Shown here: positions 1 to 58,850 of the stretch, piece after piece
Numbering within the stretch: position 1 is the first letter of the stretch
Layout: every line of letters begins with the position of its first letter
Assembly (NCBI GenBank): GCA_041495865.1
Contig: JBGQDL010000002.1
Span: 1 to 58,850, forward strand
From: Thermoanaerobaculia bacterium
GTDB lineage: Bacteria; Acidobacteriota; Thermoanaerobaculia; UBA5066
Length of the DNA stretch: 58,850 nucleotides
Direction of reading: 5' to 3'
Made by a program: the position numbers and the translations under genes
Notes under the pieces: generated by a model
The model's database searches: none
Told to the model about the DNA's origin: nothing
Seen by the model: the letters and a program-made list of their open reading frames with translations, nothing else

Positions 1-1
1 C

Positions 2-562
2 CCGGCGTGGATCGTCCTGAACCTCGGGCCGAGCGAGACGCGCTTCCTCGCGGACGTCATCTTCGACTTCCTGGGCGGTGGCATTGGCGGCCGCGCCGGC
101 GCCATCGAGATCGCTTACGACCCCAGTGAGGGCGGGCTGGACGTCTCCGCGCGCGTCGCGACCGTGAACGCCGACCGGCCCGGCAACGGCACGGCGATTC
201 CCGCGCGGACGCGCTGGGAGGCCCGCGCCCAGGCGACGTTCATCGGCCTCGCCGGTCTCGGGGGCAACGCGGGCTTCCGCGTGAACGCCGGAGCCTTCAA
301 CCCGAACGACCGCGCGGCCGTCGTCACGTTCGTCGTCCGCGACGCCGCCGGGAACGACCTCGGGTCGATCGAGCGCACGTGGGGCCCGCGCGAGTGGTTC
401 CAGATCAACGACGTCCTCGCGGCCGCGGGCGCCCCCGCGGGCGCCGCCGCGTCCCTCCGCGTGGACGCGGGCCTTGCGCTTTTCCCCTTCGCGATCGCGA
501 TCGACAACCGCTCCGGCGACCCCACGTGGCTCGAGCCGGCGCCCCTCCCGGTCCGGTACTGA
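2..562 (+). CDS. hypothetical protein, C-terminal part (5' end lies outside window)
   Basis: Frame 2 is open from base 2 to TGA at 560-562 with high GC3. The GTG at 164 in the ORF track is internal. No recognisable motif. Confidence 0.5.
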   Translation, partial: PAWIVLNLGPSETRFLADVIFDFLGGGIGGRAGAIEIAYDPSEGGLDVSARVATVNADRPGNGTAIPARTRWEARAQATFIGLAGLGGNAGFRVNAGAFNPNDRAAVVTFVVRDAAGNDLGSIERTWGPREWFQINDVLAAAGAPAGAAASLRVDAGLALFPFAIAIDNRSGDPTWLEPAPLPVRY

Positions 563-637
563 CCTCGCCCCGAACGGCGCCTCCCGCGGCGGCCCGCGTC
601 TCCTCGCGCGGGCCGCCGTCTTTCGTAAACTCCCCCC

Positions 638-1264
638 ATGAAGACGCGCGCGGACGCCTGGGCCCTCCTGACCGAATTCACCACGTCGCAGCCGCTCCGC
701 CGCCACGCGCTCGCCGTGGAGGCCACGATGCGCCACCTCGCGCGGTCGACGGGCGTGACGGACGCCTCCGAGATCGAGACGTGGGGTCTCGTCGGGATGC
801 TGCACGATTTCGATTACGAGAAATACCCGACGGAAGCGGATCACGTCTGGCGCGGCATGGAGATCCTGAGGGATCGCGGCTGGCCGGAGGAGATCATCCG
901 CGCGGTCGGCGGGCACGCGTTTTACACGAACATCGAACGGAAGACGCGGATGGAGAAGGCAATCCTCGCGGCGGACGAGTTGACGGGTTTCGCGGGGGCG
1001 TGCGCGCTCATCCGCCCGACGAAGAAGATCGCGGACGTGCCGGTCGAATCCGTCCTGAAGCGCCTCAAGGAGAAGTCCTTTGCGCGCTCCGTGGACCGGA
1101 CCTATGTGACGCGTGGAGCGGAAGAGTGGGGCGTGCCCCTCCCCGAGCTCGTCGCGCTCGTCCTCGCGGCCCAGATCCCGATCGCGGACCGCATCGGGCT
1201 CGGAGGCGCGCCCGCGGCCGACCTGCCGGACTCCCCCGTGCCGCCGGAACCTCCGGCTCCGTAA
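638..1264 (+). CDS. HD-domain metal-dependent phosphohydrolase
   Basis: ATG start. The GMLHDFDY (HD) motif and overall HDIG-like layout are present. 208 aa. Confidence 0.8.
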   Translation: MKTRADAWALLTEFTTSQPLRRHALAVEATMRHLARSTGVTDASEIETWGLVGMLHDFDYEKYPTEADHVWRGMEILRDRGWPEEIIRAVGGHAFYTNIERKTRMEKAILAADELTGFAGACALIRPTKKIADVPVESVLKRLKEKSFARSVDRTYVTRGAEEWGVPLPELVALVLAAQIPIADRIGLGGAPAADLPDSPVPPEPPAP

Positions 1265-1335
1265 GCCCGGGCCGGCCCCGGCAGCCATGTCCGAAAACGG
1301 CTAGTTTTCTGCCCGCCGGGGAGTAGATTCCCGGC

Positions 1336-2829
1336 ATGGACCTCGAGAACGCTGCCTGCGTGAAAGCGATTCAGAGCCGCGACGCCCGTTTCGCGGGCCG
1401 GTTTTTCGTCGGCGTCGTGACGACGCGCGTCTACTGCCGGCCCGGCTGCCCCGCGCCGCTCCCGAAACCGAAGAACATGCGTTTCTACGCGTATGCCGCG
1501 GCCGCGGAAGACGCCGGCTTCCGCCCGTGTCGGCGTTGCCGGCCGGAGACCGCGCCCGGCTCGCCCGTCTGGGACGGCACGTCCGCGACGGTCTCGCGCG
1601 CGCTGAAGCGGATCTTCGACGGCGACGGCCACGAGTCGGTCGAAGCGCTCGCGGAGCGACTCGGCCTCGGCTCGCGGCACCTCCGGCGGCTTTTCGCGGA
1701 GCACGTCGGCGCTTCTCCCGCTTCGCTCCAGCGCACGCATCGCGTCCACTTCGCGCGGCGGCTGCTAGACGAGACGTCGCTCCCGGTCGCGGAAGTCGCG
1801 TTCGCGGCCGGCTTCGAGAGCGTGCGCCGCTTCAACGACGCGATTCGCGCGACGTTCCATCGCACCCCGCGCGAGCTGCGAAGAGAATCGAGACCCCGGG
1901 CGGGCGCAGAAGTGAGGGTCGGGCCCGGCGGGCACGTCGTGCGGCTGACGCTCCCGTTGAGGCTCCCGTTCGATGCGGCGTCGCTTTTTTCTTTCCTTGA
2001 AGACCGCGCCCTACCGGGGGTCGAAGCGGTCCGCGGGCACGCTTACTTTCGCACGATCGAAAGCCGCGGACGCGCCGGGGTTCTCGGCGTCTCGTACGAG
2101 GAGGGGAAACCTTCTCTCGCTCTCACGCTCGATCTTCCGCCGGGCCCGGACCTCCTCGATCTCGTGCGTCGCGCGGGGCGAGTTTTCGATGTCGACGCGG
2201 ACCCTCTCGCGATCGCCGACGTGCTGCGCCGGGACCCGCTCCTCGCTCCGCTCGTCTCGGCCCGCCCCGGACTCCGCGTGCCGGGGGCCTGGGACGCGTT
2301 CGAGCTGGCCGTCCGCGCGATCCTCGGCCAGCAAATCTCCGTGCGGGGTGCGCGCACGCTCGCCGGCCGGCTCGTCGCGGCGTTCGGACGCCCGCTCCCG
2401 GGCGAAGGCGCGGGCGGATTGACGCACGTCTTTCCGCCGCCGGCCGTTCTCGCGGCGGCCGACCTCTCCCGGATCGGCGTCCCACGCTCCCGCGCGGCGG
2501 CGATCCGGACCCTTGCCGGCGCCGTTCATGCCGGGAGACTCGAGCTCGCCGCTCCCCGTGGGCTCGACGACTTCGAGAACCGCATGACGGCGTTGCCGGG
2601 AGTCGGACCCTGGACGGCGCAGGTCGTCGCCCTCCGCGCGTTCGGCGAGCCCGACGCGTTTCCGGCGGGGGACCTCGGCTTGCGCCGCGCTTTCGAAGCC
2701 GCCGGGCTTCCGGCGGACGCCGCGGCGCTCCGGGCGCGCGCCGCCTCCTGGAGTCCCTACCGCGCGTACGCGACGCTGCACCTCTGGAATTCGCTCGCCG
2801 CTCCCGCCGGAAAAAAGGAGACACGATGA
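1336..2829 (+). CDS. Ada (Zn-binding N-domain + AraC HTH) fused to AlkA-type DNA-3-methyladenine glycosylase II
   Basis: N-terminal CRPGCPA...FRPCRRCRPE is an Ada Zn-Cys4 motif. AraC-type HTH follows (LAERLGLGSRHLRRLF...VAEVAFAAGFESVRRFNDA). C-terminal HhH-GPD is present (ILGQQISVRGA...LPGVGPWTAQVV). Confidence 0.85.
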   Translation: MDLENAACVKAIQSRDARFAGRFFVGVVTTRVYCRPGCPAPLPKPKNMRFYAYAAAAEDAGFRPCRRCRPETAPGSPVWDGTSATVSRALKRIFDGDGHESVEALAERLGLGSRHLRRLFAEHVGASPASLQRTHRVHFARRLLDETSLPVAEVAFAAGFESVRRFNDAIRATFHRTPRELRRESRPRAGAEVRVGPGGHVVRLTLPLRLPFDAASLFSFLEDRALPGVEAVRGHAYFRTIESRGRAGVLGVSYEEGKPSLALTLDLPPGPDLLDLVRRAGRVFDVDADPLAIADVLRRDPLLAPLVSARPGLRVPGAWDAFELAVRAILGQQISVRGARTLAGRLVAAFGRPLPGEGAGGLTHVFPPPAVLAAADLSRIGVPRSRAAAIRTLAGAVHAGRLELAAPRGLDDFENRMTALPGVGPWTAQVVALRAFGEPDAFPAGDLGLRRAFEAAGLPADAAALRARAASWSPYRAYATLHLWNSLAAPAGKKETR

Positions 2830-3338
2830 ACACCACGCCCCTTCTCTTAACCGAGCTCGACACGCCGGCCGGCGCGATCGCCTTCGCGCGCCGCGGCGAG
2901 CGGCTCGTCGCGCTCTCCTTCAAGGACCACTGGCCGAGGCTCCTACGAGAGCTGGAAGCGCGCTTCGGCGACCTCGAGCTCACTCCGGACGCGACCGGCG
3001 GGCAGGCCGGTCGCGCGCTCCGGCGCTACTTCGGCGGCGATCTCCGCGCGCTCGACGCGCTCGAGGTCGACACGGAAGGGACGTCATTCCAGGAGAAAGT
3101 CTGGTCGCGTCTGCGGCGAATTCCCGCCGGCTCGACGCTATCCTATGCGCAGCTCGCGCGCGCGATCGGGAAGCCCTCCGCCGTCCGGGCAGTGGCCGGC
3201 GCGAACGCGCGGAATCCCGTTTCGGTCGTCGTGCCGTGCCACCGGGTCATCGCATCGGACGGAAAGCTCTCCGGGTATGGAGGCGGGATTCCGCGAAAAA
3301 GATGGCTTCTGACACATGAGGGCGCGCTCATCGCGTAG
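2826..3338 (+). CDS. ogt: methylated-DNA--protein-cysteine methyltransferase
   Basis: PCHRVI active-site motif. ATGA overlap with the upstream gene. AGGAG lies upstream of the ATG. Confidence 0.9.
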   Translation: MNTTPLLLTELDTPAGAIAFARRGERLVALSFKDHWPRLLRELEARFGDLELTPDATGGQAGRALRRYFGGDLRALDALEVDTEGTSFQEKVWSRLRRIPAGSTLSYAQLARAIGKPSAVRAVAGANARNPVSVVVPCHRVIASDGKLSGYGGGIPRKRWLLTHEGALIA

Positions 3339-3350
3339 ATAATCGCCCGG

Positions 3351-4709
3351 TTGAATCCGCTTCTCATCGAGAACGCGCTCGTCATCGGGATGACCGCGCC
3401 TTCGGACGTCACGGCCGGCGGGCACGTGCTCGTCGAAGAGGGCGCGATCACGGCTTTGCACGGCGACGCGGAGCGCGGCGCGCGGGAGATCGCGGCCGCG
3501 GGACGGCCGCTCGAGCGACGGGACGCGCGCGGCCTCTGGCTTCTGCCCGGCTTCATCCAGACGCACATCCATCTCTGCCAGACGCTGCTCCGAAACGGGC
3601 CGGACGACCTCCCGCTGCTCCCGTGGCTGAGGACTCACGTCTGGCCGGGCGAGGCGGCGCACGACGAGGCGACGCTCGAAATCTCGGCGCGGCTCGGCCT
3701 CGCCGAGCTCCTCGCGGGCGGCACGACGGCGATTCTCGACATGGGCACGGTGCGCCACACGGATGCGGTGTTCCGCGCGGCAGAAGCTTCGGGCATGCGC
3801 GTCACGAGCGGAAACGCTCTCATGGACGATCCCGCGACGAACCCGCCGGAGCTCCACGCGGGGACGGACGAATCCATCGCGGAGGTCGAGCGCCTCGCCA
3901 AGACATGGCACGGCGCGGCAGGCGGACGGCTCCGCGTGGCCTACTGCCCGCGCTTCGCCGTCTCGTGCACGGACCGCCTCCTCCGCGGCGTCGCCCAACG
4001 CGCGCGGTCGAACGGCCTTCTCGTCCACACGCACGCCTCCGAGAACGCGGACGAGATCGCGCTCGTCGCGCAGCGGACCGGAAAGCGGAACGTGGCCTAT
4101 CTCGACGACGCCGGGATTTCGGGAAGCCACGTCGTCCTCGCCCACGTCATCCACACGGACGAGGCCGAGCGCGCGCTTCTCGCCGCGCGCGGCACGACGG
4201 TGGCCCACTGCCCGTCGTCGAACCTGAAGCTGGCTTCCGGGATCTGTCCGGTTCCGGAGTACCGCGCGCGAGGCATCCGCGTGACGCTCGGCGCGGACGG
4301 CGCGCCGTGCAACGACCGGCTCGACGCGTTCACGGAGATGCGCCTCGCCGCCTTGCTCCCGAAGGTCCGCCTCGGCCCTGCCGCGCTCTCGGCCTGGGAC
4401 GTCGTGCGGATGGCGACGGCCGAAGGGGCCGCTGCGCTCGGCCTTCCCACGGGCACGCTCGAGCCGGGGCGCCGGGCCGACTTCGTGCTCCTCGACCCTG
4501 GCGCGGCCTTCGCCGAGCCGATGGCCTGGCGCGACGACCCGTATGGACCTATCGTTTACAGCATGGACCGGTCGCACGTCGTCGCGACGTTCGTGGAGGG
4601 GATTCCGCGCTACGTTCGCGGGGAGCCCTTCCCTCTCAAGCCCGCGACCGCGGAGATCGGGTCGGCCGTCGCCGCGCTCAAGCGGCGCCGGCCTGAAGAC
4701 ACGAGGTGA
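3351..4709 (+). CDS. amidohydrolase family protein (MTA/SAH deaminase or chlorohydrolase-like)
   Basis: LLPGFIQTHIHLCQT carries the HxH metal motif. ...HTHASEN... and the C-terminal DFVLLD pattern are typical of the amidohydrolase_1 family. TTG start. Confidence 0.8.
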   Translation: MNPLLIENALVIGMTAPSDVTAGGHVLVEEGAITALHGDAERGAREIAAAGRPLERRDARGLWLLPGFIQTHIHLCQTLLRNGPDDLPLLPWLRTHVWPGEAAHDEATLEISARLGLAELLAGGTTAILDMGTVRHTDAVFRAAEASGMRVTSGNALMDDPATNPPELHAGTDESIAEVERLAKTWHGAAGGRLRVAYCPRFAVSCTDRLLRGVAQRARSNGLLVHTHASENADEIALVAQRTGKRNVAYLDDAGISGSHVVLAHVIHTDEAERALLAARGTTVAHCPSSNLKLASGICPVPEYRARGIRVTLGADGAPCNDRLDAFTEMRLAALLPKVRLGPAALSAWDVVRMATAEGAAALGLPTGTLEPGRRADFVLLDPGAAFAEPMAWRDDPYGPIVYSMDRSHVVATFVEGIPRYVRGEPFPLKPATAEIGSAVAALKRRRPEDTR

Positions 4710-4715
4710 TCGTCG

Positions 4716-5177
4716 ATGTCGAAGAAGACCGCCCTCCTCAAGAACATCCTCGTCGGGACAGACTTTTCCGTCTGCGCCGCACGGGCCTTCTCGTTCGCCG
4801 TGTCGCTCGCGGCGTCGCAGGGCGCGAAGATCCACATCGTGCACGTCCTCATCGAGCCCGTGCAGGCGTTCGACGTGGCGGGCGCGCTCCCCTACCTCGA
4901 CGTGTCGACCCAGAAGGAATGGGAAGACGCCACGAAGAAGCGCCTGGCGGCCGCGGTCGCCTCCGCCGAGAAGCGCGGGGTCTCGGCGACGTCGGAGTTC
5001 CTCTGGGGCCGCCCGTCGGACGTCCTCGTCGAAGCGGCCGTCAAGACGAAGGCCTCGCTCGTCGTCCTCGGGACGCACGGCCGAAACGCGCTCGAGAAGC
5101 TCCTCATCGGCTCGACGGCCGAGCGCGTCGTGCGCATCTGCCCGGTGCCCGTATTGACCGTCCGCGAGAAGCGCTGA
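4716..5177 (+). CDS. universal stress protein (UspA family)
   Basis: KNILVGTDFS...LVVLGTHGRNALEKLLIGSTAERVVRICPVPVLTV is a canonical Usp ATP-binding C-terminus. Confidence 0.85.
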   Translation: MSKKTALLKNILVGTDFSVCAARAFSFAVSLAASQGAKIHIVHVLIEPVQAFDVAGALPYLDVSTQKEWEDATKKRLAAAVASAEKRGVSATSEFLWGRPSDVLVEAAVKTKASLVVLGTHGRNALEKLLIGSTAERVVRICPVPVLTVREKR

Positions 5178-5193
5178 AAACGGACCCCCGGTC

Positions 5194-5595
5194 TCAGCGG
5201 ACCGGTGAAAAGCCTTCTTCAAAGAAGTGGCGATCGAAGGCGAAGACTTCGTCGATTCCCGCCTCCCGGGCGGCAACGAAAGAAACCGCGTCGACGAGGC
5301 TGAGGCCGCGTTTTCTCTTCGTGAGAAGAAGCTCCAGCCCACGCTCGTGGAGCGATTCATCGACCCAGCGAATCTCGAGAAGCGGCGAGAAGCCTTGGCG
5401 AAAGGCTCGTACGGACTCGTGGCCAAGACGCCTTTCGCAGAGAGCGTACGTTTCGACGAGGACATACGACGTGGTCAACAGCTCAGCCTGACGATCTCTC
5501 AGCATGCCGAATGCGCGCCTGGCCGCACCGTGGGAAACGTCACTCGCGACGAGAATCGCGAGAAATGCCGACGTGTCCGCGAAGATCCGATTCAC
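5194..5595 (-). CDS. vapC: PIN-domain toxin (VapC family)
   Basis: Four acidic PIN residues are placed as expected: IFADTS, LVETYA, LVDAVSF, FAFDRHF. GTG start at 5595 overlaps the antitoxin TGA (GTGA). The longer 182-aa ORF start is rejected. Confidence 0.8.
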   Translation of the reverse strand: MNRIFADTSAFLAILVASDVSHGAARRAFGMLRDRQAELLTTSYVLVETYALCERRLGHESVRAFRQGFSPLLEIRWVDESLHERGLELLLTKRKRGLSLVDAVSFVAAREAGIDEVFAFDRHFFEEGFSPVR

Positions 5596-5840
5596 TCGAA
5601 GGCTTTCGCGAGATGTCGATCGTGCCGGGAGGAGACGTCGGGCGCCCCCGACCTGTCCTTGAAGGCTCCGACGAGTCGCGCCGCCCGCTCGAAGAGAGTG
5701 GCGCGATCCCTGCCCCCTTCGACGAGACTCACGTCGATACACTGGCGGATCGCCTCGGCCAATGACACCTTTTTCTCGCGCGCCAGCGCGCGGATCTTCC
5801 GACTCTGCTTCTCCGTGAGCTGAATCTGCGTTCGGATCAT
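5592..5840 (-). CDS. vapB: ribbon-helix-helix (CopG/VapB-type) antitoxin
   Basis: 82 aa. MIRTQIQLTEKQSRKIRALAREKKVSLAEAIRQCI is a beta-strand plus two helices, as in RHH folds. It sits immediately upstream of, and overlaps, the PIN gene. Confidence 0.75.
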   Translation of the reverse strand: MIRTQIQLTEKQSRKIRALAREKKVSLAEAIRQCIDVSLVEGGRDRATLFERAARLVGAFKDRSGAPDVSSRHDRHLAKAFE

Positions 5841-5846
5841 GGCGAT

Positions 5847-5875
5847 AGTGTAATCACATCATGCTGTCATGTCAA
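5847..5875 (-). promoter_or_regulatory. sigma70-like promoter for vapBC (TTGACA-17 nt-TACACT), probably giving a leaderless mRNA
   Basis: The minus strand reads TTGACA (5875-5870), a 17-nt spacer, TACACT (5852-5847), 6 nt, then the ATG at 5840. Confidence 0.4.
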
Positions 5876-5912
5876 CAGAGCGCCCGGTCTCCGGACGGCC
5901 CGCGATCCGTCC

Positions 5913-6491
5913 TCAACCGTTCGGGATCTCCCAGAGATCCTTCACGGCCGCGTGGTCCCACGGGATGCGCCACTCGTCGGGTTCCCGGGCGTCGAACGTG
6001 CGCGTCACGATGTAGAGGAGCGCGCAGGGGTTCGTGAGCGGCCGGTAGCCGTGCGCGACGCCTTCGGGGATCCGGACGAGGACGTCGTGCCCGTCGCCGG
6101 CGACGACGACCTGCGTCCGGCCGGACGTCGGCGAGTCCTTGCGCACGTCGAAGAGGACGAACTTCGCCTTCGAAGGGGAGGGGCAGAACCAGATGTCCTG
6201 CTGCTTGAGGTGGTAGTGCAACCCCTTGATGTGGTTCTCCGCGTTCACGATCGTGAAGTTGACCTGCGCGACCGGAACGTCCTTGAAGAAGGCCGCGAGC
6301 GCTTCGCTGCCGGGATGGTCGCCCTTCGCGCGGTAGATTTCCATGAGGAACCCGCGGTCATCCACGTGCCGCGCGAGAACGTGGATCTTCACGCCCGCAA
6401 GGGGCGTCGACGCCCGGTAGGTCTTGACTGAAGAGCGGAACTCGTCCGCGATGTCGTCCGGCGCGAGGGCCGGCGGGTGAGAAACCGTCAT
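5913..6491 (-). CDS. dTDP-4-dehydrorhamnose 3,5-epimerase-like cupin (RmlC family)
   Basis: DDRGFLMEIYR...HIKGLHYH...VLVRIPEGVAHGY motifs are present. Internal ATG at 6491 is chosen over the 6548 start. Confidence 0.8.
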   Translation of the reverse strand: MTVSHPPALAPDDIADEFRSSVKTYRASTPLAGVKIHVLARHVDDRGFLMEIYRAKGDHPGSEALAAFFKDVPVAQVNFTIVNAENHIKGLHYHLKQQDIWFCPSPSKAKFVLFDVRKDSPTSGRTQVVVAGDGHDVLVRIPEGVAHGYRPLTNPCALLYIVTRTFDAREPDEWRIPWDHAAVKDLWEIPNG

Positions 6492-6583
6492 GCGTGCTCC
6501 CCTGGGCCGACATTCTAAGCGGCCCCTGGTGTATCTTCCGCGAAACATTCCGGCGCCGCGCGGTGCGCACAGGAGGGCGACAC

Positions 6584-8095
6584 GTGCCTCAGAACCCGCT
6601 GTTTGCGACGAAGTCCATGGAACGCCTCATCGAGGAGATGAAGAGCGAAGACCGTCTCCGTCGCATTCTGGGACCGGTGCAGCTCACGAGCCTGGGAGTT
6701 GGGGCGATCATCGGTGCCGGCATCTTCGTGGCAACGGGGGCTGCGGCCCACAACGTGGGAGGGCCCGCGATCATGCTCTCCTATGTCGTCGCCGGCATCA
6801 CGTGCATCTTCGCGGCCCTCTGCTATGCGGAGTTCGCGTCGATGGTGCCGGTCGCCGGCTCGGCCTACACGTACGCGTACGCGACGATGGGAGAGCTTTT
6901 CGCCTGGATCATCGGATGGGACCTCGTGCTCGAGTACGCCGTGGGCAGCGCGACGGTCGCGACGGGCTGGTCAGGCTACTTCCAGAACGTGCTCTCGAAG
7001 CTCGGAGTCCAGCTTCCGCTCCTCGTCCGTGAGTCGCCGTGGCGCTACGACGCGACCGTCGGGAAATTCCTGTCGACCGGCTCGGTCGTCAATCTCCCGG
7101 CGATCATCATCGTCGCGATCGTCACGGCGATCCTCGTCAAGGGAATCCAGGAGAGCGCCTCGTTCAACGCCGCCATGGTGATGATCAAGCTGGCCGCCGT
7201 GCTTTTCGTGATCGGCGTCGGTGTTTTCTTCATCGATACGGCGAACTGGCACCCGTTCGCGCCCTTCGGATGGACGGGCATCAGCTTCTTCGGCTACCAC
7301 GTGGCCGGCCAGACCGACCCGGGCGGCGCGCCGATCGGGATGCTGGCGGGCGCGGCGATCATCTTCTTCGCCTACATCGGCTTCGACTCGGTCTCCACGC
7401 ACACCGAGGAGGCCCGGAACCCGAAGCGTGACGTGCCGATCGGGATCGTCGCGTCGCTCATCATCTGCACCGTGCTGTACATCCTGGTCGTCGCGGTGCT
7501 GACCGGAATGGTCAAGTACAACGAGATCGACATCAACGCGCCCGTGAGCCGCGCCTTCCAGCAAAAGGGCATCGGCTGGGCCGAAGGCATCATCGCCACG
7601 GCCGGCGTCGCGGGCATCACGTCCGTGCTGCTCGTCATGATGCTGAGCGGCCCGCGCGTCTTCCTGGCGATGGCGCGCGACGGCCTCGTGTCCCATGACT
7701 TCTTCGGCGCCGTCCACGAGAAGTTCCGGACTCCGTGGAAGTCGACGATCGCGATCGGACTCTTCGTCTCGATCGGCGCGGGCTTCGCGCCGATCGACTT
7801 CCTCCTGCATCTGGCGAACATCGGGACGCTCCTGGCGTTCGTGATCGTCTGCGGAGCCGTCCTGATCATGCGTCGCACGAATCCGCGGGTCGAGCGCCCC
7901 TTCCGCTGCCCATGGGTTCCGTTCGTGCCGATCATGGGCATTCTGATGTGCCTCCTCCTGATGTTCTCCCTCCCGACGGGGAACTGGTGGCGCCTCGGAG
8001 GCTGGCTGCTCATCGGCCTCGTGATCTATTTCAGCTACGGGCGACACCACTCGGTCCTGCAGGTGGACCGGGACCGCGGAATCCCCGCGCACTGA
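6584..8095 (+). CDS. amino acid permease (APC superfamily, cationic amino acid transporter-like)
   Basis: LTSLGVGAIIGAGIFVATG...YAEFASMVPVAGSAYTYAY is present with about 12 predicted TM segments. GTG at 6584 lies 7-8 nt after AGGAGG. Confidence 0.85.
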   Translation: MPQNPLFATKSMERLIEEMKSEDRLRRILGPVQLTSLGVGAIIGAGIFVATGAAAHNVGGPAIMLSYVVAGITCIFAALCYAEFASMVPVAGSAYTYAYATMGELFAWIIGWDLVLEYAVGSATVATGWSGYFQNVLSKLGVQLPLLVRESPWRYDATVGKFLSTGSVVNLPAIIIVAIVTAILVKGIQESASFNAAMVMIKLAAVLFVIGVGVFFIDTANWHPFAPFGWTGISFFGYHVAGQTDPGGAPIGMLAGAAIIFFAYIGFDSVSTHTEEARNPKRDVPIGIVASLIICTVLYILVVAVLTGMVKYNEIDINAPVSRAFQQKGIGWAEGIIATAGVAGITSVLLVMMLSGPRVFLAMARDGLVSHDFFGAVHEKFRTPWKSTIAIGLFVSIGAGFAPIDFLLHLANIGTLLAFVIVCGAVLIMRRTNPRVERPFRCPWVPFVPIMGILMCLLLMFSLPTGNWWRLGGWLLIGLVIYFSYGRHHSVLQVDRDRGIPAH

Positions 8096-8102
8096 GGGCG
8101 CC

Positions 8103-9818
8103 ATGAAACGCGCGGCGCGAGTCGCGCCGCTTCCCATGCCTTTTTTCCAGGACCCGCCCCGGCTCACGAACCAATACGACGACGACCGGGTCCTGAGGAG
8201 CTTCCTCGCCCGGAAGCTCCCGGACGAGACACTCCAGGCCGTCGAGCCTTCGCTCCGCGAGATGGGCGCTCTCGCGGCCGGGCCTCTTTACGACCTCTTG
8301 CTCGCCGAGCCGGACGCCGTTCCGACGCTCACCGGCTGGGACGCGTGGGGCCGGCGGATCGACCGCATCGAGCCGACGCGCCTCTGGAAGGAAGTGGCTC
8401 CGCTCGCCGCCCGGATGGGGCTCATCGCGCTCGCATACGAGCGGCCGTGGGGCGCCCTCTCGCGCCTCCCGCAGATGGCGCTCGCGTATCTTTTCGAGCC
8501 CTCTTCCGGCGTTTACAGCTGCCCTCTCGCGATGACGGACGGTGCCGCGCGGACGCTGATCGTCTCCGGGAATCGCGAGCTGAAAGAGCGCGCCTACCCG
8601 CGCCTGACGAGCCGTGATCCGTCGCGGGCGTGGACCTCGGGACAGTGGATGACGGAGCGGACGGGCGGTTCCGACGTGGGCCTGTCGGAGACGGTCGCGA
8701 GGAGCACGCCCGAGGGCTGGCGGCTCTTCGGCACGAAGTGGTTCACCTCGGCCACGAGCTCCGAGATGGCGCTCACTCTCGGACGTCCCGAGGGGAACCC
8801 GCCGGGCGGGAGCGGCCTCGCTCTTTTCTTCGTCGAAACGCGCGACGCCTCCGGCGCTTTGAACGGAATCGAGATCCTCCGGCTGAAGGACAAGCTCGGA
8901 ACGCGCATGGTCCCGACGGCCGAGCTCCTCCTGAACGGAGCGATCGCCGCGCCGGTGATGGGCCTTTCCGGCGGCGTGAAGAACATCACGCCCATGCTGA
9001 CGCTCACCCGGATGTGGAACTCGGTGGCAGCCGTCGCCGGCATGCGTCGCGCGCTGGCGCTGGCGCGCGATTACGCCCGCCGGCGCGTGGCCTTCGGCGC
9101 CCCGCTCGCGGAGAAGGCGCTCCACCTCGAGACGCTCGCCGATCTCCAGGCCGTGTTCGAAGGCGCGTTTCACCTCACGTTCCGTGCCGTCGAGCTCGTC
9201 GGGCGCGACGAGGCCGAAGGCCTCGGCGAGCGCGAGGCCGCCCTCCTGCGCCTCCTGACGCCGATCGTGAAGCTCACGACGGGAAAACAGGTCGTGTCCG
9301 TCGCGAGCGAGACCCTGGAGTGCTTCGGCGGAGCCGGTTACGTCGAGAACACCGGCCTGCCGCGCCTCCTTCGCGACGCCCAGGTCCTGCCGATCTGGGA
9401 GGGGACGACGAACGTGCTCTCCCTCGACCTCCTGCGCGCGGCGGCGAAGACGGGCGGCCTCGCGCCTCTGGCCGCCGAAGTCGATCGGGCCCTTCAGGGC
9501 GTCTCGCACCCGGACCTGGCGGCCGCGGGTGACCGGGCCCGGGCCGCGGTGCGCCATGCGGAAAGCTGGCTCGCGGGCGCGAAGGACCCCGGGAGCCTCG
9601 AGGCTGGAGCCCGGCGCCTCGCGCTCACGCTCGGGCTCGCGCTCGAGACGGCGCTCCTGGCCGAGCACGCGAACTGGGCGCTCGAAAGGGAGCGGGACGC
9701 GCGTCCGGCGCACGCCGCGAGACGCCTCTCGCGCCTCCACGTCGGCCTCATCGACGACGGTTCGTCGGCAGCCGAGGCACGGGGCCTTGGGCGGGACGAG
9801 CCGGTTCCTTTGGCATAG
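8103..9818 (+). CDS. acyl-CoA dehydrogenase family protein, AidB-like
   Basis: 571 aa. WMTERTGGSDVG...GTKWFTSA...ECFGGAGYVE are motifs of the AidB subgroup of ACADs. Confidence 0.8.
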   Translation: MKRAARVAPLPMPFFQDPPRLTNQYDDDRVLRSFLARKLPDETLQAVEPSLREMGALAAGPLYDLLLAEPDAVPTLTGWDAWGRRIDRIEPTRLWKEVAPLAARMGLIALAYERPWGALSRLPQMALAYLFEPSSGVYSCPLAMTDGAARTLIVSGNRELKERAYPRLTSRDPSRAWTSGQWMTERTGGSDVGLSETVARSTPEGWRLFGTKWFTSATSSEMALTLGRPEGNPPGGSGLALFFVETRDASGALNGIEILRLKDKLGTRMVPTAELLLNGAIAAPVMGLSGGVKNITPMLTLTRMWNSVAAVAGMRRALALARDYARRRVAFGAPLAEKALHLETLADLQAVFEGAFHLTFRAVELVGRDEAEGLGEREAALLRLLTPIVKLTTGKQVVSVASETLECFGGAGYVENTGLPRLLRDAQVLPIWEGTTNVLSLDLLRAAAKTGGLAPLAAEVDRALQGVSHPDLAAAGDRARAAVRHAESWLAGAKDPGSLEAGARRLALTLGLALETALLAEHANWALERERDARPAHAARRLSRLHVGLIDDGSSAAEARGLGRDEPVPLA

Positions 9819-9845
9819 CCCCGGCGTACCGCTAACATCCCGCTC

Positions 9846-10106
9846 GTGAAGCGCGCGGCCCTGCTGATCCTCGTGGTCGGGGCACCGCTCGTGCTCCTCT
9901 TCTTCCCCGAGCTTCGTCGGCGCATCGGGAAGAAGCTGCGCTTCCTCCTGTTGCTCTGGGCGGGCTCCGTCCTCGGCATCTCACTTCTCACCGCGGGAAA
10001 AGGCGCTCTCCTCGAAGGACGATCCACGGCGGAGGCCGTCTTCGCGGCGGTCGGCGTCGCGCTGTTCGCCGCCGCGTTCTTCTCCATCCTTCGGGACTCC
10101 CGTTAG
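9846..10106 (+). CDS. small hypothetical membrane protein
   Basis: 86 aa with three hydrophobic segments and high GC3. GTG start. Confidence 0.45.
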   Translation: MKRAALLILVVGAPLVLLFFPELRRRIGKKLRFLLLLWAGSVLGISLLTAGKGALLEGRSTAEAVFAAVGVALFAAAFFSILRDSR

Positions 10107-10110
10107 CTCG

Positions 10111-10941
10111 ATGGACCCCATCTTCCTCTACGGTACGGCGTGGAAGGAGCACGAGACCGAGCGGTTGACCCGTCTCGCTCTCGAAGCGGGCTTCAGAGGC
10201 GTCGACACGGCGAACCAAAGGCGCCACTACTTCGAGGCCGGAGTCGGCGCCGCGGTGAAGAAAGCCATCGCCGGCGGAGTCGTACGGCGCGACGAGGTGT
10301 TCCTTCAAACGAAGTTCACCTACTCGAGCGGCCAGGACCATCGCCTGCCGTACGATCCGAACGCGGATACGGCCGCTCAGGTTCGCCAGTCGTTCGCGAG
10401 CTCGCTCGAGCACCTGCAGGTGGATTCGATCGATTCATACGTTCTTCACGGACCGTCGAGCCGCTGGGGGCTCGCCGCGAGCGACCTCGAAGCGTGGCGG
10501 GCGATGGAAGAGCTGCAGGCCGCCGGAGGAACGCGATTTCTCGGGATCTCCAACGTCACGCTGGACCAGCTCGAGGAGCTGCGGTCGCAGGCGGTCGTCG
10601 CGCCCGCCTTCGTCCAGAACCGGTGCTTCGCGAGCCTCGGATGGGACCGCGCGGTCCGTGCCTTCTGCCGCGCGAATGGCGCCGTGTACCAGGGCTTTTC
10701 CCTGCTCACCGCGAACGTCAGGGAGCTCCAACATCCCGCCTTCCTCCGCCTCGCCGCCCGCGTCGGGAAGACTCCAGCGCAGGTCGTCTTCCGTTTCGCG
10801 CAACAGGTGGGCATGCTTCCGCTGACCGGGACGACGGACGTCGAGCACATGCGCGAGGACCTCGAAGCAACCCGGTTCGAGCTTTCCGAAGAGGACGTGC
10901 ATCTGGTCGAGACGATCGACGCGGTCGCCGCGGCGCGTTGA
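10111..10941 (+). CDS. aldo/keto reductase
   Basis: GTAWK...GFRGVDTA...HGP...ISNV... pattern typical of the AKR family. 276 aa. Confidence 0.85.
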   Translation: MDPIFLYGTAWKEHETERLTRLALEAGFRGVDTANQRRHYFEAGVGAAVKKAIAGGVVRRDEVFLQTKFTYSSGQDHRLPYDPNADTAAQVRQSFASSLEHLQVDSIDSYVLHGPSSRWGLAASDLEAWRAMEELQAAGGTRFLGISNVTLDQLEELRSQAVVAPAFVQNRCFASLGWDRAVRAFCRANGAVYQGFSLLTANVRELQHPAFLRLAARVGKTPAQVVFRFAQQVGMLPLTGTTDVEHMREDLEATRFELSEEDVHLVETIDAVAAAR

Positions 10942-11037
10942 GAAGTCGCCTGACCCCTCGTCGCAGCAGAGTCGCCTGGCGCGTGAGCAAGCTCGTCCCC
11001 TTCATTCACTGAATGAAGCGCGCAGCACTTTGCCGGG

Positions 11038-12222
11038 TCAGGGCTCGCCGCGGTACAGGGCCTCGAGATCGTCGAGCAGCCGGGGGAGGCGGAAAACGGA
11101 GGACGACGCCTCGGGGGCTCGTCGCGGCGGTTGCTCCGCCAGGTGATCGGCCAGCTCGCCGGTGTTTCCAGGCGTCACCAGCGCTCCGCGCGGCCGCTCC
11201 AGGTTGTAGAAGCGCCGATTCCACAGCCCGCCCGCGAACGTCCGCAGCAGCAGATCGGGAACTCCACCGACCGCCGTAGCGACGATCGGCAGGCCGCAGA
11301 CCGTGGCCTCGATGAGCGAAAGCGGCGTTCCCTCCTGATGCGAGCACAGCACAACCCCGTCGAGATCGGCGTAGATCCGGGGAAGGTCGAGCCGTGGCCC
11401 GCAGAAAACCAGCCTCCCCTCGAGACCCTCGTCGCGCACCCGCCGCCGGAACCCGTCCAGCCCCTCGCCGCCGCCGACGACGACGATCGCCGGTGCGGCT
11501 TCTCCCCGGCTCTCGCGAAGCAGGCGGGCGACGGTGACGAGCTGGGCGTAGTTCTTGACCGGCGCAATGCGCCCCACCGCGCCCCAAAGGAACTTGCCCT
11601 CGGGGATGCCGAGCTCACGCCGGAAGTCGCCCCGCGGCGGCAGGGTCTCGAGGCTTGCCAGGTCGAGGGCGTTTGGGACGATCACAATGCGAGCCGGATG
11701 GAGCCGGAGCAGGCGGGCGATTTCCGCCCGCTGGAGCGGCGAGAGAGCGACCACCCGATTTGTCGCCACGCGCGCCAGCACCGACTCGACGCCGCGGAAA
11801 ATCGCGCTGGCAAGCGGGGAGAAGTAGCCGGTCAGCGAGTGGCCGTGGAAAGTATGGAAGACCCGGAACGTGTCGCCCTGAGACGGCACCCGGGCGAGAG
11901 CCACCGCCAAGCGGCCCAGTGTGCCAGCCTTTGCGGTGTGGGTGTGGACGACGTCGGGGCGGAAGCGGCGGATGAGCCGACGGAGATCAGTCACGGCCGA
12001 GAGATCGTCCCCGGCGTGCGGCGTGCGACTCATGCGCAGAATCGTGACGACCTCGACCCCCATGCGCGCGGCGAAGGCGGAAAGGTCGTCTTCGCCCGTC
12101 TCGACCTGCCCTGCTGCAAGGAGGACCTGGTGTCCGCGGGCCGCCAGGCCGGCATTGGCCCACACCGCGTGCTTGGTGGGGCCGCCCGAATTCAGGCGCG
12201 TCAGAACACGGAGGATTCGCAA
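11038..12222 (-). CDS. glycosyltransferase family 4 (GT-B)
   Basis: MRILRVLTRLNSGGP...DVVHTHTAKAG...C-terminal E..G.P...EA motif (HQEGTPLSLIEATVCGLPIVAT). TTG start. Confidence 0.85.
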   Translation of the reverse strand: MRILRVLTRLNSGGPTKHAVWANAGLAARGHQVLLAAGQVETGEDDLSAFAARMGVEVVTILRMSRTPHAGDDLSAVTDLRRLIRRFRPDVVHTHTAKAGTLGRLAVALARVPSQGDTFRVFHTFHGHSLTGYFSPLASAIFRGVESVLARVATNRVVALSPLQRAEIARLLRLHPARIVIVPNALDLASLETLPPRGDFRRELGIPEGKFLWGAVGRIAPVKNYAQLVTVARLLRESRGEAAPAIVVVGGGEGLDGFRRRVRDEGLEGRLVFCGPRLDLPRIYADLDGVVLCSHQEGTPLSLIEATVCGLPIVATAVGGVPDLLLRTFAGGLWNRRFYNLERPRGALVTPGNTGELADHLAEQPPRRAPEASSSVFRLPRLLDDLEALYRGEP

Positions 12223-12250
12223 GCTACCGGCGGCTCGCGGTTGCAGGCCA

Positions 12251-14029
12251 CTAGCGAATGCCCGCCTCGCGCAGCTCGACGCTGCGCTCCACGCAAACCT
12301 GTCGGGCCGCGCGAAGCACCGCGGGGTCGAGGTCGGTGATGGCGACGATGACCTCGTCCGCCGGGTCGGCGTCGAGGACTTGGGGCAGCATGGCGAGCGG
12401 GCCGAGCACCGGCGAGCCGTTCAGACGGCGGCCGATCTTGTCGGGACTGTCGTCGAGGAAGCCGATCACCCGAGAGCGGGCGTGACGGTCGTTCTTGAGC
12501 AGTCGCAGCACGGCATCGCCCAGGTTCCCGGCACCGAGGATCACCACCCGTCGCCCACCGGGGCCTCGGAAGGGGTCCAGCACCTCGGCGATCGAGCGCG
12601 TTGCCATGCGCGCGAGAGCCACCGCTGCCGTGGTGAGGATGGCATCGAGGACGATGACGGCCTGGGAGTGCACGGCGATGCCTCCGGTGAAGACAAGGAA
12701 GGCGACGAAGAAGAGCGAGGAGATGGCGACTCCACGTACGATGGCCAGCAGGTCGGCCAGCGCGAAGGCTCCCGGCACGCTCCGGTAGACGCCGGCGGCG
12801 AAGAACGAGACGAGCCGGAGGGTGATCACGATCGGCAGCATGCGGGTCAGCAGCTCGGTCTGCGCACTCGCCAGGGTACCTCCCCACCGCAAGAGCGTTG
12901 CGGCCAGGTACGCGCCACAGATCAGTGCGAGGTCGACGATCACCTCGACGACGCGGGTCTTGTGGGCGACGAACGCATCGAGCAGGAAGAAGCCACGGCT
13001 GCGCGCCGCCGAGATCGCCGCCGCGTCACGCTGGTAGACGGGCAGGGAGCCCAGGTAAGCCCCGAAGTAGTAGACGACGAGCGTGGCGATCAGCGACAGC
13101 AGCACCAGCACGGTGCCGGGGAGGGAGTCGAGCGCCAGCGACGTCGCTCCGCCCAGCGCCGCCAGGGCCCACAGCACGAGGACGGCGTTGCGCTCGGGGA
13201 TGCCCAGCGAGACCAACCGGTGGCTGGTGTGGTCGCGCCCGCCCTGGGAGATTCGCCGCCCGGCCAGCAAGCGCAGCACGGTAACCAGAGTGGTATCAAA
13301 GATCGGTACCAGGAGGACGAAGACGGGGACCGCCAGCGTCGCCAGCGTCGTCACCGGCCGTGCTCCGAGGTCGACGAGCGACAGCGCGCCGAGCGCATAG
13401 CCGAGAAAGAGACTCCCGCAGTCCCCCATGAAGACCGTGGCGGGAGTGAAGTTGTAGAGCAGGAATCCCAGGCAAGCGCCGACGAGGCAAAGTGAGGTGG
13501 TGGCAAGGAGCCCGTTTCCCCATCTCAGGGCGTGGAGGGCCAGGACCCCTGCCGCCACCGCGGCCACGCCCGCCGCCAGGCCGTCCATGTTGTCCAGCAG
13601 GTTCATGGCGTTGGTAATGCCGACGATCCACGCCATCGACAAGACCACGGAGACGACGGGATGGAGGCCGGGGATCCGGAGCCCGTAATAGATGGGTAGC
13701 AGGGAAAGCGCGATCTGCGCGATGAGCTTGGTGGCGGGACGGATGCGTATCAGGTCGTCCACGAGGCCCACGACCGCCATCGCCGCCGCACCCACCGCGA
13801 CGCTCAGCCACAGCGGCAATCGGGGCCAGCCGACGAGGGCCACAGCGGGGAGCAGCGCCGCAACGACAATGGCGGGCCCGCCGAGCAGCGCTGTCGGCCG
13901 GCGATGCCAGCGGTCCTCATTGGGCCTGGCGACGAACCCTCGGCGGGTGGCGATGGCGCGGGCCAGCGGAGTGAAGGCGGCCGCAAGGCCGAAGGCGACG
14001 GCGAGCAGGAGAAAGGGACGGGCGCTCAT
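12251..14029 (-). CDS. WecA/MraY-family polyprenyl-phosphate HexNAc-1-P transferase fused to a 4-TM + Rossmann (CoA_binding_3-like) module
   Basis: VDDL, NAMNLLDNMDGLA, MGDCGSLFLGY and DHTSHRL motifs are present. The C-terminus VVILGAGNLGDAVLRLL...VIGFLDD...PVLG resembles the N-terminal module of WbaP/PglF. ATG at 14029 overlaps the upstream TGA (ATGA). The 862-aa ORF start is rejected. Confidence 0.85.
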   Translation of the reverse strand: MSARPFLLLAVAFGLAAAFTPLARAIATRRGFVARPNEDRWHRRPTALLGGPAIVVAALLPAVALVGWPRLPLWLSVAVGAAAMAVVGLVDDLIRIRPATKLIAQIALSLLPIYYGLRIPGLHPVVSVVLSMAWIVGITNAMNLLDNMDGLAAGVAAVAAGVLALHALRWGNGLLATTSLCLVGACLGFLLYNFTPATVFMGDCGSLFLGYALGALSLVDLGARPVTTLATLAVPVFVLLVPIFDTTLVTVLRLLAGRRISQGGRDHTSHRLVSLGIPERNAVLVLWALAALGGATSLALDSLPGTVLVLLSLIATLVVYYFGAYLGSLPVYQRDAAAISAARSRGFFLLDAFVAHKTRVVEVIVDLALICGAYLAATLLRWGGTLASAQTELLTRMLPIVITLRLVSFFAAGVYRSVPGAFALADLLAIVRGVAISSLFFVAFLVFTGGIAVHSQAVIVLDAILTTAAVALARMATRSIAEVLDPFRGPGGRRVVILGAGNLGDAVLRLLKNDRHARSRVIGFLDDSPDKIGRRLNGSPVLGPLAMLPQVLDADPADEVIVAITDLDPAVLRAARQVCVERSVELREAGIR

Positions 14030-14997
14030 ATGGCCAAGCGGTGGTAATCGGCGATTCGCTCGATGATCCGGGACAGCGAGGTGCGAGGAGTGAATCCGAT
14101 CAGATGGCGAATCCTGTTGAGGTCCGGGATGCGCCGCGGCATGTCCTCGAAGCCGCTGGCGTAGGCTTCGGCATACGGGACGAAGACGATCTCCGACCTG
14201 CTCCCCAGCTGCTCGCGGACGAGGTGGGCGAGGTCGTACATGGTGACCTCCTCCAGGCCGCCGATGTTGTAGATCTGCCCCCATGCCTCGCGCCGCTCGA
14301 CCAGGCGCGTGAGCGCCCAGACCACGTCGGCGACGTCGCAGAAACAGCGCGACTGCGTACCGTCCCCGAAGACGGTGAGGGGCGAGTTCGCGAGGGCTTG
14401 GCGGACGAAGCGGGGGAGCACCATCCCGTATCGCCCGGTCTGCCGCGGGCCCGCGGTGTTGAACAGGCGAACGATGCAGACCGGGAGCGACTTCTCGTGA
14501 AAGTAGGCGATCGCGAGGAACTCGTCGAGAGCCTTGCTGCACGCGTAGGCCCAGCGGCCGCGGGTAGTGGCGCCGAGGACCAGGTCGTCGTCCTCGCCGA
14601 AGGGAAGCTTGGTGGACTTGCCGTACACCTCGGAGGTCGAGGTGATGAGCACGGGCTTCTTCTGCTGGTTGGCGAGCTCGAGCACGATCTCGGTGGCTCG
14701 GACGTTGGTTTCGATGGTGCGCACGGGGCTCTCGACCACCAGTTGGACCCCCACCGCCGCCGCCAGATGGAAGATCATGTCGGCGCGCTCCACGAGGCTC
14801 GCCAGCAGCTGGCGATTCATCACCGTATCGATCGTGCACTCGAACGCCGGGTGACCCTTCAGGTGTTGGACGTTCTCGATGCTCCCGGTGGAGAGATCGT
14901 CGATGACGAGGACACGATGCCCCTGCGCGAGGAGGCGCTCGGCGAGATGACTGCCGATGAAACCGGCGCCGCCAGTGATCAAATCGGTCCTGATCAT
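14026..14997 (-). CDS. NAD-dependent epimerase/dehydratase (extended SDR; UDP-sugar epimerase or decarboxylase type)
   Basis: ITGGAGFIGSHL Rossmann motif. The YACSK catalytic motif is YxxxK. 323 aa. Confidence 0.9.
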   Translation of the reverse strand: MIRTDLITGGAGFIGSHLAERLLAQGHRVLVIDDLSTGSIENVQHLKGHPAFECTIDTVMNRQLLASLVERADMIFHLAAAVGVQLVVESPVRTIETNVRATEIVLELANQQKKPVLITSTSEVYGKSTKLPFGEDDDLVLGATTRGRWAYACSKALDEFLAIAYFHEKSLPVCIVRLFNTAGPRQTGRYGMVLPRFVRQALANSPLTVFGDGTQSRCFCDVADVVWALTRLVERREAWGQIYNIGGLEEVTMYDLAHLVREQLGSRSEIVFVPYAEAYASGFEDMPRRIPDLNRIRHLIGFTPRTSLSRIIERIADYHRLAI

Positions 14998-15315
14998 CGC
15001 GGAGCCGAAAGGGCTCAGGCCGGCACCACGTGGGGGTCGCCGCCGCAGTAAACGCGGGGCCCGGCCAGCCGCTCGACGACGTACTCCGGCATGCGGACGT
15101 TCACCTCTTGCACTGGGCGCCCCGAAACTGGCGGAGAGTGCTCATGCATGCTAGCGCCGCTGCCTCGCGTTCGCCAAGCGTCCTGCCGGCGGCCCCTGGG
15201 CAGGCTCCCACAGCCGGGAACCCGCTGGCGAGCCATCCCCCTGGGAGGCCGCTGCCGGTGGCGGCTGGGCCGGCGGTTGAGGCCCTTTGCGTCGACGGGT
15301 AAGCTGCCGCCGTCC

Positions 15316-15573
15316 ATGTCACCGCACGAGACAGTGGCGGCGTTCCTGCGGGCGCGCTTTCGCCCCTCCCTTCGGAGCGGCCAGCTCGGACTCGACCAGC
15401 CACTGCTGTCGAGCGGCATCGTCGACTCCTTCGGCGTCCTGGAGCTCATCGCCTTTCTCGAGGACACCTTCCACGTCACCATCTCTCCGTCGCGCCTCGA
15501 GATGACGGAGCTCGAGACCGTCAATCGCATCGTGGCGCTGGTCGAGCGGGTACGCCAGGGAACGGGCGGCTGA
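15316..15573 (+). CDS. phosphopantetheine-type carrier protein, DltC-like
   Basis: 85 aa. LLSSGIVDSFGVLELIAFLEDTF contains the DSx Ser (Ser38). The DSFG..EL context resembles D-alanyl carrier proteins rather than the FAS ACP DSLD motif. Its stop overlaps the next ATG (TGATG). Confidence 0.75.
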   Translation: MSPHETVAAFLRARFRPSLRSGQLGLDQPLLSSGIVDSFGVLELIAFLEDTFHVTISPSRLEMTELETVNRIVALVERVRQGTGG

Positions 15574-16514
15574 TGACCTACGTCTACGATCTGACGCTCG
15601 GGCTCCCTCACACCAATCATCGTGGGCTTTCCGAGCACCTGCTGCTCGAGTACGCCGGCCACTTTCAGTGGCAATCGATCTGCGCCGCGGCCGGCGCTCC
15701 GCTTTCCAGGCTGCGGTCCACCGCCGGCAACGAGGTCTATGCCAGCTTCTACTACATCGAGGAGCGCATTCCGCCCACCGCGCCGCTCGAGTCCTTCGGG
15801 CTCGACGACACCTTGCGGTTCGCCATCGCCCTGCGGTCGTTCAAGAACATCGTCCTCGAGGGACGGCTGGTCTTCGATCGCCGCGAGCGCCTGCCGGACA
15901 CGCGGCGCTTCGAGGCGATGCTGGCAGCCACGACCGGCGACATCGCCTCGCCGTTCATCCGCTTCGCCAACATCTTCATCACGCCGGAGGGCGGCAACAG
16001 CCGACTCCGCGTGGCACCGCCGGCAGACGTCGACTTCTCGGCTCTTCCAGCCCTGCCAAACGACGACAATCCGTACCATCTGACCCGCGCCGCCAGCGAG
16101 CACGGCAGGCTCGGCGTGCTGGACGAAGCATGGTTGCCGGTCGGCGCCTTCCAGCACCGCTACGACATCGACGTCGATCGGGACACCAATGGCGCCGGTC
16201 TGGTCTACTTCGCCAACTTCGTGGCGTTCATGGACACTGCCGAGCGCCTGGCGCTGCGCACGCTTGCGCTTGCGGGCGGGGACGTCGGCGCCTCGGCCCG
16301 GCGGTCGTTGCGACATCGCCGCATCGCGTACTACGGCAACGCGGGTTTGTCCGACACGCTGCTCGTGAGAGTGACGATCCTGCGCCACCCGGCGCACCCT
16401 GACCGCCTGGGATTCCGCTATTCCGTCGAGCGCCAGGAAGACCACGAAGCGATTTGCCTTTCGGAGGCGATCAAGGCTCTTCCCATCGGCGCCTGCGAGA
16501 TCGGCGTCTCGTGA
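15573..16514 (+). CDS. double hot-dog fold protein, LnmK-like acyltransferase/decarboxylase candidate
   Basis: 313 aa in two halves. The N-terminal half has GLPHTNHRGLSEHLLLEYAGHFQW. The C-terminal half has DIDVDRDTNGAGLVYFANFVAFMDTAE, which resembles the 4HBT-type hot-dog signature. Assignment is from memory of the family and is not searched. Confidence 0.6.
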   Translation: MTYVYDLTLGLPHTNHRGLSEHLLLEYAGHFQWQSICAAAGAPLSRLRSTAGNEVYASFYYIEERIPPTAPLESFGLDDTLRFAIALRSFKNIVLEGRLVFDRRERLPDTRRFEAMLAATTGDIASPFIRFANIFITPEGGNSRLRVAPPADVDFSALPALPNDDNPYHLTRAASEHGRLGVLDEAWLPVGAFQHRYDIDVDRDTNGAGLVYFANFVAFMDTAERLALRTLALAGGDVGASARRSLRHRRIAYYGNAGLSDTLLVRVTILRHPAHPDRLGFRYSVERQEDHEAICLSEAIKALPIGACEIGVS

Positions 16515-17533
16515 GAACGCGATTCACCCGGCGACTGGCGTTCGCCGTGCTCTGGCTCGCCGTGTTCGATCAGTTCGTGCCGCGTCTGCTGCGGCGCGTA
16601 GAGAGGGAGCGCTACGAGGCCGGTAGCGTCTTCCGCTTCGAGAACTCCGACCTCTTCGCGCTGGGCCCCCTGGTGTCCTACCTGCGAGAGCATCCGCAGG
16701 GCAATCGCCGGCGAGTCGTCTTCCTCGGCAACTCGATCATCTTCGGCTACGGACTTGCCGCTGCCGAGGCGATCCCTGCCCAGTTCCAGGAGCAGCAACC
16801 GGGCACCAGGGTTTTCAACGCGGCGTTCAACAGCGCCGGGCTGGGCAGCAGCTACCTGATCGCCAAGGCCATCGTCGAGGCGGTCGACGGCTTGGTCGTC
16901 CTCATCGGCTCCCCAGGCACGGCCCATGACATGCTGCCGTCGCTGATCCCGGTCGAAGAGAGCGACCGCCGCGCCTTCGCGCTGCGTCCGCCCGATCGGA
17001 TCGAGCGCCGCCTCCAGTCGCTCGCCGGCGTCTGGCGGCTGTACGCGTACCGGTATCGACTACAGGCTGCGCTCTTCTCAACCTCCACAAGGCAGTACGT
17101 CTATTTGCACAAGCGGGACATCGTGCGCCGTCTCGTGACCCCCTTCACCTCGCCGCCTCCCCCGCCGCCGACACCCTGGCGTCCAAGCGACGACCGCGCG
17201 GTATTGCGGGCGCCCCGGTCCGCGAGCCCGCTGGACGCGGAGGGCCGGCGCCAGCTCCGACAGAACCACCAACTCTTGTGCCAGTTCGCCGATCTGGCTC
17301 GTTCCCACCGGAAACCGGCGGTGTTCGTCCAGGTGGTTGACGTCAGCGTCGAGCTCAGCGACTCGGAAGCGGCCGACTTCAACGCGATGTTCGCCCCCTT
17401 TGCCGAAACCGTCAACATCGGCTTGCCTCCGTCGCTGAGGATCGACACCATGCACCTGACGCCCCAAGGGGCGCATGCGGTTGCGGTGGCGCTCTCCCGG
17501 TACGACAGCGAGCGAGAGATCGGGCGGAGATGA
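16511..17533 (+). CDS. membrane-anchored SGNH/GDSL-like protein (DltD/AlgJ-like candidate O-acyltransferase)
   Basis: GTG at 16511 overlaps the upstream TGA (GTGA). N-terminal anchor is RLAFAVLWLAVF. VVFLGNSIIFGYG is block I, with Ser75. RIDTMHLTPQGAH is block V, DxxH. Confidence 0.6.
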   Translation: MRTRFTRRLAFAVLWLAVFDQFVPRLLRRVERERYEAGSVFRFENSDLFALGPLVSYLREHPQGNRRRVVFLGNSIIFGYGLAAAEAIPAQFQEQQPGTRVFNAAFNSAGLGSSYLIAKAIVEAVDGLVVLIGSPGTAHDMLPSLIPVEESDRRAFALRPPDRIERRLQSLAGVWRLYAYRYRLQAALFSTSTRQYVYLHKRDIVRRLVTPFTSPPPPPPTPWRPSDDRAVLRAPRSASPLDAEGRRQLRQNHQLLCQFADLARSHRKPAVFVQVVDVSVELSDSEAADFNAMFAPFAETVNIGLPPSLRIDTMHLTPQGAHAVAVALSRYDSEREIGRR

Positions 17534-18687
17534 TCTTCACCGACCTTCGCTTCCTGGTGCTGTTCGCCGCCTGCTGGGGGTGCTTTTTCACGCTGCCACG
17601 CAGCTGGCGCCCGTCCGTGCTCGCCTTCTGGGGCGCCGTCTTCTACCTGACCTACGCCGGGACTTTCCTGGCGGCGGTCCTCGTCCTCGTCGGGTTGGTC
17701 CATTCTTCCGGCCGGCGGCCGCTGGCTTGGGCCGCAGGAACAACGACAATCGCCCTGCTGGCGTATTTCAAGCTCACGCTCCGCGCCAGCCCGCTGCCCG
17801 CGACAGACACGGGTCCGGCCGCGATCCTCATCCCGCTCGGCTTCTCGTATCTCGCCTTCGAGCTGCTGCACGTGGTGATCGAGCGCCACCGCGGCCGTAT
17901 CCAGGTTCTGCGCCTGGCGGATCTGCTCGCTTTCGCGTTCTTCGCGCCGGCGCGCATCGCTGGGCCGATCAAACGCCTTCCGGAGTTCACCGCCGCGGTC
18001 CAGGCGGCCACGCTGTCGGGCGCCAACGTGTACGCGGGCGTTCTGCGTGTGCTCATCGGCCTTGCCAAGAAGCTGCTGGTGGCAGACGTCCTCGCGCTGA
18101 CCGTGGCCGAGAGCTCCTACGTCAGCACCACGCGCCACGCCTGGACGATCGTGCTCGCATTCTCCTTACAGATCTATTTCGACTTCAGCGCCTACTCGGA
18201 CATCGCCATCGGGTTCGCTCGCCTGATGGGTATCGAGCTGCCGGAGAACTTCCGGTGGGCCTATCTGGCAAGCAACATCCGCGACTTCTGGAATCGCTGG
18301 CACATCACGCTGTCGCACTGGGTGCGCGACTACGTGTTCATGCCGACCGCGAGCGCTCTCTTCCAAACCAGGCTGCGGCGGTGGCCACCGGCCATCGCCG
18401 CCATCAGCTATCTCCTCGCCTTCCTCATCGTCGGCGCGTGGCACGGCGCCACCGGGGCGTTCCTCGTCTGGGGGCTCTATCACGGTATCCTGCTCGCTCT
18501 CTTCCATTTCGTCCGCCTGAAGACGCCGGCGCGGATCGCCGATCACCCGCTCTACCGCTCGCGCGTGGCGAAGGGACTCGCCGTCGCAGTAACATTCGCG
18601 TGTGTCACGCTCGGATGGGTGCCGTTCATGCTGCCGCTGAAGGAAGCGCAGAGGCTCCTGGGGATTATGTTTGGAGCCTCGAGGTGA
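17530..18687 (+). CDS. MBOAT family membrane-bound O-acyltransferase (DltB/AlgI-like)
   Basis: 385 aa, polytopic. YSDIAIGFARLMGIELPENF...NIRDFWNRWHITLSHWVRDYVF contains the conserved MBOAT His. ATGA overlap with the upstream gene. Confidence 0.9.
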   Translation: MIFTDLRFLVLFAACWGCFFTLPRSWRPSVLAFWGAVFYLTYAGTFLAAVLVLVGLVHSSGRRPLAWAAGTTTIALLAYFKLTLRASPLPATDTGPAAILIPLGFSYLAFELLHVVIERHRGRIQVLRLADLLAFAFFAPARIAGPIKRLPEFTAAVQAATLSGANVYAGVLRVLIGLAKKLLVADVLALTVAESSYVSTTRHAWTIVLAFSLQIYFDFSAYSDIAIGFARLMGIELPENFRWAYLASNIRDFWNRWHITLSHWVRDYVFMPTASALFQTRLRRWPPAIAAISYLLAFLIVGAWHGATGAFLVWGLYHGILLALFHFVRLKTPARIADHPLYRSRVAKGLAVAVTFACVTLGWVPFMLPLKEAQRLLGIMFGASR

Positions 18688-18794
18688 GGGCGTTGCTGAA
18701 GGACGTGCTCGTTGGCTTGGCGCTCGCGGTGCTGGTGGCCGTGTTGCTCCTTTTCGCCTCGTTCGACTCCACGTTCATCTATCGTGGTTTTTAG
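18684..18794 (+). CDS. 36-aa single-TM micro-protein with C-terminal FIYRGF (DltX-like)
   Basis: GTG at 18684 overlaps the MBOAT TGA (GTGA). Translation is VRALLKDVLVGLALAVLVAVLLLFASFDSTFIYRGF*. It is not listed as a separate ORF in the track, where it is the tail of the spurious 17475..18794 ORF. Confidence 0.55.
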   Translation: MRALLKDVLVGLALAVLVAVLLLFASFDSTFIYRGF

Positions 18795-18845
18795 GAACGC
18801 GCCTCGGCCATCGCACCGATGGTCTAGGCTGGGCTCCACGAGACC

Positions 18846-20426
18846 ATGACACGACCCCTCGGTGCCGATCCGCCCGACCCATTTTCCGCGGGTGAGCCCG
18901 CCGCCACCCTTTCGTCCGAAGGCACGACCGGTCAAGTCGTGCGGGGGAGCCTGTGGTATTCCGGCGGGCAGGGCGTCACGCTGCTGGCCGCCCTGACGGC
19001 CACCCCGTTCGTGATCCGCGTGCTCGGTCCGGAGCAATACGGCGTTCTGGCGCTCATGAATGTACTCACCGCCTGTCTTGCGTTCAGCGATCTGGGAATG
19101 GGGATCGCCTCGACGCGCTTCGGGGCGGAGGCGCACGCGCGCGGTGACGACGACGGGGAGGCGGCGGCGATCTGGGCAGGCCTGCTGCTCGGCGCTCTGC
19201 CGGCCACGCTCGCAGCCACGGCTCTGGCAGCAGGGGCAAGCCCCCTGCTTCGGGCCCTGCACGTGCCCGCGCGCCTGCAGGACGAGGCGACAATTGCCCT
19301 GCGTCTGGCCGCCATCGGCATCGTGGCCCGGGTCGTGACCGGGGTGTTCAACACCCCGCAGCTGGTGCGGTTGCGTATGCGCCTGCACGCCGCGGTGACG
19401 ACCGCAGGCAGCGTCCTGCAGATCGCCGGCATCCCGGTGGCCTTGTCACTCGGCGCCGGCCTCGTGGGCGCCGGCGCGGTGATCGCCGGCGTCGGCATCG
19501 TCACCGCGGTATGCCAGACGTTGATCGCCCGCCGCATCCTGCCGCGCCTCGCCCGCCCGCGGTTCGAGCGACGGCTGTTCGGACGCCTGGCACGGTTCGG
19601 CGGCGCCATCGTGGTGAGCAGCTTCACCGGCCTGCTGCTCACCAACGGCGAGAAGCTCTTCCTCACTCGCCTGGTCTCCGTCGAGGCCCTGGCGTATTAC
19701 ACCGTCGCCTTCTCGCTCGCCAATCTGCTGATCATTCCAGCCGCCGCTTTGTACCACGCCATGCTGCCGACGTTCACGAGGTACCAGGCGAACGGGCAAT
19801 GGGAGGACCTGGCGCGCATCTACGGCGAGCTCCTGCGCGGCGTCTTGTTGATCATGCCGCTCATCGCGCTGGCGCTCTTCGCTGGAGCGAGACCCTTTTT
19901 CACGCTCTGGGCTGGCCCCCGCTTCGGCATGACCAGCACTCCGCTCTTCTTCGTCATGATCGTGGGCGTATTCACGATGGTCAGCGCTTACGTGCCGGCC
20001 TGTCTGCTGGTCGCCGTGGACCGCGCCGGCTTCGGCGCCCGCTACAACCTTCTCGAGTTGATTCCGTACCTGCTGCTGGCACTCCTCCTCACAGCACGCT
20101 GGGGCGGCGCCGGCGCGGCTGCGGCCTGGAGCCTGCGCTCGGTGGTGGCACTGCCCGTCTTTCTGCTGGCGGCGCGACGGAGCCTCGCCCTCCGCCATGC
20201 AACACCGTCGCCTTTGGGGGCCGTCTATTTCTCGGCGCTGGCGCTGCTGGTGTTGCCGTCGATTGCGGCTGCCTTGCTCGGCATCTCCTGGCCTCTGCTG
20301 CCGCTGGCCGCCGTGACTTCCTCTGCGGTGTACCTGTGGATCGTCTTCGCGCGGCTGTTGGATGAACGGGAAAGGGGCTGGATCAGGTCTAAGCTGCTGG
20401 TCAAGTGGCCCGCCGGGGCGGCGTAG
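18846..20426 (+). CDS. oligosaccharide flippase (Wzx/MOP superfamily)
   Basis: 526 aa with about 12-14 TM segments. N-terminal GGQGVTLLAALTATPFVIRVLGPEQYGVLAL is typical of polysaccharide biosynthesis (Polysacc_synt) proteins. Confidence 0.8.
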   Translation: MTRPLGADPPDPFSAGEPAATLSSEGTTGQVVRGSLWYSGGQGVTLLAALTATPFVIRVLGPEQYGVLALMNVLTACLAFSDLGMGIASTRFGAEAHARGDDDGEAAAIWAGLLLGALPATLAATALAAGASPLLRALHVPARLQDEATIALRLAAIGIVARVVTGVFNTPQLVRLRMRLHAAVTTAGSVLQIAGIPVALSLGAGLVGAGAVIAGVGIVTAVCQTLIARRILPRLARPRFERRLFGRLARFGGAIVVSSFTGLLLTNGEKLFLTRLVSVEALAYYTVAFSLANLLIIPAAALYHAMLPTFTRYQANGQWEDLARIYGELLRGVLLIMPLIALALFAGARPFFTLWAGPRFGMTSTPLFFVMIVGVFTMVSAYVPACLLVAVDRAGFGARYNLLELIPYLLLALLLTARWGGAGAAAAWSLRSVVALPVFLLAARRSLALRHATPSPLGAVYFSALALLVLPSIAAALLGISWPLLPLAAVTSSAVYLWIVFARLLDERERGWIRSKLLVKWPAGAA

Positions 20427-20427
20427 A

Positions 20428-21336
20428 ATGCACGACGAACCGTCGCTTCCGAAGCTGAGCATCGTCACCCCCTCGTACAATCAGGGCGGGTTTCTCGAGA
20501 CGACGATGCTGTCGGTTCTCGAGCAGAGCTACCCGCGGTTCGAGTACATCGTCATCGATGGCGGCAGCACGGACGAGAGCGTGGAGATCATCCGTCGCTA
20601 CCAGGATCGCGTCGCCTATTGGGTGACCGAGAAGGACGGCGGGCAAGCGCACGCCATCAATAAGGGTCTGAAGAGAGCCACGGGGGAGATCTTCGCTTTC
20701 ATCAACAGCGATGACCTCTACTTGCCCGGCGCATTGCGGGCCGTCGGCGAGTACTTCCGCCGGCACCCGACGTGCACCTGGCTTTGCGGCGACACGATCC
20801 TGTTCGGGCCGGGGCGCGCACCCGAGCATCCACGGACGCGCGTGCCGAAATCCGCCGCGCACGCCCTCTCGTGGGCGTACAGAGCGCCGCAGCCCGGGAT
20901 GTTCTGGCGGCGCGAGATCGTCGCCGATGGCTTTCAGGAGAAGTGGCGCTACTGCTTCGACAACGAGCTCTACGTCCGCTTGCTGCTTCGCGGCCACCGC
21001 TGTGAGCACCTGCCGGTGGCCGTGGCAGCGTATCGCCTTCACCCGACGAGCAAGACGGTGGCAGAGGCCGCAGGCTTCGACCGCGAGTTCGACGAGATCG
21101 CCGAGATCTACCATCCGCATCTCGCGGGCTCGGCACGGCGTTGGACGCTGGGCACACTTCTGCTCAGGCGGTCCCTGCAGGCGAGCGCGGCGGGTGACGC
21201 CAGGGCTGCCGCCAGGTACCTGCTGCGCTCCTTCGTGGTTCATCCACCGGGAATCGCCGGCCGTCTGTTCTGGGGCTCCCTTCGGCAGGCGCTGAGGACC
21301 GTTCGTCTCACGAAGCGCAATGGGCTCGGAGACTGA
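20428..21336 (+). CDS. glycosyltransferase family 2
   Basis: [42 protein letters not shown]...FINSDD is present. ATG at 20428 follows directly after the Wzx TAG. The 20362 start is rejected. Confidence 0.85.
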
Positions 21337-21338
21337 GC

Positions 21339-21458
21339 GTGCGGCACTCGGATTACTGGGTGGGCGAAAAGGACGAGGGCCAGGCGGTGACCATCAACAA
21401 GGGATTCGCTCGGGCGACCGGCGACGTTCTGGCCTGGCTCAATTCGGATGACAAGTAA
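21339..21458 (+). pseudogene. relic of a second GT2 gene (internal fragment only)
   Basis: Translates to [39 protein letters not shown]. This parallels [33 protein letters not shown] of the preceding gene. The N-terminal DxD-bearing part and the C-terminus are missing. Confidence 0.55.
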
Positions 21459-22656
21459 TCCGCTACCCCAGAACGTACTTTACCTTTCCTACGACGGGGC
21501 CCTGGATCCCCTGGGGCGGTCGCAGGTGGTCCCCTGCCTGGAGGGGCTCTCTCTCGCGGGGTACCGTTTTGATCTCATCAGCTTCGAGAAGCCGCAACGG
21601 TTCGCCCAGGTCGAAGATCGGACGCGGATGCAGGCGCGTCTCTCCGCGGCCAAGATCACATGGCACCCGCTGCCTTACCACAAGCGCCCCTCGACCCTGG
21701 CGACCTCCTACGACCTTGCACGAGGCCTCCGGCTCGCGCAGCGGCTCGCGCGAGACCGGCGTTTCGCGCTGGTGCACGCGCGCTCCTACCCGGCGAGCCT
21801 GATCGCGTGGCGGCTCGGGCACCCCTACGTTTTCGACATGCGGGGCCTCTACGCCGAAGAGCGCGTCGAGGGCGGGATCTGGCCCGCCGGCGGCGCGCTC
21901 CACCGGATGACCAAGGCGCTCGAGCCGCGGCTCCTGCGCGACGCGGCGGCGGTGATCACGCTCACCGAGGCCAGCGTCTCGGTCCTGCGGAAGATGATGG
22001 CGAGCGCAGGCTCCAGGGCCGTGCTCGAGGTGATTCCGACCGGCGTCGATCTCGATCGCTTCCGGACCCTGGCGCGTCCCGAGGGCCCCTTCACCGCCGC
22101 TTACCTCGGCTCCCTGGGGACCTGGTACCTCCTCGAGGAGATGCTCCTCCTGGGGCGCGCGCTGCTCGCGTGCGCCCCTGAGGCGAAGCTTCTCTTCCTG
22201 AGCAACGACGACCCGGCGCCGCTCCGGGCCCGCGCCGCCGCCCTGGGGCTGCCGGCCGAGCGCCTCCTCTCACGCAGCGTGCCGCACGAGCAAGTGCCTG
22301 AGGCGCTCCACGAGGCCTGGGCGACCTTCGCCCTGATTCGGCCAAGCCCTTCCAAGATCGCGTCGGCAGCCACGAAGTTCGGGGAGTCTCTGGCGCTCGG
22401 CCTGCCGGCGCTCATCAACCGTGGCATCGGAGACAGCGCCGAAGTCGCTTTGAGCGAGCGCGTAGGGGTCGTCGTGGAGGAGCTCTCGCCGCCCGGCTAC
22501 GCGCGCGCCGCCGAGGAGCTTTTTCACCTCTCCTCCGAGGAGGGGATCAGGGAGCGCTGCCGGCGCGCCGCGGAGGTGCGCTTCGATCTCGCGCGTGGCG
22601 TCACGCGCTATGCTGCCTTGTACGCTGCGGTCTCGGGGAGGGCCGGACGACCGTGA
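21448..22656 (+). CDS. glycosyltransferase family 4 (GT-B)
   Basis: 402 aa. [18 protein letters not shown]...[19 protein letters not shown] is GT-B like. Confidence 0.8.
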
Positions 22657-23729
22657 AGAAGATCCTGATCCTCTGCCCCTACCCGGTACGCCGGGCCCCC
22701 AGCCAGCGCCTGAAGTTCGAGCAGTACTACGACTCCTGGCGCGCCGCCGGCTACCAGCTCGAGGTGCGCCCCTTCTGGGATGAGGCCGCCTGGGACATCC
22801 TCTATCAGCGGGGCCATTACCAGGCGAAGCTCTTCGGGCTTTTGCGCGGGCTGCTCGGGCGCGCCTCCGCGCTCTCGGAGGCGCGCGACGCCGCGCTGGT
22901 CTACCTGCACCTCGAGGCCGCCCCCATCGGTCCCCCGCTCATCGAGCGTCTCATTGCGGCGGCGGGCGCTCCGATCGTCTACGACGTCGAGGATCTCCTC
23001 TACCTCCCGTACAGCTCGGCAAGCAACCGCTTCATGCGCTGGCTGCGCGGCCGCGACAAGGTCTTTGGGCTGATGCGCCTCTCGCGCCACGTCATCGTCT
23101 GCAGCGAGCACTTTCGGCGCCTCGCGCTCGCGCACAACCCCCGTGTGACCAACATCGCCCCGCACATCGATACCGCGCGCTACCAGCCGCGCCCGCACCG
23201 CCCTCGCACCGAAGGCGTGGTCATCGGCTGGACCGGGAGTCACAGTACCTCGCCCTACCTGCACCTCCTCGATGAAGTACTGCGCGAACTCCAGCGCACC
23301 GACGCCATCTGTGTGCGGGTGATCGGGGACGCCTCCTTCCAGGTCGAGGGGCTCGCGCTCGAGGCCGGACCCTGGGTCCTGGAGACCGAAATCCAGGATC
23401 TCTCCGACATCGATATCGGCGTCTACCCGCTCCCGAAGGAGGAATGGGTACTCGGCAAGAGCGGCATCAAGGCACTGCAGTACATGGGGCTCGCCATCCC
23501 CACGGTCGCGCAGCGCATCGGCGCGAACCTCGAGATCATCGAGCCGGACACGAACGGCCTCCTGGCGAGCAGCCCCGAGGAATGGCACGCAGCCCTGAAA
23601 TGCCTCATCCGCGATCCGGCGCTGCGGCGCCGGATCGGGGAGGCGGGGCGCCGTACGATTCTCGAACGCTACTCTGTCGAGACAAACCAGCGCCGCTACC
23701 TCGATATCCTGGACGACGTGGCACGATGA
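22653..23729 (+). CDS. glycosyltransferase (GT-B, family 1/4)
   Basis: KILILCPYP...GWTGSHST...GKSGIKALQYMGLAIPTVAQRIGANLEIIEPDTNGLL is present. GTGA overlap with the upstream gene. Confidence 0.8.
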   Translation: MKKILILCPYPVRRAPSQRLKFEQYYDSWRAAGYQLEVRPFWDEAAWDILYQRGHYQAKLFGLLRGLLGRASALSEARDAALVYLHLEAAPIGPPLIERLIAAAGAPIVYDVEDLLYLPYSSASNRFMRWLRGRDKVFGLMRLSRHVIVCSEHFRRLALAHNPRVTNIAPHIDTARYQPRPHRPRTEGVVIGWTGSHSTSPYLHLLDEVLRELQRTDAICVRVIGDASFQVEGLALEAGPWVLETEIQDLSDIDIGVYPLPKEEWVLGKSGIKALQYMGLAIPTVAQRIGANLEIIEPDTNGLLASSPEEWHAALKCLIRDPALRRRIGEAGRRTILERYSVETNQRRYLDILDDVAR

Positions 23730-23748
23730 GCGAGAGGCTACAGCCGCC

Positions 23749-24630
23749 GTGAAGACGATCTCGGTCATCATCCCGACTTACAACTACGCCCGTTTCCTGG
23801 GCGAGGCGATCGACAGCGCCCTGGCGCAGACGTACACCCCTCTCGAGGTTATCGTCGTCGACGACGGCTCGACGGACGAGACGCCGGAGATCCTGGCCCG
23901 CTACCGCGACCGCATCCGGGCGGTGCGTCAGCGCAACCAGGGAGTTTCCATGGCGAGGAATGCCGGCATCGCGGCGGCGAGAGGCGACTACTTCGCCTTC
24001 CTCGACTCGGACGACCTTTGGCTCCCTCGGAAGCTCGAGCGACAGCTCGCGCGCTTTGCAGCCGACTCCGCGCTCGGCCTCGTTCATTGCGGCGTCGAGA
24101 CATTCGGCGAGAGGGCCGCGACTCGGCAAGTCTTCGAAGGGATGGAAGGGTGGGTGGGAGAGGAGATCCTACGCCTCGACCGTGGGGTCATCGCCGGTCC
24201 CGGCAGCACCGTCGTCGTCCCGAGGCGGGTGGCCGAGGAGATCGGCGGCTTCGACCCTCGTCTCCTGCCTTCGGAGGACTGGGACTTCTGCTACCGCATC
24301 GCCGCGCGTTACAAAGTCGGCTACGTCGCCGAGACCCTCGTGCAGTACCGGCTGCACGGCGGCGGCGCCCACCTCGACATCCAGGGCCTGGAGAGATCCA
24401 TGCTGCTGGCGCTGGAAAAGGCGTTTACTTCCTCCGATCCGGCCGTGCAGTCGCTGCGGGCCCATTCTTACGGCCGGCTCCACCGGATCCTGGCCGGATG
24501 CTACTTCCAGGCTCGCCGGCCCCGCCCCTTCGTGCGCCACGCGGTCACGAGCCTGCGCTACGACCTCGGCAACCTCCGCTATTTCTTCTCTTACCCCTGG
24601 CGCCTGTTCAGGCGGACGCTCGCGCGATAG
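23749..24630 (+). CDS. glycosyltransferase family 2
   Basis: ISVIIPTYNYARFLGEAIDSALAQTY..EVIVVDDGSTDET...FLDSDD is present. GTG start. Confidence 0.85.
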   Translation: MKTISVIIPTYNYARFLGEAIDSALAQTYTPLEVIVVDDGSTDETPEILARYRDRIRAVRQRNQGVSMARNAGIAAARGDYFAFLDSDDLWLPRKLERQLARFAADSALGLVHCGVETFGERAATRQVFEGMEGWVGEEILRLDRGVIAGPGSTVVVPRRVAEEIGGFDPRLLPSEDWDFCYRIAARYKVGYVAETLVQYRLHGGGAHLDIQGLERSMLLALEKAFTSSDPAVQSLRAHSYGRLHRILAGCYFQARRPRPFVRHAVTSLRYDLGNLRYFFSYPWRLFRRTLAR

Positions 24631-24648
24631 CGTCCCATGTGCGGAATC
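24601..24648 (+). repeat. copy A of duplicated junction (GT2 3' end + TAG + asnB ATG)
   Basis: cgcctgttcaggcggacgctcgcgcgatagc...atgtgcggaatc. By hand alignment 27 of 31 nt match copy B, plus the MCGI codons. Confidence 0.6.
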
Positions 24649-24660
24649 CGGGAGCGTTGG
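24637..24660 (+). pseudogene. relic of the 5' end of the asparagine synthase gene (ATGTGCGGAATC... = MCGI)
   Basis: ATGTGCGGAATCCGGGAGCGTT matches ATGTGCGGCATCTTCGGAGCGGT at 27084. The reading frame then degenerates and stops at 24693. Confidence 0.45.
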
Positions 24661-24732
24661 CGCGGCACCGCATTGGCACCAGCAGAGGCGTGAGCAGACT
24701 CGCCCGCGCGGGGTCATCCGCTATATAAGTAG

Positions 24733-25584
24733 ATGGTGTCGGTGTCATATGCCCAGGCGGTTCGACTCTTGCGGGGTCGGCCCGAATTCCAGCAGCTGCT
24801 GGCCGACGCCTATCTCGACGAGGACCCGGGTCTCGCCTGCCGGCGCTTCGAGACCAGTGCCGAGTTCCGGGAAACCGGTCGGCTGTTGGGAGTGGCGCGG
24901 GAGGACTCGCGGGCGCGGCGGCTGCTCGACCTCGGCGCCGGCAACGGCATCGCTTCGTATGCGTTTGCGCGTACAGGGCTGCGGGTCTCGGCTGTCGAGC
25001 CGGATCCGAGCGACGAGGTTGGGGCGGCCGCCCTGCGGCGCGCCTGCGCCGGTGCCGGCCTCGACGTCGAGGTGCATGAAGCGCCGGCCGCGCAGCTGCC
25101 GTGGGCCAGCGGCACCTTCGATTTCGTCTACGCGCGCCAGGTCCTTCACCACGCCGCAGATCTCGAGCAGATGATCCGCGAGGCCGCGCGGGTCTTGCGG
25201 CGGGGCGGCCGGCTCCTCGCGGTGCGGGAGCCCGTGGTGGATGACGACGCCCAGCTGCGGGAGTTCCTCCGATCCCACCCCCTACACTCTCTGCACGGGA
25301 AGGAGCACGCCTATTCCCTGCAACGGTATCTGGGTGCCATCCGTGGGGCCGGGCTGCACCTCGAGCGGGTGCTGGGTCCGTGGGATTCCGTCGTCAACTA
25401 CGCGCCCTTCACCGCCGCCGATCTGCGCTCCCGCGCGCTGTTGCGCGCGAGGCAGCGATTCGGCGCCCTCGGCGAGGTGATCGGTCGTACGCCGCCCTGG
25501 CGCTGGTTGTATCGATGGCGCCTGAAACACGACCGCAGCCCGGGTCGGTTGTTTGCCTTCCTGGCGCGCAAGGAGGAGGACTGA
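24733..25584 (+). CDS. class I SAM-dependent methyltransferase
   Basis: LLDLGAGNGIAS is motif I. FDFVYARQVLHH and LRRGGRLL are also present. Confidence 0.85.
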   Translation: MVSVSYAQAVRLLRGRPEFQQLLADAYLDEDPGLACRRFETSAEFRETGRLLGVAREDSRARRLLDLGAGNGIASYAFARTGLRVSAVEPDPSDEVGAAALRRACAGAGLDVEVHEAPAAQLPWASGTFDFVYARQVLHHAADLEQMIREAARVLRRGGRLLAVREPVVDDDAQLREFLRSHPLHSLHGKEHAYSLQRYLGAIRGAGLHLERVLGPWDSVVNYAPFTAADLRSRALLRARQRFGALGEVIGRTPPWRWLYRWRLKHDRSPGRLFAFLARKEED

Positions 25585-25627
25585 GCGGAGCTCGGCTCGC
25601 CATGGTGTTGTGGTCCGGGAGCGCTGC

Positions 25628-26905
25628 ATGAGGCGAGCGCTGCGAGTCGCCATCAACGCACAGATCCCGGGTGATGGATCGAGCGGCGGCATACAACAGG
25701 CGCTCGTCGCCCTGCTGCGCTCCTTGTCCGCTGCACCATCGGACGATGCCGTCTACCTGGTGTTGAGCGGGCGCCGTGACACAGACTGGCTTCAGGAGGC
25801 AGCTGGTGAGTCGACTTTGCTCTGTCCTCGTCCCTTGACGGTTGTCGAGCCCGCGCCTCAGCCCAGGGATCGAATTTCGCCGCGGCGCCTCGCGGTGACC
25901 GCGCGGTCGCTCGGGCTGCGGACGCTCGGCCGCCTGCGGAGCGAGGCTCTTCCTGCCTCGCCCGCCGAGTGGATGAAGGCGCTGGGGGCCGACCTCGTCC
26001 ACTTTCCATATCAGCGGCTCTTTCCGACGGCGGTCCCGTACGTCATCAACCCGTGGGATCTCCAGCACCTGCACCTTCCGGAGATGCTCGACGAAGGTGT
26101 CGTGCGCCAGCGCACCGCAGGATATGAATCGGCATGTATTGGTGCGGCGGCGGTGGTCGTCGGCACCCCGTGGGTGCGCAATGACGTCACCGCCCGTATG
26201 GGCGTTTTGCCGAAGCGGGTCCATGCGGTTCCCCTTGCCGCGCCAGCGCCCTTCACGATTCCCACGGCGGACATCCGGCGGGTTCACGCCCGGCTGGGAG
26301 TGCGGGAGCCGTTCCTGCTCTATCCTGCCCACACCTTTCCCCATAAGAACCATTTGCAACTGCTGGAATGCCTGGCTCGGCTCCGTCATCGCGGCATTCG
26401 AGCCCAGTGCCTCTGCCCCGGAGGTCGAAGCCCCTTCGCCGCCGTGATCGAGGAGGCCGTGCTCCGGCTCGGGTTGGAGGCGGAGGTGAGCTTCCCCGGA
26501 TTCGTTGGCGAGAGCGAGCTGCGCGCGCTCTACGCCTCATGCCGGATGGTCGTGTTCCCTTCCCTGTTCGAAGGCTTCGGACTGCCTCTGCTGGAGTCCT
26601 TCGCCGGCAGCGCACCCGTGGCGTGCTCGGACCTGCCGCCGCTGCGGGAGGTGGCCGCAGACGCGGCTCTCTACTTCGATCCTCGCGATCCCGATGTCAT
26701 GGCCGACACGCTGGCCGAAGGCCTCTGCTCGGAGCCTCTCCGCCGACGGCTGATCGATCGTGGCCGCTTGCGGCTCGGCTTTTTCGCGCCCCGGCAGGTA
26801 GGCGCCGCCATGCGCGCGGTGTATCGGCTGGCGCTGGAGGAGGTGGCGTTGCCGGCAGATGCGGCGGCCCTCGACGCATTCCAGAGCGGGCCCTGGACGT
26901 CATGA
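25628..26905 (+). CDS. glycosyltransferase family 4 (GT-B)
   Basis: ATG at 25628. FPSLFEGFGLPLLESFAGSAPVACSD is the E-x7-E motif. Confidence 0.85.
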   Translation: MRRALRVAINAQIPGDGSSGGIQQALVALLRSLSAAPSDDAVYLVLSGRRDTDWLQEAAGESTLLCPRPLTVVEPAPQPRDRISPRRLAVTARSLGLRTLGRLRSEALPASPAEWMKALGADLVHFPYQRLFPTAVPYVINPWDLQHLHLPEMLDEGVVRQRTAGYESACIGAAAVVVGTPWVRNDVTARMGVLPKRVHAVPLAAPAPFTIPTADIRRVHARLGVREPFLLYPAHTFPHKNHLQLLECLARLRHRGIRAQCLCPGGRSPFAAVIEEAVLRLGLEAEVSFPGFVGESELRALYASCRMVVFPSLFEGFGLPLLESFAGSAPVACSDLPPLREVAADAALYFDPRDPDVMADTLAEGLCSEPLRRRLIDRGRLRLGFFAPRQVGAAMRAVYRLALEEVALPADAAALDAFQSGPWTS

Positions 26906-26931
26906 CGCGCGTGGACCCCGATGCTCGCGCC

Positions 26932-27073
26932 GACCTATGGCATCCTCGGAAGCTCGAGCTGCAAATGGCGCGCTTCGCGGCCGACTCCTCGCCCGGTCTC
27001 GTTCAAAGCGGCGTCGAGACCTTCGGCGCCAGTCATATCCGACGCCTCTTCCAACGGACGCTCGCGCGATAGC
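26932..27073 (+). pseudogene. collapsed relic of the GT2 gene at 23749-24630 (internal piece joined to the last codons)
   Basis: DLWHPRKLELQMARFAADSSPGLVQSGVETFGA parallels DLWLPRKLERQLARFAADSALGLVHCGVETFGE (24013-24109). RLFQRTLAR* parallels RLFRRTLAR* (24601-24630). About 490 nt in between are missing. Confidence 0.6.
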
Positions 27074-27095
27074 TTCGCTGCTCATGTGCGGCATC
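27043..27095 (+). repeat. copy B of duplicated junction (GT2 3' end + TAG + asnB ATG)
   Basis: cgcctcttccaacggacgctcgcgcgatagc...atgtgcggcatc. See copy A. Confidence 0.6.
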
Positions 27096-29003
27096 TTCGG
27101 AGCGGTGTTCCTGGCCGACGGTGAGGTCGCTCACGTCGAGCCAGCTCTGGCCACCCTCTTCCATCGCGGTCCCGACGGCGACGGCGTCTTTCGCGACAGC
27201 GGCGTGGTCCTGGGCTTCCGGCGTCTGGCCATTCTCGACCTCACGCCCGCCGGCGGGCAGCCGATGGTCTCCGCCGACGGCTCGGTGGCGGTCGTTTTCA
27301 ACGGCGAGATCTACAACCATCACGAGCTGCGCAACGAGCTGGCCGCGCTCGGCCACCGGTTCCGCTCGCGCAGCGACACGGAGGTCATCGTCGAGGGTTA
27401 TGGCGCCTGGGGCGATGGCGTTTTCGGGAGGCTCGACGGCATGTTCGCCATCGGCATCTGGGATGCGAGGCACCGACGCCTGCTGCTCTGCCGCGATCGG
27501 GCCGGCAAGAAGCCTCTCTTCTATTCACACGGCACCGATGGCGCGCACTCGATCCGTTTCGCCTCCGAGGCCAAGGCCATCCTCGCCTCCGGCCACGCCG
27601 CCGAGATCGATCTCGCCGCCCTTTCCTACGTGCTCTCCTTCGGCTACACCCCGCCGCCCGGGACGATGTATCGCGGCATCTCCCAGCTGCCGCCCGCGAC
27701 CGTGATGTCGTGCGAGAGCGGGAAGGCACCTCAATGGCGGCGTTACTGGCGCGCCCCCTTCGCCGCCGCGCCTCTGGAGGTCACGGTGCCGCAAGCGACG
27801 GCCGAGATCCGTCGATTGTTCGATGCCGCAGTCCGCCGGCGAATCGAGGCCGACGTGCCGCTCGGCGCCTTCCTCTCCGGCGGCCTCGATTCGACCATCG
27901 TCGTCGGCACGATGGCGCGCCTGCTAGGTCCCGGCGTACGGACCTTCTCCATCGGGTTCGCCGGCGATCCTCGCTACGACGAGACCAGCTTCGCCCGGCT
28001 CGCGGCGCGCACCTTCGCCACCCGACACGTCGAGTTCACGCTCGAGCCCTCGTCGTTCGCTCTCGCCGAACGCCTCGTCGCCCTCCACGATGGGCCCTTC
28101 GGCGACTCCTCGGCGATCCCAAGCACGGTGATTTCCATGCTCGCTCGGGAGCACGTCACGGTAGCCCTCACGGGCGACGGCGGCGACGAGCTCTTCAGCG
28201 GATATCTCCGCTTCCTTGCGGCGGATGCGGCGGAGAAGGTTCCCAGGTGGCTGCTGCGCGCCGGTGAGCTCCTGGTGGAGCGTCTCCCGTACGCAAACGG
28301 TGAGCGCTCGGCCGTCGCGCGCGTCAGGCGCTTCCTTGCCGCGGCGCGGATGCCTCTCGCCGACCGGCTGACGCGCTGGAGCTCGCTGTTCGCCTTCGAG
28401 CTCGACCAGCTCCTCCTCCCCGAGATCCGCGCCCAGGCCGCTGCCGACGCGCCACTCGGCTGGATGCGCGCCATCGTCGCGGAGAGCCGCGGAGCCACGA
28501 CGCTCGCACGCATTCTCGACCACAACTTCTCGACCTACCTGCCCTGCGATCTCCTGGTCAAGGCAGACCGCACCTCGATGGCCCACGGCCTCGAGCTGCG
28601 GTCGCCTTTCCTCGACACCGCGCTCGTCGAGTACGTCTCCCGCCTGCCCGACTCGTTCAAGCGCCGCGGAATGACGACGAAGTGGATCCTCCGTCGCGCG
28701 TTTCGCGATCTGCTGCCTCCACGCATCGCCGGCCGCGGCAAAATGGGCTTCGGCATCCCCCTCGGCACCTGGTTTCGTGGCGACCTGAAGGAATATTTGT
28801 ACGACCACCTCTCGGCAACGGCACTGCTCTACAGCCTCGTGGATCGCCGGTTCGTCGAACGGCTCCTCGACGACCACCTGGAGATGCGCGCCGATCACGG
28901 TCACCGCTTGTGGCTCCTCCTCACCCTGGAGCTCTGGCTGCGGTCTCTCTCTCGCGCTCGCTCCCCAGGGTCGCGGCCAGCGGCGCCAGCGACAGGGGCA
29001 TGA
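27084..29003 (+). CDS. asparagine synthase (glutamine-hydrolysing) family amidotransferase
   Basis: MCGIFG is an Ntn nucleophile N-terminus. SGGLDS is a PP-loop. 639 aa. The upstream 26859 start is rejected because it reads through the GT2 relic. Confidence 0.9.
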   Translation: MCGIFGAVFLADGEVAHVEPALATLFHRGPDGDGVFRDSGVVLGFRRLAILDLTPAGGQPMVSADGSVAVVFNGEIYNHHELRNELAALGHRFRSRSDTEVIVEGYGAWGDGVFGRLDGMFAIGIWDARHRRLLLCRDRAGKKPLFYSHGTDGAHSIRFASEAKAILASGHAAEIDLAALSYVLSFGYTPPPGTMYRGISQLPPATVMSCESGKAPQWRRYWRAPFAAAPLEVTVPQATAEIRRLFDAAVRRRIEADVPLGAFLSGGLDSTIVVGTMARLLGPGVRTFSIGFAGDPRYDETSFARLAARTFATRHVEFTLEPSSFALAERLVALHDGPFGDSSAIPSTVISMLAREHVTVALTGDGGDELFSGYLRFLAADAAEKVPRWLLRAGELLVERLPYANGERSAVARVRRFLAAARMPLADRLTRWSSLFAFELDQLLLPEIRAQAAADAPLGWMRAIVAESRGATTLARILDHNFSTYLPCDLLVKADRTSMAHGLELRSPFLDTALVEYVSRLPDSFKRRGMTTKWILRRAFRDLLPPRIAGRGKMGFGIPLGTWFRGDLKEYLYDHLSATALLYSLVDRRFVERLLDDHLEMRADHGHRLWLLLTLELWLRSLSRARSPGSRPAAPATGA

Positions 29004-30408
29004 GGATCATCTCGCGCAACCGGAAGAGCGTGCCGAAGTTCGTCACCACGTACGCCAGGCCGGCGGCGATCAGGAAGGCAGAAAGCAGGACCTGCACGGC
29101 GAGGGGCGAGGTCCTGCCGGCATGCCATGCGGCCCTCACTGTCAACAGCCCGCTGAGGACGGAGGCGAACAGGAAAAAGAGCGTGTCGAGCTCGACATAT
29201 GTCCATACTCCCCCGCCGGATCCGATCGAGAAAATGCCCAGGCGCCTCCCCACGGCCCGCGGGAGAAAGGTCGCCGCCAGGCCGGTCAGCAGGTTGCTCG
29301 ACTTCTCTTCCGTGGGGGCGGGCGACGCGAGTGGCGGGGTCGCGGGCGGACTGCTCCGAGCCGCCTGTCGCCCCTCTTCGGCGGCGCCGCTGATCTGCGA
29401 CGCGCCACCGGAAGAGACGAAGCCCTCGCGCAGCGCCACCAAGGGCCTCAGGAGAACCCTCTTCGTCTGCTCCCCGATCGAGCCGACCTCCGGGACCTCC
29501 CCGCCCGACTTGTACGGCATCAGGACGGCTCGTACGGTGGGAGGGAGCAGGGGCCCGCCGGAAAACACCACGACCTGGGATAACAGGATCCAAAGCGAGG
29601 CGCCGACGACGATGCGCCGCCACCGTCGCACTGGCGATGCCTGGAGCAGAGACAGCACCAGGCCCGCTCCGAGCGCCAACCAGAGGATGAGGGCGAAGTA
29701 GGCCCTTATCCCGGCGAGCTCGTAGATGACGGCGGCCAGGACCAACGCCCAGAGCACCCGTCGCCATCCCGCTCCCGTCTTCACGCTGTGGTCGAACCAG
29801 TGGCGACTGGCGTAGAACCACGCGATGACCAGCAAGCCGAAGAGCGGATCCTTGAGCGGTTGCGTCGACCACAGTATCCAGCTCGGATGCAGGCTCAGGA
29901 CCGTCAACGCGAGCAGCCCCGGGTACCTGCCCGCGGGTCCCAGCGACGCGCTCCAGCGCACCAGCGCCAGCGCGCCGCCGAGAAAACACGCACAGTTGAG
30001 GAGCAACCCCACACTCGTCACGTAGCCGAAGAGGGTCTGTGCCAGGCAGAGGATCTGCAGAAACGAGACCGACGGCCACGCCCCCCGATCCAGGGTGACG
30101 ATGGCGAGCAGGCCCTGGCTCGCCGCTGCGCGCGCCAGCGGCATGTAGTACTGCGAATCCAAGGCAAAGACCCAGAAGCCCCCGCCGAGGTAGTGGCTCG
30201 CCATCACCGGCAGCCGCAGATAGGAGATCCAGAACAGAGCGATGCCGGCCACCGCTCGCAGCAGGAAACCGGCGGTGACGATGCGGGTCGCCCATGGATC
30301 ACCCCCCCTGGACGCGCCGCGCCAAGCGGCCCAGAGAGCCACGCCCGCGGCGCTGGCGACGAGCGCCCGCAGCGCTCCGGCACCATCGATGAGAGAAAGG
30401 AGGGTCAC
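28921..30408 (-). CDS. polytopic integral membrane protein (candidate Wzy-type polymerase; function unproven)
   Basis: At least 10 hydrophobic segments plus one Ser/Pro/Ala-rich loop. GTG at 30408 lies 3 nt after the stop of the upstream gene. The start is uncertain. Confidence 0.55.
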   Translation of the reverse strand: MTLLSLIDGAGALRALVASAAGVALWAAWRGASRGGDPWATRIVTAGFLLRAVAGIALFWISYLRLPVMASHYLGGGFWVFALDSQYYMPLARAAASQGLLAIVTLDRGAWPSVSFLQILCLAQTLFGYVTSVGLLLNCACFLGGALALVRWSASLGPAGRYPGLLALTVLSLHPSWILWSTQPLKDPLFGLLVIAWFYASRHWFDHSVKTGAGWRRVLWALVLAAVIYELAGIRAYFALILWLALGAGLVLSLLQASPVRRWRRIVVGASLWILLSQVVVFSGGPLLPPTVRAVLMPYKSGGEVPEVGSIGEQTKRVLLRPLVALREGFVSSGGASQISGAAEEGRQAARSSPPATPPLASPAPTEEKSSNLLTGLAATFLPRAVGRRLGIFSIGSGGGVWTYVELDTLFFLFASVLSGLLTVRAAWHAGRTSPLAVQVLLSAFLIAAGLAYVVTNFGTLFRLREMILMPLSLAPLAATLGSERERETAARAPG

Positions 30409-30410
30409 CT

Positions 30411-32729
30411 TTACTCCAGCGAAACGCGGTCCACGCCGATCCCGAGCGCGCGCGTGTCGTCCCCCTTGCCCGCGTCTTTGGGAATCGTCGTCGGCATGCG
30501 GAACCACAGCCGGACCGGCTCCGGGCCGGAGAGCGCGCTCACGGCCTCGGGCTCCAGCTCGCAGGACGCTTCCGCGAGGCCCGGCGCCACGTGGACGCTC
30601 CCCGCCGGGACCTCGCCGACCGAGACCGCGACGTCCACGGGAGCCGCCACGGCCCACGCGCGGAGCACGAGTCGCGAAGGAACGAACCCCGGCACCGGAG
30701 AGAAGACGATCGAGGCGGCACCTTCCGTCCACCGGAAGTCGAGCCCGGCGTCCGTGACTTTCTCGCGGCCATAGAAGCCTTCCGGGTCGAATCGGCCGTC
30801 GTCGGGTGCGCCGAGATCGGCCACGAGCCGCGCCGACTGCCGCGGCCAGAGCGCCTCGGGAGGCCAGCAGTACGTCGCCTCGCGAATCGTGAAGCAGCCT
30901 TTCGCGGGCCGCGTCGCCCCCTCGAGCGGGGGAAGGTCCTTCGGCCGGTCACAGGACAGGATGTACTCGGAGGGTCCCGGCATCGGGCCGAAGATCGCGC
31001 GGGGGACGATCGCGAGGTCGAACGGGCCCGGCCCGATCCGGCGCTCGGAAAGCAGCCGTCCCGAGCGCGCCTCCGTCACGCGGAGAGTCGTCTCACCCGA
31101 GTCGCCCGGCCGCTCACCCGAAAGCACGGCGCAGAGAGGCCCCTGGTCCGCGGGGACGTACAGGTGCGCGGCGGGGCCCGCCCAACGGAACGAGGGCGTG
31201 CCGGGGACGGACTCCTTCAGGCCGAAGCCCGGGCCGAAAAGCGGCGGCGCCGGGTCTCGGACGGCGACCGCGAGGAGCCGCCCGTTTCCGAGCGCCTCCG
31301 CCACGCGTCCCCTCCTCGTCCACGATCGCCAGACCGGATCGAAGCGGTCGGGCGCGCCCTCTTCCCCCGTGAAATCCGCGAGGCGGACGAGCCGCTTGTT
31401 CATCTGGTGCGGCGCCTGCACGAGCTCTTCATCGGTGTAGCCCCAAACGACGAGGCGGCCCTCCCATCGCTCGGTCCTGAGGAACGCCGGGAAATCCGGA
31501 TCGGCCACGATGGTCTCCCGGCCGGGGTGGACCCAGCGCTCGAGCATGCACAGGGCGGCGATGGGCGGCGTTTCCTCCCGCGCGCTGGTCCGCACTTCCG
31601 GCCACGCCTCGCGCGCGAAGAAGAACGCGCCAAGGCAGGCCGCCCCGAACGCGAGAACGCCCCGCCTGAGAAGCACCTCGAGCCCGGCGCCCAGAGCCAG
31701 GCCGAGGACGAGCACGAACGGCACGGAATAGCGCGACATCGCACGGCTGTGGAGCAGCCAGAGGGAGAGAAACGCCGGAACGAGAATGAGCACGAGGTCC
31801 ACGGCGCCCCGGCGCCTGCGGATGGCAAGGCCCACGAGGCCGGCGCCCGCGACGGCGAGGACGACGAGCGCGCGACGCCACGAGAGGAAATCCCGCACGA
31901 GAAAGGAGTCGAGAAGCGTGCCGAACGTACCGGTCGCGAACGCGTGCGCGCGGAATCCGGCGCGCTCCGACAGGGACGCGAAGAGTCCGGCCGCGCCGCC
32001 CGCCTGCGCGAAGAGCCAGACGCCCCACGCCGCCGTACCCGCCAGAGCCGAGACGGCGAACGTGACCCCGGCGTCGGCCCGGTCGTGACGAGACAGGAGC
32101 CGCACCGTCCAGACGAGAAGGACCGGGAAGAACGCGAGGAGGAGATGCGGCCTCACGCCGCACCCCGCGGCCGCGAGGAGCCCGCCCGCGAGGGCGAGGA
32201 GGCGCGCGCGGCGGGCGGCCACGAGGTCGCGCCAGCGGGTCTGATTCGGCGAGCGCCGCTCGTCGGCGATCTAGAGGCAGGCGAGCGCGCCGAGGAACAG
32301 GGCCGTGGCGGGCGTGTCGGAGAAGGCGCGCCCCCCGTTCACCCACACGACCGGCAGCGCGAAGGCGAAAACGATGCCCGCGAGTGCCGCCCATCCGCCC
32401 GCGATGCGCCGGCCCCAGACGTAAAGCGCCGGAACGGCGAAGGCGGCGAGCAGCGTGGATGCGGTCGCGAGCGCGTTGAACGGCGTGACGCAGAACGGCA
32501 GCAGCGCCCGCCCGAGGAGGATCCAGACGGGAAATCCGGGCGCCTGGGGGGAAAGGTCGAAGAGGTCGAAGCGCGTGACGGCGCCCGAGAGGATGGCCTC
32601 GTCGATCTCGCCCGGGGAGTGCGCGAGCGCGAAGAAGCGGGAGGCCGCGACGCCGCCCACGACGAGCGCGGCGAGCGCGAGCGGCGGCTCGCGGCGCCGG
32701 TCGTCGGCCCGGCCGTAGCGCCTCAACAC
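30411..32729 (-). pseudogene. GT-C fold (ArnT/PMT, GT39-like) membrane glycosyltransferase interrupted by one in-frame TAG at 32271-32273
   Basis: ORFs 32271..32729 and 30411..32222 are in the same frame. The sequence reads ...FLGALACL*IADERRSPNQTRWRDLVAARRARLL.... The N-terminal loop has GEIDEA. Multi-TM core followed by a soluble C-terminal domain of about 350 aa. Confidence 0.6.
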
Positions 32730-32772
32730 GGCCCCAGTGTTTCATCTTTCGGGCCGGGCCGAAACAGCTACA

Positions 32773-34179
32773 ATGAAGCCCGATGTCGAATCGACATCCC
32801 GCGGGATGAGCATTCCCCGCATCCTCCCTCGCGCCGAACATCCCATTTCGCGCGGCTACATCGACCCCGACGCCCTGCGCGTCCTGTACCGGCTGCACCG
32901 CGCCGGTTACAAGGCCTATCTCGTCGGAGGGTCGGTGCGCGACCTCATGACGGGGCGCACTCCAAAGGACTTCGACGTCGGCACCGACGCGAGACCGCAG
33001 GAAGTGCGCCGCCTGTTCCGCAACTCGCGCGTCATCGGGAGGCGCTTCCGCCTCGCGCACATCCTCTTCGAGCGGGGAAAGGTCGTCGAGGTTTCGACGT
33101 TTCGCAGGACGCCCGACGCCGTGCAGGGCGAGCAGGGCCAGGAGGGAGACGACGATCTCCTCATCCGCTCGGACAATACGTTTGGAACGCCCGAGGAGGA
33201 CGCCCTTCGGCGCGACTTCACGATCAACGGGCTTTTCTACGACATCGCGACGTACGCCGTCCTCGACTTCGTGGGCGGCGTCGAAGACCTCGAAAGGCGC
33301 GTCGTGCGCACGATCGGTGACCCTCTCATCCGCTTCCGGGAGGATCCCGTCCGGATGCTCCGCGCCTGTGAGTTCGCGGCGCGCCTCTCGTTCGCGATGT
33401 CGGAGGACGTGCGCGCGGCCATCGCCGAGCTCAACAAGGAAGTCACGAAGAGCGCCGCGGCGCGCGTCACGGAGGAGCTCCTCGACCCGCTGCGCCGGGG
33501 CTGGGGACGCGACACGTATCGCCTCTGGTCGGAGGCCGGTCTCCTGGACGCGCTCCTGTCCGAGCTCGGCGGCGCGAGCGCCGCGCGCGCGGCGGCCGAG
33601 GGAACCGCCGGGGGGCTCCTGTTCGCGCTCCTCGCCGAGACCGACGCGAAGCGGGCCGCGGGGGAGACACTCGAGGACGCCACGCTCCTGTCCGCGCTGT
33701 TCCTGCCCGTCGTGTTCGACGCCGTGCGGCGGCGTGGTCCTCTGTCCGCCGCCGACCCCGGCCGGGTTCTCCTCGTCCTCGAGGACACCGTGAATCCGCT
33801 CGCGACCCGGATGGCTCTTCCGAACCACCTCACCGAGACCGTCAAGCGCGTCCTCGAGACGCTCGGACGGCTCACGGGCACCCGCCCCACGGAGCCCGGC
33901 GTGAGGCGCTTCGCCGGCAAGCCGTACCTCAAGGCCGCGGTGGCGCTTCTCTCGCTCTACGCGCGGGCCTCCGGCCGCTACCGCGAGGCCGCCGCGGCGT
34001 GGGAAGAGGCCCTCGAACGCGGATTCGGCGCGCACGCTGCAGCTGTGCCGTTTTCCGGCTCGCCGGTCCCGCCGCGCGAGACGCCATCGCTTCCCGCGCC
34101 GGACGGTCAGCCGCCCGCGCGCAGGCGCCGGCGCGGGGGCCGCCACCGCCGGCCGCAGGCCTCGGCCACGCCCGCCTAG
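32773..34179 (+). CDS. pcnB: poly(A) polymerase I (tRNA nucleotidyltransferase superfamily)
   Basis: VLYRLHRAGYKAYLVGGSVRDLMTGRTPKDFDVGTDARPQEVRRLFRNSRVIGRRFRLAHILF...RRDFTINGLFYD is present. ATG at 32773 is preferred over GTG 32737, which sits 7 nt from the divergent start. Confidence 0.85.
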   Translation: MKPDVESTSRGMSIPRILPRAEHPISRGYIDPDALRVLYRLHRAGYKAYLVGGSVRDLMTGRTPKDFDVGTDARPQEVRRLFRNSRVIGRRFRLAHILFERGKVVEVSTFRRTPDAVQGEQGQEGDDDLLIRSDNTFGTPEEDALRRDFTINGLFYDIATYAVLDFVGGVEDLERRVVRTIGDPLIRFREDPVRMLRACEFAARLSFAMSEDVRAAIAELNKEVTKSAAARVTEELLDPLRRGWGRDTYRLWSEAGLLDALLSELGGASAARAAAEGTAGGLLFALLAETDAKRAAGETLEDATLLSALFLPVVFDAVRRRGPLSAADPGRVLLVLEDTVNPLATRMALPNHLTETVKRVLETLGRLTGTRPTEPGVRRFAGKPYLKAAVALLSLYARASGRYREAAAAWEEALERGFGAHAAAVPFSGSPVPPRETPSLPAPDGQPPARRRRRGGRHRRPQASATPA

Positions 34180-34967
34180 CGCGCGCTGCGTTTCAGCCAG
34201 TCAGCGAGGTCGGACTCGAGCCGTGCGTAGTCGGCGTGCAGCGTTTCGCGCATGGCGTCCTCCACGGCCGCGCCTTCGCCCAGGCGATCGAGGAGGCGCG
34301 CGAGCGCGCCGAAGCCGCGCGTGTCTCTCAGCATTTCGGCCGCCGCGAGCGCGACCGCGTAACGGGACCGGGCCTGCGCCGCAGAGAAGCCCATGAACCC
34401 GCCTTCGAGGCCGGCCAGCGAGAACGTGCCCCGCGCGGCCCACGTGCCGGCGAGCGCGGGGGCGGACGGCACGGACGTCTTTCCCTCTTCGACCTGCGCG
34501 AGCCCTTCCTGCAGCCAGGTCGGGGCGCGCCCTTTCGCCCGGAAATGGACGAAGCTGTGCGTCATCTCGTGCCTGAGAACGGAGAGAAGCTCCGGCGTGA
34601 CGCCCGTGATGCCGCGCGCCGGCACGCGCACCCTTCCGTCGAAGAGGCCGTCGGCCCAGGCGGGAGCCTGCGTCGAAGCCTGGAAGTCACGCTCGGCGTA
34701 GACCACGACCACGACTTTTTCGGCGGGACCCGAGCCCAAGTCCTGGACGAGATCGGCGTAGGCCCGCTCGAGCGCCGAGAGGAGCACACGCTCGAGCCCC
34801 GGTTCCAGACGCCGCCCGTCGTAGACGAGGAGGATGCTCGAGCTCGCGCGCTCGGCGTAACGCTCCTCCACGCCCGACGCGCTGCGGCGGCCGGAAGGGT
34901 CCTGCGCGGCGAGCGAAAGAGGAACAAATAGAAGAAGAAGAAGATTTCTTCGAATGGTAAGAAACAC
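34176..34967 (-). CDS. secreted HExxH protein (putative zinc metallopeptidase)
   Basis: GTG at 34967 gives the signal peptide VFLTIRRNLLLLLFVPLSLAAQ. LRHEMTHSF is an HExxH motif. Confidence 0.6.
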   Translation of the reverse strand: MFLTIRRNLLLLLFVPLSLAAQDPSGRRSASGVEERYAERASSSILLVYDGRRLEPGLERVLLSALERAYADLVQDLGSGPAEKVVVVVYAERDFQASTQAPAWADGLFDGRVRVPARGITGVTPELLSVLRHEMTHSFVHFRAKGRAPTWLQEGLAQVEEGKTSVPSAPALAGTWAARGTFSLAGLEGGFMGFSAAQARSRYAVALAAAEMLRDTRGFGALARLLDRLGEGAAVEDAMRETLHADYARLESDLADWLKRSAR

Positions 34968-35001
34968 GGACGGATCATAGGCGCGATGCTCGGTTTCTTC
35001 G

Positions 35002-35742
35002 TCAGTCACGGACGAGACCCACGAACGCGCGCAGCTCGTCCTCTGCCATGTCGGAGACCGCCGCGTAACCGAGATCGCCTTCCGTCCAGCGCGCGACGTG
35101 GTAGCCGCGCGTGACACCCACGGTCACGGTCGGCGCCGGCGCCGGCGCGACCCAGACGAACACGTCGATCTCGTGCCGCCCGTGCGTATACGCCAGGACG
35201 GCCACCCGGCGGCCCGAGACGTCGTCCACCCTTCCTCCGGAAAGCGGATAACCCCGATCCGCGAGGTCCTTCACTTTCGGCGAGAGGTCGACGCGTCCGG
35301 CGAACCACGGCTTGACCGTGTGGCGGTCGGACGAGACGACCTCGACGAGCGGCCCCTTCATGAGCGCGCGCACGTGGGCAGAGACGAGAGCTTCGTCGAC
35401 ACCGCGCCTCGAGATCGACGCGCGAAAGGGCATGAGGAGAACCGTGAGCGCGGCCCCGAGGACGAGCGCGGCGGCCATGGCGGCCCACCGCGGCACGCCG
35501 CGCTGCCGGAACGGCCTGCGCTCCCCCGCGAGGCCGGCGCGAACGCGCGCCTCGAGGGAGACCGGAGGGACGGCGACGAGGCCGCCCCCGCGGAGCGCCG
35601 ACCGCAGGGCAAGCGCCCGCCGGTACTCCGCGGCGCACGAGGCGCACTCGCGGGCGTGGCGCTCTGCTTCCAGCGTCGCCTCGACCGAGAGCTCCCCGTC
35701 GAGCCACGCGTGCGCATGTTCGCGGGAGTACGCGCAGCTCAT
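35002..35742 (-). CDS. anti-sigma factor (zf-HC2 type, single TM)
   Basis: HAWLDGEL...HARECASCAAE is an H-x3-C-x2-C motif. The TM segment is WAAMAAALVLGAALTVLL. ATGA overlap with the sigma gene. Confidence 0.75.
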   Translation of the reverse strand: MSCAYSREHAHAWLDGELSVEATLEAERHARECASCAAEYRRALALRSALRGGGLVAVPPVSLEARVRAGLAGERRPFRQRGVPRWAAMAAALVLGAALTVLLMPFRASISRRGVDEALVSAHVRALMKGPLVEVVSSDRHTVKPWFAGRVDLSPKVKDLADRGYPLSGGRVDDVSGRRVAVLAYTHGRHEIDVFVWVAPAPAPTVTVGVTRGYHVARWTEGDLGYAAVSDMAEDELRAFVGLVRD

Positions 35743-36278
35743 GTTCCCACCCCGGCAGCCACCGGCCGGGCCAGCGCCGACTGGAGGCGCCGCCGCGCCC
35801 GCGCGAGACGCGACATCACGGTTCCCACCGGGATCCCGGCGACCTCCGCGATCTCCCGATACGAGAGCTCCTCGAGCTCGCGGAGCACGATCACTTCCCG
35901 GAATTCCCCGGGCAGCTCGTCGAGGGCCCGCCGCAGCCGCGCGCCGTCGGCGCGCCGCACGAGGTCCTCCTCGACGGAAGCGGCGACGTCTGCCGGCTCG
36001 TCGACGTCCTCGAGGGCCGTCGCGACCTCTTTCGCGCGGTTGGCGCGCAGCCAGGTCCAGCACGCGTTGCGCACGATCGTGAGCAGCCAGGCCCGCGGGT
36101 CGCCGCCGCGGAACGAAGGAAAGAACCGGTAAGCCCGCAAAGATGCCTCCTGAACCACGTCCTCTGCATCGTGGTCATTGCGCGTGAGCCACCGCGCGAG
36201 GTTGTAGGCGGAGGGCAGCAGCGGAAGGATCAGCTTCTCGAACTCCAGGGCTGCTTCGTCCGCATCCGACTCGCGCAG
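35739..36278 (-). CDS. ECF (sigma-70 family group IV) RNA polymerase sigma factor; start codon uncertain (CTG at 36278 proposed)
   Basis: Region 2 is DAEDVVQEASLRAYRFF. Region 4 is LSYREIAEVAGIPVGTVMSRLARARRRL. The frame is open upstream to a TAA at 36318-36320, with conserved region 2.1-like sequence but no ATG, GTG or TTG. Confidence 0.7.
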   Translation of the reverse strand: MRESDADEAALEFEKLILPLLPSAYNLARWLTRNDHDAEDVVQEASLRAYRFFPSFRGGDPRAWLLTIVRNACWTWLRANRAKEVATALEDVDEPADVAASVEEDLVRRADGARLRRALDELPGEFREVIVLRELEELSYREIAEVAGIPVGTVMSRLARARRRLQSALARPVAAGVGT

Positions 36279-36392
36279 GAAACGCCTCCATCCAAGAAGA
36301 CCGCGGGCGCCGTCATCTTATTCCCGATCTTCCAGCGGCTCCGCGGGAATAGTTCGGCCGGCGCGGAAGTCTCCTCGTCGAACGGAGGTAAC

Positions 36393-37319
36393 ATGAAACT
36401 CGAAACCGATCGCCGTGAATTCCTGAAGCTCGCGGGCCTCGGAGGAGGCGTCGTCTTCGCGTCCAGTCTCTGGCGCGGTGCCCTGGCGGGCTCCACGGAG
36501 GAGTTTCACTTCGTCCAGCTCTCCGACACGCACTGGGGTTTCGAGGGGGCGCCGAACCCGGACGCGAAGGGCACGCTCCCGAAGGCGATCGCCGCCGTGA
36601 ACGCGCTCTCCCAGCAACCCGACTTCGTCGTCTTCACGGGGGACCTCACGCACACGACGGACGACGGCGTGAAACGCCGGGATCGCATGAAGCAGTTCCG
36701 CGACATCGCCGGAAAGCTCAGGGCAAAGACGGTCCGGTTCCTGCCGGGCGAGCACGATGCGTCGCTCGACCGCGGCGAGGCATACCAGGAGCTCTTCGGC
36801 GCGACTCATTACTCGTTCGACCACAAGGGCGTCCACTTCTCCGTCCTCGACAACGTGTCGGACCCCGGCGCCGCCGTGGGTGAGGCGCAGCTCGCATGGC
36901 TCAAGGGCGACCTCGCGAAGCTCAAGCCGGAGGCCCCTATCGCCGTCCTCACCCACCGCCCGCTCTTCGACCTCTACCCCTCGTGGGACTGGGCCACGAA
37001 AGACGGCGCGGCCGCGCTCGACATCCTCATGCCTTTCAAGCACGTGACTGTGTTTTACGGCCACATCCATCAGGAACACCACCACAAGACGGGCCACATC
37101 GAACACCACGCGGCCACATCGCTCATCTTCCCGCTGCCCGCGCCGGGATCGGTCCCAAAGCGCGCCCCCGTCCCCTGGGACGAGACGCAGCCGTATCGCG
37201 GCCTCGGCTGGCGCGACGTAGAGGCCTACCCGGAGGCGGGCTCGTTCCGCGCGGATGAAAAGCCGCTCAACGCCGCGGCCGCAGCCACGAAGGCCGCCCT
37301 CGCGGGGATGCTCGGATGA
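36393..37319 (+). CDS. Tat-exported metallophosphoesterase (calcineurin-like)
   Basis: DRREFLKLAG is a twin-arginine signal. QLSDTHWG, FTGDLTH and GHIHQEHH motifs are present. GGAGG lies upstream of the ATG at 36393. Confidence 0.85.
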   Translation: MKLETDRREFLKLAGLGGGVVFASSLWRGALAGSTEEFHFVQLSDTHWGFEGAPNPDAKGTLPKAIAAVNALSQQPDFVVFTGDLTHTTDDGVKRRDRMKQFRDIAGKLRAKTVRFLPGEHDASLDRGEAYQELFGATHYSFDHKGVHFSVLDNVSDPGAAVGEAQLAWLKGDLAKLKPEAPIAVLTHRPLFDLYPSWDWATKDGAAALDILMPFKHVTVFYGHIHQEHHHKTGHIEHHAATSLIFPLPAPGSVPKRAPVPWDETQPYRGLGWRDVEAYPEAGSFRADEKPLNAAAAATKAALAGMLG

Positions 37320-37663
37320 GGCGCGCCGGCGCCGCCGCGCTCGCTCTCGCCCTCCTCGCTTGCGCGCCGCAGGGACTGGCTGGCGATGCGCGCGTGGTCC
37401 GCATCGTGGCGAAGAAGTTTTCGTATACACCGTCCGAGGTCCGCCTGAAGAAGGGCGAGCCCGTAATCCTCGAGCTCATGTCCGAGGACCGCGTCCACGG
37501 GTTCATCCTCCCCGAATTCAAGATCCGGAAGGACGTCGCCCCGAAGGAGGTCGCGCGCGTGACGCTCACGCCCGACAAGGCGGGGATTTTCTCCTTCCGT
37601 TGTGACGTCTTCTGCGGCGACGGCCACGAGGACATGACCGGCACGCTGATCGTCACGGAGTGA
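37316..37663 (+). CDS. cupredoxin-domain protein (secreted or lipoprotein)
   Basis: LALLACAP is a lipobox-like signal. HGF...FRCDVFCGDGHEDM gives the Cu ligand pattern. Confidence 0.75.
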   Translation: MRRAGAAALALALLACAPQGLAGDARVVRIVAKKFSYTPSEVRLKKGEPVILELMSEDRVHGFILPEFKIRKDVAPKEVARVTLTPDKAGIFSFRCDVFCGDGHEDMTGTLIVTE

Positions 37664-37671
37664 GGCGTCAA

Positions 37672-38169
37672 ATGAAGCGCTTTGTCACAGGGGTCGTATC
37701 GATCCTCGCTGTGGAGGCCGTTCTCGCCCTCTTGGTCCTGAGGTTCGGCCTCGTGCCAGTGAGCGCCGACGTGGCCCCGTCGAGGTTGGAAACCAACCTC
37801 ATGGGCATGGCCCTCCGCGCCTCAGTGGCACGGCATGCGAACAGGCCGCCGATTACCGTGCCACCCACCGAGGAGAACCTCATTGCGGGTGTTCAAATCT
37901 ACAAGGAGATGTGCGCGCGGTGTCACGGTCGGACAGCGGCAGGCCCGGCCACCCTCGGCGCGTCCTTGTATCCTCCGGCTCCGCCACTACGAGGGCGCCG
38001 GACAGGCTACACGGAGGCGGAGGTCTTCTGGATCGTGAAACGTGGCATCCGGAACACGGGAATGCCAGCATTTGGCAGGCTGCTGTCGGACGGCGACATC
38101 GCCCAGCTCGCGGCGCTCATCGAGAGGTCCGACGCGCTGCCGGCCGGCGTGGAGGCCGAGCGGAAGTAG
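37672..38169 (+). CDS. c-type cytochrome
   Basis: CARCH is a heme-binding CxxCH motif. There is an N-terminal TM anchor and a distal MPAF Met. The GTG at 37660 is an alternative start. Confidence 0.8.
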   Translation: MKRFVTGVVSILAVEAVLALLVLRFGLVPVSADVAPSRLETNLMGMALRASVARHANRPPITVPPTEENLIAGVQIYKEMCARCHGRTAAGPATLGASLYPPAPPLRGRRTGYTEAEVFWIVKRGIRNTGMPAFGRLLSDGDIAQLAALIERSDALPAGVEAERK

Positions 38170-38189
38170 CGCGATAGACCGCGTAGCGG

Positions 38190-39239
38190 CTACTTCGCCG
38201 GAGCGAGAACCCGAAGCTCGATGGAGACGATGTCGTCGAGGCCGCGGCCGCCTGCCGCGACGAGGCGCAGGGCGCTCGACGAGACATCGAGAGATGGGGC
38301 GCCTGCGGAAGAGGAGAAAATCTCTGCTGAAGAAAATGCAGAGGCGCCGCCCGCATGCGACGTCACGACGATGACGGTTGCGGCCGCTTCGCCCGTGTCG
38401 CTCGTCGAGAAAAGCCTCGAGAGCGGCAGTGATCCACTGCCTGCCATGGCGCGGAGCTCCGTGAGGTCGTATTTCTTAGAAGGGGAAGAGGGGCTGGTGA
38501 TCGTGAGCGCGGCCGGCGCTTTCGCTGCGGGCTCATTCACTTTCGCAGAAAATCCCGCTTTCGCCTTCTCTTCGATTCGCCGTCCCACCGGCCGCTCCAT
38601 GAGCCTGTCGTCCACCGGCGCCGCCGCCGACCGCTTCGCGAACCGCGTGCCGCCTTCCGCGGACCCCCACGCCTGCCGGCCCTTCTCGTCGAATCCGCGA
38701 TCCCACTGAAGGAAACCGTCCCGGGACACGATCAGGGCCGTGGTCATCGTGGCCGCGGTCCTGCGGGTCGAGGGGCAGCCCGCTCCCTGCGTGCCGCCTT
38801 CCCAGCGATCGGCCGACTTCCTGAGCAGAATCACGCAGCCGGGCCTCTCGCGCATGTCGTTCGCGCCGTAGAGCGCGAGCACCGAGGGGTCGCGCCACTT
38901 GCCGCGCACGATGAGAGGGTCCTTCGGGTCGAAGGCGCGCATGCGGACCGCGTCCCCGTCCTCATCGAGGCGGTAGAAGCGCTGCTCGGAGGGCTCGTCG
39001 GGCTTCGGCGCGACCCCCTGCTCCCGGTACACGACGAGGGCGCCGTTCGCGATCCGGCTCTTCGGCACGGCCACGATGACGATCCGAACGGCCTCGGGCG
39101 CCGCGCCGGCGGCGGCCGGACCATCACTCTCGAACGTTCCCGTCAGCCAGGAGGCGACCTCCAGAGCCCTGCCCTCGGCGGCGATTGCGGCGCGCGCGAA
39201 GAGCAGGCAGACGGCGGCGGCCGTCAGGCGGACGCTCAC
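38190..39239 (-). CDS. secreted CpcT/CpeT-like (DUF1001) domain protein with an unknown C-terminal extension of about 130 aa
   Basis: GTG at 39239 overlaps the typA TGA (GTGA). The signal peptide is VRLTAAAVCLLFARAAIA. WLTGTFES...YREQ...FYRL...GC...W.G...GC pattern as I recall it for DUF1001. Confidence 0.5.
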   Translation of the reverse strand: MSVRLTAAAVCLLFARAAIAAEGRALEVASWLTGTFESDGPAAAGAAPEAVRIVIVAVPKSRIANGALVVYREQGVAPKPDEPSEQRFYRLDEDGDAVRMRAFDPKDPLIVRGKWRDPSVLALYGANDMRERPGCVILLRKSADRWEGGTQGAGCPSTRRTAATMTTALIVSRDGFLQWDRGFDEKGRQAWGSAEGGTRFAKRSAAAPVDDRLMERPVGRRIEEKAKAGFSAKVNEPAAKAPAALTITSPSSPSKKYDLTELRAMAGSGSLPLSRLFSTSDTGEAAATVIVVTSHAGGASAFSSAEIFSSSAGAPSLDVSSSALRLVAAGGRGLDDIVSIELRVLAPAK

Positions 39240-41074
39240 CCTTCTTCTTCCTCCACGAGCGCGCCCCGCTTCTCGGAGACGCGGCGCATGGAATGGTCGA
39301 GGATGCGCTTCCTCAGCCTCACGGACTTCGGCGTCACCTCGACGAGCTCGTCGTCCTCGATCCATCCGATGGCGAGCTCGAGCGGCATCGGGCGGGGCGG
39401 CGTGAGGCGGATGGCGTCGTCCGAGCCCGACGACCGCATGTTCGTGAGGTGCTTTTTCACGCAGGGGTTCACGACGAGATCGTTCGGCCGGGCGCTCTCG
39501 CCGCAGATCATCCCGCCGTAGACCTCGATTCCCGGCGGGAGGAAAAGCGTCGAGCGCTCCTCGAGCCGCTCGAGCGAGTGCGCCGTCGTCTCCCCCGCCT
39601 CCTTGCACACCAGCGCGCCCCGCCCGCGCCCCGTGACCTCGCCCTTGAACGGCTCGTAGCCGTGGAAGACGTGGTACAGGAGGCCCTCGCCTTTCGTGTC
39701 CGTCAGGAACTCGTTGCGGTAGCCGAAGAGGCCGCGGGTCGGGATCCTGAACTCGATCTTCGCCCGCCCCGAGCCGTGGTTCGTCATATTCGTCATCTCC
39801 GCCTTGCGCTGGCCGAGCTTCTCGATCACGGTGCCCATCGCCGTCTCCGGGACGTCGATGACGAGCTCCTCGATCGGCTCGCACGTCCGCCCGTCTATCT
39901 CCTTGAGGATGACCTGGGGGCGTGAGAGCGCGAACTCGAAGCTCTCGCGGCGCATCATCTCGACCGTGATCGCGAGGTGCAGCTCGCCGCGGCCCGAGAC
40001 GCGGAAGGCGTCGGGACTCTCGGTCGCCTCCACGCGCATCGCGACGTTCGTGCGCAGCTCCTTCTGGAGACGCTCGCCGAGGTTGCGGCTCGTGACGTAT
40101 TTGCCCTCGCGTCCCGCGAACGGCGAGTCGTTCACGCGGAAGGTCATGGAGACGGTCGGCTCGTCGACGGCGATGGGCGCGAGGGCGACGGGGTTCTCCG
40201 GATCCGCCAGCGTCTCGCCGATCGTGACCTCGTCGATGCCGGAGATGACGATGAGGTCGCCCGCGTGCGCTTCCTCCACCTCGACGCGTCTCAGGCCTTC
40301 GAACGCCATCAGCTTCGCGACTTTGGCCTTCGTGACGGTGCCGTCGAGCTTGCAGACCGAGACCTGCTGCCCCGGGTGGACCGTCCCGTTCACGATGCGG
40401 CCGATGAGGAGCCGGCCGAGGTAGTTGTCGTAGTCCAGGGAGGCCACGAGGATCTGCAGCGGGGCGGCGGAATCTCCGCCGGGCTCCGGCACCTCCACGA
40501 GGATCGCGTCGAGCAGAGGCCTGACATCCGTCTCGGCGTGGTCCACCTCGCGGCGCGCGAAGCCGTGCTTGGCGGACGTGTAGACGATCGGGAAGTCGAG
40601 CTGCTCGTCCGTGGCGCCGAGGTCGACCATGAGGTCGAACACCTCGTCGATGACCTGGTGAGGCCGCGCGTCCGGCCGGTCGACCTTGTTCACGACGACG
40701 ATGGGCTTGAGGCCCAGCTCGAAGGCCTTGCGCAGGACGAAGCGCGTCTGGGGCATCGTGCCCTCGGCGGCGTCCACGACCAGGAGAACCGCGTCGACCA
40801 TCTTGAGGACGCGCTCCACCTCGCCCCCGAAGTCGCTGTGGCCCGGCGTGTCGACGATGTTGATCTTCGTGCCGTGGTAATGGATGGAGGTGTTCTTCGC
40901 GAGGATCGTGATGCCGCGCTCTCTCTCGAGGTCGTTGCTGTCCATGATCCGCTCGGTGCCGGACATCGCCTCGTTCGCGCGGAACGTGCCGGACTGCTTC
41001 AGGAGGCAGTCCACGAGCGTGGTCTTGCCATGGTCGACGTGCGCGATGATCGCGATGTTGCGGAGTCCGGACAT
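39236..41074 (-). CDS. typA: translational GTPase TypA/BipA
   Basis: [28 protein letters not shown] and NKVDR G-motifs are present. 612 aa. Confidence 0.95.
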
Positions 41075-41137
41075 GGGGCCTGCTTTCGCGGGGCCGGGTC
41101 AGGCGGCCTCGTCGCGGGACAACGAGGTTACCAGACC

Positions 41138-41728
41138 CTACTTCTTCCGGAGGCTGCTCGTGAGGAAGGGGACGAAGTCCTTCCCCCCCGGCGCGAGGTC
41201 CATCGAGAGGGCCAGCTCGCCGTCGGCCTTGCGCACGAAGAGCATCCTCGCCTTCGTCCCCGCCTCGGCGTTCAGCAACTCGCGTGACGTGAGGCGCACA
41301 CCCTCGGCCGCGACCTGGACGTCGAACGTGGCGCTGATGCCGGTCGAGAAGAAATACGAGGCGACATACCGCCGTTTCTCCCGGTCGTAGGCGAAGTAGC
41401 CGACCTCCTCGATCGTCTCCTCCCTGCCGTCGTCGGCCGTCAGGATCGTGTTTCCGCGGTGGACGAGGTAGTTTCCGGAGAATTCCGGCGTGAAGCGCGC
41501 CACACACCCGCCGACGCGTGCGCCGGACTCCGCGCCGCCCGACCAGGAGCCGACGAGAAACGCGAACTCCTGGAACGGGTGCCAGGCGGGCGCGTCGGCT
41601 GCCGAGGAAGTCGCGGGAGCCGCCGTGGCCGGAGCGGAAACCGGAGAAGCGGGCGGCTGGGTCTGCGCCCTGGCAGGTGCCGAGATCACCAGCAAGAGAA
41701 ACCAAACACGGGCGGAATACGTCCGCAT
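41138..41728 (-). CDS. secreted hypothetical protein
   Basis: Signal peptide is MRTYSARVWFLLLVISAPARA. The coding pattern is consistent. No motif recognised. Confidence 0.6.
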   Translation of the reverse strand: MRTYSARVWFLLLVISAPARAQTQPPASPVSAPATAAPATSSAADAPAWHPFQEFAFLVGSWSGGAESGARVGGCVARFTPEFSGNYLVHRGNTILTADDGREETIEEVGYFAYDREKRRYVASYFFSTGISATFDVQVAAEGVRLTSRELLNAEAGTKARMLFVRKADGELALSMDLAPGGKDFVPFLTSSLRKK

Positions 41729-41781
41729 CGACAGGATGTCCTCCTCTGGAACTCTTGGAGGATTATAGACTTAGCGGTGAC

Positions 41782-41807
41782 GGAACCGATCCGCGCGCTT
41801 TTTCGTT
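41782..41807 (+). promoter_or_regulatory. candidate ECF-type autoregulated promoter (GGAAC-N17-CGTT)
   Basis: GGAAC at 41782-41786, a 17-nt spacer, CGTT at 41804-41807, about 17 nt upstream of the sigma gene ATG at 41824. GAGG lies 5 nt before the ATG. Confidence 0.4.
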
Positions 41808-41823
41808 ACGGAGACTGAGGACC

Positions 41824-42465
41824 ATGCCGCCAGAGCCTCACCCCGACGCCGAGCTCGTCGCCCGCTGCCAGAGGGGGGACGACGGCGCGTGGTCGGACCT
41901 CGTCGCCGCCTACGGCAGAAAGGTCTATGGGATCGCCTGGCACATGACATACGACCGCGCGGAGGCCGAGGAGCTCACCCAGGACTGTTTCCTCAAGGTC
42001 TGGCAGAACCTCGACCGCTACGAGCCCACCGAGGCCTCGCTCCTCGCCTGGATCGCGGCGCTCTCGCGGAACTTGTGCATCGATCACTACCGGCGGACAA
42101 AACGGGAGAAGGGGTTCTCCTTCCTCTCCGACGACGCGGTCTCGACCCTCCTCCCCGCAACCGACGACCCGCAGGCCGACGCCGTGCGCCGCGAGCGCGT
42201 GCGGATGCTGCTCGACGCGATCTCCGAGCTGCCCGACGAGCTGGCCGAGGTCGTGATCTTGCGCGACCTCGACGGCCTCGACTACCGCGAGATCGGCGAC
42301 CTCCTGAAGCTGGCCGACGGCACGGTGAAGTCGCGCTTGAACCGCGCGCGTATCGAGCTCGCCCGCGTCGTTCGGGGGCGCGTCGGGGCCTCCGCGGGAG
42401 ATGGAAGGTCCCTCTACTCGCCGTTCGGCCCGCGCGCCACCACGGCCACGGGAGGCGCGCGATGA
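41824..42465 (+). CDS. ECF RNA polymerase sigma factor
   Basis: AEELTQDCFLKVWQNLDRY is region 2. LDYREIGDLLKLADGTVKSRLNRARIEL is region 4.2. Confidence 0.85.
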   Translation: MPPEPHPDAELVARCQRGDDGAWSDLVAAYGRKVYGIAWHMTYDRAEAEELTQDCFLKVWQNLDRYEPTEASLLAWIAALSRNLCIDHYRRTKREKGFSFLSDDAVSTLLPATDDPQADAVRRERVRMLLDAISELPDELAEVVILRDLDGLDYREIGDLLKLADGTVKSRLNRARIELARVVRGRVGASAGDGRSLYSPFGPRATTATGGAR

Positions 42466-43244
42466 GCGCCGCGTGCCGCGCCTTCGAGCAGCGCCTTGCC
42501 GAGGCGCTGGACCGGGCTCCCCAGGGCGCCACGGCCGCCGCCGCGCACTCCCTCGCGTCCGCCGATCCGCACGCGGCGGAGTGCGCGGAATGCGCGCTCC
42601 TCGGGGCGCTCGTCGCCGGGCAGGCGGGCGTCTTCGCGTTCCTCGCGCGTCCCGAGCCATCGCCGGACCTCCTCGCCCGACTCGCGGAAACTCCGGCCGG
42701 CCTTCTCGCGCGCCAGCAGGCGTCCGAGGTTCTCTCTCTCCTGACGCCGGGGGCGCTCGCGCGGCCGGAGCCGTCGCGCGCGCTTCTCCAGCGCCTGCTC
42801 GACGTCCAAGAGCGCCGGACCGCTGCGGCACCCTCGAACGTGCGGCGAGGCGTCTTCGCACGCCTCAAGCCCGTCGTGACCGACTGGCGATTCGCCGTCG
42901 TGGCCGCCTACGCGGCGACGTTTCTCATCGTCGCGCTCCTGCGCATCGACCCGATGTCGGCGGCCCGCGGAGCGGCGAGCGACCTGACGTCCGCGGGCGA
43001 GCGCGCGCTTTCCGAGGCGCGCGTCGCCGCGCTCCACCGCTTCGACGAGAGCGCGCTCGGCCGGGCGGCCGCCCCGATCACGAAACGCCTCGACTACCGG
43101 GTTTACCGCGCGTTCGCCGCGGGCCGCGCGCGCGCCGTCGCCTATTCGCAGCTCATCTTCGAGAAGCTCTTCGGCGGAAGCGTCGACGCCGTTCAGGCCT
43201 CGACGAAAACACCGGAACTTTCCGACAACTTTCGACGTTCCTGA
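42462..43244 (+). CDS. putative anti-sigma factor (single TM)
   Basis: ATGA overlap with the sigma gene. HAAECAECALL is a zf-HC2-like motif. The TM segment is FAVVAAYAATFLIVALL. Confidence 0.6.
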   Translation: MSAACRAFEQRLAEALDRAPQGATAAAAHSLASADPHAAECAECALLGALVAGQAGVFAFLARPEPSPDLLARLAETPAGLLARQQASEVLSLLTPGALARPEPSRALLQRLLDVQERRTAAAPSNVRRGVFARLKPVVTDWRFAVVAAYAATFLIVALLRIDPMSAARGAASDLTSAGERALSEARVAALHRFDESALGRAAAPITKRLDYRVYRAFAAGRARAVAYSQLIFEKLFGGSVDAVQASTKTPELSDNFRRS

Positions 43245-43250
43245 AGACAG

Positions 43251-43844
43251 GTGGAAACGATGACCGACGCCAGCCCCAACCCCCAGCCCCAGAACGCCCC
43301 GCCCCTCGCACCGGCGCCGCCGCCGCCTCCGATCGCGTTCACTCCCGCGGGCGTGCTGCCGATCGCACCGCCGCCCCCGCTGAAAAACCCCGGCGCCGCG
43401 GGCGCCCTCGGGATCATCCCGGGCATGGGACATCTTTACCTCGGCCTCTACCAGCGTGCCGCGATCCTCTTCGGCGTCTGGGTCCTGTTCATCTCGCTGG
43501 CCGGACACTCTCACGGGCCGTTTCCCGGCATCGTCATTCCGTTCTGGATGGTCTTTTCCATCATCGACGCGGCGCGCCAGGCCAGGGCGATCAACGCGAC
43601 GGGCCGGCCCGAGTCGAACATCCTCGGCTCCGACGAGCCGGTGCGCGTGAGCGGAAGCCTCACGGCCGGCGTCCTCCTCATCCTGATCGGCGGGTTCCTC
43701 CTCCTCGACCGGCTCGTGACGATCGACCTGTCGTTCCTGAATGACTGGTGGCCCGCCCTCCTCGTCGCCTTCGGCCTGTGGCAGGTGTTCCGCCACTACC
43801 AGGCCAAGAGCGCGGCGGCCGGCGGGGGCTCAGTCCCCGAGTAG
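43251..43844 (+). CDS. Pro-rich N-terminus membrane protein (LiaF/DUF5668-like C-terminal TM pair)
   Basis: IIPGMGHLYLG is present with four hydrophobic segments. The ATG at 43260 is an alternative start. Confidence 0.6.
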   Translation: METMTDASPNPQPQNAPPLAPAPPPPPIAFTPAGVLPIAPPPPLKNPGAAGALGIIPGMGHLYLGLYQRAAILFGVWVLFISLAGHSHGPFPGIVIPFWMVFSIIDAARQARAINATGRPESNILGSDEPVRVSGSLTAGVLLILIGGFLLLDRLVTIDLSFLNDWWPALLVAFGLWQVFRHYQAKSAAAGGGSVPE

Positions 43845-44360
43845 GGTGACGAGGACGACCGTCCTTCCGAGGATCGCACCGGTGCGCGGGTCGATGAGGT
43901 GGTCCTCGATGTCGATCTCGAGGGCGCCGTCCGCGCGGTTCCATCGCGCGGACCTCCCCCGCTGACCCACGGCTTTCGCCACGGCCGCCGCGTCCGCCTG
44001 GATCGCCCCGCTCTTGATGCCGTCCCTGAGGTCGGCCTCGAGGTTGCGTTCGGCGAAGATGAAACGCGACTGGGGGAGCTGCCGCTCGTACGCGGCCACG
44101 GTCTCGTCGACGGACTTCGCCGTCGTGAAGACCGCGATCCGGAGCTTGCCGAGCCTCTTCTTCAGCTCGGCCTTTTCCGCCGCGCTCCGCGACGTGTCGG
44201 CGTCCAGCCGAGCCATCGCATGCCGCGTCTCCGCGGCCGCGCGGTCCGTGAAGACCTGCGTGAAAACGGGGTCGATCTCCCCGCCGGGCGGGAACGGTAC
44301 GCCCGGAATCGGCGAGACGGGCGCCGCGAGGAGGAGGGCGAGAGCGAGGAAACCGGTCAT
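43830..44360 (-). CDS. secreted hypothetical protein
   Basis: Signal peptide is MTGFLALALLLAAPVSP. The coding pattern is consistent. Confidence 0.55.
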   Translation of the reverse strand: MTGFLALALLLAAPVSPIPGVPFPPGGEIDPVFTQVFTDRAAAETRHAMARLDADTSRSAAEKAELKKRLGKLRIAVFTTAKSVDETVAAYERQLPQSRFIFAERNLEADLRDGIKSGAIQADAAAVAKAVGQRGRSARWNRADGALEIDIEDHLIDPRTGAILGRTVVLVTLLGD

Positions 44361-44383
44361 CTTCCCATTCTAGTGTCGCCGCC

Positions 44384-45304
44384 TCACGTGCGCGTTTTCA
44401 CGACGATCTCGGCGGGCTGCCCCGCCACGTAGCGGAGCGAGCACTCGGCGAAGCCCTCGCACTTCACACAGATCCCGTCGCGGTCCCCCTTGAAGTCGAT
44501 GGGCTTGCACACGTTCACGCCGGGCACCACGAGCTTCGAGAGCTCGGCCGCGAACTCGCGCTGGCGCGGCGGCGGGTCGCCGCCTCCCTGCATCGCCCGG
44601 CGGAGATCCTCGACCTTCGGGAACAGCTCGCGGTTGCGGCGCTCGAGCGCCGCGTCCTCGCGCAGGGCGCCGGCGCTCTTCACGGCGACCACCGCCAGCT
44701 TCGCGGCTTTCTTCGCCTTGTACCCGCCCTGGTGCCGGATCCAGAAGAAGAGAAACCCGGCCCCGGCGCCCGCCACGCTCGTGAAACCCGCGCCAGGCCG
44801 CCCCGCCAGCGTCGCTTGCAGGAGGCCCCAGGCGAGGCCCGCCGCTGCCAGCCACGCGAGCCACTTCACCTTCACGGGGATCACGAAGAAAATCAGGAAC
44901 TGCATGTCGGGAAAGAGGTACGCGTACGCGAAGAGCATCGACGCGCTCGTCAGCACGCCTCCCGACAGCAGCGCGTTCCCCGTGACGAGCGCCGCGAGCG
45001 AGGCCCCGAGCGTCGAGATCAGCCAGAACACGGTGAACTCGCCGGTTCCCCATTCCGCCTCCAGCGCGGAGCCGAGGATGTAGAGGACGAGCGTCCCGAA
45101 GAAAAGCCCGAAGGGCTCCCCGTGCAGAAACTGGTACGTCACGAAGGTCCACGGCCTCTCGAGCGCCGCCGGCGGGAGGAATCCGAACAGCGTGAACGTC
45201 TTCTCGGGATCCATCTTCGAGAGGAAGAAGAAGATGAAGTGGAGGCTGCAAAGAGGCAGCGTGAGCCCGAGCTTCGGCGCAAAGAGGTCGTCGCGGCCCC
45301 TCAT
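44384..45304 (-). CDS. rhomboid-fold membrane protein with C-terminal Cys-rich tail
   Basis: WTFVTYQFLHGEP...YILGSALEAEWG...LLSGGV... is a rhomboid-like topology. ATG at 45304 overlaps the mutL TGA (ATGA). The tail is CKPIDFKGDRDGICVKCEGFAEC. Confidence 0.7.
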   Translation of the reverse strand: MRGRDDLFAPKLGLTLPLCSLHFIFFFLSKMDPEKTFTLFGFLPPAALERPWTFVTYQFLHGEPFGLFFGTLVLYILGSALEAEWGTGEFTVFWLISTLGASLAALVTGNALLSGGVLTSASMLFAYAYLFPDMQFLIFFVIPVKVKWLAWLAAAGLAWGLLQATLAGRPGAGFTSVAGAGAGFLFFWIRHQGGYKAKKAAKLAVVAVKSAGALREDAALERRNRELFPKVEDLRRAMQGGGDPPPRQREFAAELSKLVVPGVNVCKPIDFKGDRDGICVKCEGFAECSLRYVAGQPAEIVVKTRT

Positions 45305-47148
45305 CCGCGCCGCCCGAATCGCTTCTCGAGCTCCTCGTGCGGGAAGGCGAGGAGGATGGGCCGTCCATGCGGGCAGGTCCACGGATCGCGGCACGCGGCG
45401 AGATCGGCCAGGAGCCGCACGGCCTCGGCGGGCGCGAGGCGGTGGTTCACGGTGATCGCGCCGCGGCAGGCGAGAGACGCCGCGAGAACCTCGCGCCGCA
45501 GCGCGGGCGAGGGCGGGGAACCCTCGGGCAGGGCCGCAAGGCGCGCGAGATAGTCGCGGAGAGCCGGGAGAACCGAGGAGGCCGGCGTCTCGGATGGCGC
45601 CGCCGAGACGAGGAACGTGCGAGTGGACAGCTCCGACACCGAGAAGCCCGCGTCCGAAAGGAGAGCGTCGGAGTCCGAGAGGAGCGCCGCCTCGAGGGGT
45701 GACGCCTCGAAGACGGCCGGCGAGAGCAGGCTCTGCGAGGCGGGCGCGGCGGACTCGAGGCGCGCGAGGAAGCGCTCGTACCGCACGCGCTCGTGCGCGA
45801 CGTGCTGGTCGACGAGGACGAGGCCTTCCTCGCCCTCGGCGACGAGGAACGAGTCGCGATACTGGCCGAGGAGGCGGAGAGGGCCGACGGGAGAAGAGGA
45901 AAAAGAAGAAGAGAAGATTTCTTGTGAATAGGAAGAGGGAGACGGGCCGATCGCGCGCGCTTCGAGGAGCGTTCCGGCGCTCGCATCGGGGCCCGCGCCG
46001 TAATGCGCGGCGCCCGAGGCCGCGCCGTAGCGAGCCGCCCCCTCGCCAAGCTCAGACGCACCCCGCCACCCAATCCCCCTTTCTAAGAAATCTCTCTTTC
46101 TCTCTCTTTCTTCTCCTGGGCCACCCCAGAACACATCCCCCCCGACCGCCACCGCGCCCTTCCCCCCCGTGAGGGCGTGGACGAGGCCGCGGTGAACGAG
46201 CGTGTGCACGGCGTTCGGGTCGCGAAAGCGGACCTCCAGCTTCTGCGGGTGCACGTTCACGTCGCACAGCTCGGGGGCGCACGTGAGAAACAGCGCGAAC
46301 CCCGCGTGGCGGTCCGAGCGCAGCACCTCGCGCGTCGCGACCGCCACGGCATGCGCCACGGTCGCGTCCCGGATGGAGCGGCCGTTCACGAAGAACCACT
46401 GGTGCGCCCGCGAAGGGAACGTCGTGTCCGGTTGCGTGACGGCGCCCGCCAGCGTCATCCCGCCCAGGGTGAAGTCCAGGTCCCGCGGAGGCGCCGCCGC
46501 CATGATCCCGAGGACCTCGCGGAACCGCGCCGCCACGCCGCTCGCGGCGGGGAGTTCGAGAAGCAGCCGAGGCCCCGCGCGCAGCGTGAACGCGACGTCC
46601 GGACGCGACAGGGAGAGCGCCGTGACCGCCTTCACGACCGCGCGCAGCTCGGCTTCCGCGCTCTTCAGGAACTTGCGGCGTGCCGGGACGTTTCCGAAGA
46701 GGTCCTCCACGACGACGCGCGTGCCCTTCGGATGGCGCGCGGGCGAAACGCGCGGGGGCGCGCCGCGTCCGGCGATCACCTCGGTCCCGAGTCCCGACTC
46801 GTCGGGCGACGTCGTGAGGACGAGGCGCGAGACGGAAGCGATGGAGGGCAGAGCCTCGCCGCGGAAGCCCATCGTGCCGATCCGGGTCAGCTCCTCGAAC
46901 GTGCGGAGCTTCGAGGTCGCATGCCGTTCGAGGGCCAGCCGCGCGTCCTCCCGAGACATCCCCGAGCCGTCGTCGACGACCTCGAGCCGCGCGACGCCGC
47001 CGCCCTCCACGTCGATCGAAATGCGCCGGGCGCCGGCGTCGAGCGCGTTCTCCACCAGCTCCTTGGCGGCGGACGCGGGGCGCTCCACGACCTCGCCGGC
47101 GGCGATCTGGTTCACGAGCGCTTCGGGGAGGACCTGGATCGCGGTCAC
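45301..47148 (-). CDS. mutL: DNA mismatch repair protein MutL
   Basis: QIAAGEVVERPASAAKELVENALDAG is a GHKL ATPase N-terminus. The C-terminal dimerisation domain has QHVAHERVRYE and CPHGRP. Confidence 0.9.
   Translation of the reverse strand: MTAIQVLPEALVNQIAAGEVVERPASAAKELVENALDAGARRISIDVEGGGVARLEVVDDGSGMSREDARLALERHATSKLRTFEELTRIGTMGFRGEALPSIASVSRLVLTTSPDESGLGTEVIAGRGAPPRVSPARHPKGTRVVVEDLFGNVPARRKFLKSAEAELRAVVKAVTALSLSRPDVAFTLRAGPRLLLELPAASGVAARFREVLGIMAAAPPRDLDFTLGGMTLAGAVTQPDTTFPSRAHQWFFVNGRSIRDATVAHAVAVATREVLRSDRHAGFALFLTCAPELCDVNVHPQKLEVRFRDPNAVHTLVHRGLVHALTGGKGAVAVGGDVFWGGPGEERERKRDFLERGIGWRGASELGEGAARYGAASGAAHYGAGPDASAGTLLEARAIGPSPSSYSQEIFSSSFSSSPVGPLRLLGQYRDSFLVAEGEEGLVLVDQHVAHERVRYERFLARLESAAPASQSLLSPAVFEASPLEAALLSDSDALLSDAGFSVSELSTRTFLVSAAPSETPASSVLPALRDYLARLAALPEGSPPSPALRREVLAASLACRGAITVNHRLAPAEAVRLLADLAACRDPWTCPHGRPILLAFPHEELEKRFGRRG
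45889..45928 (+). repeat. 29-nt polypurine tract followed by TTTCTTGTGAA (arm A of an imperfect inverted repeat inside mutL)
   Basis: The tract reads gggagaagaggaaaaagaagaagagaagatttcttgtgaa, read directly from the sequence. Confidence 0.6.
46080..46117 (+). repeat. TTTCTAAGAAA followed by a 27-nt polypyrimidine tract (arm B, inverted relative to arm A)
   Basis: The tract reads tttctaagaaatctctctttctctctctttcttctcct, read directly from the sequence. Confidence 0.6.
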
Positions 47149-47212
47149 GCCGGGATGTTAGAACGAGATCGCCGCGCGAAACCGCCTCCTCGGGGCGCCG
47201 TATCATCCGGAC

Positions 47213-47413
47213 ATGGGCCAAGGTTCGACCGGAAATGTGATCGCCGCGCTGGTGAGCTTCTTCATTCCCGGGCTCGGGCAGCTCATCCAGGGACGCGTCC
47301 TGGCGGCGCTCGGCTTCTTCATCCTGTCCGGTTTTCTCTGGTTCTTCCTGCTCGGTTGGGTCGGACACGTCCTCGCCACGATCGACGCCGCGATCTGGAA
47401 GCCCAAGAGCTGA
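47213..47413 (+). CDS. small two-TM membrane protein
   Basis: 66 aa. FIPGLGQLIQGR is similar to the IIPGMGHLYLG motif of the 43251 protein. Confidence 0.55.
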   Translation: MGQGSTGNVIAALVSFFIPGLGQLIQGRVLAALGFFILSGFLWFFLLGWVGHVLATIDAAIWKPKS

Positions 47414-47421
47414 GGGCCCGC

Positions 47422-48819
47422 TCAGCGCCCCCTGATCGCCCTCTCCACGTCCGCGATCTCCCTCGGCGCCGCGCACGAGAGGCAATCGGGCCCTTTGTCC
47501 GTGACGAGGACGTCGTCCTCGATCCGCACGCCGAGGTTCCACCACTTCGGGTCCACGCCCTCGCTGTTCCCGGGAATGTAGATGCCGGGTTCGACGGTGA
47601 GCACCATGCCCGGCTTCAGCTTCGCCATGGACGTCGAGTAGCGCGTCCAGCGATCCGTCGGGTCCGCGATCTCGTAGCTTCCCGCGTCGTGCACGTCGAG
47701 GCCCAGCCAGTGAGACGTGCCGTGCGGGAAGAACGCCGTGTAGGAGCGGGACTTCAGGATCTCCTCGCGCGTCCCTTTCACGAACCCGAGCTTGACGAGG
47801 CCGTCCACGACGACGGTCAGCGCGGCGTCGTGGACGTCGCGGTGCGCGGCGCCCACGACCGCCTTCGCGATCGCGGCCTTCTGGGCCGCGAGGACGATCT
47901 CGTAGAGCGCGCGCTGCTCGGGAGAGAACGTCCCGTCAACGGGATAGCTGCGTGTCACGTCGGCGGCATAGAGGCCGTACTCGCAGGCCGTGTCGTTCAC
48001 GATCATCTCGCCCGAGAGCATCGGGCGGGTCGCGTCCGCGTAGTGGAGGATGACCGAGTTCGGCCCCGAGCCCACGATGGGCGCATAGGCCATGCGCCCC
48101 GAGCCGCCCTCGAGACAGCGCTCGACCATCGCGCCCTTGAGGACGCCCTCGTTCACGCCCGGCCGCGTAAGGGAGAGCGCCCCGCGGTGCGCGTCGACCG
48201 AGAGCCTCGCGGCCTCGCGCAGGTTCGCGATCTCGGTCGCGTCCTTCACGAGGCGCATTTGCCCGACGAGCGGCGAAGCGTCGAGGGCCGGGAGCGGCTC
48301 CACGCCCGCCGCGGCGAAAGCCTGCCACGCCGTGATCAGCTTTTCGCGGAAGTCCCGGTCGCGCCCGTCGAGGTAGAAGAGCGCCTTCGCTCCCGCGAAG
48401 AGCGACCGGGATTCGTTCTGGAAATCGGCCACGGGATACGCCGCGTCCGCCCGGAATTCCGACTTCGCGCCTTCGACGCCGGCGCGCCGCCCCGTCCAGC
48501 GCTCTTCGGTCCAGTTCTTCGGCCTGACGAACAGCGTGTAGCGTTTCCCATCCGCCGCGCCCGGCCGGAACACCGCGATCGCGTCCGGCTCGGAAAAGCC
48601 CGTGAGGTACCAGAAGCTCGAATCAGGGCGGTACGCGTCGAGGAGATCCGCGGCGGGCTCCGACGGGGCGCGCAGAACTACGACCGCATCCGGCGGCAGC
48701 CTCGCGGCCAGCGCCGCGCGATGCGAACCGAACCAGTCCTGACCCGGCGCGGGCGGCCCGGCCGCGGCGAAGGCGGACGAGCAGGCGGCTAGGGCGACGA
48801 GGAGCGTCGGGATGCGCAT
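47422..48819 (-). CDS. secreted Xaa-Pro aminopeptidase (M24B)
   Basis: ATG at 48819 follows GGAGG. The signal peptide is MRIPTLLVALAACSSAFA. YAADVTRSYP, HGTSHWLGLDVHD and EPGIY..., plus VRIEDDV, give the metal ligand pattern. Confidence 0.85.
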   Translation of the reverse strand: MRIPTLLVALAACSSAFAAAGPPAPGQDWFGSHRAALAARLPPDAVVVLRAPSEPAADLLDAYRPDSSFWYLTGFSEPDAIAVFRPGAADGKRYTLFVRPKNWTEERWTGRRAGVEGAKSEFRADAAYPVADFQNESRSLFAGAKALFYLDGRDRDFREKLITAWQAFAAAGVEPLPALDASPLVGQMRLVKDATEIANLREAARLSVDAHRGALSLTRPGVNEGVLKGAMVERCLEGGSGRMAYAPIVGSGPNSVILHYADATRPMLSGEMIVNDTACEYGLYAADVTRSYPVDGTFSPEQRALYEIVLAAQKAAIAKAVVGAAHRDVHDAALTVVVDGLVKLGFVKGTREEILKSRSYTAFFPHGTSHWLGLDVHDAGSYEIADPTDRWTRYSTSMAKLKPGMVLTVEPGIYIPGNSEGVDPKWWNLGVRIEDDVLVTDKGPDCLSCAAPREIADVERAIRGR

Positions 48820-48981
48820 GAGGCCTCCGAGGCGGCGGAAGTGTACCGGCAGGGGGCGCCCGGGGGCCGAAGGCCGTTGCGAACGAGACTCCGTTGCGCT
48901 GCGGCCCCGACGGGAATAGGCTTGCTCGCCTTGGACCCCGCCGCGGAGGATTTTTCTCGGAACATCTCTCAAGGAGGTCTT

Positions 48982-50490
48982 ATGTCAGCCGCCGTTTCTC
49001 CCGTCACGATCGATCCGCGAGTCAGCGACTTCATTGCCAGGCCGCGCCAGATGCTCATCGACGGCCGGTGGGCGAACGCCGAGTCCGGCAAGACGTTCCC
49101 GACCTACAACCCCGCGACAGGAGACGTCCTGGCGAAGATCGCGGAAGGCGATCGCGCGGACGTCGACGCGGCCGTCCGAGCGGCGCGCAAGGCCTTCGAA
49201 AGCGGTCCCTGGCCGCGCATGACCGCTTCCGAACGCGGGCGGCTGATGTGGAAACTGTCCGACCTGATCGAAGCGCACACGGAAGAGTTCGCGACTCTGG
49301 AGTCGCTCGACAACGGCAAGCCGCTCGCCATCGCTCGGGCGGCGGACGTCCCATTGGCCGTCGATCTGTTTCGCTACATGGCGGGTTGGGCGACCAAGCT
49401 GGAAGGGACGACCATCCCGCTTTCGGTGCCTTACACGCCGGGCGCGAAGTACCTGGCCTACACGCTGCGGGAGCCCGTCGGCGTGGTCGCCCAGATCATC
49501 CCGTGGAACTTCCCGCTGCTGATGGCGGCCTGGAAGCTGGGGCCGGCGCTGGCGGCGGGAAACACGGTCATCCTCAAGCCGGCCGAGCAGACCCCGCTCT
49601 CCGCTCTGCTGCTGGGTCAGCTCATCATGGAAGCCGGGTTCCCCAACGGCGTCGTGAACATCGTCCCCGGATACGGAGAGACCGCCGGCGCGGCGCTCGC
49701 GGCGCACGACGGCGTCGACAAGGTGGCGTTCACCGGCTCGACCGAAGTCGGCAAGCTCATCGTGCACGCGGCGGCGGGCAACCTGAAGAAAGTCTCGCTC
49801 GAGCTGGGCGGGAAGTCGCCGAATGTCGTCTTCAAGGACGCCGACATGGACACGGCGATCGCCGGATCGGCGAGCGCCATCTTCTTCAACCACGGACAGT
49901 GCTGCTGCGCCGGATCGCGTCTCTACGTCGAGCGTCCGGCCTTCGACCGCGTGGTCGAGGGCGTCGTGGCCGAGGCGAAGAAGATCAAGGTCGGATCGGG
50001 ACTCGAGCCTGACACGAGCATGGGCCCGATGGTTTCCGAGGAGCAGCAGCGGCGCGTGTGCGGCTACCTGGAAAGCGGCATATCCGAAGGCGCCAGGGCC
50101 GTGACCGGCGGAAAGAAGATCGGCGGCAAGGGATACTTCGTCGAGCCGACCGTGCTCGTCAACACGACCGAGAACATGAAGGTCGTGAAGGAAGAGATCT
50201 TCGGACCGGTCGTGACGGCGATCCCGTTCGACAATCCCGAAGAGCTGACGCCCCGGGCCAACGACAGCGTCTACGGCCTCGCGGCGGGCATCTGGACGAA
50301 GGACATCTCCAAGGCCCACCAGCTCGCGGCATCGCTCAGGGCCGGGACGGTCTGGATCAACTGCTACAACATCTTCGACGCGGCGCTCCCCTTCGGCGGC
50401 TTCAAGCAGTCGGGCTGGGGACGCGAGATGGGTAAGGATGCCTTCGAGCTCTACACGCAAACCAAAGCGGTGTGCACGCGGATCCAGTAG
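48982..50490 (+). CDS. NAD(P)-dependent aldehyde dehydrogenase
   Basis: AGGAGG lies upstream of the ATG at 48982. FTGSTEVGK, ELGGKSP and the catalytic Cys region GQCCCAGSR are present. Confidence 0.9.
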   Translation: MSAAVSPVTIDPRVSDFIARPRQMLIDGRWANAESGKTFPTYNPATGDVLAKIAEGDRADVDAAVRAARKAFESGPWPRMTASERGRLMWKLSDLIEAHTEEFATLESLDNGKPLAIARAADVPLAVDLFRYMAGWATKLEGTTIPLSVPYTPGAKYLAYTLREPVGVVAQIIPWNFPLLMAAWKLGPALAAGNTVILKPAEQTPLSALLLGQLIMEAGFPNGVVNIVPGYGETAGAALAAHDGVDKVAFTGSTEVGKLIVHAAAGNLKKVSLELGGKSPNVVFKDADMDTAIAGSASAIFFNHGQCCCAGSRLYVERPAFDRVVEGVVAEAKKIKVGSGLEPDTSMGPMVSEEQQRRVCGYLESGISEGARAVTGGKKIGGKGYFVEPTVLVNTTENMKVVKEEIFGPVVTAIPFDNPEELTPRANDSVYGLAAGIWTKDISKAHQLAASLRAGTVWINCYNIFDAALPFGGFKQSGWGREMGKDAFELYTQTKAVCTRIQ

Positions 50491-50502
50491 CGAGCTCGAC
50501 CG

Positions 50503-51048
50503 CTAGGCCGGCGACGCCCGGTCAGCAGAAAGTTCGGCTGCTGACCGGGCAAGCGCTGAGAGTACCGACCGCAGGCGCGCCGAGAGGTCCGGATCCGAGG
50601 CGATGCCAGGGGCATCGAGCTTGCGGCCCGTGAGGGGCAGTGACGCCTGCTCGACGATCCTGCCGCCCATGACGCGAAGTGTCTCGACGAGGGCCGCATG
50701 CGCGATGCTCGCTCGTGGCGTCGCGTTGATGACCGCGATGGGCTTTCCGACGATCTCGACGCCGCCGACGAGCCAGTCGAGCGCGTTCTTCAGAACGCCC
50801 GACACCCCGTGAGCGTACTCGGGACTCGAGATGACAAGAGCGTCGCTGAGGCGAATGCGGGAACGCCACGCCTCGATGGCGGGAGGTGGCCCGGCTTCTT
50901 CGATGTCGGGGTTGAAGAAGGGCAGGGAGTCGAGGGGAGGATGAAGAACCACCTCGATCTCCGCCGGCGCAACGATGCGAAGGGCGCGGAGGACGTTCGT
51001 GTTCGACGAAGCCAGACGAAGACTCCCGGAAACCGCGAGTATGTTCAC
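50503..51048 (-). CDS. NAD(P)H-dependent FMN reductase family oxidoreductase
   Basis: ILAVSGSLRLASSN...LVISSPEYAHGVSGVLKNALDW is present. GTG start. Confidence 0.85.
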   Translation of the reverse strand: MNILAVSGSLRLASSNTNVLRALRIVAPAEIEVVLHPPLDSLPFFNPDIEEAGPPPAIEAWRSRIRLSDALVISSPEYAHGVSGVLKNALDWLVGGVEIVGKPIAVINATPRASIAHAALVETLRVMGGRIVEQASLPLTGRKLDAPGIASDPDLSARLRSVLSALARSAAELSADRASPA

Positions 51049-51072
51049 GGGTCCCCCAGCGGGCTCTCGCGT

Positions 51073-52410
51073 TCAGAGCTTCCGATGCCGGAACGGGCGG
51101 GCGTCTTTCCCGCTGTACGTCGCCACGATCTGGCCGCTGCCCCTGAGCAGGTATTTGTACGTGGCGAGCCCGTCGAGGCCCACGGGGCCGCGGGCGTGGA
51201 TACGGCTCGTCGAAATACCGACCTCCGCGCCGAAGCCGTAGCGGAAGCCGTCAGCGAAGCGCGTGGAGGCGTTGTGGAAGACGCCGGCCGCGTCCACGCG
51301 AGAGAGGAACGCCTCGGCGGCGGCCTCGTCGGCGGTGACGATGGCCTCCGTGTGGTGAGAGCCGTGGCGGTTCACGTGCTCCACGGCCTCGTCGAGCGAC
51401 TCCACGAGCTTGACGGACAGGATCGGCCCGCCGTACTCCGTCCGCCAGTCTTCCTCCGTAGCGGGCGCGAGTTCGAGTGATGGCGCCAGGGCTTGCGTCC
51501 TCCCGCAGGCGCGGATCTCCACGCCTGCCTGAACGAGCCGGCCGAGCAGCGGGACTGCAAAGCGCACCGCCGCGTCGCGGTGGATGAGAAGCGTCTCGGC
51601 GGCGTTGCACGCGGCCGGGTACTGGAGCTTGCTGTCGAGAACGATCTCCGTCGCCATCGCCTCGTCCGCTGCGCGATCCACATAGACGTGACAGACGCCC
51701 TCGGCGTGGCCGAGGACGGGGATGCGGGTCGCCGCCTTCACGTGCCTGACGAGGTCGTACCCGCCCCGCGGGATGACGAGGTCGATGTGCTCGTCGAGCG
51801 CGAGGAGCGCATCCACCTCGGCGCGGCCCGCCACGGAGGAGAGCGCGCCTTCGGGGATCTCGGGGAAAGACGCGACAGCTTTGGCGAAGACGTCGAGGAG
51901 AGCCGCCGTGGAGCAAGCCGACTCGCGCCCGCCCTTCAGGATCGCCGCGTTGCCCGACTTGAGCGCCAGCGACCCGATCTGCGTGACCGCGTCGGGACGC
52001 GACTCGAAGATGACGAGGAGGACGCCCAGGGGACAGGTCACCTTCTCCAGGACGAGGCCGTCGTCGAGGAGCGTGCGCGAGAGGACGCGGCCGGAGGGGT
52101 CGGGCAGCTCGGCCACGGCGCGCACGCCATCGGCCATCGTCCGCAGCTTCACGTCGTCGAGAACAAGGCGGTCGAGGAGAGACCCCGAGAGAGAGATTTC
52201 TTCGAAGGTGGTGCGGGCCTCGAGCACGTCCGCGCGGTTCGCCTCGAGAATTGCGTCTCGCGCCGCCTCGATCCCGTCGGCGACCCTTCGAAGGACGAGG
52301 TTCTTGGTCTCGGAAGACACCGTCGCGAGCCTCCGCGCGGCCTCCCGTGCACGCTTCGCGATCTCGACCGGCCCCAAGTTCCTTTCTAAGAAATCTTTCT
52401 CCTGAGTCAT
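51073..52410 (-). CDS. proA: glutamate-5-semialdehyde dehydrogenase
   Basis: 445 aa. ...NASTRFADGFRYGFGAEVGISTSRIHARGPVGL is a canonical ProA C-terminus. Confidence 0.95.
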   Translation of the reverse strand: MTQEKDFLERNLGPVEIAKRAREAARRLATVSSETKNLVLRRVADGIEAARDAILEANRADVLEARTTFEEISLSGSLLDRLVLDDVKLRTMADGVRAVAELPDPSGRVLSRTLLDDGLVLEKVTCPLGVLLVIFESRPDAVTQIGSLALKSGNAAILKGGRESACSTAALLDVFAKAVASFPEIPEGALSSVAGRAEVDALLALDEHIDLVIPRGGYDLVRHVKAATRIPVLGHAEGVCHVYVDRAADEAMATEIVLDSKLQYPAACNAAETLLIHRDAAVRFAVPLLGRLVQAGVEIRACGRTQALAPSLELAPATEEDWRTEYGGPILSVKLVESLDEAVEHVNRHGSHHTEAIVTADEAAAEAFLSRVDAAGVFHNASTRFADGFRYGFGAEVGISTSRIHARGPVGLDGLATYKYLLRGSGQIVATYSGKDARPFRHRKL

Positions 52411-53255
52411 CGATCTTTCGCCCCGGCCTTCGGACCGAACACGGTACCGACGGCCTCTCCCGCTAAGAGCCGGTCGAGGACTCCGGGCGTCCGGCCGTTC
52501 GCGATGACCGCGACGCCGCCCGAGGCCGTCGCGATCCTCGCTGCGTCCAGTTTCGAGGCCATGCCGCCGCGGCCGCGCCCGCTTCCGCCGTCGGCATACC
52601 GCGCGATCTCTTCCGTGATCTCCCGGACGAACGGGATGAGCGTGGCCGCGCGGTCGTGCGCCGGGTTGCCCGTGAAGAGGCCGTCCACGTCGGAGAGGAT
52701 GACGAGGACGTCCGCCCTCACTTTGCTCATGACGAGCGCCGAGAGCCGGTCGTTGTCACCGAAGAGGCCGCGGGCGCCCTTGCCCTCGGGCGACTCCAGC
52801 TCCAGCGTCGAGACCGTGTCGTTCTCGTTCAGGATCGGCACGGCATCCAGCTCGAAGAGCTTCTCGAGCGTCGCCGAGAGATTCTGAAAACGCGTCCGGT
52901 CGGTGAAGTCGTCTTCGGTGAGCAGGACCTGCGCGGTGAGAAGGCCCATCTTCTCGAAGCCCTCTTCGTACACGGACATCAGCCGGCTCTGCCCGATGGC
53001 GGCGCAGGCCTGCTTGAGGGTGAGCGAGCCCGGTTTCTTTTCCAGGCGCAGCCGTTGCGCCCCGAGTCCCACGGCGCCCGAAGAGACGATCAGAACGTGC
53101 CGCCCCTGCTTCTTCAGGCTCCCGACGGACTCGATGAGCCCGTACAGGCGCCCCAGCGCGACCGCGCCGTCGTCGCGCATGATCACGTTCGTCCCGGCCT
53201 TCACGACGATCCGCCTCGCCGCGGCCACGCGCTGCCGTATCCGCGCCTCGTCCAT
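52407..53255 (-). CDS. proB: glutamate 5-kinase (no PUA domain)
   Basis: IVVKAGTNVI...VSSGAVGLG...NENDTVS...GDNDRLSA is present. ATGA overlap with proA. Confidence 0.9.
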   Translation of the reverse strand: MDEARIRQRVAAARRIVVKAGTNVIMRDDGAVALGRLYGLIESVGSLKKQGRHVLIVSSGAVGLGAQRLRLEKKPGSLTLKQACAAIGQSRLMSVYEEGFEKMGLLTAQVLLTEDDFTDRTRFQNLSATLEKLFELDAVPILNENDTVSTLELESPEGKGARGLFGDNDRLSALVMSKVRADVLVILSDVDGLFTGNPAHDRAATLIPFVREITEEIARYADGGSGRGRGGMASKLDAARIATASGGVAVIANGRTPGVLDRLLAGEAVGTVFGPKAGAKDR

Positions 53256-53337
53256 CCGGGGATTGTAGGGGCCTCGAGCGAGGGAAATGGGCGAACTTTC
53301 GTGCCGGGCCTCCGTATATGCGGGAGAGAGGTCCCGT

Positions 53338-54558
53338 ATGTCGAAGAAGATCAAATGGATCCTGGCGGCCGGCGGCGTGGTTCTGCTCGCGGGCGGGGGT
53401 GTCCTCCTCGCCTCACGCGGCAAGGACAAGGCCAAGGGGCCCGACCAGCCCCCCTTCCGGATCGGGAAGGTGCAGGCGGAGGACCTCCAGGTGAGCGTCC
53501 GCGAGGTCGGTGTCGTCGACCCCGAGACGAAGGTCGACGTGAAGTCCGTCGTGTCGGGGCGGATCGTCGCCCTGAAGGTCCGGGACGGAGCCGTCGTGAA
53601 ATCCGGCGACATCCTCGCCGAAGTCGAGCCCGACGTCACCCAGGCCCAGTCGCTGTCCGACGTGAGGGCCGGCGTGACGCAGGCCGAGGTCGGTCTGAAG
53701 GACGCCGAGCGCCAGCTCCGCTCCCAGGAGCGGCTCTTCAAGGAAGACCTCATCGGCAGCGAGACGCTGAAGGACTTCGTCACGAAGCGCGATCTCGCGG
53801 CCGAGAACCTCAAGGCCGCGCGGCAGCGGTACGAGATCGTCGAGGGGCACGGCATCCCGATCTCCGGCGACGCGCTGACCCAGCGCGCGCGCGTGACGAG
53901 CCCGATGTCCGGCGTCGTCATCACGAAAGGAGTCGAGCTGGGCGAGACCGTGACATCGGGAGTGTCGTCCTTCAACGCGGGCACGATCCTCTTCACGGTG
54001 GCCGACCTCAAGACGCTCCTCATCAAGGTCAACCTCAACGAAGTCGACATCGCGAAGGTAAAAGTGGGCCAGCCCGTGCGGATCACGCTCGACGCGTATC
54101 CCCAGAAGGTCTTCACGGGCAAGGTGCGTTTCGTGGCGCCCGCCGCGAAGCTCCAGGACAAGATCAAGGTCTTCCCCGTCGAGGTGACGCTGGACGAGCT
54201 CGGGGATTCGTATCGCACGGGCATGAGCGCGAACGTCGAGATCCTCGGCGAGAAGCGGGAAAAGGCCGTCTCGATTCCGCTGGAGGCGCTCCAGCGCGCG
54301 GACGGGAAGACCGTCGCCTACCGCCTGAAGAGCGACTTGAAGCCCAAGCAGATCGCCACCGCGAAGGAAGGCCTCAACGGGCGCGGCAAGTATGTGTGGC
54401 TCTCGGACCACTGGAAGGACTATTACGAGGTGGTGCCCGTTGCCGCCGGCATCGCGACGCTCGAGCGCGTCGAGATCCTGGCGGGTCTCAAGGGAGGCGA
54501 GCAGGTCGCCCTTGAAGACCCGACGAAGAAGAAGGTCGAAAAGGACGACGACAACTGA
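53338..54558 (+). CDS. efflux transporter periplasmic adaptor (HlyD/MacA family)
   Basis: N-terminal anchor, coiled-coil segment and beta-barrel motifs (GDILAEVEP..., PMSGVVITKGVELGETV) are present. Confidence 0.85.
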   Translation: MSKKIKWILAAGGVVLLAGGGVLLASRGKDKAKGPDQPPFRIGKVQAEDLQVSVREVGVVDPETKVDVKSVVSGRIVALKVRDGAVVKSGDILAEVEPDVTQAQSLSDVRAGVTQAEVGLKDAERQLRSQERLFKEDLIGSETLKDFVTKRDLAAENLKAARQRYEIVEGHGIPISGDALTQRARVTSPMSGVVITKGVELGETVTSGVSSFNAGTILFTVADLKTLLIKVNLNEVDIAKVKVGQPVRITLDAYPQKVFTGKVRFVAPAAKLQDKIKVFPVEVTLDELGDSYRTGMSANVEILGEKREKAVSIPLEALQRADGKTVAYRLKSDLKPKQIATAKEGLNGRGKYVWLSDHWKDYYEVVPVAAGIATLERVEILAGLKGGEQVALEDPTKKKVEKDDDN

Positions 54559-54559
54559 C

Positions 54560-55255
54560 ATGCACCCGATCATCGAGACACACGGCCTGACGAAGGTCTT
54601 CGGAGCGAACGGCATGGCCGTGCACGCGCTCTGCGGCATCGACCTCACCGTTTCGGCCGGCGAGTTCGTGGCTCTCGTGGGCCCCTCGGGCTCAGGCAAA
54701 TCGACTCTCATGGCGATCATCGGCTGCCTCGACTCCCCGACCGAAGGCTCGTACGCGATCGACGGCACGAACGTGGAAGGCCTCTCGGGGGCAGCGCTCG
54801 CGCGCATCCGCAACGAGAAGGTCGGCTTCGTCTTCCAGAACTACAACCTGCTGCCGAAGGCGTCGATCGTGCGAAACGTCGAGCTGCCGCTCCTCTACGC
54901 GGGCCTCGGCCGCAAGGAACGCCGGCGCCGCGCGCTCGAGCTCCTCGAGCGCGTCGGGATCCCCGAGAAGGCGAACGTGCTGCCCGCCGTGCTCTCGGGC
55001 GGCCAGCGCCAGCGCGTCGCGATCGCGCGCGCCCTCGCGAATACGCCCGCGCTGCTCCTCGCCGACGAGCCGACGGGCGCCCTCGACTCGAAGACGGGCG
55101 AGGAGGTCCTCGCCCTCTTCAAGGAGCTCCACCGGCAGGGGAACTCCGTCATGCTCGTGACGCACGACGCGCACATCGCGTCCCTGGCCGAACGGCGGGT
55201 CGAGCTGCGCGACGGCCTGATCGTCTCGGACGTCTCGGAGAAGCGGGCGGCCTGA
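54560..55255 (+). CDS. ABC transporter ATP-binding protein (MacB/LolD-type)
   Basis: GPSGSGKST is Walker [16 protein letters not shown] is the signature. [12 protein letters not shown] is Walker B. Confidence 0.9.
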
Positions 55256-56502
55256 TGTTCAGCGGCGCCTTCCGCGAGCGCCTCGCGGGCGCCTGGGTCG
55301 AGATTCGCGAGAACCTCGGCCGGTCGACGCTCCAGACGCTCGGGGTCGTCCTGGGCGTCGCATCCGTGCTCGGGGGCTTCTCCATCTCCGACAGCCAGCG
55401 GCGCCGCTCCGACGAGCGCTGGGTGAAGCTCGGAGGAATGGACCGGCTGAACGTCCAGCAGTCCGAGGCGATCCGCGACGGACGCCCCACGGCGCTTCAG
55501 ACGGCGAACCTCGGCCTGCGCGCCGAGGACGCCGAAGAGGGCGGGGCTCTGGACGCGAAAGCCGTCTCCGGCGTCATGCAGCAGAAATTCGCGCGGGCGC
55601 GCGTGCGGTCGGCCCAAGCCGACCAGGACCGGCAGCTCACCGGCATCGGCGGCGACTATCTGGCCCTCAACGGCTACACCGTCGAGAAGGGGCGGGGGTT
55701 CTCCGCGGAGGAGCTCGAGACCGGAGGGCCGGTCGCCCTCCTCGGCGCCGAGGCCGCGGCGACATTCTTTCCGACGGGAAACGCCGTCGGCCAGACGATC
55801 CGGCTCGGCGACATCCCCGTCGTCGTCGTCGGCACGTTCGCGGAAAAGATCTTCCGGTTTCGCGACAACCAGGGCAACCAGTTCGCGTGGCGGAACCGGA
55901 TCGTGGCCGTCCCGTCGACGCTCGTCGCGCGGCGGATGCAGGGCGACCGGTGGCAGCGCGTCGACCGGGTGGCATTTCGGATCCGAGACCTGAACGTCAT
56001 GAAGACGTTCAGCGAGGGCCTCGAGGCGCTCCTGAAAGGCAACCACCGCCAGCAGGAGGACTTCCGCATCGACGACATCGCCGCGCGCGTGCGCAAGCGG
56101 CGGAGCCAGGGCGACGTCTACAACATCATCTTCATGCTCTCGGGCGTACTGTCGCTCATCGGAGGCGGCATGGTGAACGTGAACATCCAGATGGCGACGC
56201 TCAAGGAACGCGTGCGCGAGGTCGGCGTCAAGATGGCGATCGGGGCTTCGGGCCGCGAGGTGTTCAAGGAGTTCATGACCGAGGCGCTCCTCCTCACGGG
56301 CTTCGGCGCCGTCGCGGGCTTCGCGGCCGGCGTCGCGTTCTCGAAGATCATCACGTCGTTCCTCGAAATCCCGCTCTTCATGCAGCCCACGAGCTTCCTC
56401 TGGGCATTTCTGCTCGCGGCGGCGTTCGGTTTTGCGTTCGCCCTGTACCCCGCGTGGAAGGCGAGCCGGCTGTCCCCGATGGAAGCGCTGCGCTATGAAT
56501 AG
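55255..56502 (+). CDS. ABC transporter permease (MacB_PCD + FtsX)
   Basis: Layout is TM1, a large periplasmic domain, then three C-terminal TMs ending ...[18 protein letters not shown]. Confidence 0.85.
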
Positions 56503-57817
56503 GGAGTCGGTCTCCAACTTCGAAGAAACTCCCGTCGGCCACACGGCTGCTGGGACGAGCCCCATCGCGGTTCGTCGTCTGTCTTTGGGAGCCCGATTGG
56601 GTCTCTTCTGGGAAGTCATCGCCGGCGGATTCGTGGAGCTGTGGGCGCACAAGCTGCGCTCGCTCCTCACGCTGACGCTCCTCATGCTCGGCGTCTTCGC
56701 GCTCGTCGTCATGACGTCCGTTCTCGACGGCGTCCTCGACAAGGTCTCGACCGGCTTCGCGGGCATGAGCTGGGACGGCACCGTCGTGATCCAGCCGAAG
56801 ACGGCCGAGACGACCGAAGAGCAGAAGCGCTTCGCGATGAGCCCGGGGTTGCGCTACGAGGACCTCGCGCGTCTCGCGACGCCGCATCCGTCGGTCGTCG
56901 CGTTCCTGCCGCGCGCCACGAAGCGCACGAGCGTGAGGGTGGCCGGCGGCACGGAGCGCATGTGGGTCACGGGCCTGACACCCGACTACGCACTCCTCAT
57001 GAACCGCCCGATCGCCGCGGGCCGCGGCCTCACCGAGGACGACCGCCGCCGCCACAGCACCGTGGCCGTCGTGGGCTCGACGCTGGGCTCGAAGCTGTTC
57101 GGCGGCGCGGACCCCATCGGCCGCGACGTCCTCGTGGACGGCGTGCCGTTCCGGATCGTGGGCCTGCAGGGGCCGCTCCAGATCTTCAACGAGGAGCTGT
57201 GGCTCGATTCGAACGGCCTCATGATCCCTCTCGAAACGTACATGGACCGGATGGACGCGGACCACAAGCTCACGAACGTGGCCGTGAAGCTGCGGAAAAA
57301 GAGCGACCTCAACGACGTCACCGCGCTCGTCCTCGGGCGCTCGAAGCAGGCGCACCATGGCATCGAGGACGTGGAGATCAAGGACCTCGAGTCCGAGGCG
57401 GCGAAGAGCTACGCGGGCTTCCTGGAAGAGATGCGCGGCTGGCGCGTCGTCCTCTCCAGCCTCGCGGGGACCGTCCTCCTCGTGGGCGGCGTGGGCGTGC
57501 TGTCCGTCATGCTCATCTCGTTCTCGGATCGCAAGTACGAGATCGGCCTCCGCAAGTCGCTGGGCGCCTCCGATCACGAGATCTTCGTGCAGTTCCTCCT
57601 GGAGGCCTGCGTCCTCGCCGCGCTCGGGGCGAGCCTGGGCACCCTCAGCGGCGCGGCGCTCTGCCGCGCCCTCTCGCCGATGTTCCCGTGGGGCCTCGTC
57701 GTGAACCCGATGGGCCTCGCGGTCGCGTGGGCCGTGGCGATCGGCCTCGCGCTCGTCTTCGGCCTCTACCCCGCGATCCGCGCCTCACGCCTCTCGCCGA
57801 TGGAGGCGATGCGCTAG
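56495..57817 (+). CDS. ABC transporter permease (MacB_PCD + FtsX), second copy
   Basis: Same architecture, ending ...[16 protein letters not shown]. The ATG at 56495 overlaps the upstream gene by 8 nt. Confidence 0.85.
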
Positions 57818-57833
57818 ACCCTAAGATCCGCGA

Positions 57834-58847
57834 ATGGCCGGTCGCAGAAGAACCAGCGTCCATCCGCTGAGCACCCGCTCCCTGCGCGCCGCCGCCGCGC
57901 GCCTCCGCCGCGGCGAGGTCGTCGCGTTTCCCACGGAGACGGTCTACGGCCTCGGCGCGAACGCACTCGACGCGAGCGCGGTCGCGAAGATCTTCGCAGC
58001 GAAGCGGCGGCCTCCCGACAATCCGATCATCGTTCATGTCAGCGATTTGAAGATGCTTAGAAAGGTCGCGAGGGGTGTGTCACCGCGCGCGAAGACACTC
58101 ATCGCGCGATTCTGGCCCGGCCCGCTGACTCTCATTCTCTCTAAGAAATCTCTCGTTCCCTCGCTCGTCACCGCAGGCCTCGACACCGTTGCCGTGAGAA
58201 TGCCGGAGGGCATCGCACGCGACCTCGTCGCGGCCGCGGGCGTCCCGATTGCCGCTCCGAGCGCGAATGTCTCCGGCCGCCCGAGCCCCACGACGGCCGC
58301 GCACGTTGCAGAAGATTTCCCGGGTGTTTTCGTTCTGGACGGCGGATCGACGAAGTACGGCGTCGAGTCCACCGTCGTCGCGCTCGACCCGCCGAGGATC
58401 CTGCGGGAAGGGGCGATACCGGGGGATCTTCTTAGAAAGATGATTCCTGGGCTTCGGCTGCCCGCTTCGAGCGGGCGTCTCGCGGCGGGGGGCGGCGCTT
58501 TTTCTTCGAAGGTGCAAAGGCGCGCCGCGCAAAGTCCCGGCATGCGCTATGTCCACTACGCGCCGAGCCGCCCCCTCATTCTCTTTCTAAGAAAAGACGA
58601 CCTCGCGGCCTACTTCGCCAGTCACCCGCAGTCGCTCGTGCTTTGCCCTACGTGTCTTTCTTCTCTCTTTCCGAAGCAAAGAACTCTTGCCCTGGGCGCT
58701 TCTCCCGAGGGGATCGCACACGGGTTGTTCGCCGCGCTGCGCACGCGCCGGCGCGGCAGCGAGCTGCTGGTCCTTGCGATTCCACGGCGTGGCCTCGGCC
58801 GGACGATCATGGATCGTTTGACCCGCGCCGCGACGCGGATCGTCTAA
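57834..58847 (+). CDS. L-threonylcarbamoyladenylate synthase (Sua5/YwlC/TsaC type 2)
   Basis: VVAFPTETVYGLGANA...KIFAAKRRPPDNPIIVHV...FWPGPLT...APSANVSGRPSPT is present, plus a C-terminal Sua5 domain. Confidence 0.9.
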   Translation: MAGRRRTSVHPLSTRSLRAAAARLRRGEVVAFPTETVYGLGANALDASAVAKIFAAKRRPPDNPIIVHVSDLKMLRKVARGVSPRAKTLIARFWPGPLTLILSKKSLVPSLVTAGLDTVAVRMPEGIARDLVAAAGVPIAAPSANVSGRPSPTTAAHVAEDFPGVFVLDGGSTKYGVESTVVALDPPRILREGAIPGDLLRKMIPGLRLPASSGRLAAGGGAFSSKVQRRAAQSPGMRYVHYAPSRPLILFLRKDDLAAYFASHPQSLVLCPTCLSSLFPKQRTLALGASPEGIAHGLFAALRTRRRGSELLVLAIPRRGLGRTIMDRLTRAATRIV

Positions 58848-58850
58848 GGG

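Follow-up and report, generated by a model that had tools for sequence, protein, structure and literature searches.

The dlt operon of Firmicutes (DltX-DltA-DltB-DltC-DltD) directs the D-alanylation of teichoic acids, and in both the Dlt and the PatAB mechanism the motif F-x-Y-x-x-F, carried by DltX or by the MBOAT, is the acyl-Tyr shuttle (PMC12148441). Systems of the PatA/PatB, AlgI/AlgJ/AlgX, and WssH type use acetyl-CoA directly, have no carrier, and their MBOAT itself bears the motif, on two additional fused helices (PMC12148441); according to a 2025 paper, non-Dlt MBOAT/SGNH pathways have neither a carrier protein nor a microprotein. LnmK couples decarboxylation to formation of the Tyr62 phenolate, passes through an acyl-O-enzyme, and delivers the acyl group to an ACP, with Phe65 stabilizing the enolate (PMC11350588). 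A Dlt-type architecture combined with LnmK-type loading was found in no paper in the literature searched, which agrees with an earlier, sequence-only reading of this DNA in which the gene combination was not known to have been characterized.

The window analyzed here is a stretch of 58,850 nt from a Thermoanaerobaculia bacterium (contig JBGQDL010000002.1). Five same-strand, translationally coupled ORFs lie within positions 15316-18794, and they are listed here together with the neighboring genes that serve as context:

11038..14997, minus strand: GT4; WecA/MraY-type initiating transferase fused to a CapD-like domain; NAD-dependent sugar epimerase/dehydratase (Pfam; context)
15316..15573, plus strand: stand-alone acyl carrier protein, 85 aa (PF00550, NCBIfam DltC)
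15573..16514, plus strand: LnmK-family acyl-CoA:ACP acyltransferase/decarboxylase, 313 aa, double hot-dog, proposed loader (TIGR04098, AlphaFold)
16511..17533, plus strand: N-terminally membrane-anchored SGNH-fold protein, 340 aa, putative DltD counterpart and proposed final transferase (AlphaFold, Foldseek)
17530..18687, plus strand: DltB-like MBOAT, 385 aa, without a fused C-terminal acyl-shuttle extension (PF03062, PDB DltB)
18684..18794, plus strand: single-pass microprotein, 36 aa, putative DltX counterpart (C-terminal motif, nucleotide variation)
18846..20426, plus strand: Wzx-type flippase (PF01943, PF13440, 12 hydrophobic segments; context)

All four junctions of the cassette overlap by 1-4 nt (TGATG at 15571-15575, GTGA at 16511-16514, ATGA at 17530-17533, and GTGA at 18684-18687), and its final stop codon, TAG, occupies 18792-18794. 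The five ORFs and four overlaps of the sequence-only reading were thus recovered at the same coordinates, and its statement that the window encodes no adenylation enzyme held as well, as an AMP-binding core motif is absent from every frame of the window.

Sequence and model comparisons establish the identities and predicted folds of the parts, the conservation of their catalytic residues, their tight coupling, and the co-inheritance of the five functions. The cassette probably encodes a carrier-dependent MBOAT/microprotein/SGNH relay that would take a short acyl group out of the cytoplasm and attach it to an extracytoplasmic glycan of the envelope. Its likeness to DltB, DltC, DltD, and DltX is architectural, and includes a real, sub-threshold homology of the MBOAT to DltB; the carrier, MBOAT, SGNH protein, and microprotein all fall short of the curated Dlt-family thresholds.

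The carrier matches PF00550 (E 4e-7). Among NCBIfam models it scores 37 bits on DltC (E 2.4e-9), 42 bits on the OlsHI carrier, and 14-22 bits on fatty-acid-synthase (AcpP-type) ACP models, all of these scores being below the curated cut-offs; with that qualification, the earlier placement of the protein nearer to DltC than to the ACP of fatty acid synthesis stands. The predicted phosphopantetheine attachment site is Ser38 in GIVDSFGVLEL, and both Asp37 and Ser38 are invariant in 77 of 77 homologs. Homolog lengths of 82-84 aa support the ATG at 15316 as the start codon.

By sequence and predicted structure, the 313-aa protein encoded next to the carrier is a bona fide member of the LnmK family, beyond the two hot-dog-like halves first ascribed to it. 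A search with the TIGRFAM model for this family (TIGR04098) was run and returned 140 bits, above the curated cut-off of 100; the sequence matches LnmK in the PDB with an E-value of 1.8e-11 at ∼20% identity, and a family profile aligns with LnmK across residues 24-296 (E 2.2e-16). The AlphaFold model (pLDDT 85.6) is a double hot-dog, and LnmK structures take the first seven places among its PDB matches (TM 0.80-0.84, E 1e-20 to 4e-22; for 6x7l, TM 0.84, E 4e-22). Acyl-ACP thioesterases form the next structural group (E ∼1e-10), and the C-terminal half also weakly matches YbgC-type thioesterase models. The equivalents of LnmK Tyr62 and Phe65, namely Y56 and F59, are invariant (77/77).

The SGNH protein has a basic N-terminus followed by one hydrophobic helix (residues 9-27), and contains the motifs G73-N74-S75 and D312-x-x-H315, with Ser75, Asp312, and His315 as the putative catalytic triad. 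Across its homologs S75 and H315 never vary, and conservation of D312 is 90% or higher. No Pfam or NCBIfam model matches the sequence, and its 167 homologs are almost all annotated as hypothetical. The AlphaFold model (pLDDT 91.7) resembles TesA-type SGNH hydrolases in Foldseek (E 2e-4, probability 1.0) and, weakly, full-length DltD (3bma, 7dxm, and 6pfx; E 3e-3, TM 0.37-0.43). Motifs, N-terminal helix, and predicted fold therefore bear out the anchored SGNH-like protein of the sequence-only reading.

The MBOAT (PF03062, E 9e-20) has at least seven hydrophobic segments and scores 212 bits on the DltB model TIGR04091, under the cut-off of 375. Its best PDB relatives are the DltB structures 8jem and 6bug (E 1.7e-35), and it aligns co-terminally with DltB, reaching residue 428 of the 440-residue DltB chain, in keeping with the DltB-like size noted for it before. 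The histidine of its RWHITLSHW motif aligns with that of WHMSLS in DltB; this residue (H258) and H305 are invariant in 50 of 50 sequences.

The microprotein had been proposed as a single-pass peptide ending in FIYRGF, and it proved to be a genuine ORF. Its C-terminus reads LLFASFDSTFIYRGF before the stop codon, and Tyr33 is the proposed acyl-shuttle residue. Related loci hold 35 distinct nucleotide versions, almost all of 36 codons, in which F31, Y33, and F36 are invariant; over the last 12 codons all 12 third positions vary while the amino acids are nearly invariant, and this synonymous variation indicates a real gene under purifying selection at the protein level. The C-terminal F-x-Y-x-x-F equals the DltX/MBOAT motif as defined in PMC12148441, although no Pfam model, DltX included, matches the microprotein even at E up to 10. 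A further point of comparison is DUF5989 (PF19451), a family of small membrane proteins: the microprotein of a rearranged form of the cassette, architecture B below (e.g., in L014), is a member (E 1.4e-10), also ends in F-x-Y-x-x-F, and adjoins an MBOAT. The window's own microprotein has no DUF5989 match, and in a profile comparison the two align in C-terminal register at 52% probability.

The LnmK-like protein served as the query for related loci (46-97% identity, with one at 30%). All come from metagenomes or MAGs, no cultured organism with the cassette was found, and they place the cassette in uncultured Acidobacteriota, Myxococcota, Gemmatimonadota, and Zixibacteria. The co-occurrence comparison found carrier, SGNH protein, MBOAT, and motif together alongside the LnmK-like gene in 35 of the 38 loci with sufficient flanks, a count that covers one LnmK-like subfamily and loci that are not phylogenetically independent, and this association survived shuffling of the gene order. 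Three architectures differ in gene order, in the type of SGNH protein, and in whether a microprotein or an MBOAT fusion carries the motif. Architecture A has the gene order of the window; architecture B runs microprotein (DUF5989 type, ending APFVYAGF), MBOAT, ACP, LnmK, and a GDSL-type SGNH protein (PF13472); architecture C runs ACP, LnmK, an MBOAT with a fused terminal PFIYN[VR]F, and SGNH. The ACP-LnmK pair is still kept in three loci with a fused-motif MBOAT (L017, L018, and L085), and the three architectures show that this pair stays with the MBOAT-SGNH-motif set through rearrangement and partner replacement. The loader gene is translationally coupled to that of the carrier in every locus; one lineage has ACP and LnmK alone, and the microprotein ORF is missing after the MBOAT in 2-5 loci.

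From homology, the LnmK-family enzyme would take methylmalonyl-CoA, the substrate of LnmK, or malonyl-CoA, both of them 2-carboxyacyl-CoAs, decarboxylate it, form acyl-O-Tyr56, and load propionyl or acetyl onto the Ser38-bound phosphopantetheine of the carrier. The acyl-carrier would dock at the cytoplasmic face of the DltB-like MBOAT, where His258 may catalyze transfer, by way of the membrane funnel, to Tyr33 of the terminal FIYRGF of the microprotein. The acyl-Tyr tail could then swing to the periplasmic, anchored SGNH protein and acylate Ser75, from which the acyl group would be transferred to a hydroxyl of the target polymer. The core of the sequence-only reading, a relay of Dlt architecture in which a CoA-dependent double hot-dog enzyme replaces DltA, is supported in this form. 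Cells can use acetyl-CoA directly, as with PatA, and this counts against the relay, as a decarboxylative loader is puzzling unless the group is not acetyl.

It is unlikely that the LnmK-like protein is only a decarboxylase or an editing thioesterase, with charging of the carrier left to FabD-type malonyl transfer, an acyl-CoA-using phosphopantetheinyl transferase, or a DltA-like ligase from another part of the genome. Thioesterases and dehydratases account for most double hot-dog proteins, and the second-best structural neighbors and the YbgC-type matches fit such a role, yet LnmK leads the structural matches by 11 orders of magnitude in E-value, the TIGR04098 score exceeds its cut-off, and the acyl-accepting Tyr and enolate-stabilizing Phe are invariant. 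Coupling to the carrier gene extends even to the lineage with nothing else, and the adenylation (AMP-binding core) motif occurs in 0 of 101 related loci scanned, an inspection spanning up to ∼8 kb per side (5-8 kb where the contig allows), which leaves room for a more distant ligase. Far less probable still is that the ACP-LnmK pair belongs, as a fragment, to a leinamycin-type polyketide beta-branching pathway and is only incidentally adjacent to the MBOAT. The characterized LnmK homologs in one review all belong to polyketide beta-alkylation (leinamycin, myxovirescin, largimycin, and fogacin; PMC11350588), but ketosynthase, HMG-CoA-synthase, and enoyl-CoA-hydratase genes are absent from the Pfam-annotated part of the window (roughly 0.6-50.5 kb, with gaps) and from every annotated relative, and the pairing with MBOAT, SGNH, and motif persists in the 35 of 38 loci and three architectures described above.

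The target polymer is a separate question. The Wzx-type flippase gene runs in the same direction as that of the microprotein, starts 51 bp past it with no convincing terminator in the gap, and opens a glycan cluster (then GT2, GT4, GT1, GT2, a methyltransferase, GT1, and AsnB) that extends to about 29000, which makes the adjacent Wzx-dependent glycan the obvious candidate target in this window. The sequence-only reading placed the cassette at the head of a polysaccharide operon; this is correct for the window and fails as a conserved property, since homologs of the window's glycan-assembly genes (GT4, WecA-CapD, and other glycosyltransferases) occur close to the cassette in about 10 of 41 large loci. 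The polysaccharide-operon link thus applies to this window and a minority of relatives only; as the majority of cassettes do not adjoin glycan genes, any target named is tentative. A possible, though less favored, version of the same relay has a housekeeping envelope polymer as its target (peptidoglycan, the LPS core/lipid A region, or some other glycan or lipid made constitutively), with the Wzx adjacency incidental. Most relatives have the cassette as a tight, free-standing operon whose neighbors are unrelated, among them cytochrome oxidase, an integrase island, an ABC exporter, a TIR protein, and an MFS transporter, and Wzx keeps its position only in L006, L022, and L077. The dlt and patAB operons, too, are separate from the genes that make their target polymers. 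In L004, L105, and L103, peptidoglycan enzymes (Amidase_3, PBP5, and SLT) are encoded a few kb away at most, although such proximities are few and could be chance. Against a housekeeping target stand the arrangement of wzx in the window, the recurrence of glycan-gene homologs, in changing positions, in the minority of large loci, and the ABC-2 transporter/GT or PMT_2 genes that flank the cassette in other loci. The upstream glycan genes (11038..14997) diverge from the cassette, and their homologs lie at varying positions near a minority of related cassettes.

Compared with known systems, the proposed relay has four of the five Dlt roles: a small stand-alone DltC-type carrier, an MBOAT as long as DltB and lacking a fused C-terminal extension, a separate single-pass F-x-Y-x-x-F microprotein, and an N-terminally anchored SGNH-fold transferase, in a compact operon that is often distant from polymer synthesis genes. 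It differs in its gene order, in its diderm soil and sediment hosts, where a teichoic-acid target is not expected, and in lacking the DltA adenylation enzyme; loading by an LnmK-family acyltransferase/decarboxylase points to a short fatty acyl cargo rather than D-alanine. With LnmK-LnmL, of leinamycin and related polyketide beta-alkylation, it shares a double hot-dog enzyme gene adjoining that of a dedicated carrier, a nearly superimposable predicted fold, and the conserved Tyr and Phe, whereas sequence identity is low, polyketide synthase partners are absent, and the predicted recipient of the acyl group on the carrier is a membrane acyltransferase, in place of an HMG-CoA-synthase cassette. 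The PatA/PatB, AlgI/AlgJ/AlgX, and WssH-type O-acetylation systems resemble it in their MBOAT and periplasmic SGNH protein, acyl-Tyr shuttle motif, envelope glycan, and diderm hosts; in contrast to theirs, the MBOAT of the window has neither the extension nor the motif, and a carrier and a microprotein are encoded with it.

The cassette consists of five genes on one strand, encoding in order a carrier protein (85 aa), an LnmK-like loader (313 aa), an SGNH-like protein (340 aa), an MBOAT (385 aa) and a microprotein (36 aa):

15316-18794, + strand, five same-strand ORFs, the last stop codon at 18792-18794

The sequence-only reading had described these genes as translationally coupled through short overlaps, and all four junctions are exactly as it gave them (TGATG at 15571-15575, GTGA at 16511-16514, ATGA at 17530-17533, and GTGA at 18684-18687). 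The same 340-aa product of the third gene is called independently by the gene caller of a public protein collection (P0121), and the 36-aa gene is called at the equivalent position in relatives, at a length of 36-37 aa. A promoter and terminator scan around the cassette returned nothing above shuffle expectation, and no convincing terminator precedes wzx.

The 313-aa product, for which a hot-dog fold had been proposed, is assigned to the LnmK family by curated cut-off, fold, and catalytic residues, and its activity is predicted from these. It scores 140.3 bits against the NCBIfam LnmK model (TIGR04098, cut-off 100) over residues 8-295 of 313, and in sequence searches it finds the LnmK crystal structures at E 1.8e-11, improving to E 2.2e-16 when a family profile is the query. 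The AlphaFold model (pLDDT 85.6) is a double hot-dog whose seven best PDB matches are all LnmK (TM 0.80-0.84, E 1e-20 to 4e-22), followed by FatA thioesterases, likewise double hot-dog proteins, at about 1e-10. LnmK itself decarboxylates methylmalonyl-CoA, and Phe65 stabilizes the enolate; Tyr62 then accepts the propionyl group, which is handed on to the carrier LnmL (PMC11350588). Tyr62 and Phe65 align to Y56 and F59 of the loader, which are invariant in 77 of 77 relatives spanning all cassette architectures.

A dedicated ACP gene adjoins the LnmK-like gene in all loci. In the window, the carrier is a phosphopantetheine-binding protein that matches PF00550, as anticipated, at E 4e-7; its scores lie below every curated cut-off. 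The suggestion that it resembles DltC rather than a fatty acid synthase (FAS) ACP holds in relative terms: it is nearer to the stand-alone DltC type (37 bits) than to FAS ACP and AcpP-type models (14-22 bits), and it falls short of both DltC equivalog models (NF003464, 37 bits against a cut-off of 68; TIGR01688, 25 bits against 52). Its best NCBIfam match, the OlsHI carrier, was set aside, as this points to an unrelated GH3-ligase ornithine-lipid pathway in planctomycetes. The absence of an adenylation enzyme from the window was confirmed: the AMP-binding core motifs [ST]G[ST][ST]GxPK and Y[RK]TGD are absent from every reading frame, both in the 58.9-kb window and in 101 related loci, and no such enzyme is found among the Pfam-annotated cassette neighbors in the window and its annotated relatives.

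The fourth protein had been read as an MBOAT with the catalytic His, closer in size to DltB than to AlgI, and by sequence it is a clear DltB homolog, not an equivalog. It belongs to PF03062 (71.7 bits, gathering threshold 27), its only solved relatives are DltB (PDB, E 1.7e-35), and it scores 212 bits against the DltB equivalog model TIGR04091 (cut-off 375). Residue H258 aligns with the His of the DltB motif WHMSLS and is invariant (50/50). The protein ends in LGIMFGASR, without an acyl-shuttle motif, and its C-terminus coincides with that of DltB in the alignment, so the additional helices found at the end of fused-motif MBOATs are missing. The microprotein, as the earlier reading held, has a single transmembrane helix followed by SFDSTFIYRGF, with the motif at the extreme C-terminus. 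In DltX and in other bacterial MBOATs, the pattern F-x-Y-x-x-F is known as the "acyl shuttle" motif (PMC12148441). Among 35 nucleotide versions of the microprotein gene, third codon positions are saturated with changes while the C-terminal residues stay invariant. Searches of the microprotein against Pfam, at E up to 10, returned no family, DltX included, and NCBIfam likewise gave none.

The 340-aa protein is placed solely by its predicted structure (pLDDT 91.7) and Foldseek. Searches of Pfam (E up to 0.1, including DltD, PF04914), NCBIfam, and PDB sequences gave nothing significant, and its homologs (n = 167) are almost all named "hypothetical"; a profile match to DltD or SGNH models, which the earlier reading had proposed to look for, was thus not obtained, and the SGNH fold is supported by structure. 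The model matches TesA-type SGNH hydrolases at E 2e-4 (probability 1.0) and, over the full length, DltD structures only weakly (E 3e-3, TM 0.37-0.43). In the GNS and DxxH motifs originally pointed out, S75 and H315 never vary and D312 rarely does, and SGNH blocks I and V align to the esterase 7c2a, although the E-value (0.94) is not significant. The fold, block I Ser, and block V DxxH place the protein in the SGNH/GDSL superfamily. Its N-terminus is basic and is followed by one hydrophobic helix (an anchor), so the catalytic domain is predicted to be periplasmic.

Homologs of the loader were found at 16 loci from species-representative genomes and 80 from metagenomes, and more contigs were examined with gene calls (loci from this set carry L numbers below). 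Co-occurrence was evaluated at 38 informative loci whose flanks reach at least 1.6 kb on the upstream side and 3.4 kb on the downstream side, and the carrier, an SGNH protein, an MBOAT, and F-x-Y-x-x-F are all present at 35 of these; two of the exceptions lack only the microprotein, and one has only ACP and LnmK. The genes are arranged in three architectures. Architecture A, that of the window, is ACP - LnmK - SGNH - MBOAT - microprotein. Architecture B, from Vicinamibacterales and other Acidobacteriota, is microprotein - MBOAT - ACP - LnmK - SGNH, and its SGNH protein is a recognizable GDSL-family member (PF13472), not of the window's type. Architecture C, from Zixibacteria and Gemmatimonadota, is ACP - LnmK - MBOAT - SGNH, with an MBOAT of 477-498 aa that carries the motif fused at its C-terminus (PFIYN[VR]F before the stop). 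At L021, a LnmK homolog of 30% identity again lies between ACP and MBOAT. The ACP-LnmK pair is thus kept with the MBOAT-SGNH-motif set despite reordering and replacement of partners, which argues for a functional unit; chance juxtaposition of the genes and a fragment of a polyketide pathway were both rejected on context and conservation. The cassette is carried mostly by Thermoanaerobaculia and other Acidobacteriota, all uncultured.

Some loci depart from these layouts. In one lineage (L001:7738-10185 and L002:2626-5073), an ACP-LnmK pair occurs without the SGNH protein, MBOAT, and microprotein, and genes for a hexapeptide-repeat acyltransferase and a methyltransferase run convergently towards it; possibly this acyl-carrier module works with other acyltransferases, or its missing partners are encoded at another place in that genome. 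In a subclade of architecture A (L046, L051, L053, L098, and L101), there is no microprotein ORF just after the MBOAT stop codon, and no ORF ending in F-x-Y-x-x-F was found in the flanks searched (5 kb at most in either direction, shorter where a contig ends).

The microprotein of architecture B is of a different type, encoded upstream of the MBOAT:

L014:4295-4492, DUF5989-type microprotein
L015:1042-1239, DUF5989-type microprotein
L016:4270-4476, DUF5989-type microprotein
L020:4294-4464, DUF5989-type microprotein
L013:3782-4546, DUF5989-type microprotein
L092:2820-3530, DUF5989-type microprotein

It ends in SFxGRGFAPFVYAGF at the stop codon and belongs to a Pfam family without assigned function, DUF5989 (PF19451, E 1.4e-10). 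In a profile comparison with the window's microprotein, the C-termini align at only 52% probability. DUF5989 may be a family of DltX-like acyl-shuttle microproteins.

By analogy with characterized homologs, the best-supported reading is a relay from CoA through the loader, the carrier, the MBOAT and microprotein, and the SGNH protein to a glycan. A carboxyacyl-CoA would be decarboxylated on the loader and the acyl group held at the LnmK-like Tyr56, from which it would pass to the Ser38-phosphopantetheine of the carrier. The MBOAT His258 would then catalyze transfer from the acyl-carrier to Tyr33 of the microprotein, after which Ser75 of the SGNH protein would receive the group and hand it to a hydroxyl of the glycan. 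Because LnmK couples acyl transfer to decarboxylation and both key residues are conserved in the loader, the cargo is more likely to be decarboxylated (propionyl or acetyl) than of malonyl type. As the parts are small and the chemistry is readable by mass spectrometry, the relay is directly testable. More tentatively, and with somewhat more doubt than confidence, we suggest that ACP-LnmK is a portable acyl-donor module for MBOAT-SGNH relays of any architecture (with either microprotein type or a fused motif). The short acyl group would then be other than acetyl, most likely propionyl derived from methylmalonyl-CoA, and it would be placed on envelope glycans in Acidobacteriota, Myxococcota, Gemmatimonadota, and Zixibacteria.

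Two candidates are considered for the acylated polymer. In the window, genes for a GT4 glycosyltransferase, a WecA/CapD-type initiating transferase, and a sugar epimerase are divergent upstream of the cassette, and Wzx, five glycosyltransferases, a methyltransferase, and AsnB are encoded downstream on the same strand, so that the target may be the adjacent Wzx-dependent glycan. The polysaccharide-operon setting recognized from sequence is thus real in the window, but it is not conserved: this glycan context is common only to the closest relatives (L006, L022, and L077), homologs of the window's glycan genes lie near the cassette at about 10 of 41 large loci, and at other loci the cassette stands by itself as an operon among unrelated genes. 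(Clustering of flanking ORFs gave mostly shadow ORFs of cassette genes in these high-GC loci, and targeted searches with the window's glycan genes were used instead.) By analogy with dlt and patAB, the target may instead be a constitutive envelope polymer. As the cassette is elsewhere stand-alone and the glycan context is confined to the closest relatives, we retain both candidates. In a few organisms, PMT_2 (ArnT/GT-C type) genes just downstream of the cassette hint at a periplasmically built glycan as the target:

L004:13024-14637, PMT_2 gene
L107:10273-11979, PMT_2 gene (same as in L010 and L063)
L021:5368-8769, PMT_2 gene

These amount to three independent contexts only, and PMT_2 was rejected as a general neighbor of the cassette.

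Several further features of these regions were recorded. L006, a MAG contig labeled Anaeromyxobacteraceae, is 96% identical in nucleotide sequence to 11.7-22.5 kb of the window; it has about 2.4 kb extra between the epimerase and carrier genes (L006:3325-5715), including a second epimerase-like ORF, where the window has 234 bp (15055-15289). The other known route for acylating extracytoplasmic polymers is AT3-SGNH, and at L106:4559-6726 (- strand), Acyl_transf_3 (AT3) and SGNH (PF19040) genes are divergent from an ACP - LnmK - SGNH cassette cut by the contig end; this single case is probably a separate system and was not counted as part of the cassette. When the GT2 ORF of the window is taken to start at its first ATG, it shares 65 nt with the end of wzx (20362-20426), and its true start is probably further downstream. 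The long ORFs at 28901-32222 (- strand) have no Pfam family, and no Wzy-type polymerase was identified for the glycan cluster; one of them (28901-30295, - strand, 464 aa) was discarded as a Wzy candidate, being Arg/Gly/Pro-rich, without hydrophobic segments, and apparently spurious. Unrelated to the cassette are adaptive-response genes at 1336-3338 and 8103-9815: an Ada-AlkA fusion (Ada Zn-binding, AraC HTH, AlkA_N, and HhH-GPD), an Ogt-type methyltransferase, and an AidB-like acyl-CoA dehydrogenase.

The sequence-only interpretation is supported overall, subject to two limits: the proposed polysaccharide target is not conserved across the relatives, and membership of the Dlt family is architectural only. 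MBOAT-SGNH relays are the main way in which bacteria place acyl esters on polymers beyond the membrane, and such esters affect antibiotic resistance, immune evasion, and biofilm properties. The cassette predicts an undescribed envelope modification, possibly O-propionylation, in abundant and poorly studied soil phyla; it would give LnmK-type enzymes a role outside polyketide synthesis, provides a testable function for two unannotated families (the 340-aa SGNH protein and the 36-aa microprotein), and suggests one for Pfam DUF5989. The combination is not known to have been characterized, and in the literature library searched there was no paper on LnmK with an MBOAT, none describing the combination, and none mentioning DUF5989; the original Dlt mechanism paper (Schultz 2023, Nat Microbiol) may carry a brief mention.

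Among known systems, the cassette shares the full architecture of Dlt and would work alike, but it has no DltA, its MBOAT and carrier fall below the DltB and DltC equivalog thresholds, and neither DltD nor DltX was matched in the Pfam scan; it also differs in occurring in diderm bacteria and in its predicted decarboxylating acyl-CoA loader. In PatAB and AlgIJX, the motif is fused to the MBOAT and there is no carrier, whereas the window's cassette has both a carrier and a separate microprotein, and architecture C shares the fused-motif MBOAT but adds a carrier. A 2025 study from the Walker and Clarke laboratories (JBC; PMC12148441) describes the non-Dlt MBOAT/SGNH pathways as having neither a carrier protein nor a DltX-like microprotein, and the current division sets Dlt (carrier, microprotein, and amino-acid cargo) against all others, which use acyl-CoA directly via a fused motif. 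The cassette breaks this two-way division by joining the Dlt architecture to a predicted acyl-CoA loader, and its relatives pair the same loader with fused-motif MBOATs. If ACP-LnmK is indeed a portable module, carrier-protein dependence would not be peculiar to D-alanylation, DUF5989 would form a second acyl-shuttle microprotein family, and fused-motif MBOATs would not all be acyl-CoA users.

What the first reader, a model, noticed from the sequence alone, without database searches (positions are those of the whole stretch)
15573..16514. Double hot-dog (LnmK-like) protein in the position of the carrier-loading enzyme
The 313-aa product has an N-terminal segment LPHTNHRGLSEHLLLEYAGHFQW. A second-half segment, DIDVDRDTNGAGLVYFANFVAFMDTAE, looks like a 4HBT-type hot-dog signature. 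LnmK of the leinamycin pathway is a double hot-dog bifunctional acyltransferase/decarboxylase of about 320 aa that converts methylmalonyl-CoA to propionyl-S-ACP. If this protein works the same way, the relayed group could be acetyl or propionyl generated decarboxylatively from malonyl- or methylmalonyl-CoA. That would be an unusual donor route for polysaccharide O-acylation. An acyl-ACP thioesterase (also a double hot-dog) is the alternative reading.
Basis: inference. Interest (0 to 1): 0.7.

Follow-up and report, generated by a model that had tools for sequence, protein, structure and literature searches.

The report
LnmK-type loader feeding a Dlt-like relay
This gene encodes a genuine relative of the polyketide enzyme LnmK that sits, with a small carrier protein, inside a five-gene membrane relay resembling the Gram-positive D-alanylation (Dlt) machinery, so it probably supplies a short acyl group, made by decarboxylation, to decorate a surface polysaccharide by a route not yet described.

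Summary
ORF 15573..16514 (+) encodes 313 aa and contains both quoted segments. NCBIfam TIGR04098 (LnmK family) scores 140 bits against a cutoff of 100. The best PDB sequence hits are LnmK. An AlphaFold model matches LnmK structures at TM 0.81-0.87, against about 0.55 for FatA and other acyl-ACP thioesterases. LnmK's Tyr62, Phe65 and loop Asn align with Y56, F59 and N206, which are invariant in 76-77 relatives. The Asp used by 4HBT/YbgC thioesterases is replaced by this Asn. The gene is translationally coupled into a five-gene unit: DltC/PCP-like carrier, LnmK-like protein, membrane-anchored SGNH protein, DltB-like MBOAT, and a previously unnoticed 36-aa microprotein ending FIYRGF (the DltX-type FxYxxF acyl-shuttle motif). 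A Wzx flippase and glycosyltransferases follow. The unit is conserved across about 90 loci and persists, reordered, at 30% identity. Natural carrier-LnmK fusions exist. The window holds no DltA-like enzyme, PKS or HMG-CoA synthase. Most likely the protein loads acetyl or propionyl onto the carrier for periplasmic polysaccharide O-acylation. The family name is already auto-annotated, but I found no published description of the system. The acyl group and all activities remain untested.

The parts
15316..15573 (+). Stand-alone 85-aa phosphopantetheine carrier protein of the DltC / type II PCP kind, with the attachment serine in GIVDSFG. The mechanical ORF from 15091 is an over-extension.
   Evidence: Pfam PP-binding scores 28.5 bits, above the 20.8 cutoff. 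The best PDB hits are a type II PCP (2my5, E 3e-7) and DltC (6bug_A, 8jf2_F, E 4e-5), with the serine aligned to the carrier serine. An ATG lies at 15316. A homologous carrier lies immediately upstream of the LnmK-like gene in 77 of 78 loci with enough flank.
15573..16514 (+). The finding itself: a 313-aa double hot-dog protein of the LnmK family, proposed acyl-CoA:carrier acyltransferase/decarboxylase. Putative catalytic residues are Tyr56, Phe59 (backbone) and Asn206.
   Evidence: TIGR04098 scores 140.3 bits against a cutoff of 100. PDB phmmer finds LnmK at E 2e-11. AF2 model plus Foldseek gives TM 0.81-0.87 to LnmK. Y56 and F59 are conserved in 77/77 and N206 in 76/76 relatives.
16511..17533 (+). 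340-aa protein with an N-terminal membrane anchor and an SGNH-fold domain, the functional counterpart of DltD or PatB. Putative triad Ser75/Asp312/His315. No existing family model matches it.
   Evidence: The GTG start overlaps the LnmK-like stop codon (GTGA), and the database gene call is the same 340 aa (P0121). G73, S75, N103, N107, D312 and H315 are invariant in 21 homologues. The AF2 model has pLDDT 82.7 with a long N-terminal helix. The best folds are SGNH TesA-type enzymes (target TM 0.64-0.67, E 2e-4), and DltD matches only weakly (E 7e-3 to 5e-2). Pfam gives no hit even at E 10.
17530..18687 (+). 385-aa DltB-like MBOAT. It has the short DltB-type architecture, without the fused C-terminal shuttle motif of PatA or AlgI.
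   Evidence: Pfam MBOAT E 9e-20. TIGR04091 DltB scores 212 bits, below the equivalog cutoff of 375. The only PDB sequence matches are DltB structures 8jem and 6bug (E 2e-35), with the invariant His of the W-H-G motif aligned. The ATGA overlap with the preceding gene is shown.
18684..18794 (+). 36-aa single-pass membrane microprotein VRALLKDVLVGLALAVLVAVLLLFASFDSTFIYRGF. Its C-terminal FIYRGF fits the DltX-type FxYxxF acyl-shuttle motif, with Tyr33 as the putative acyl acceptor.
   Evidence: Translation and GTGA overlap with the MBOAT stop codon. The same gene, ending ...STFIYRGF, follows the MBOAT in 34 of 44 loci and is called as a 36-37-aa gene in independent assemblies. The motif definition comes from PMC12148441. 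The Pfam scan at E<=10 returned no family.
18846..20426 (+). Wzx-type polysaccharide flippase, 51 nt downstream on the same strand. It is context that points to the likely target polymer. Glycosyltransferases, a methyltransferase and an AsnB-like amidotransferase follow up to about 29003.
   Evidence: Pfam Polysacc_synt E 4e-17.

Best explanation
The 313-aa protein is a member of the LnmK family of double hot-dog acyltransferase/decarboxylases. It acts as the cytoplasmic loading enzyme of a five-gene, Dlt-like acylation relay, in the place that the adenylating enzyme DltA holds in the D-alanylation pathway. The proposed steps are as follows. (1) It binds a malonyl-type CoA thioester (malonyl- or methylmalonyl-CoA) and decarboxylates it on the RDTNGAG loop (Asn206). 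The resulting enolate deprotonates Tyr56, and an acetyl- or propionyl-O-Tyr56 enzyme intermediate forms. (2) The acyl group passes to the phosphopantetheine thiol of the adjacent DltC-like carrier. (3) The acyl-carrier docks on the DltB-like MBOAT, whose conserved His transfers the acyl group to Tyr33 of the FIYRGF tail of the 36-aa microprotein on the periplasmic face. (4) The membrane-anchored SGNH protein takes the acyl group on Ser75 and esterifies a hydroxyl of the Wzx-dependent polysaccharide encoded next door. What is shown: family membership, fold, conservation of the catalytic residues, the gene order and its conservation, and the existence of carrier fusions. What is inferred: decarboxylation, the acyl group, the direction of transfer, and the target polymer.
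For: Family and fold. TIGR04098 scores 140.3 bits against a cutoff of 100, E 7e-41, over residues 8-295. LnmK is the best PDB sequence match. Foldseek ranks 1-7 are LnmK with TM 0.81-0.87, while thioesterases reach TM about 0.55.

Catalytic residues. LnmK Tyr62 and Phe65, whose roles are given in PMC11350588, align with Y56 and F59. The loop Asn that LnmK uses for decarboxylation (PMC8666670) most likely corresponds to N206. These positions are conserved in 77/77, 77/77 and 76/76 relatives, including a 30%-identity relative.

Cassette. The carrier, SGNH fold, DltB-like MBOAT and FxYxxF microprotein are joined by 1-4-nt overlaps.

Conservation. In loci with enough flank, the carrier is present in 77/78, the SGNH protein in 53/58, the MBOAT in 44/45 and the microprotein in 34/44. 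The same five parts appear in a different order in L009 at 30% identity and, in part, in L079. Independent gene calls agree.

Fusions. Of ten fused relatives scanned, eight have a PP-binding domain beside the LnmK-like domain.

No alternative loader. No AMP-binding enzyme, PKS or HMG-CoA synthase was found among the large ORFs with coding-like GC3 that I scanned across the window.
Against: Identity to LnmK is only about 20%, and the Pfam LnmK_N_HDF hit is just below its gathering score (24.4 against 26.5 bits). Several pocket-proximal positions differ from LnmK: T61 to V55, L63 to A57, W141 to F135, and Q256/Q257 to invariant R249/R250. The substrate may therefore differ. The AF2 model is unreliable (pLDDT below 50) exactly at the 205-210 catalytic loop. 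My assignment of the decarboxylation Asn to N216 of LnmK is an inference from the alignment, because the primary LnmK structure papers were not available. A subclade has no detectable microprotein, and one locus has no MBOAT at all. The microprotein matched no Pfam family at E<=10, and the SGNH protein resembles DltD only weakly. There are no biochemical or genetic data.
Confidence: 0.7

Rival explanations
1. The protein loads the carrier directly from an ordinary acyl-CoA (for example acetyl-, propionyl- or 3-hydroxybutyryl-CoA) through the Tyr56 acyl-enzyme, without any decarboxylation. The place in the relay is the same, but the chemistry at the first step differs.
For: The cassette logic and the carrier fusions only require a loader, not a decarboxylase. 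Pocket residues differ from LnmK, notably the invariant R249/R250 in place of Q256/Q257. Related MBOAT systems such as PatA use plain acetyl-CoA.
Against: In LnmK, Tyr62 is activated by the enolate produced by decarboxylation (substrate-assisted catalysis; PMC11350588). No alternative general base is evident. The loop Asn linked to decarboxylation is invariant. If plain acetyl-CoA sufficed, a carrier and a loader would be unnecessary, as in PatAB.
Confidence: 0.13
2. It is a hydrolytic hot-dog thioesterase, either acyl-ACP thioesterase-like or YbgC/4HBT-like. It would edit or release acyl groups from the carrier, and some other enzyme would load the carrier.
For: Double hot-dog acyl-ACP thioesterases are the next-best structural class (E about 3e-11). 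The C-terminal half matches YbgC-type thioesterases (TIGR02799 E 5e-6; 5v10 E 1.4e-6).
Against: Thioesterases score far below LnmK in both sequence and structure. The nucleophilic or base Asp of the 4HBT-I/YbgC motif ([TC]-D-x(2)-G-[IV]-V; PMC516016) is Asn206 here, as it is in LnmK. No acyl-ACP thioesterase family appears in Pfam at E<=0.01. The conserved cassette contains no other candidate loader, and the window has no AMP-binding enzyme.
Confidence: 0.06
3. It is only a malonyl-carrier decarboxylase, like MadB. A housekeeping malonyl-CoA:ACP transacylase (FabD) would malonylate the carrier, and this protein would then convert malonyl-carrier to acetyl-carrier.
For: Hot-dog malonyl-ACP decarboxylases that use a loop Asn exist (PMC8666670), and Asn206 is invariant.
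Against: The acyl-accepting Tyr and the adjacent Phe of LnmK are invariant, which a pure decarboxylase would have no need for. The carrier is of the DltC/PCP type rather than the FAS ACP type, which makes it an unlikely FabD substrate. The protein's family is LnmK, not MadA/B.
Confidence: 0.06

Closest known systems
LnmK (Streptomyces atroolivaceus, leinamycin pathway; PDB 4HZN-4HZP and 6X7L-6X7P), a bifunctional methylmalonyl-CoA:ACP acyltransferase/decarboxylase
   Same: Both are double hot-dog proteins of about 300 aa (TM 0.81-0.87) and fall under the same NCBIfam family, TIGR04098. The catalytic Tyr, the neighbouring Phe and the loop Asn are conserved. Both are encoded next to a dedicated small carrier protein.
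   Different: Sequence identity is only about 20%. LnmK feeds propionyl-ACP to an HMG-CoA-synthase beta-branching cassette of a polyketide synthase. Here there is no PKS or HMGS, the carrier is DltC/PCP-like, and the downstream consumer is an MBOAT/SGNH envelope-acylation relay. Several pocket residues differ, so the substrate may be malonyl-CoA or something else.
DltXABCD D-alanylation pathway of Gram-positive teichoic acids
   Same: The logic and four of the five parts are shared: carrier protein (DltC-like), short DltB-type MBOAT with the conserved His, a separate TM microprotein ending in FxYxxF (DltX-like), and a membrane-anchored SGNH transferase (DltD-like).
   Different: There is no DltA adenylating enzyme; an LnmK-type hot-dog enzyme takes its place, so the cargo is not D-alanine. 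The hosts are diderm or environmental lineages (Anaeromyxobacteraceae, Thermoanaerobaculia and other Acidobacteria). The genomic context is Wzx/glycosyltransferase polysaccharide genes, not teichoic acid genes. The MBOAT scores below the DltB equivalog cutoff, the microprotein matched no Pfam family at E<=10, and the SGNH protein is only remotely DltD-like.
PatA/PatB, AlgI/AlgJ/AlgX and WssH-type MBOAT-SGNH O-acetylation systems of Gram-negative bacteria
   Same: These also modify periplasmic glycans through an MBOAT, an acyl-Tyr in an FxYxxF motif and an SGNH transferase (PMC12148441).
   Different: According to PMC12148441 those systems use acyl-CoA directly, lack a carrier protein and lack a separate microprotein, with the motif fused to a longer MBOAT. 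This cassette has a carrier, a dedicated loader and a separate microprotein.
FatA/FatB and bacterial acyl-ACP thioesterases (double hot dog)
   Same: They share the overall double hot-dog topology.
   Different: The structural match is much weaker (TM about 0.55, E about 1e-11) and there is no sequence-family match. Hydrolytic residues are not evident, and the 4HBT-type Asp is an Asn.

Membership tests
LnmK family (TIGR04098) acyltransferase/decarboxylase | Scores above the curated family HMM cutoff | tested here: met
   TIGR04098 scores 140.3 bits against a cutoff of 100, E 6.9e-41, over residues 8-295. The Pfam N-domain model LnmK_N_HDF is marginal at 24.4 against 26.5 bits.
LnmK family (TIGR04098) acyltransferase/decarboxylase | Double hot-dog fold in a single chain of about 300 aa that superposes on LnmK | tested here: met
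   The AF2 model has pLDDT 82.3 and pTM 0.85. Foldseek ranks 1-7 are LnmK with TM 0.81-0.87 and E 6e-23 to 8e-21.
LnmK family (TIGR04098) acyltransferase/decarboxylase | Acyl-accepting Tyr62 and oxyanion-forming Phe65 (PMC11350588) | tested here: met
   They align with Y56 and F59 and are conserved in 77/77 relatives.
LnmK family (TIGR04098) acyltransferase/decarboxylase | Loop asparagine used for decarboxylation (PMC8666670) | tested here: inconclusive
   N206 in RDTNGAG aligns with the Asn of LnmK's RDVNGVG loop and is conserved in 76/76. I could not confirm from the primary papers that this is the Asn meant, and the model is of low confidence at this loop.
LnmK family (TIGR04098) acyltransferase/decarboxylase | A dedicated carrier protein encoded alongside (the LnmL equivalent) | tested here: met
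   The carrier gene overlaps the start codon. A carrier is present in 77/78 loci, and carrier fusions exist.
LnmK family (TIGR04098) acyltransferase/decarboxylase | Decarboxylative transfer from (2R)-methylmalonyl-CoA to the carrier | not testable with these tools
   This needs an enzyme assay with holo-carrier, intact-protein MS and CO2 detection.
LnmK-type polyketide beta-branching cassette (LnmK-LnmL-LnmM) | An HMG-CoA synthase and PKS nearby that consume the acyl-ACP | tested here: not met
   No ketosynthase, HMGS or PKS domain appears in any scanned ORF of the window.
Dlt (D-alanylation) pathway | DltA, an AMP-forming D-alanine:carrier ligase | tested here: not met
   No AMP-binding enzyme is present in the cassette or the window or in the related loci examined.
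Dlt (D-alanylation) pathway | DltB-type MBOAT with the catalytic His | tested here: inconclusive
   The only PDB matches are DltB (E 2e-35) with the W-H-G His aligned. However, TIGR04091 scores 212 bits, below the equivalog cutoff of 375. It is DltB-like, not a DltB orthologue.
Dlt (D-alanylation) pathway | DltX microprotein with a C-terminal FxYxxF acyl-shuttle motif | tested here: inconclusive
   The architecture and motif are met (36 aa, one TM segment, FIYRGF terminus). No Pfam family matched at E<=10.
Dlt (D-alanylation) pathway | DltD-type membrane-anchored SGNH transferase | tested here: inconclusive
   The SGNH fold, the invariant Ser/Asp/His and the N-terminal helix are present. DltD structures match only at E 7e-3 to 5e-2, and there is no family HMM hit.
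Acyl-ACP thioesterase (FatA/FatB) and 4HBT/YbgC thioesterases | A family HMM match and the catalytic Asp of the [TC]-D-x(2)-G-[IV]-V motif | tested here: not met
   No acyl-ACP thioesterase family appears in Pfam at E<=0.01. YbgC models score far below their cutoffs (26.7 against 141 bits). The motif Asp is Asn206.

The most novel reading that the evidence does not exclude
This would be the first carrier-protein-dependent glycan O-acylation pathway outside the Dlt system. An LnmK-type enzyme would make propionyl-carrier (or another non-acetyl short acyl-carrier) by decarboxylating methylmalonyl-CoA. A DltB/DltX/SGNH-like relay would then place that group on an exopolysaccharide in Myxococcota and Acidobacteriota. 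The related Hexapep-carrier-LnmK fusions would point to a parallel cytoplasmic route. Envelope-glycan acylation, rather than polyketide beta-branching, might then be the main role of the LnmK family.
Probability: 0.3. Interest if true: 0.8.

Novelty: new variant of a known kind. Interest (0 to 1): 0.68.

Why it matters
Recent work on bacterial MBOAT-SGNH acylation (PMC12148441) states that pathways other than Dlt lack a carrier protein and a DltX-like microprotein because they draw directly on acyl-CoA. This cassette is a counter-example, and it is conserved in many soil and sediment bacteria. It has the carrier and the microprotein, and it replaces the ATP-dependent DltA with a decarboxylation-driven hot-dog loader. 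If confirmed, it would widen the known donor chemistry for decorating cell-surface glycans. It would give the LnmK family, known only from polyketide beta-branching, a role in envelope biology. It would also make the acyl group directly identifiable from a small soluble two-protein assay. Acyl decoration affects polysaccharide charge, hydration, phage and lysozyme sensitivity and biofilm properties. A new acyl type on the exopolysaccharides of abundant Acidobacteriota would therefore be of ecological and materials interest.

Tried and rejected
1. FatA/FatB or YbgC thioesterase reading. I rejected it as the main explanation because the structural and HMM scores are far weaker than for LnmK and the catalytic Asp is an Asn.

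2. PKS beta-branching context. I rejected it because no KS, HMGS or PKS genes are in the window.

3. The long carrier ORF 15091..15573 (160 aa). I rejected it as an over-extension. Homology and the PP-binding match start after residue 75, and an ATG lies at 15316.

4. The 359-aa ORF start at 16454. I replaced it with the GTG at 16511, which gives a GTGA overlap and matches the database gene call.

5. Reading the primary LnmK papers to map the C2-methyl pocket (PMID 23320975, PMC3567400, PMC8515504) and the Schultz 2023 Dlt paper (PMC10664464). None of them is held. I could not decide between acetyl and propionyl.

6. Literature searches for LnmK with MBOAT, for TIGR04098, and for carrier-dependent MBOAT systems in exopolysaccharide loci. 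None found a description of this cassette.

7. Pfam scan of the microprotein. No family matched at E<=10.

8. The first tblastn pass suggested that L009 lacked the SGNH protein and the microprotein. Reading its ORFs showed that both are present, diverged and placed upstream.
Full report
**Observation.** The ORF at 15573..16514 (+) is real. It starts with ATG, ends with TGA, encodes 313 aa and contains both quoted segments. The window has 68.7% GC, and this frame has GC3 of 0.86, typical of coding frames here. Hundreds of full-length homologues exist in public data.

**What the protein is.**
- NCBIfam places it in TIGR04098, 'LnmK family bifunctional acyltransferase/decarboxylase', at 140.3 bits against a cutoff of 100 (E 7e-41, residues 8-295). 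YbgC-type thioesterase models match only the C-terminal half and fall far below their cutoffs.
- Pfam gives only a near-threshold LnmK_N_HDF hit (24.4 against 26.5 bits) and no acyl-ACP thioesterase family.
- Against all PDB sequences, the best hits are the LnmK entries 4HZN/O/P and 6X7L-P (E about 2e-11, residues 25-265).
- An AlphaFold2 model built from 19 homologues (pLDDT 82.3, pTM 0.85) was compared with the PDB. Ranks 1-7 are all LnmK (E 6e-23 to 8e-21, TM 0.81-0.87). FatA and bacterial acyl-ACP thioesterases begin at rank 8 (E about 3e-11, TM about 0.55).

**Catalytic residues.**
- According to PMC11350588, LnmK decarboxylates methylmalonyl-CoA, the enolate is stabilised at Phe65 and deprotonates Tyr62, and Tyr62 becomes propionylated before transfer to the ACP LnmL.
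- PMC8666670 adds that LnmK uses an Asn on a loop for decarboxylation.
- In the pairwise alignment, LnmK NPTY62LAF65YY matches NEVY56ASF59YY, and the LnmK loop RDVNGVG matches RDTN206GAG.
- Over 77 family sequences taken from fetched loci, including one at 30% identity, Y56 and F59 are conserved in 77/77 and N206 in 76/76.
- N206 occupies the position of the active-site Asp of the 4HBT-I/YbgC motif [TC]-D-x(2)-G-[IV]-V (motif from PMC516016). The canonical thioesterase nucleophile is therefore absent, as it is in LnmK.
- Assigning the 'decarboxylation Asn' to this position is my inference, because the primary structure papers were not available.
- Some positions differ from LnmK: V55 for T61, A57 for L63, F135 for W141, and the invariant R249/R250 for Q256/Q257. 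The model is unreliable at residues 205-210.

**Context in the window.** The gene is the second of five translationally coupled genes.
1. 15316..15573: an 85-aa carrier protein. PP-binding scores above its cutoff. The best PDB relatives are a type II PCP and DltC, with the serine of GIVDSFG aligned to the carrier serine. Its stop codon overlaps the LnmK-like ATG (TGATG).
2. 15573..16514: the LnmK-like protein.
3. 16511..17533 (GTGA overlap): a 340-aa protein with no Pfam hit even at E 10. G73, S75, N103, N107, D312 and H315 are invariant in 21 homologues. Its model has a long N-terminal helix and an SGNH-type core. The best matches are TesA-type SGNH enzymes (target TM about 0.65), and DltD matches only weakly.
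4. 17530..18687 (ATGA overlap): a 385-aa MBOAT. Its only PDB sequence relatives are DltB structures (E 2e-35), with the W-H-G His aligned.
5. 18684..18794 (GTGA overlap): a 36-aa single-pass microprotein ending FIYRGF.

PMC12148441 describes FxYxxF as the acyl-shuttle motif whose Tyr receives the acyl group from the MBOAT. In Dlt the motif sits on the microprotein DltX. In PatA and AlgI it is fused to the MBOAT.

A Wzx flippase starts 51 nt downstream. It is followed by GT2 and GT4 glycosyltransferases, a methyltransferase and an AsnB-like amidotransferase. A sugar epimerase/dehydratase, a WecA-like transferase and a GT4 lie upstream on the other strand. No AMP-binding enzyme, PKS or HMG-CoA synthase was found among the large ORFs with coding-like GC3 that I scanned across the window.

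**Conservation.**
- Nine loci came from species-representative genomes. One is a 97%-identical Anaeromyxobacteraceae MAG; most of the rest are Thermoanaerobaculia and other Acidobacteria. Eighty more came from metagenomes, and several from exact-protein look-ups.
- Counting only loci with enough flanking DNA, a carrier gene lies immediately upstream in 77/78. The SGNH-like gene follows in 53/58, the MBOAT in 44/45, and a microprotein ending ...STFIYRGF follows the MBOAT in 34/44.
- At least one 'missing' case reflects divergence rather than absence. L009 (30% identity) carries all five parts in the order microprotein (…NFEYKVF), SGNH-like, carrier, LnmK-like, MBOAT. L079 has the order microprotein, MBOAT, carrier, LnmK-like.
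- Real exceptions exist. One subclade has no detectable microprotein. L089 has a C-terminally extended MBOAT ending …PFIYR. L010 has the carrier and the LnmK-like gene beside a hexapeptide-repeat transferase and no MBOAT.
- Neighbouring genes are often glycan-related: Wzx, GT4s and AsnB in L095, ABC-transporter O-antigen-like genes in L011, and PMT_2 in L094. Sometimes they are unrelated.

**Family size and fusions.** An exhaustive HMMER search of 1.84 billion cluster representatives found only 390 relatives at E<=1e-3 and 42 at E<=1e-30, so the family is rare. Of ten longer relatives scanned, eight contain a PP-binding domain beside the LnmK-like domain. The layouts are carrier-LnmK (four proteins), Hexapep-carrier-LnmK (two), LnmK-carrier-thioesterase (one) and LnmK-ACP-KS-DH (one). 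These fusions independently support a carrier-directed function. The Hexapep fusions, together with L010, suggest a second, cytoplasmic consumer of the acyl-carrier.

**Most likely mechanism (confidence about 0.7).**
1. The protein takes a malonyl-type CoA thioester and decarboxylates it.
2. It forms an acyl-O-Tyr56 intermediate and loads acetyl or propionyl onto the carrier.
3. The acyl-carrier docks on the DltB-like MBOAT.
4. The acyl group moves to Tyr33 of the microprotein on the periplasmic side, then to Ser75 of the SGNH protein, and then onto a hydroxyl of the Wzx-dependent polysaccharide.

Everything after 'family member with conserved catalytic residues in a conserved Dlt-like cassette' is inference by analogy with LnmK and with Dlt and PatAB.

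**Rivals.** The alternatives are direct, non-decarboxylative loading from an ordinary acyl-CoA (0.13), a thioesterase or editing role (0.06), and a MadB-like malonyl-carrier decarboxylase (0.06). The remainder is unassigned. I could not decide between acetyl and propionyl.

**Comparison with known systems, and novelty.** At the level of protein family this is a member of a known family, and some public records already carry the automatic name 'LnmK family…'. At the level of the system it is a new variant. It is a Dlt-like relay in which DltA is replaced by an LnmK-type enzyme, found in environmental diderm lineages and next to polysaccharide genes. PMC12148441 states that non-Dlt MBOAT/SGNH pathways lack both a carrier protein and a DltX-like microprotein, and this cassette has both. 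Full-text searches found no paper that links LnmK with an MBOAT, that mentions TIGR04098, or that describes such a cassette. The searchable library is incomplete, so a prior description elsewhere cannot be excluded.

**Verdict.** Interest is 0.68, and novelty is 'new variant of a known kind'.

Noticed in passing
window 18684..18794 (+): A 36-aa transmembrane microprotein gene, too short for ordinary ORF lists, overlaps the MBOAT stop codon (GTGA) and ends in FIYRGF, which fits the DltX-type FxYxxF acyl-shuttle motif. It is nearly identical in dozens of loci (…LFASF[DN]STFIYRGF). A Pfam scan at E<=10 returned no family.
   Followed up: yes
window 16511..17533 (+): A 340-aa membrane-anchored SGNH-fold protein with invariant Ser75/Asp312/His315 matches no Pfam or NCBIfam model and is labelled 'hypothetical' in most records that carry a name. 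It appears to be an undescribed family of DltD/PatB-like transferases.
   Followed up: partly
L037, L040, L041, L042, L043, L084, L087: This subclade has carrier, LnmK-like, SGNH and MBOAT genes, but no FxYxxF microprotein in the flanks I searched (L037 and L043 both strands; the others only downstream of the MBOAT) and no C-terminal extension on the MBOAT. It is unclear where its acyl-shuttle tyrosine lies.
   Followed up: partly
L010 8738..10427; proteins P0316 and P0317: In L010 the carrier and LnmK-like genes sit next to a hexapeptide-repeat acyltransferase with no MBOAT nearby. Natural Hexapep-carrier-LnmK fusion proteins also exist. This suggests a second, cytoplasmic use of the acyl-carrier, perhaps acylation of a nucleotide sugar.
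   Followed up: partly
L009 264..4148: A relative at 30% identity from a low-GC MAG keeps all five components in a different order: microprotein ending NFEYKVF, SGNH-like, carrier, LnmK-like, MBOAT. A GT4 and a very large membrane protein follow.
   Followed up: partly
L089 5812..6786: The MBOAT carries a fused C-terminal extension of about 75 aa that ends …SSSPFIYR. It looks intermediate between the split (DltB plus DltX) and fused (PatA/AlgI) architectures.
   Followed up: no
window 14026..14997 (-); L001; L012 7641..8669: An NAD-dependent sugar epimerase/dehydratase gene lies divergently upstream of the carrier gene in the window and in at least two related loci. It may be a recurrent accessory of the cassette.
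   Followed up: no
window 12251..14839 (-): A long ORF combines a WecA/MraY-type Glycos_transf_4 domain with the N-terminal (CoA_binding_3) half of a WbaP-type polyprenyl glycosylphosphotransferase, but has no Bac_transf catalytic domain. Its 5' end overlaps the epimerase gene, so the true start must be later.
   Followed up: no
window 26859..29003 (+): An AsnB-like glutamine amidotransferase resembles the XrtA/PEP-CTERM-system amidotransferase TIGR03108 (512 bits, below the 817 cutoff). The same kind of gene sits directly upstream of the carrier gene in L095.
   Followed up: no
window 1336..3338 (+): An Ada/AlkA-type fusion (Ada Zn-binding, AraC HTH and AlkA glycosylase domains) is followed by an O6-methylguanine methyltransferase. 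This is an adaptive-response DNA repair pair unrelated to the finding.
   Followed up: no

Follow-up and report, generated by a model that had tools for sequence, protein, structure and literature searches.

A conserved 36-codon gene behind a short DltB-like MBOAT gene, with a product that probably acts as a DltX-like acyl-tyrosine shuttle

We characterize the 36-codon ORF at 18684..18794 (forward strand) in a 58,850-nt stretch of a Thermoanaerobaculia contig (the window) as a real gene, which is close to certain. It directly follows the gene of a short DltB-like MBOAT. The explanation that we favor as a whole, and consider likely, includes translational coupling of the two genes; the product, a 36-residue single-pass membrane peptide, probably acts as an acyl-Tyr shuttle similar to DltX, a function assigned by analogy. 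The microprotein gene is the last one of a cassette of five (15316-18794), in the order acyl carrier protein, LnmK-family enzyme, SGNH protein, MBOAT and microprotein, with all five genes linked by stop/start overlaps.

The GTG start codon of the microprotein gene at 18684 overlaps the MBOAT stop TGA (18685-18687) as GTGA, and direct translation of 18684-18794 yields VRALLKDVLVGLALAVLVAVLLLFASFDSTFIYRGF followed by a TAG stop (18792-18794). The overlap and the translation, with its FIYRGF ending, had both been given in an earlier reading of the letters alone (the sequence-only reading), and both were confirmed. Residues 8-27 (approximately) are hydrophobic and predicted to form a single TM helix ahead of the C-terminal DSTFIYRGF; thus the arrangement described earlier, one hydrophobic helix and then a terminal F-x-Y-x-x-F, was found as well. 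The terminal hexapeptide F31-I-Y33-R-G-F36 is encoded at 18774..18791 (forward strand), and Tyr33 (TAT, 18780-18782) is the residue that we propose, by analogy, as the acyl acceptor. From analogy, and also from a weak charge asymmetry, we infer an N-in, C-out topology.

A Shine-Dalgarno-like element GGAG, read from the sequence, is located at 18673..18676 (forward strand), 7 nt 5′ of the GTG, within conserved MBOAT codons encoding M-F-G. The context ATGTTYGGAG was found again in three orthologous loci (L004, L005 and L083); L085 and L086 have ATGTTCGGA at this place with a different next base, and a GGGG variant is present in L084 and L007. The microprotein shares its frame with a mechanical 439-aa ORF (17475-18794) crossing the MBOAT gene, just as the sequence-only reading had it.

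That reading had also suggested a search for small ORFs after the MBOAT gene in homologous loci. We observed a 36-codon ORF with the terminal FxYxxF conserved in all 10 of the other orthologous loci that extend past the MBOAT stop (L003, L004, L005, L007, L012, L013 and L083-L086). The first six of these loci have hosts from Myxococcota, Thermoanaerobaculia and other Acidobacteriota, Nitrospira, Planctomycetia and Omnitrophota, and the last four are metagenome loci; the ORF is therefore present in at least five phyla (Myxococcota, Acidobacteriota, Nitrospirota, Planctomycetota and Omnitrophota) and in metagenome contigs. Identity to the window MBOAT is 40-98% in the first six loci and 63-70% in the three metagenome loci with recorded values; the nearest genome, an Anaeromyxobacteraceae MAG, encodes an MBOAT with 98% identity. 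In eight of the ten loci the start codon overlaps the MBOAT stop as ATGA or GTGA; the start is 3 nt 3′ of the MBOAT stop in L007, and in L013 the ORF begins ∼130 nt downstream of it. The microproteins of the 10 loci have the common ending F(A/S)..(D/N/S)S(T/V)F(I/L)YRGF. In two alignments, of 14 and 15 sequences, F31, Y33 and F36 are invariant, with D7 and A15 of the helix strongly conserved as well.

Nucleotide changes in the orthologous genes are of the kind expected in coding sequence. Pairwise codon differences are most frequent at position 3 and least frequent at position 2, and dN/dS is 0.16-0.5 in the pairs with unsaturated dS. Tail codons vary synonymously (TTC/TTT, TCG/TCC/TCA, TAT/TAC, CGT/CGC/AGA), and the stop site keeps its position in the orthologues with TAG, TGA or TAA used there. 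GC3 of the microprotein frame is 0.83 versus 0.60 and 0.34 in the other two frames, a value within the range of the window genes (0.75-0.95).

The C-terminal motif is not a chance occurrence. Among the stop-to-stop stretches of at least 20 aa in six frames of the 58.8-kb window, the microprotein frame is the sole one whose last 12 residues contain F.Y..[FWYLIM]. The pattern F.Y..F appears four times in 117 696 six-frame positions, a single time with a stop codon immediately after it, while the expected number of exact terminal F.Y..F* in the window is ∼0.05.

The sequence-only reading had taken the ORF for an uncalled one that automated annotation would probably miss, and in this respect it has to be corrected. 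A 36-aa gene is called at exactly the same place on identical contigs (a JGI metagenome and NCBI GCA_041477045.1), the window peptide is present in a public protein collection, and calls exist in four further orthologous loci. In a HMMER scan of 1.84 billion representatives we found 12 clusters (50% identity) of such microproteins, nine of them with lengths of 36-37 aa; the ending is F[ILV]Y[RQ][GR]F in 11 of the clusters, and one library member, P0244, has a read-through tail beyond the motif. What gene callers leave out is a name or a family: the window microprotein has no match in Pfam or NCBIfam even at E<=10, and its five closest orthologues have none in Pfam at the same threshold.

The MBOAT (385 aa, 17530..18687, forward strand) matches Pfam MBOAT with an E-value of 8.8e-20 and NCBIfam DltB with 1.6e-62. 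Its score against the DltB equivalog model TIGR04091 is 212 bits, below the cut-off of 375; judging by these comparisons, the protein is DltB-like in architecture and not a DltB equivalog. The sole PDB matches are DltB structures (8jem/6bug, 1.7e-35), in an alignment that reaches near the DltB C-terminus and covers the WHG motif. H114, H258, H305 and H318 are invariant, and H305, aligned with the His of the DltB WHG, corresponds to the catalytic His of the bacterial MBOAT-SGNH relay class (PMC12148441). The window MBOAT has neither a C-terminal FxYxxF of its own nor an extension bearing a fused motif.

In a set of 80 fetched MBOAT loci, the motif is fused in about 60, the more distant ones, where the MBOAT itself ends in F[ILV]Y[FY][QR]F and is ∼430-500 aa long (if the match spans the whole protein). 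The MBOATs accompanied by a separate peptide are 367-402 aa long, with the motif on the small ORF. This split in length agrees with the literature, since the fused motif is placed on a pair of additional helices absent from DltB (PMC12148441). Two loci, L041 and L080, have apparently fused MBOAT genes interrupted by a frame change.

Separate peptides occur in other arrangements too. In L008-L011 and L017 (Vicinamibacterales and other Acidobacteriota) a one-helix peptide of 43-64 aa ending in PFVYA[GR]F is encoded upstream of the MBOAT, with ACP and LnmK-like genes following the MBOAT; L008, the sole locus of this type scanned for SGNH, also has a GDSL (SGNH) gene. The upstream peptides of L008-L011 match Pfam DUF5989 (PF19451) with E-values from 5e-11 to 1e-8. 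In L014-L016 (Chisholmbacteria, Coriobacteriia and Sericytochromatia MAGs) a downstream peptide ends in F[IA]Y[VI]DF. As no carrier protein or loader was recognizable near the split microproteins of these three loci, a split tail does not always go together with an ACP gene close by.

The cassette starts with an acyl carrier protein gene (15316..15573, forward strand; 85 aa). Its product matches Pfam PP-binding (1.8e-06), has a DSFG phosphopantetheine site with Ser38, and gives weak matches to DltC and ACP models of NCBIfam. A call for the carrier protein gene is present in locus L001 (3787-4044), and related loci retain the gene beside the cassette. A stop/start overlap joins it to the gene (15573..16514, forward strand) for a 313-aa enzyme of the LnmK-family bifunctional acyltransferase/decarboxylases, which scores 140.3 bits (6.9e-41) against NCBIfam TIGR04098, above the cut-off of 100. 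The PDB structure of LnmK (4hzo) matches this enzyme at 1.8e-11, with Tyr62 and Phe65 of LnmK corresponding to Y56 and F59. We propose that this enzyme loads the carrier protein. An adenylating gene of DltA type (AMP-binding) is absent from the cassette in all loci examined.

The third product, of 340 aa (16511..17533, forward strand), is a predicted membrane-anchored SGNH-fold protein, a DltD/PatB-like partner. It has no Pfam match, DltD (PF04914) included, and a PDB profile search gave weak matches, every one of them to an SGNH esterase. The candidate triad is Ser75, Asp312 and His315, and G73/S75, N103/N107 and D312/H315 are invariant across 32 homologues. An AF2 model (pLDDT 87.7, pTM 0.86) has an N-terminal helix at residues 2-36; its best Foldseek match is E. 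coli TesA (prob 1.0, target TM 0.50-0.66 in full-length alignments), with further matches to PatB (prob 0.97) and DltD (0.85-0.94). Given the invariant Ser, Asp and His and the Foldseek matches of the model, we characterize this protein as an SGNH enzyme; the three residues, the predicted fold and the N-terminal helix agree with what is expected of the SGNH partner in the relay class.

The five-gene module was found again in L003-L007, L012, L013 and L083-L086, with the ACP recognizable everywhere except in L013. In the window it is located inside a Wzx-type glycan cluster (∼11.0 to 29.0 kb) with genes for a GT4-family phosphoglycosyl transferase, an epimerase, a Wzx-like flippase, several GT2, GT4 and GT1 enzymes, a methyltransferase and an AsnB-like protein. 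In four other loci the cassette does not adjoin glycan genes. As the neighbors are unrelated in L083-L086, the module is portable.

In the Dlt relay as described in PMC12148441, DltB transfers D-Ala from DltC onto the FxYxxF tyrosine of DltX; DltX then hands it over to the DltD serine, and DltD acylates lipoteichoic acid. PatA acetylates itself on the Tyr of its fused tail, and PatB takes acetyl from an acetyl-Tyr hexapeptide (PMC12148441). Acyl-Tyr shuttles are established for teichoic-acid D-alanylation, where DltX is free, and for peptidoglycan O-acetylation, where the tail is fused. As for LnmK, it decarboxylates methylmalonyl-CoA and moves propionyl to a carrier protein via Tyr62 (PMC11350588).

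By analogy with the acyl-Tyr chemistry of Dlt and PatA (PMC12148441) and with the chemistry of LnmK (PMC11350588), we infer the following relay. The LnmK-like enzyme would decarboxylate methylmalonyl- or malonyl-CoA and charge the carrier protein at Ser38 with propionyl or acetyl. The MBOAT, via His305, would move the acyl group through the membrane to Tyr33 in the FIYRGF tail of the microprotein, presumed to be periplasmic. From the tail the acyl group would then go to the membrane-anchored SGNH protein, at Ser75, and this protein would esterify a hydroxyl of an envelope polysaccharide. The group carried is probably a short acyl and not D-Ala, since DltA is absent and an LnmK-family loader is present instead; propionyl in particular is a tentative choice.

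One may ask if the ORF is a gene at all, as the window has a GC content of ∼68%, the frame runs through the MBOAT gene, where it is non-coding, with 439-444 codons free of stops, and the peptide is short and hydrophobic; an FxYxxF tail at the end of such an open frame could be coincidental. The probability of this reading is negligible in view of the 36-codon ORF, start, tail and stop site shared by 10 other orthologous loci from at least five phyla, of the coding-type substitutions and frame-specific GC3, and of the low number of terminal motifs expected per window. A frameshift artefact that separated the microprotein from the MBOAT is hardly credible either. Such an artefact could be suspected because the motif is fused in most bacterial MBOATs (in the 80-locus set and according to PMC12148441), and L041 and L080 do look like fused genes that a frame change has interrupted; yet independent assemblies, representing at least five phyla, have a separate ATG or GTG at one and the same codon of the alignment, with a 4-nt overlap in eight loci and with GGAG 7-8 nt upstream of the start in several. 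Moreover, fused MBOATs are ∼60-100 residues longer, with two helices (PMC12148441), as opposed to the one 36-aa helix observed here, and the alignment of the window MBOAT extends to the end of DltB, itself a protein split from DltX. Both readings were rejected on the conservation data.

For a real microprotein, a purely structural, assembly or regulatory role would imply that the acyl group goes from the MBOAT directly to the SGNH protein or the polymer. Strong conservation of D7 and A15 in the helix does suggest packing; still, we consider this role unlikely, as the invariant residues are exactly those of F-x-Y-x-x-F at the extreme C-terminus, the MBOAT has no such motif of its own, and the Tyr of the motif in DltX and PatA is a covalent carrier (PMC12148441). 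Very unlikely, in our estimate, is genuine Gram-negative D-alanylation (of Dlt or Dra type) with the microprotein as DltX proper. Dlt-like operons do occur in some Gram-negative bacteria (PMC5541007), and the weak DltC matches of the carrier protein and the E-value of the MBOAT on the DltB model would fit, but no cassette locus has a DltA-type adenylating gene, the loader scores above the LnmK-family cut-off, the MBOAT falls far under the equivalog cut-off, and Pfam models of DltX and DltD are unmatched. Some observations count against the proposed relay as well, namely the failure to match Pfam DltX or NCBIfam at E<=10, a profile match to DltX (see below) that is short and moderately probable, the four loci where glycan genes do not adjoin the cassette, and the tail that follows the motif in P0244. 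We nevertheless retain the DltX-like acyl-Tyr shuttle as the probable function.

If so, the cassette may represent a widespread carrier-protein-dependent pathway of envelope-polymer O-acylation in diderm phyla (Myxococcota, Acidobacteriota, Nitrospirota, Planctomycetota and Omnitrophota), in which a decarboxylating loader of LnmK type would provide propionyl or acetyl and a free DltX-like microprotein, in place of a fused tail, would be the mark of carrier-protein-fed MBOATs, a broader reading that we somewhat favor. Such a carrier-protein-fed cassette in hosts of Gram-negative type appears to be undescribed: we found no paper joining LnmK and MBOAT and none on DUF5989, and a wider literature search on DltB, ACP and polysaccharide returned nothing relevant. 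The relay would be the first of DltX type that is not D-alanyl, and would run counter to PMC12148441, according to which MBOAT pathways other than Dlt have neither a carrier protein nor a DltX-like microprotein. Confirmation would extend the acyl-Tyr relay to a new acyl donor chemistry, and would predict a polymer modification, possibly O-propionylation, for poorly studied soil and sediment bacteria. It would also give a function to hundreds of unnamed 36-aa gene calls, probably to Pfam DUF5989 too, and the correspondence between a split tail and the use of a carrier protein would make a simple testable rule.

The microprotein resembles DltX in several features: a length under 50 aa, a predicted single TM helix, FxYxxF at the extreme C-terminus (STFIYNEF in B. 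thuringiensis versus STFIYRGF in the window), and a gene accompanied by those of a carrier protein, an SGNH protein and a short MBOAT of DltB type. Alignment by hhalign of a profile of 15 microproteins with B. thuringiensis DltX gave a probability of 78% and 52% identity over a short stretch of 23 columns that covers helix and tail; L14 and Y33 of the microprotein pair with L23 and Y45, which are the two invariant positions of DltX according to PMC5541007. Against Pfam DltX (PF12459/DUF3687) the window microprotein has no match at E<=10, while B. thuringiensis DltX, a positive control, scores 2e-21. Thus the DltX-type interpretation in the sequence-only reading gained support as to the type of function, from the conserved gene, the DltB-related MBOAT, the carrier protein and SGNH partner, and the profile alignment; it does not extend to membership in the Pfam DltX family or to a D-alanylation pathway.

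There are further differences from Dlt. DltX has ∼48 aa versus 36 aa in the window, and its gene stands ahead of dltA (dltXABCD), whereas the window microprotein gene is located directly after the MBOAT gene. The loader is DltA in one case and an LnmK-family decarboxylating acyltransferase in the other; Dlt serves D-alanylation in Gram-positive bacteria, and the hosts of the window-type cassette belong to diderm phyla, Myxococcota and Acidobacteriota among them. Because the Pfam DltX model is unmatched, DltA is absent and the MBOAT is below the equivalog cut-off, we do not regard the cassette as a Dlt system.

The peptides of the DUF5989 family (PF19451, function unknown), found beside a related short MBOAT in L008-L011, are one-helix peptides too; they are longer and encoded upstream of the MBOAT, while the window microprotein is shorter, encoded downstream and unmatched by the DUF5989 HMM. 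PatA/PatB, AlgI and other acyl-CoA-fed pathways (PMC12148441) share with the cassette the terminal F-x-Y-x-x-F, the pair of MBOAT and SGNH proteins and the proposed sequence of acyl-Tyr and then acyl-Ser. There, however, the motif is fused to the MBOAT, whereas in the window it is carried by a separate gene product and the MBOAT has no extra C-terminal helices; also, unlike those pathways, the window cassette has a dedicated carrier protein and loader. The LnmK/LnmL pair of leinamycin biosynthesis resembles the first two genes of the cassette in the conserved equivalents of Tyr62 and Phe65 and in the small adjoining carrier protein, although its setting is polyketide beta-branching and that of the window would be envelope-polymer acylation. 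The window locus and its relatives show a third arrangement, in which a Dlt-like architecture is combined with a proposed decarboxylating loader of polyketide type in phyla of Gram-negative type.

The genes that flank the five-gene cassette (ACP, LnmK-family loader, SGNH protein, short DltB-like MBOAT and the microprotein) are unrelated from locus to locus in L083-L086, loci fetched for MBOATs related to that of the window. The sets of neighbours, one per locus, are an ABC exporter with PBP5, an amidase/GatC with PMT_2, a luciferase-like gene with a GT2 gene, and a TIR-AAA protein. Since the neighbours are unrelated in each of these loci, the cassette behaves as a portable module, independent of any one glycan cluster.

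For the GT2 gene of the window (plus strand), the public gene calls begin later than the mechanical ORF (20428-21336, 302 aa, versus 20362-21336, 324 aa). Directly after it, the public calls place a fragment of 39 aa (21339-21458, plus strand) that matches GT2 weakly and may be a gene remnant.

Among library members of the microprotein family, the terminal position of the F-x-Y-x-x-F motif has a sole exception, P0244, in which 23 further residues are read through past FIYRGF, as could result from loss of the stop codon or from an error in sequencing. The C-terminal motif segment is out of frame with the MBOAT body in L041, where the motif ORF stops at 8102, and in L080, where it stops at 8397; in L041 the MBOAT frame stays open to ~805 aa; the change of frame could be a frameshift, an assembly error or another kind of split. 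In the cyanobacterial locus L049 two ORFs, with stops at 928 (minus strand) and 8395, carry MBOAT-type tails (EFIYFRF and AFIYFRF), which suggests two MBOAT systems inside 8 kb.

Separate microproteins with C-termini F[IA]Y[VI]DF follow the short MBOATs in MAGs of Chisholmbacteria (CPR; L014:3547-3657), Coriobacteriia (L015:8206-8358) and Sericytochromatia (L016:5482-5649). Near these we sought a carrier protein or loader and recognised none; a GDSL protein is encoded downstream in L014 and a DltD-Pfam protein upstream in L016. A Polynucleobacter MAG encodes a peptide of 40 aa with the C-terminus PFIYQNF (L036:2787-2909) 1.3 kb 3′ of a short MBOAT, and between them lies a 412-aa protein without Pfam match.

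At another group of loci the peptide lies immediately 5′ of the short MBOAT. ACP and LnmK-like genes come next, with a GDSL gene in addition at L008, the only locus scanned for one. These one-helix peptides end in PFVYA[GR]F, and those of L008-L011 (L008:6762-6893, L009:6763-6921, L010:6824-6982 and L011:6782-6976), which the Pfam scan covered, match DUF5989, a family of unknown function, at 5e-11 to 1e-8; a peptide of the same type is present in L017. Our literature search found no mention of DUF5989, which is probably another DltX-like acyl-shuttle family.
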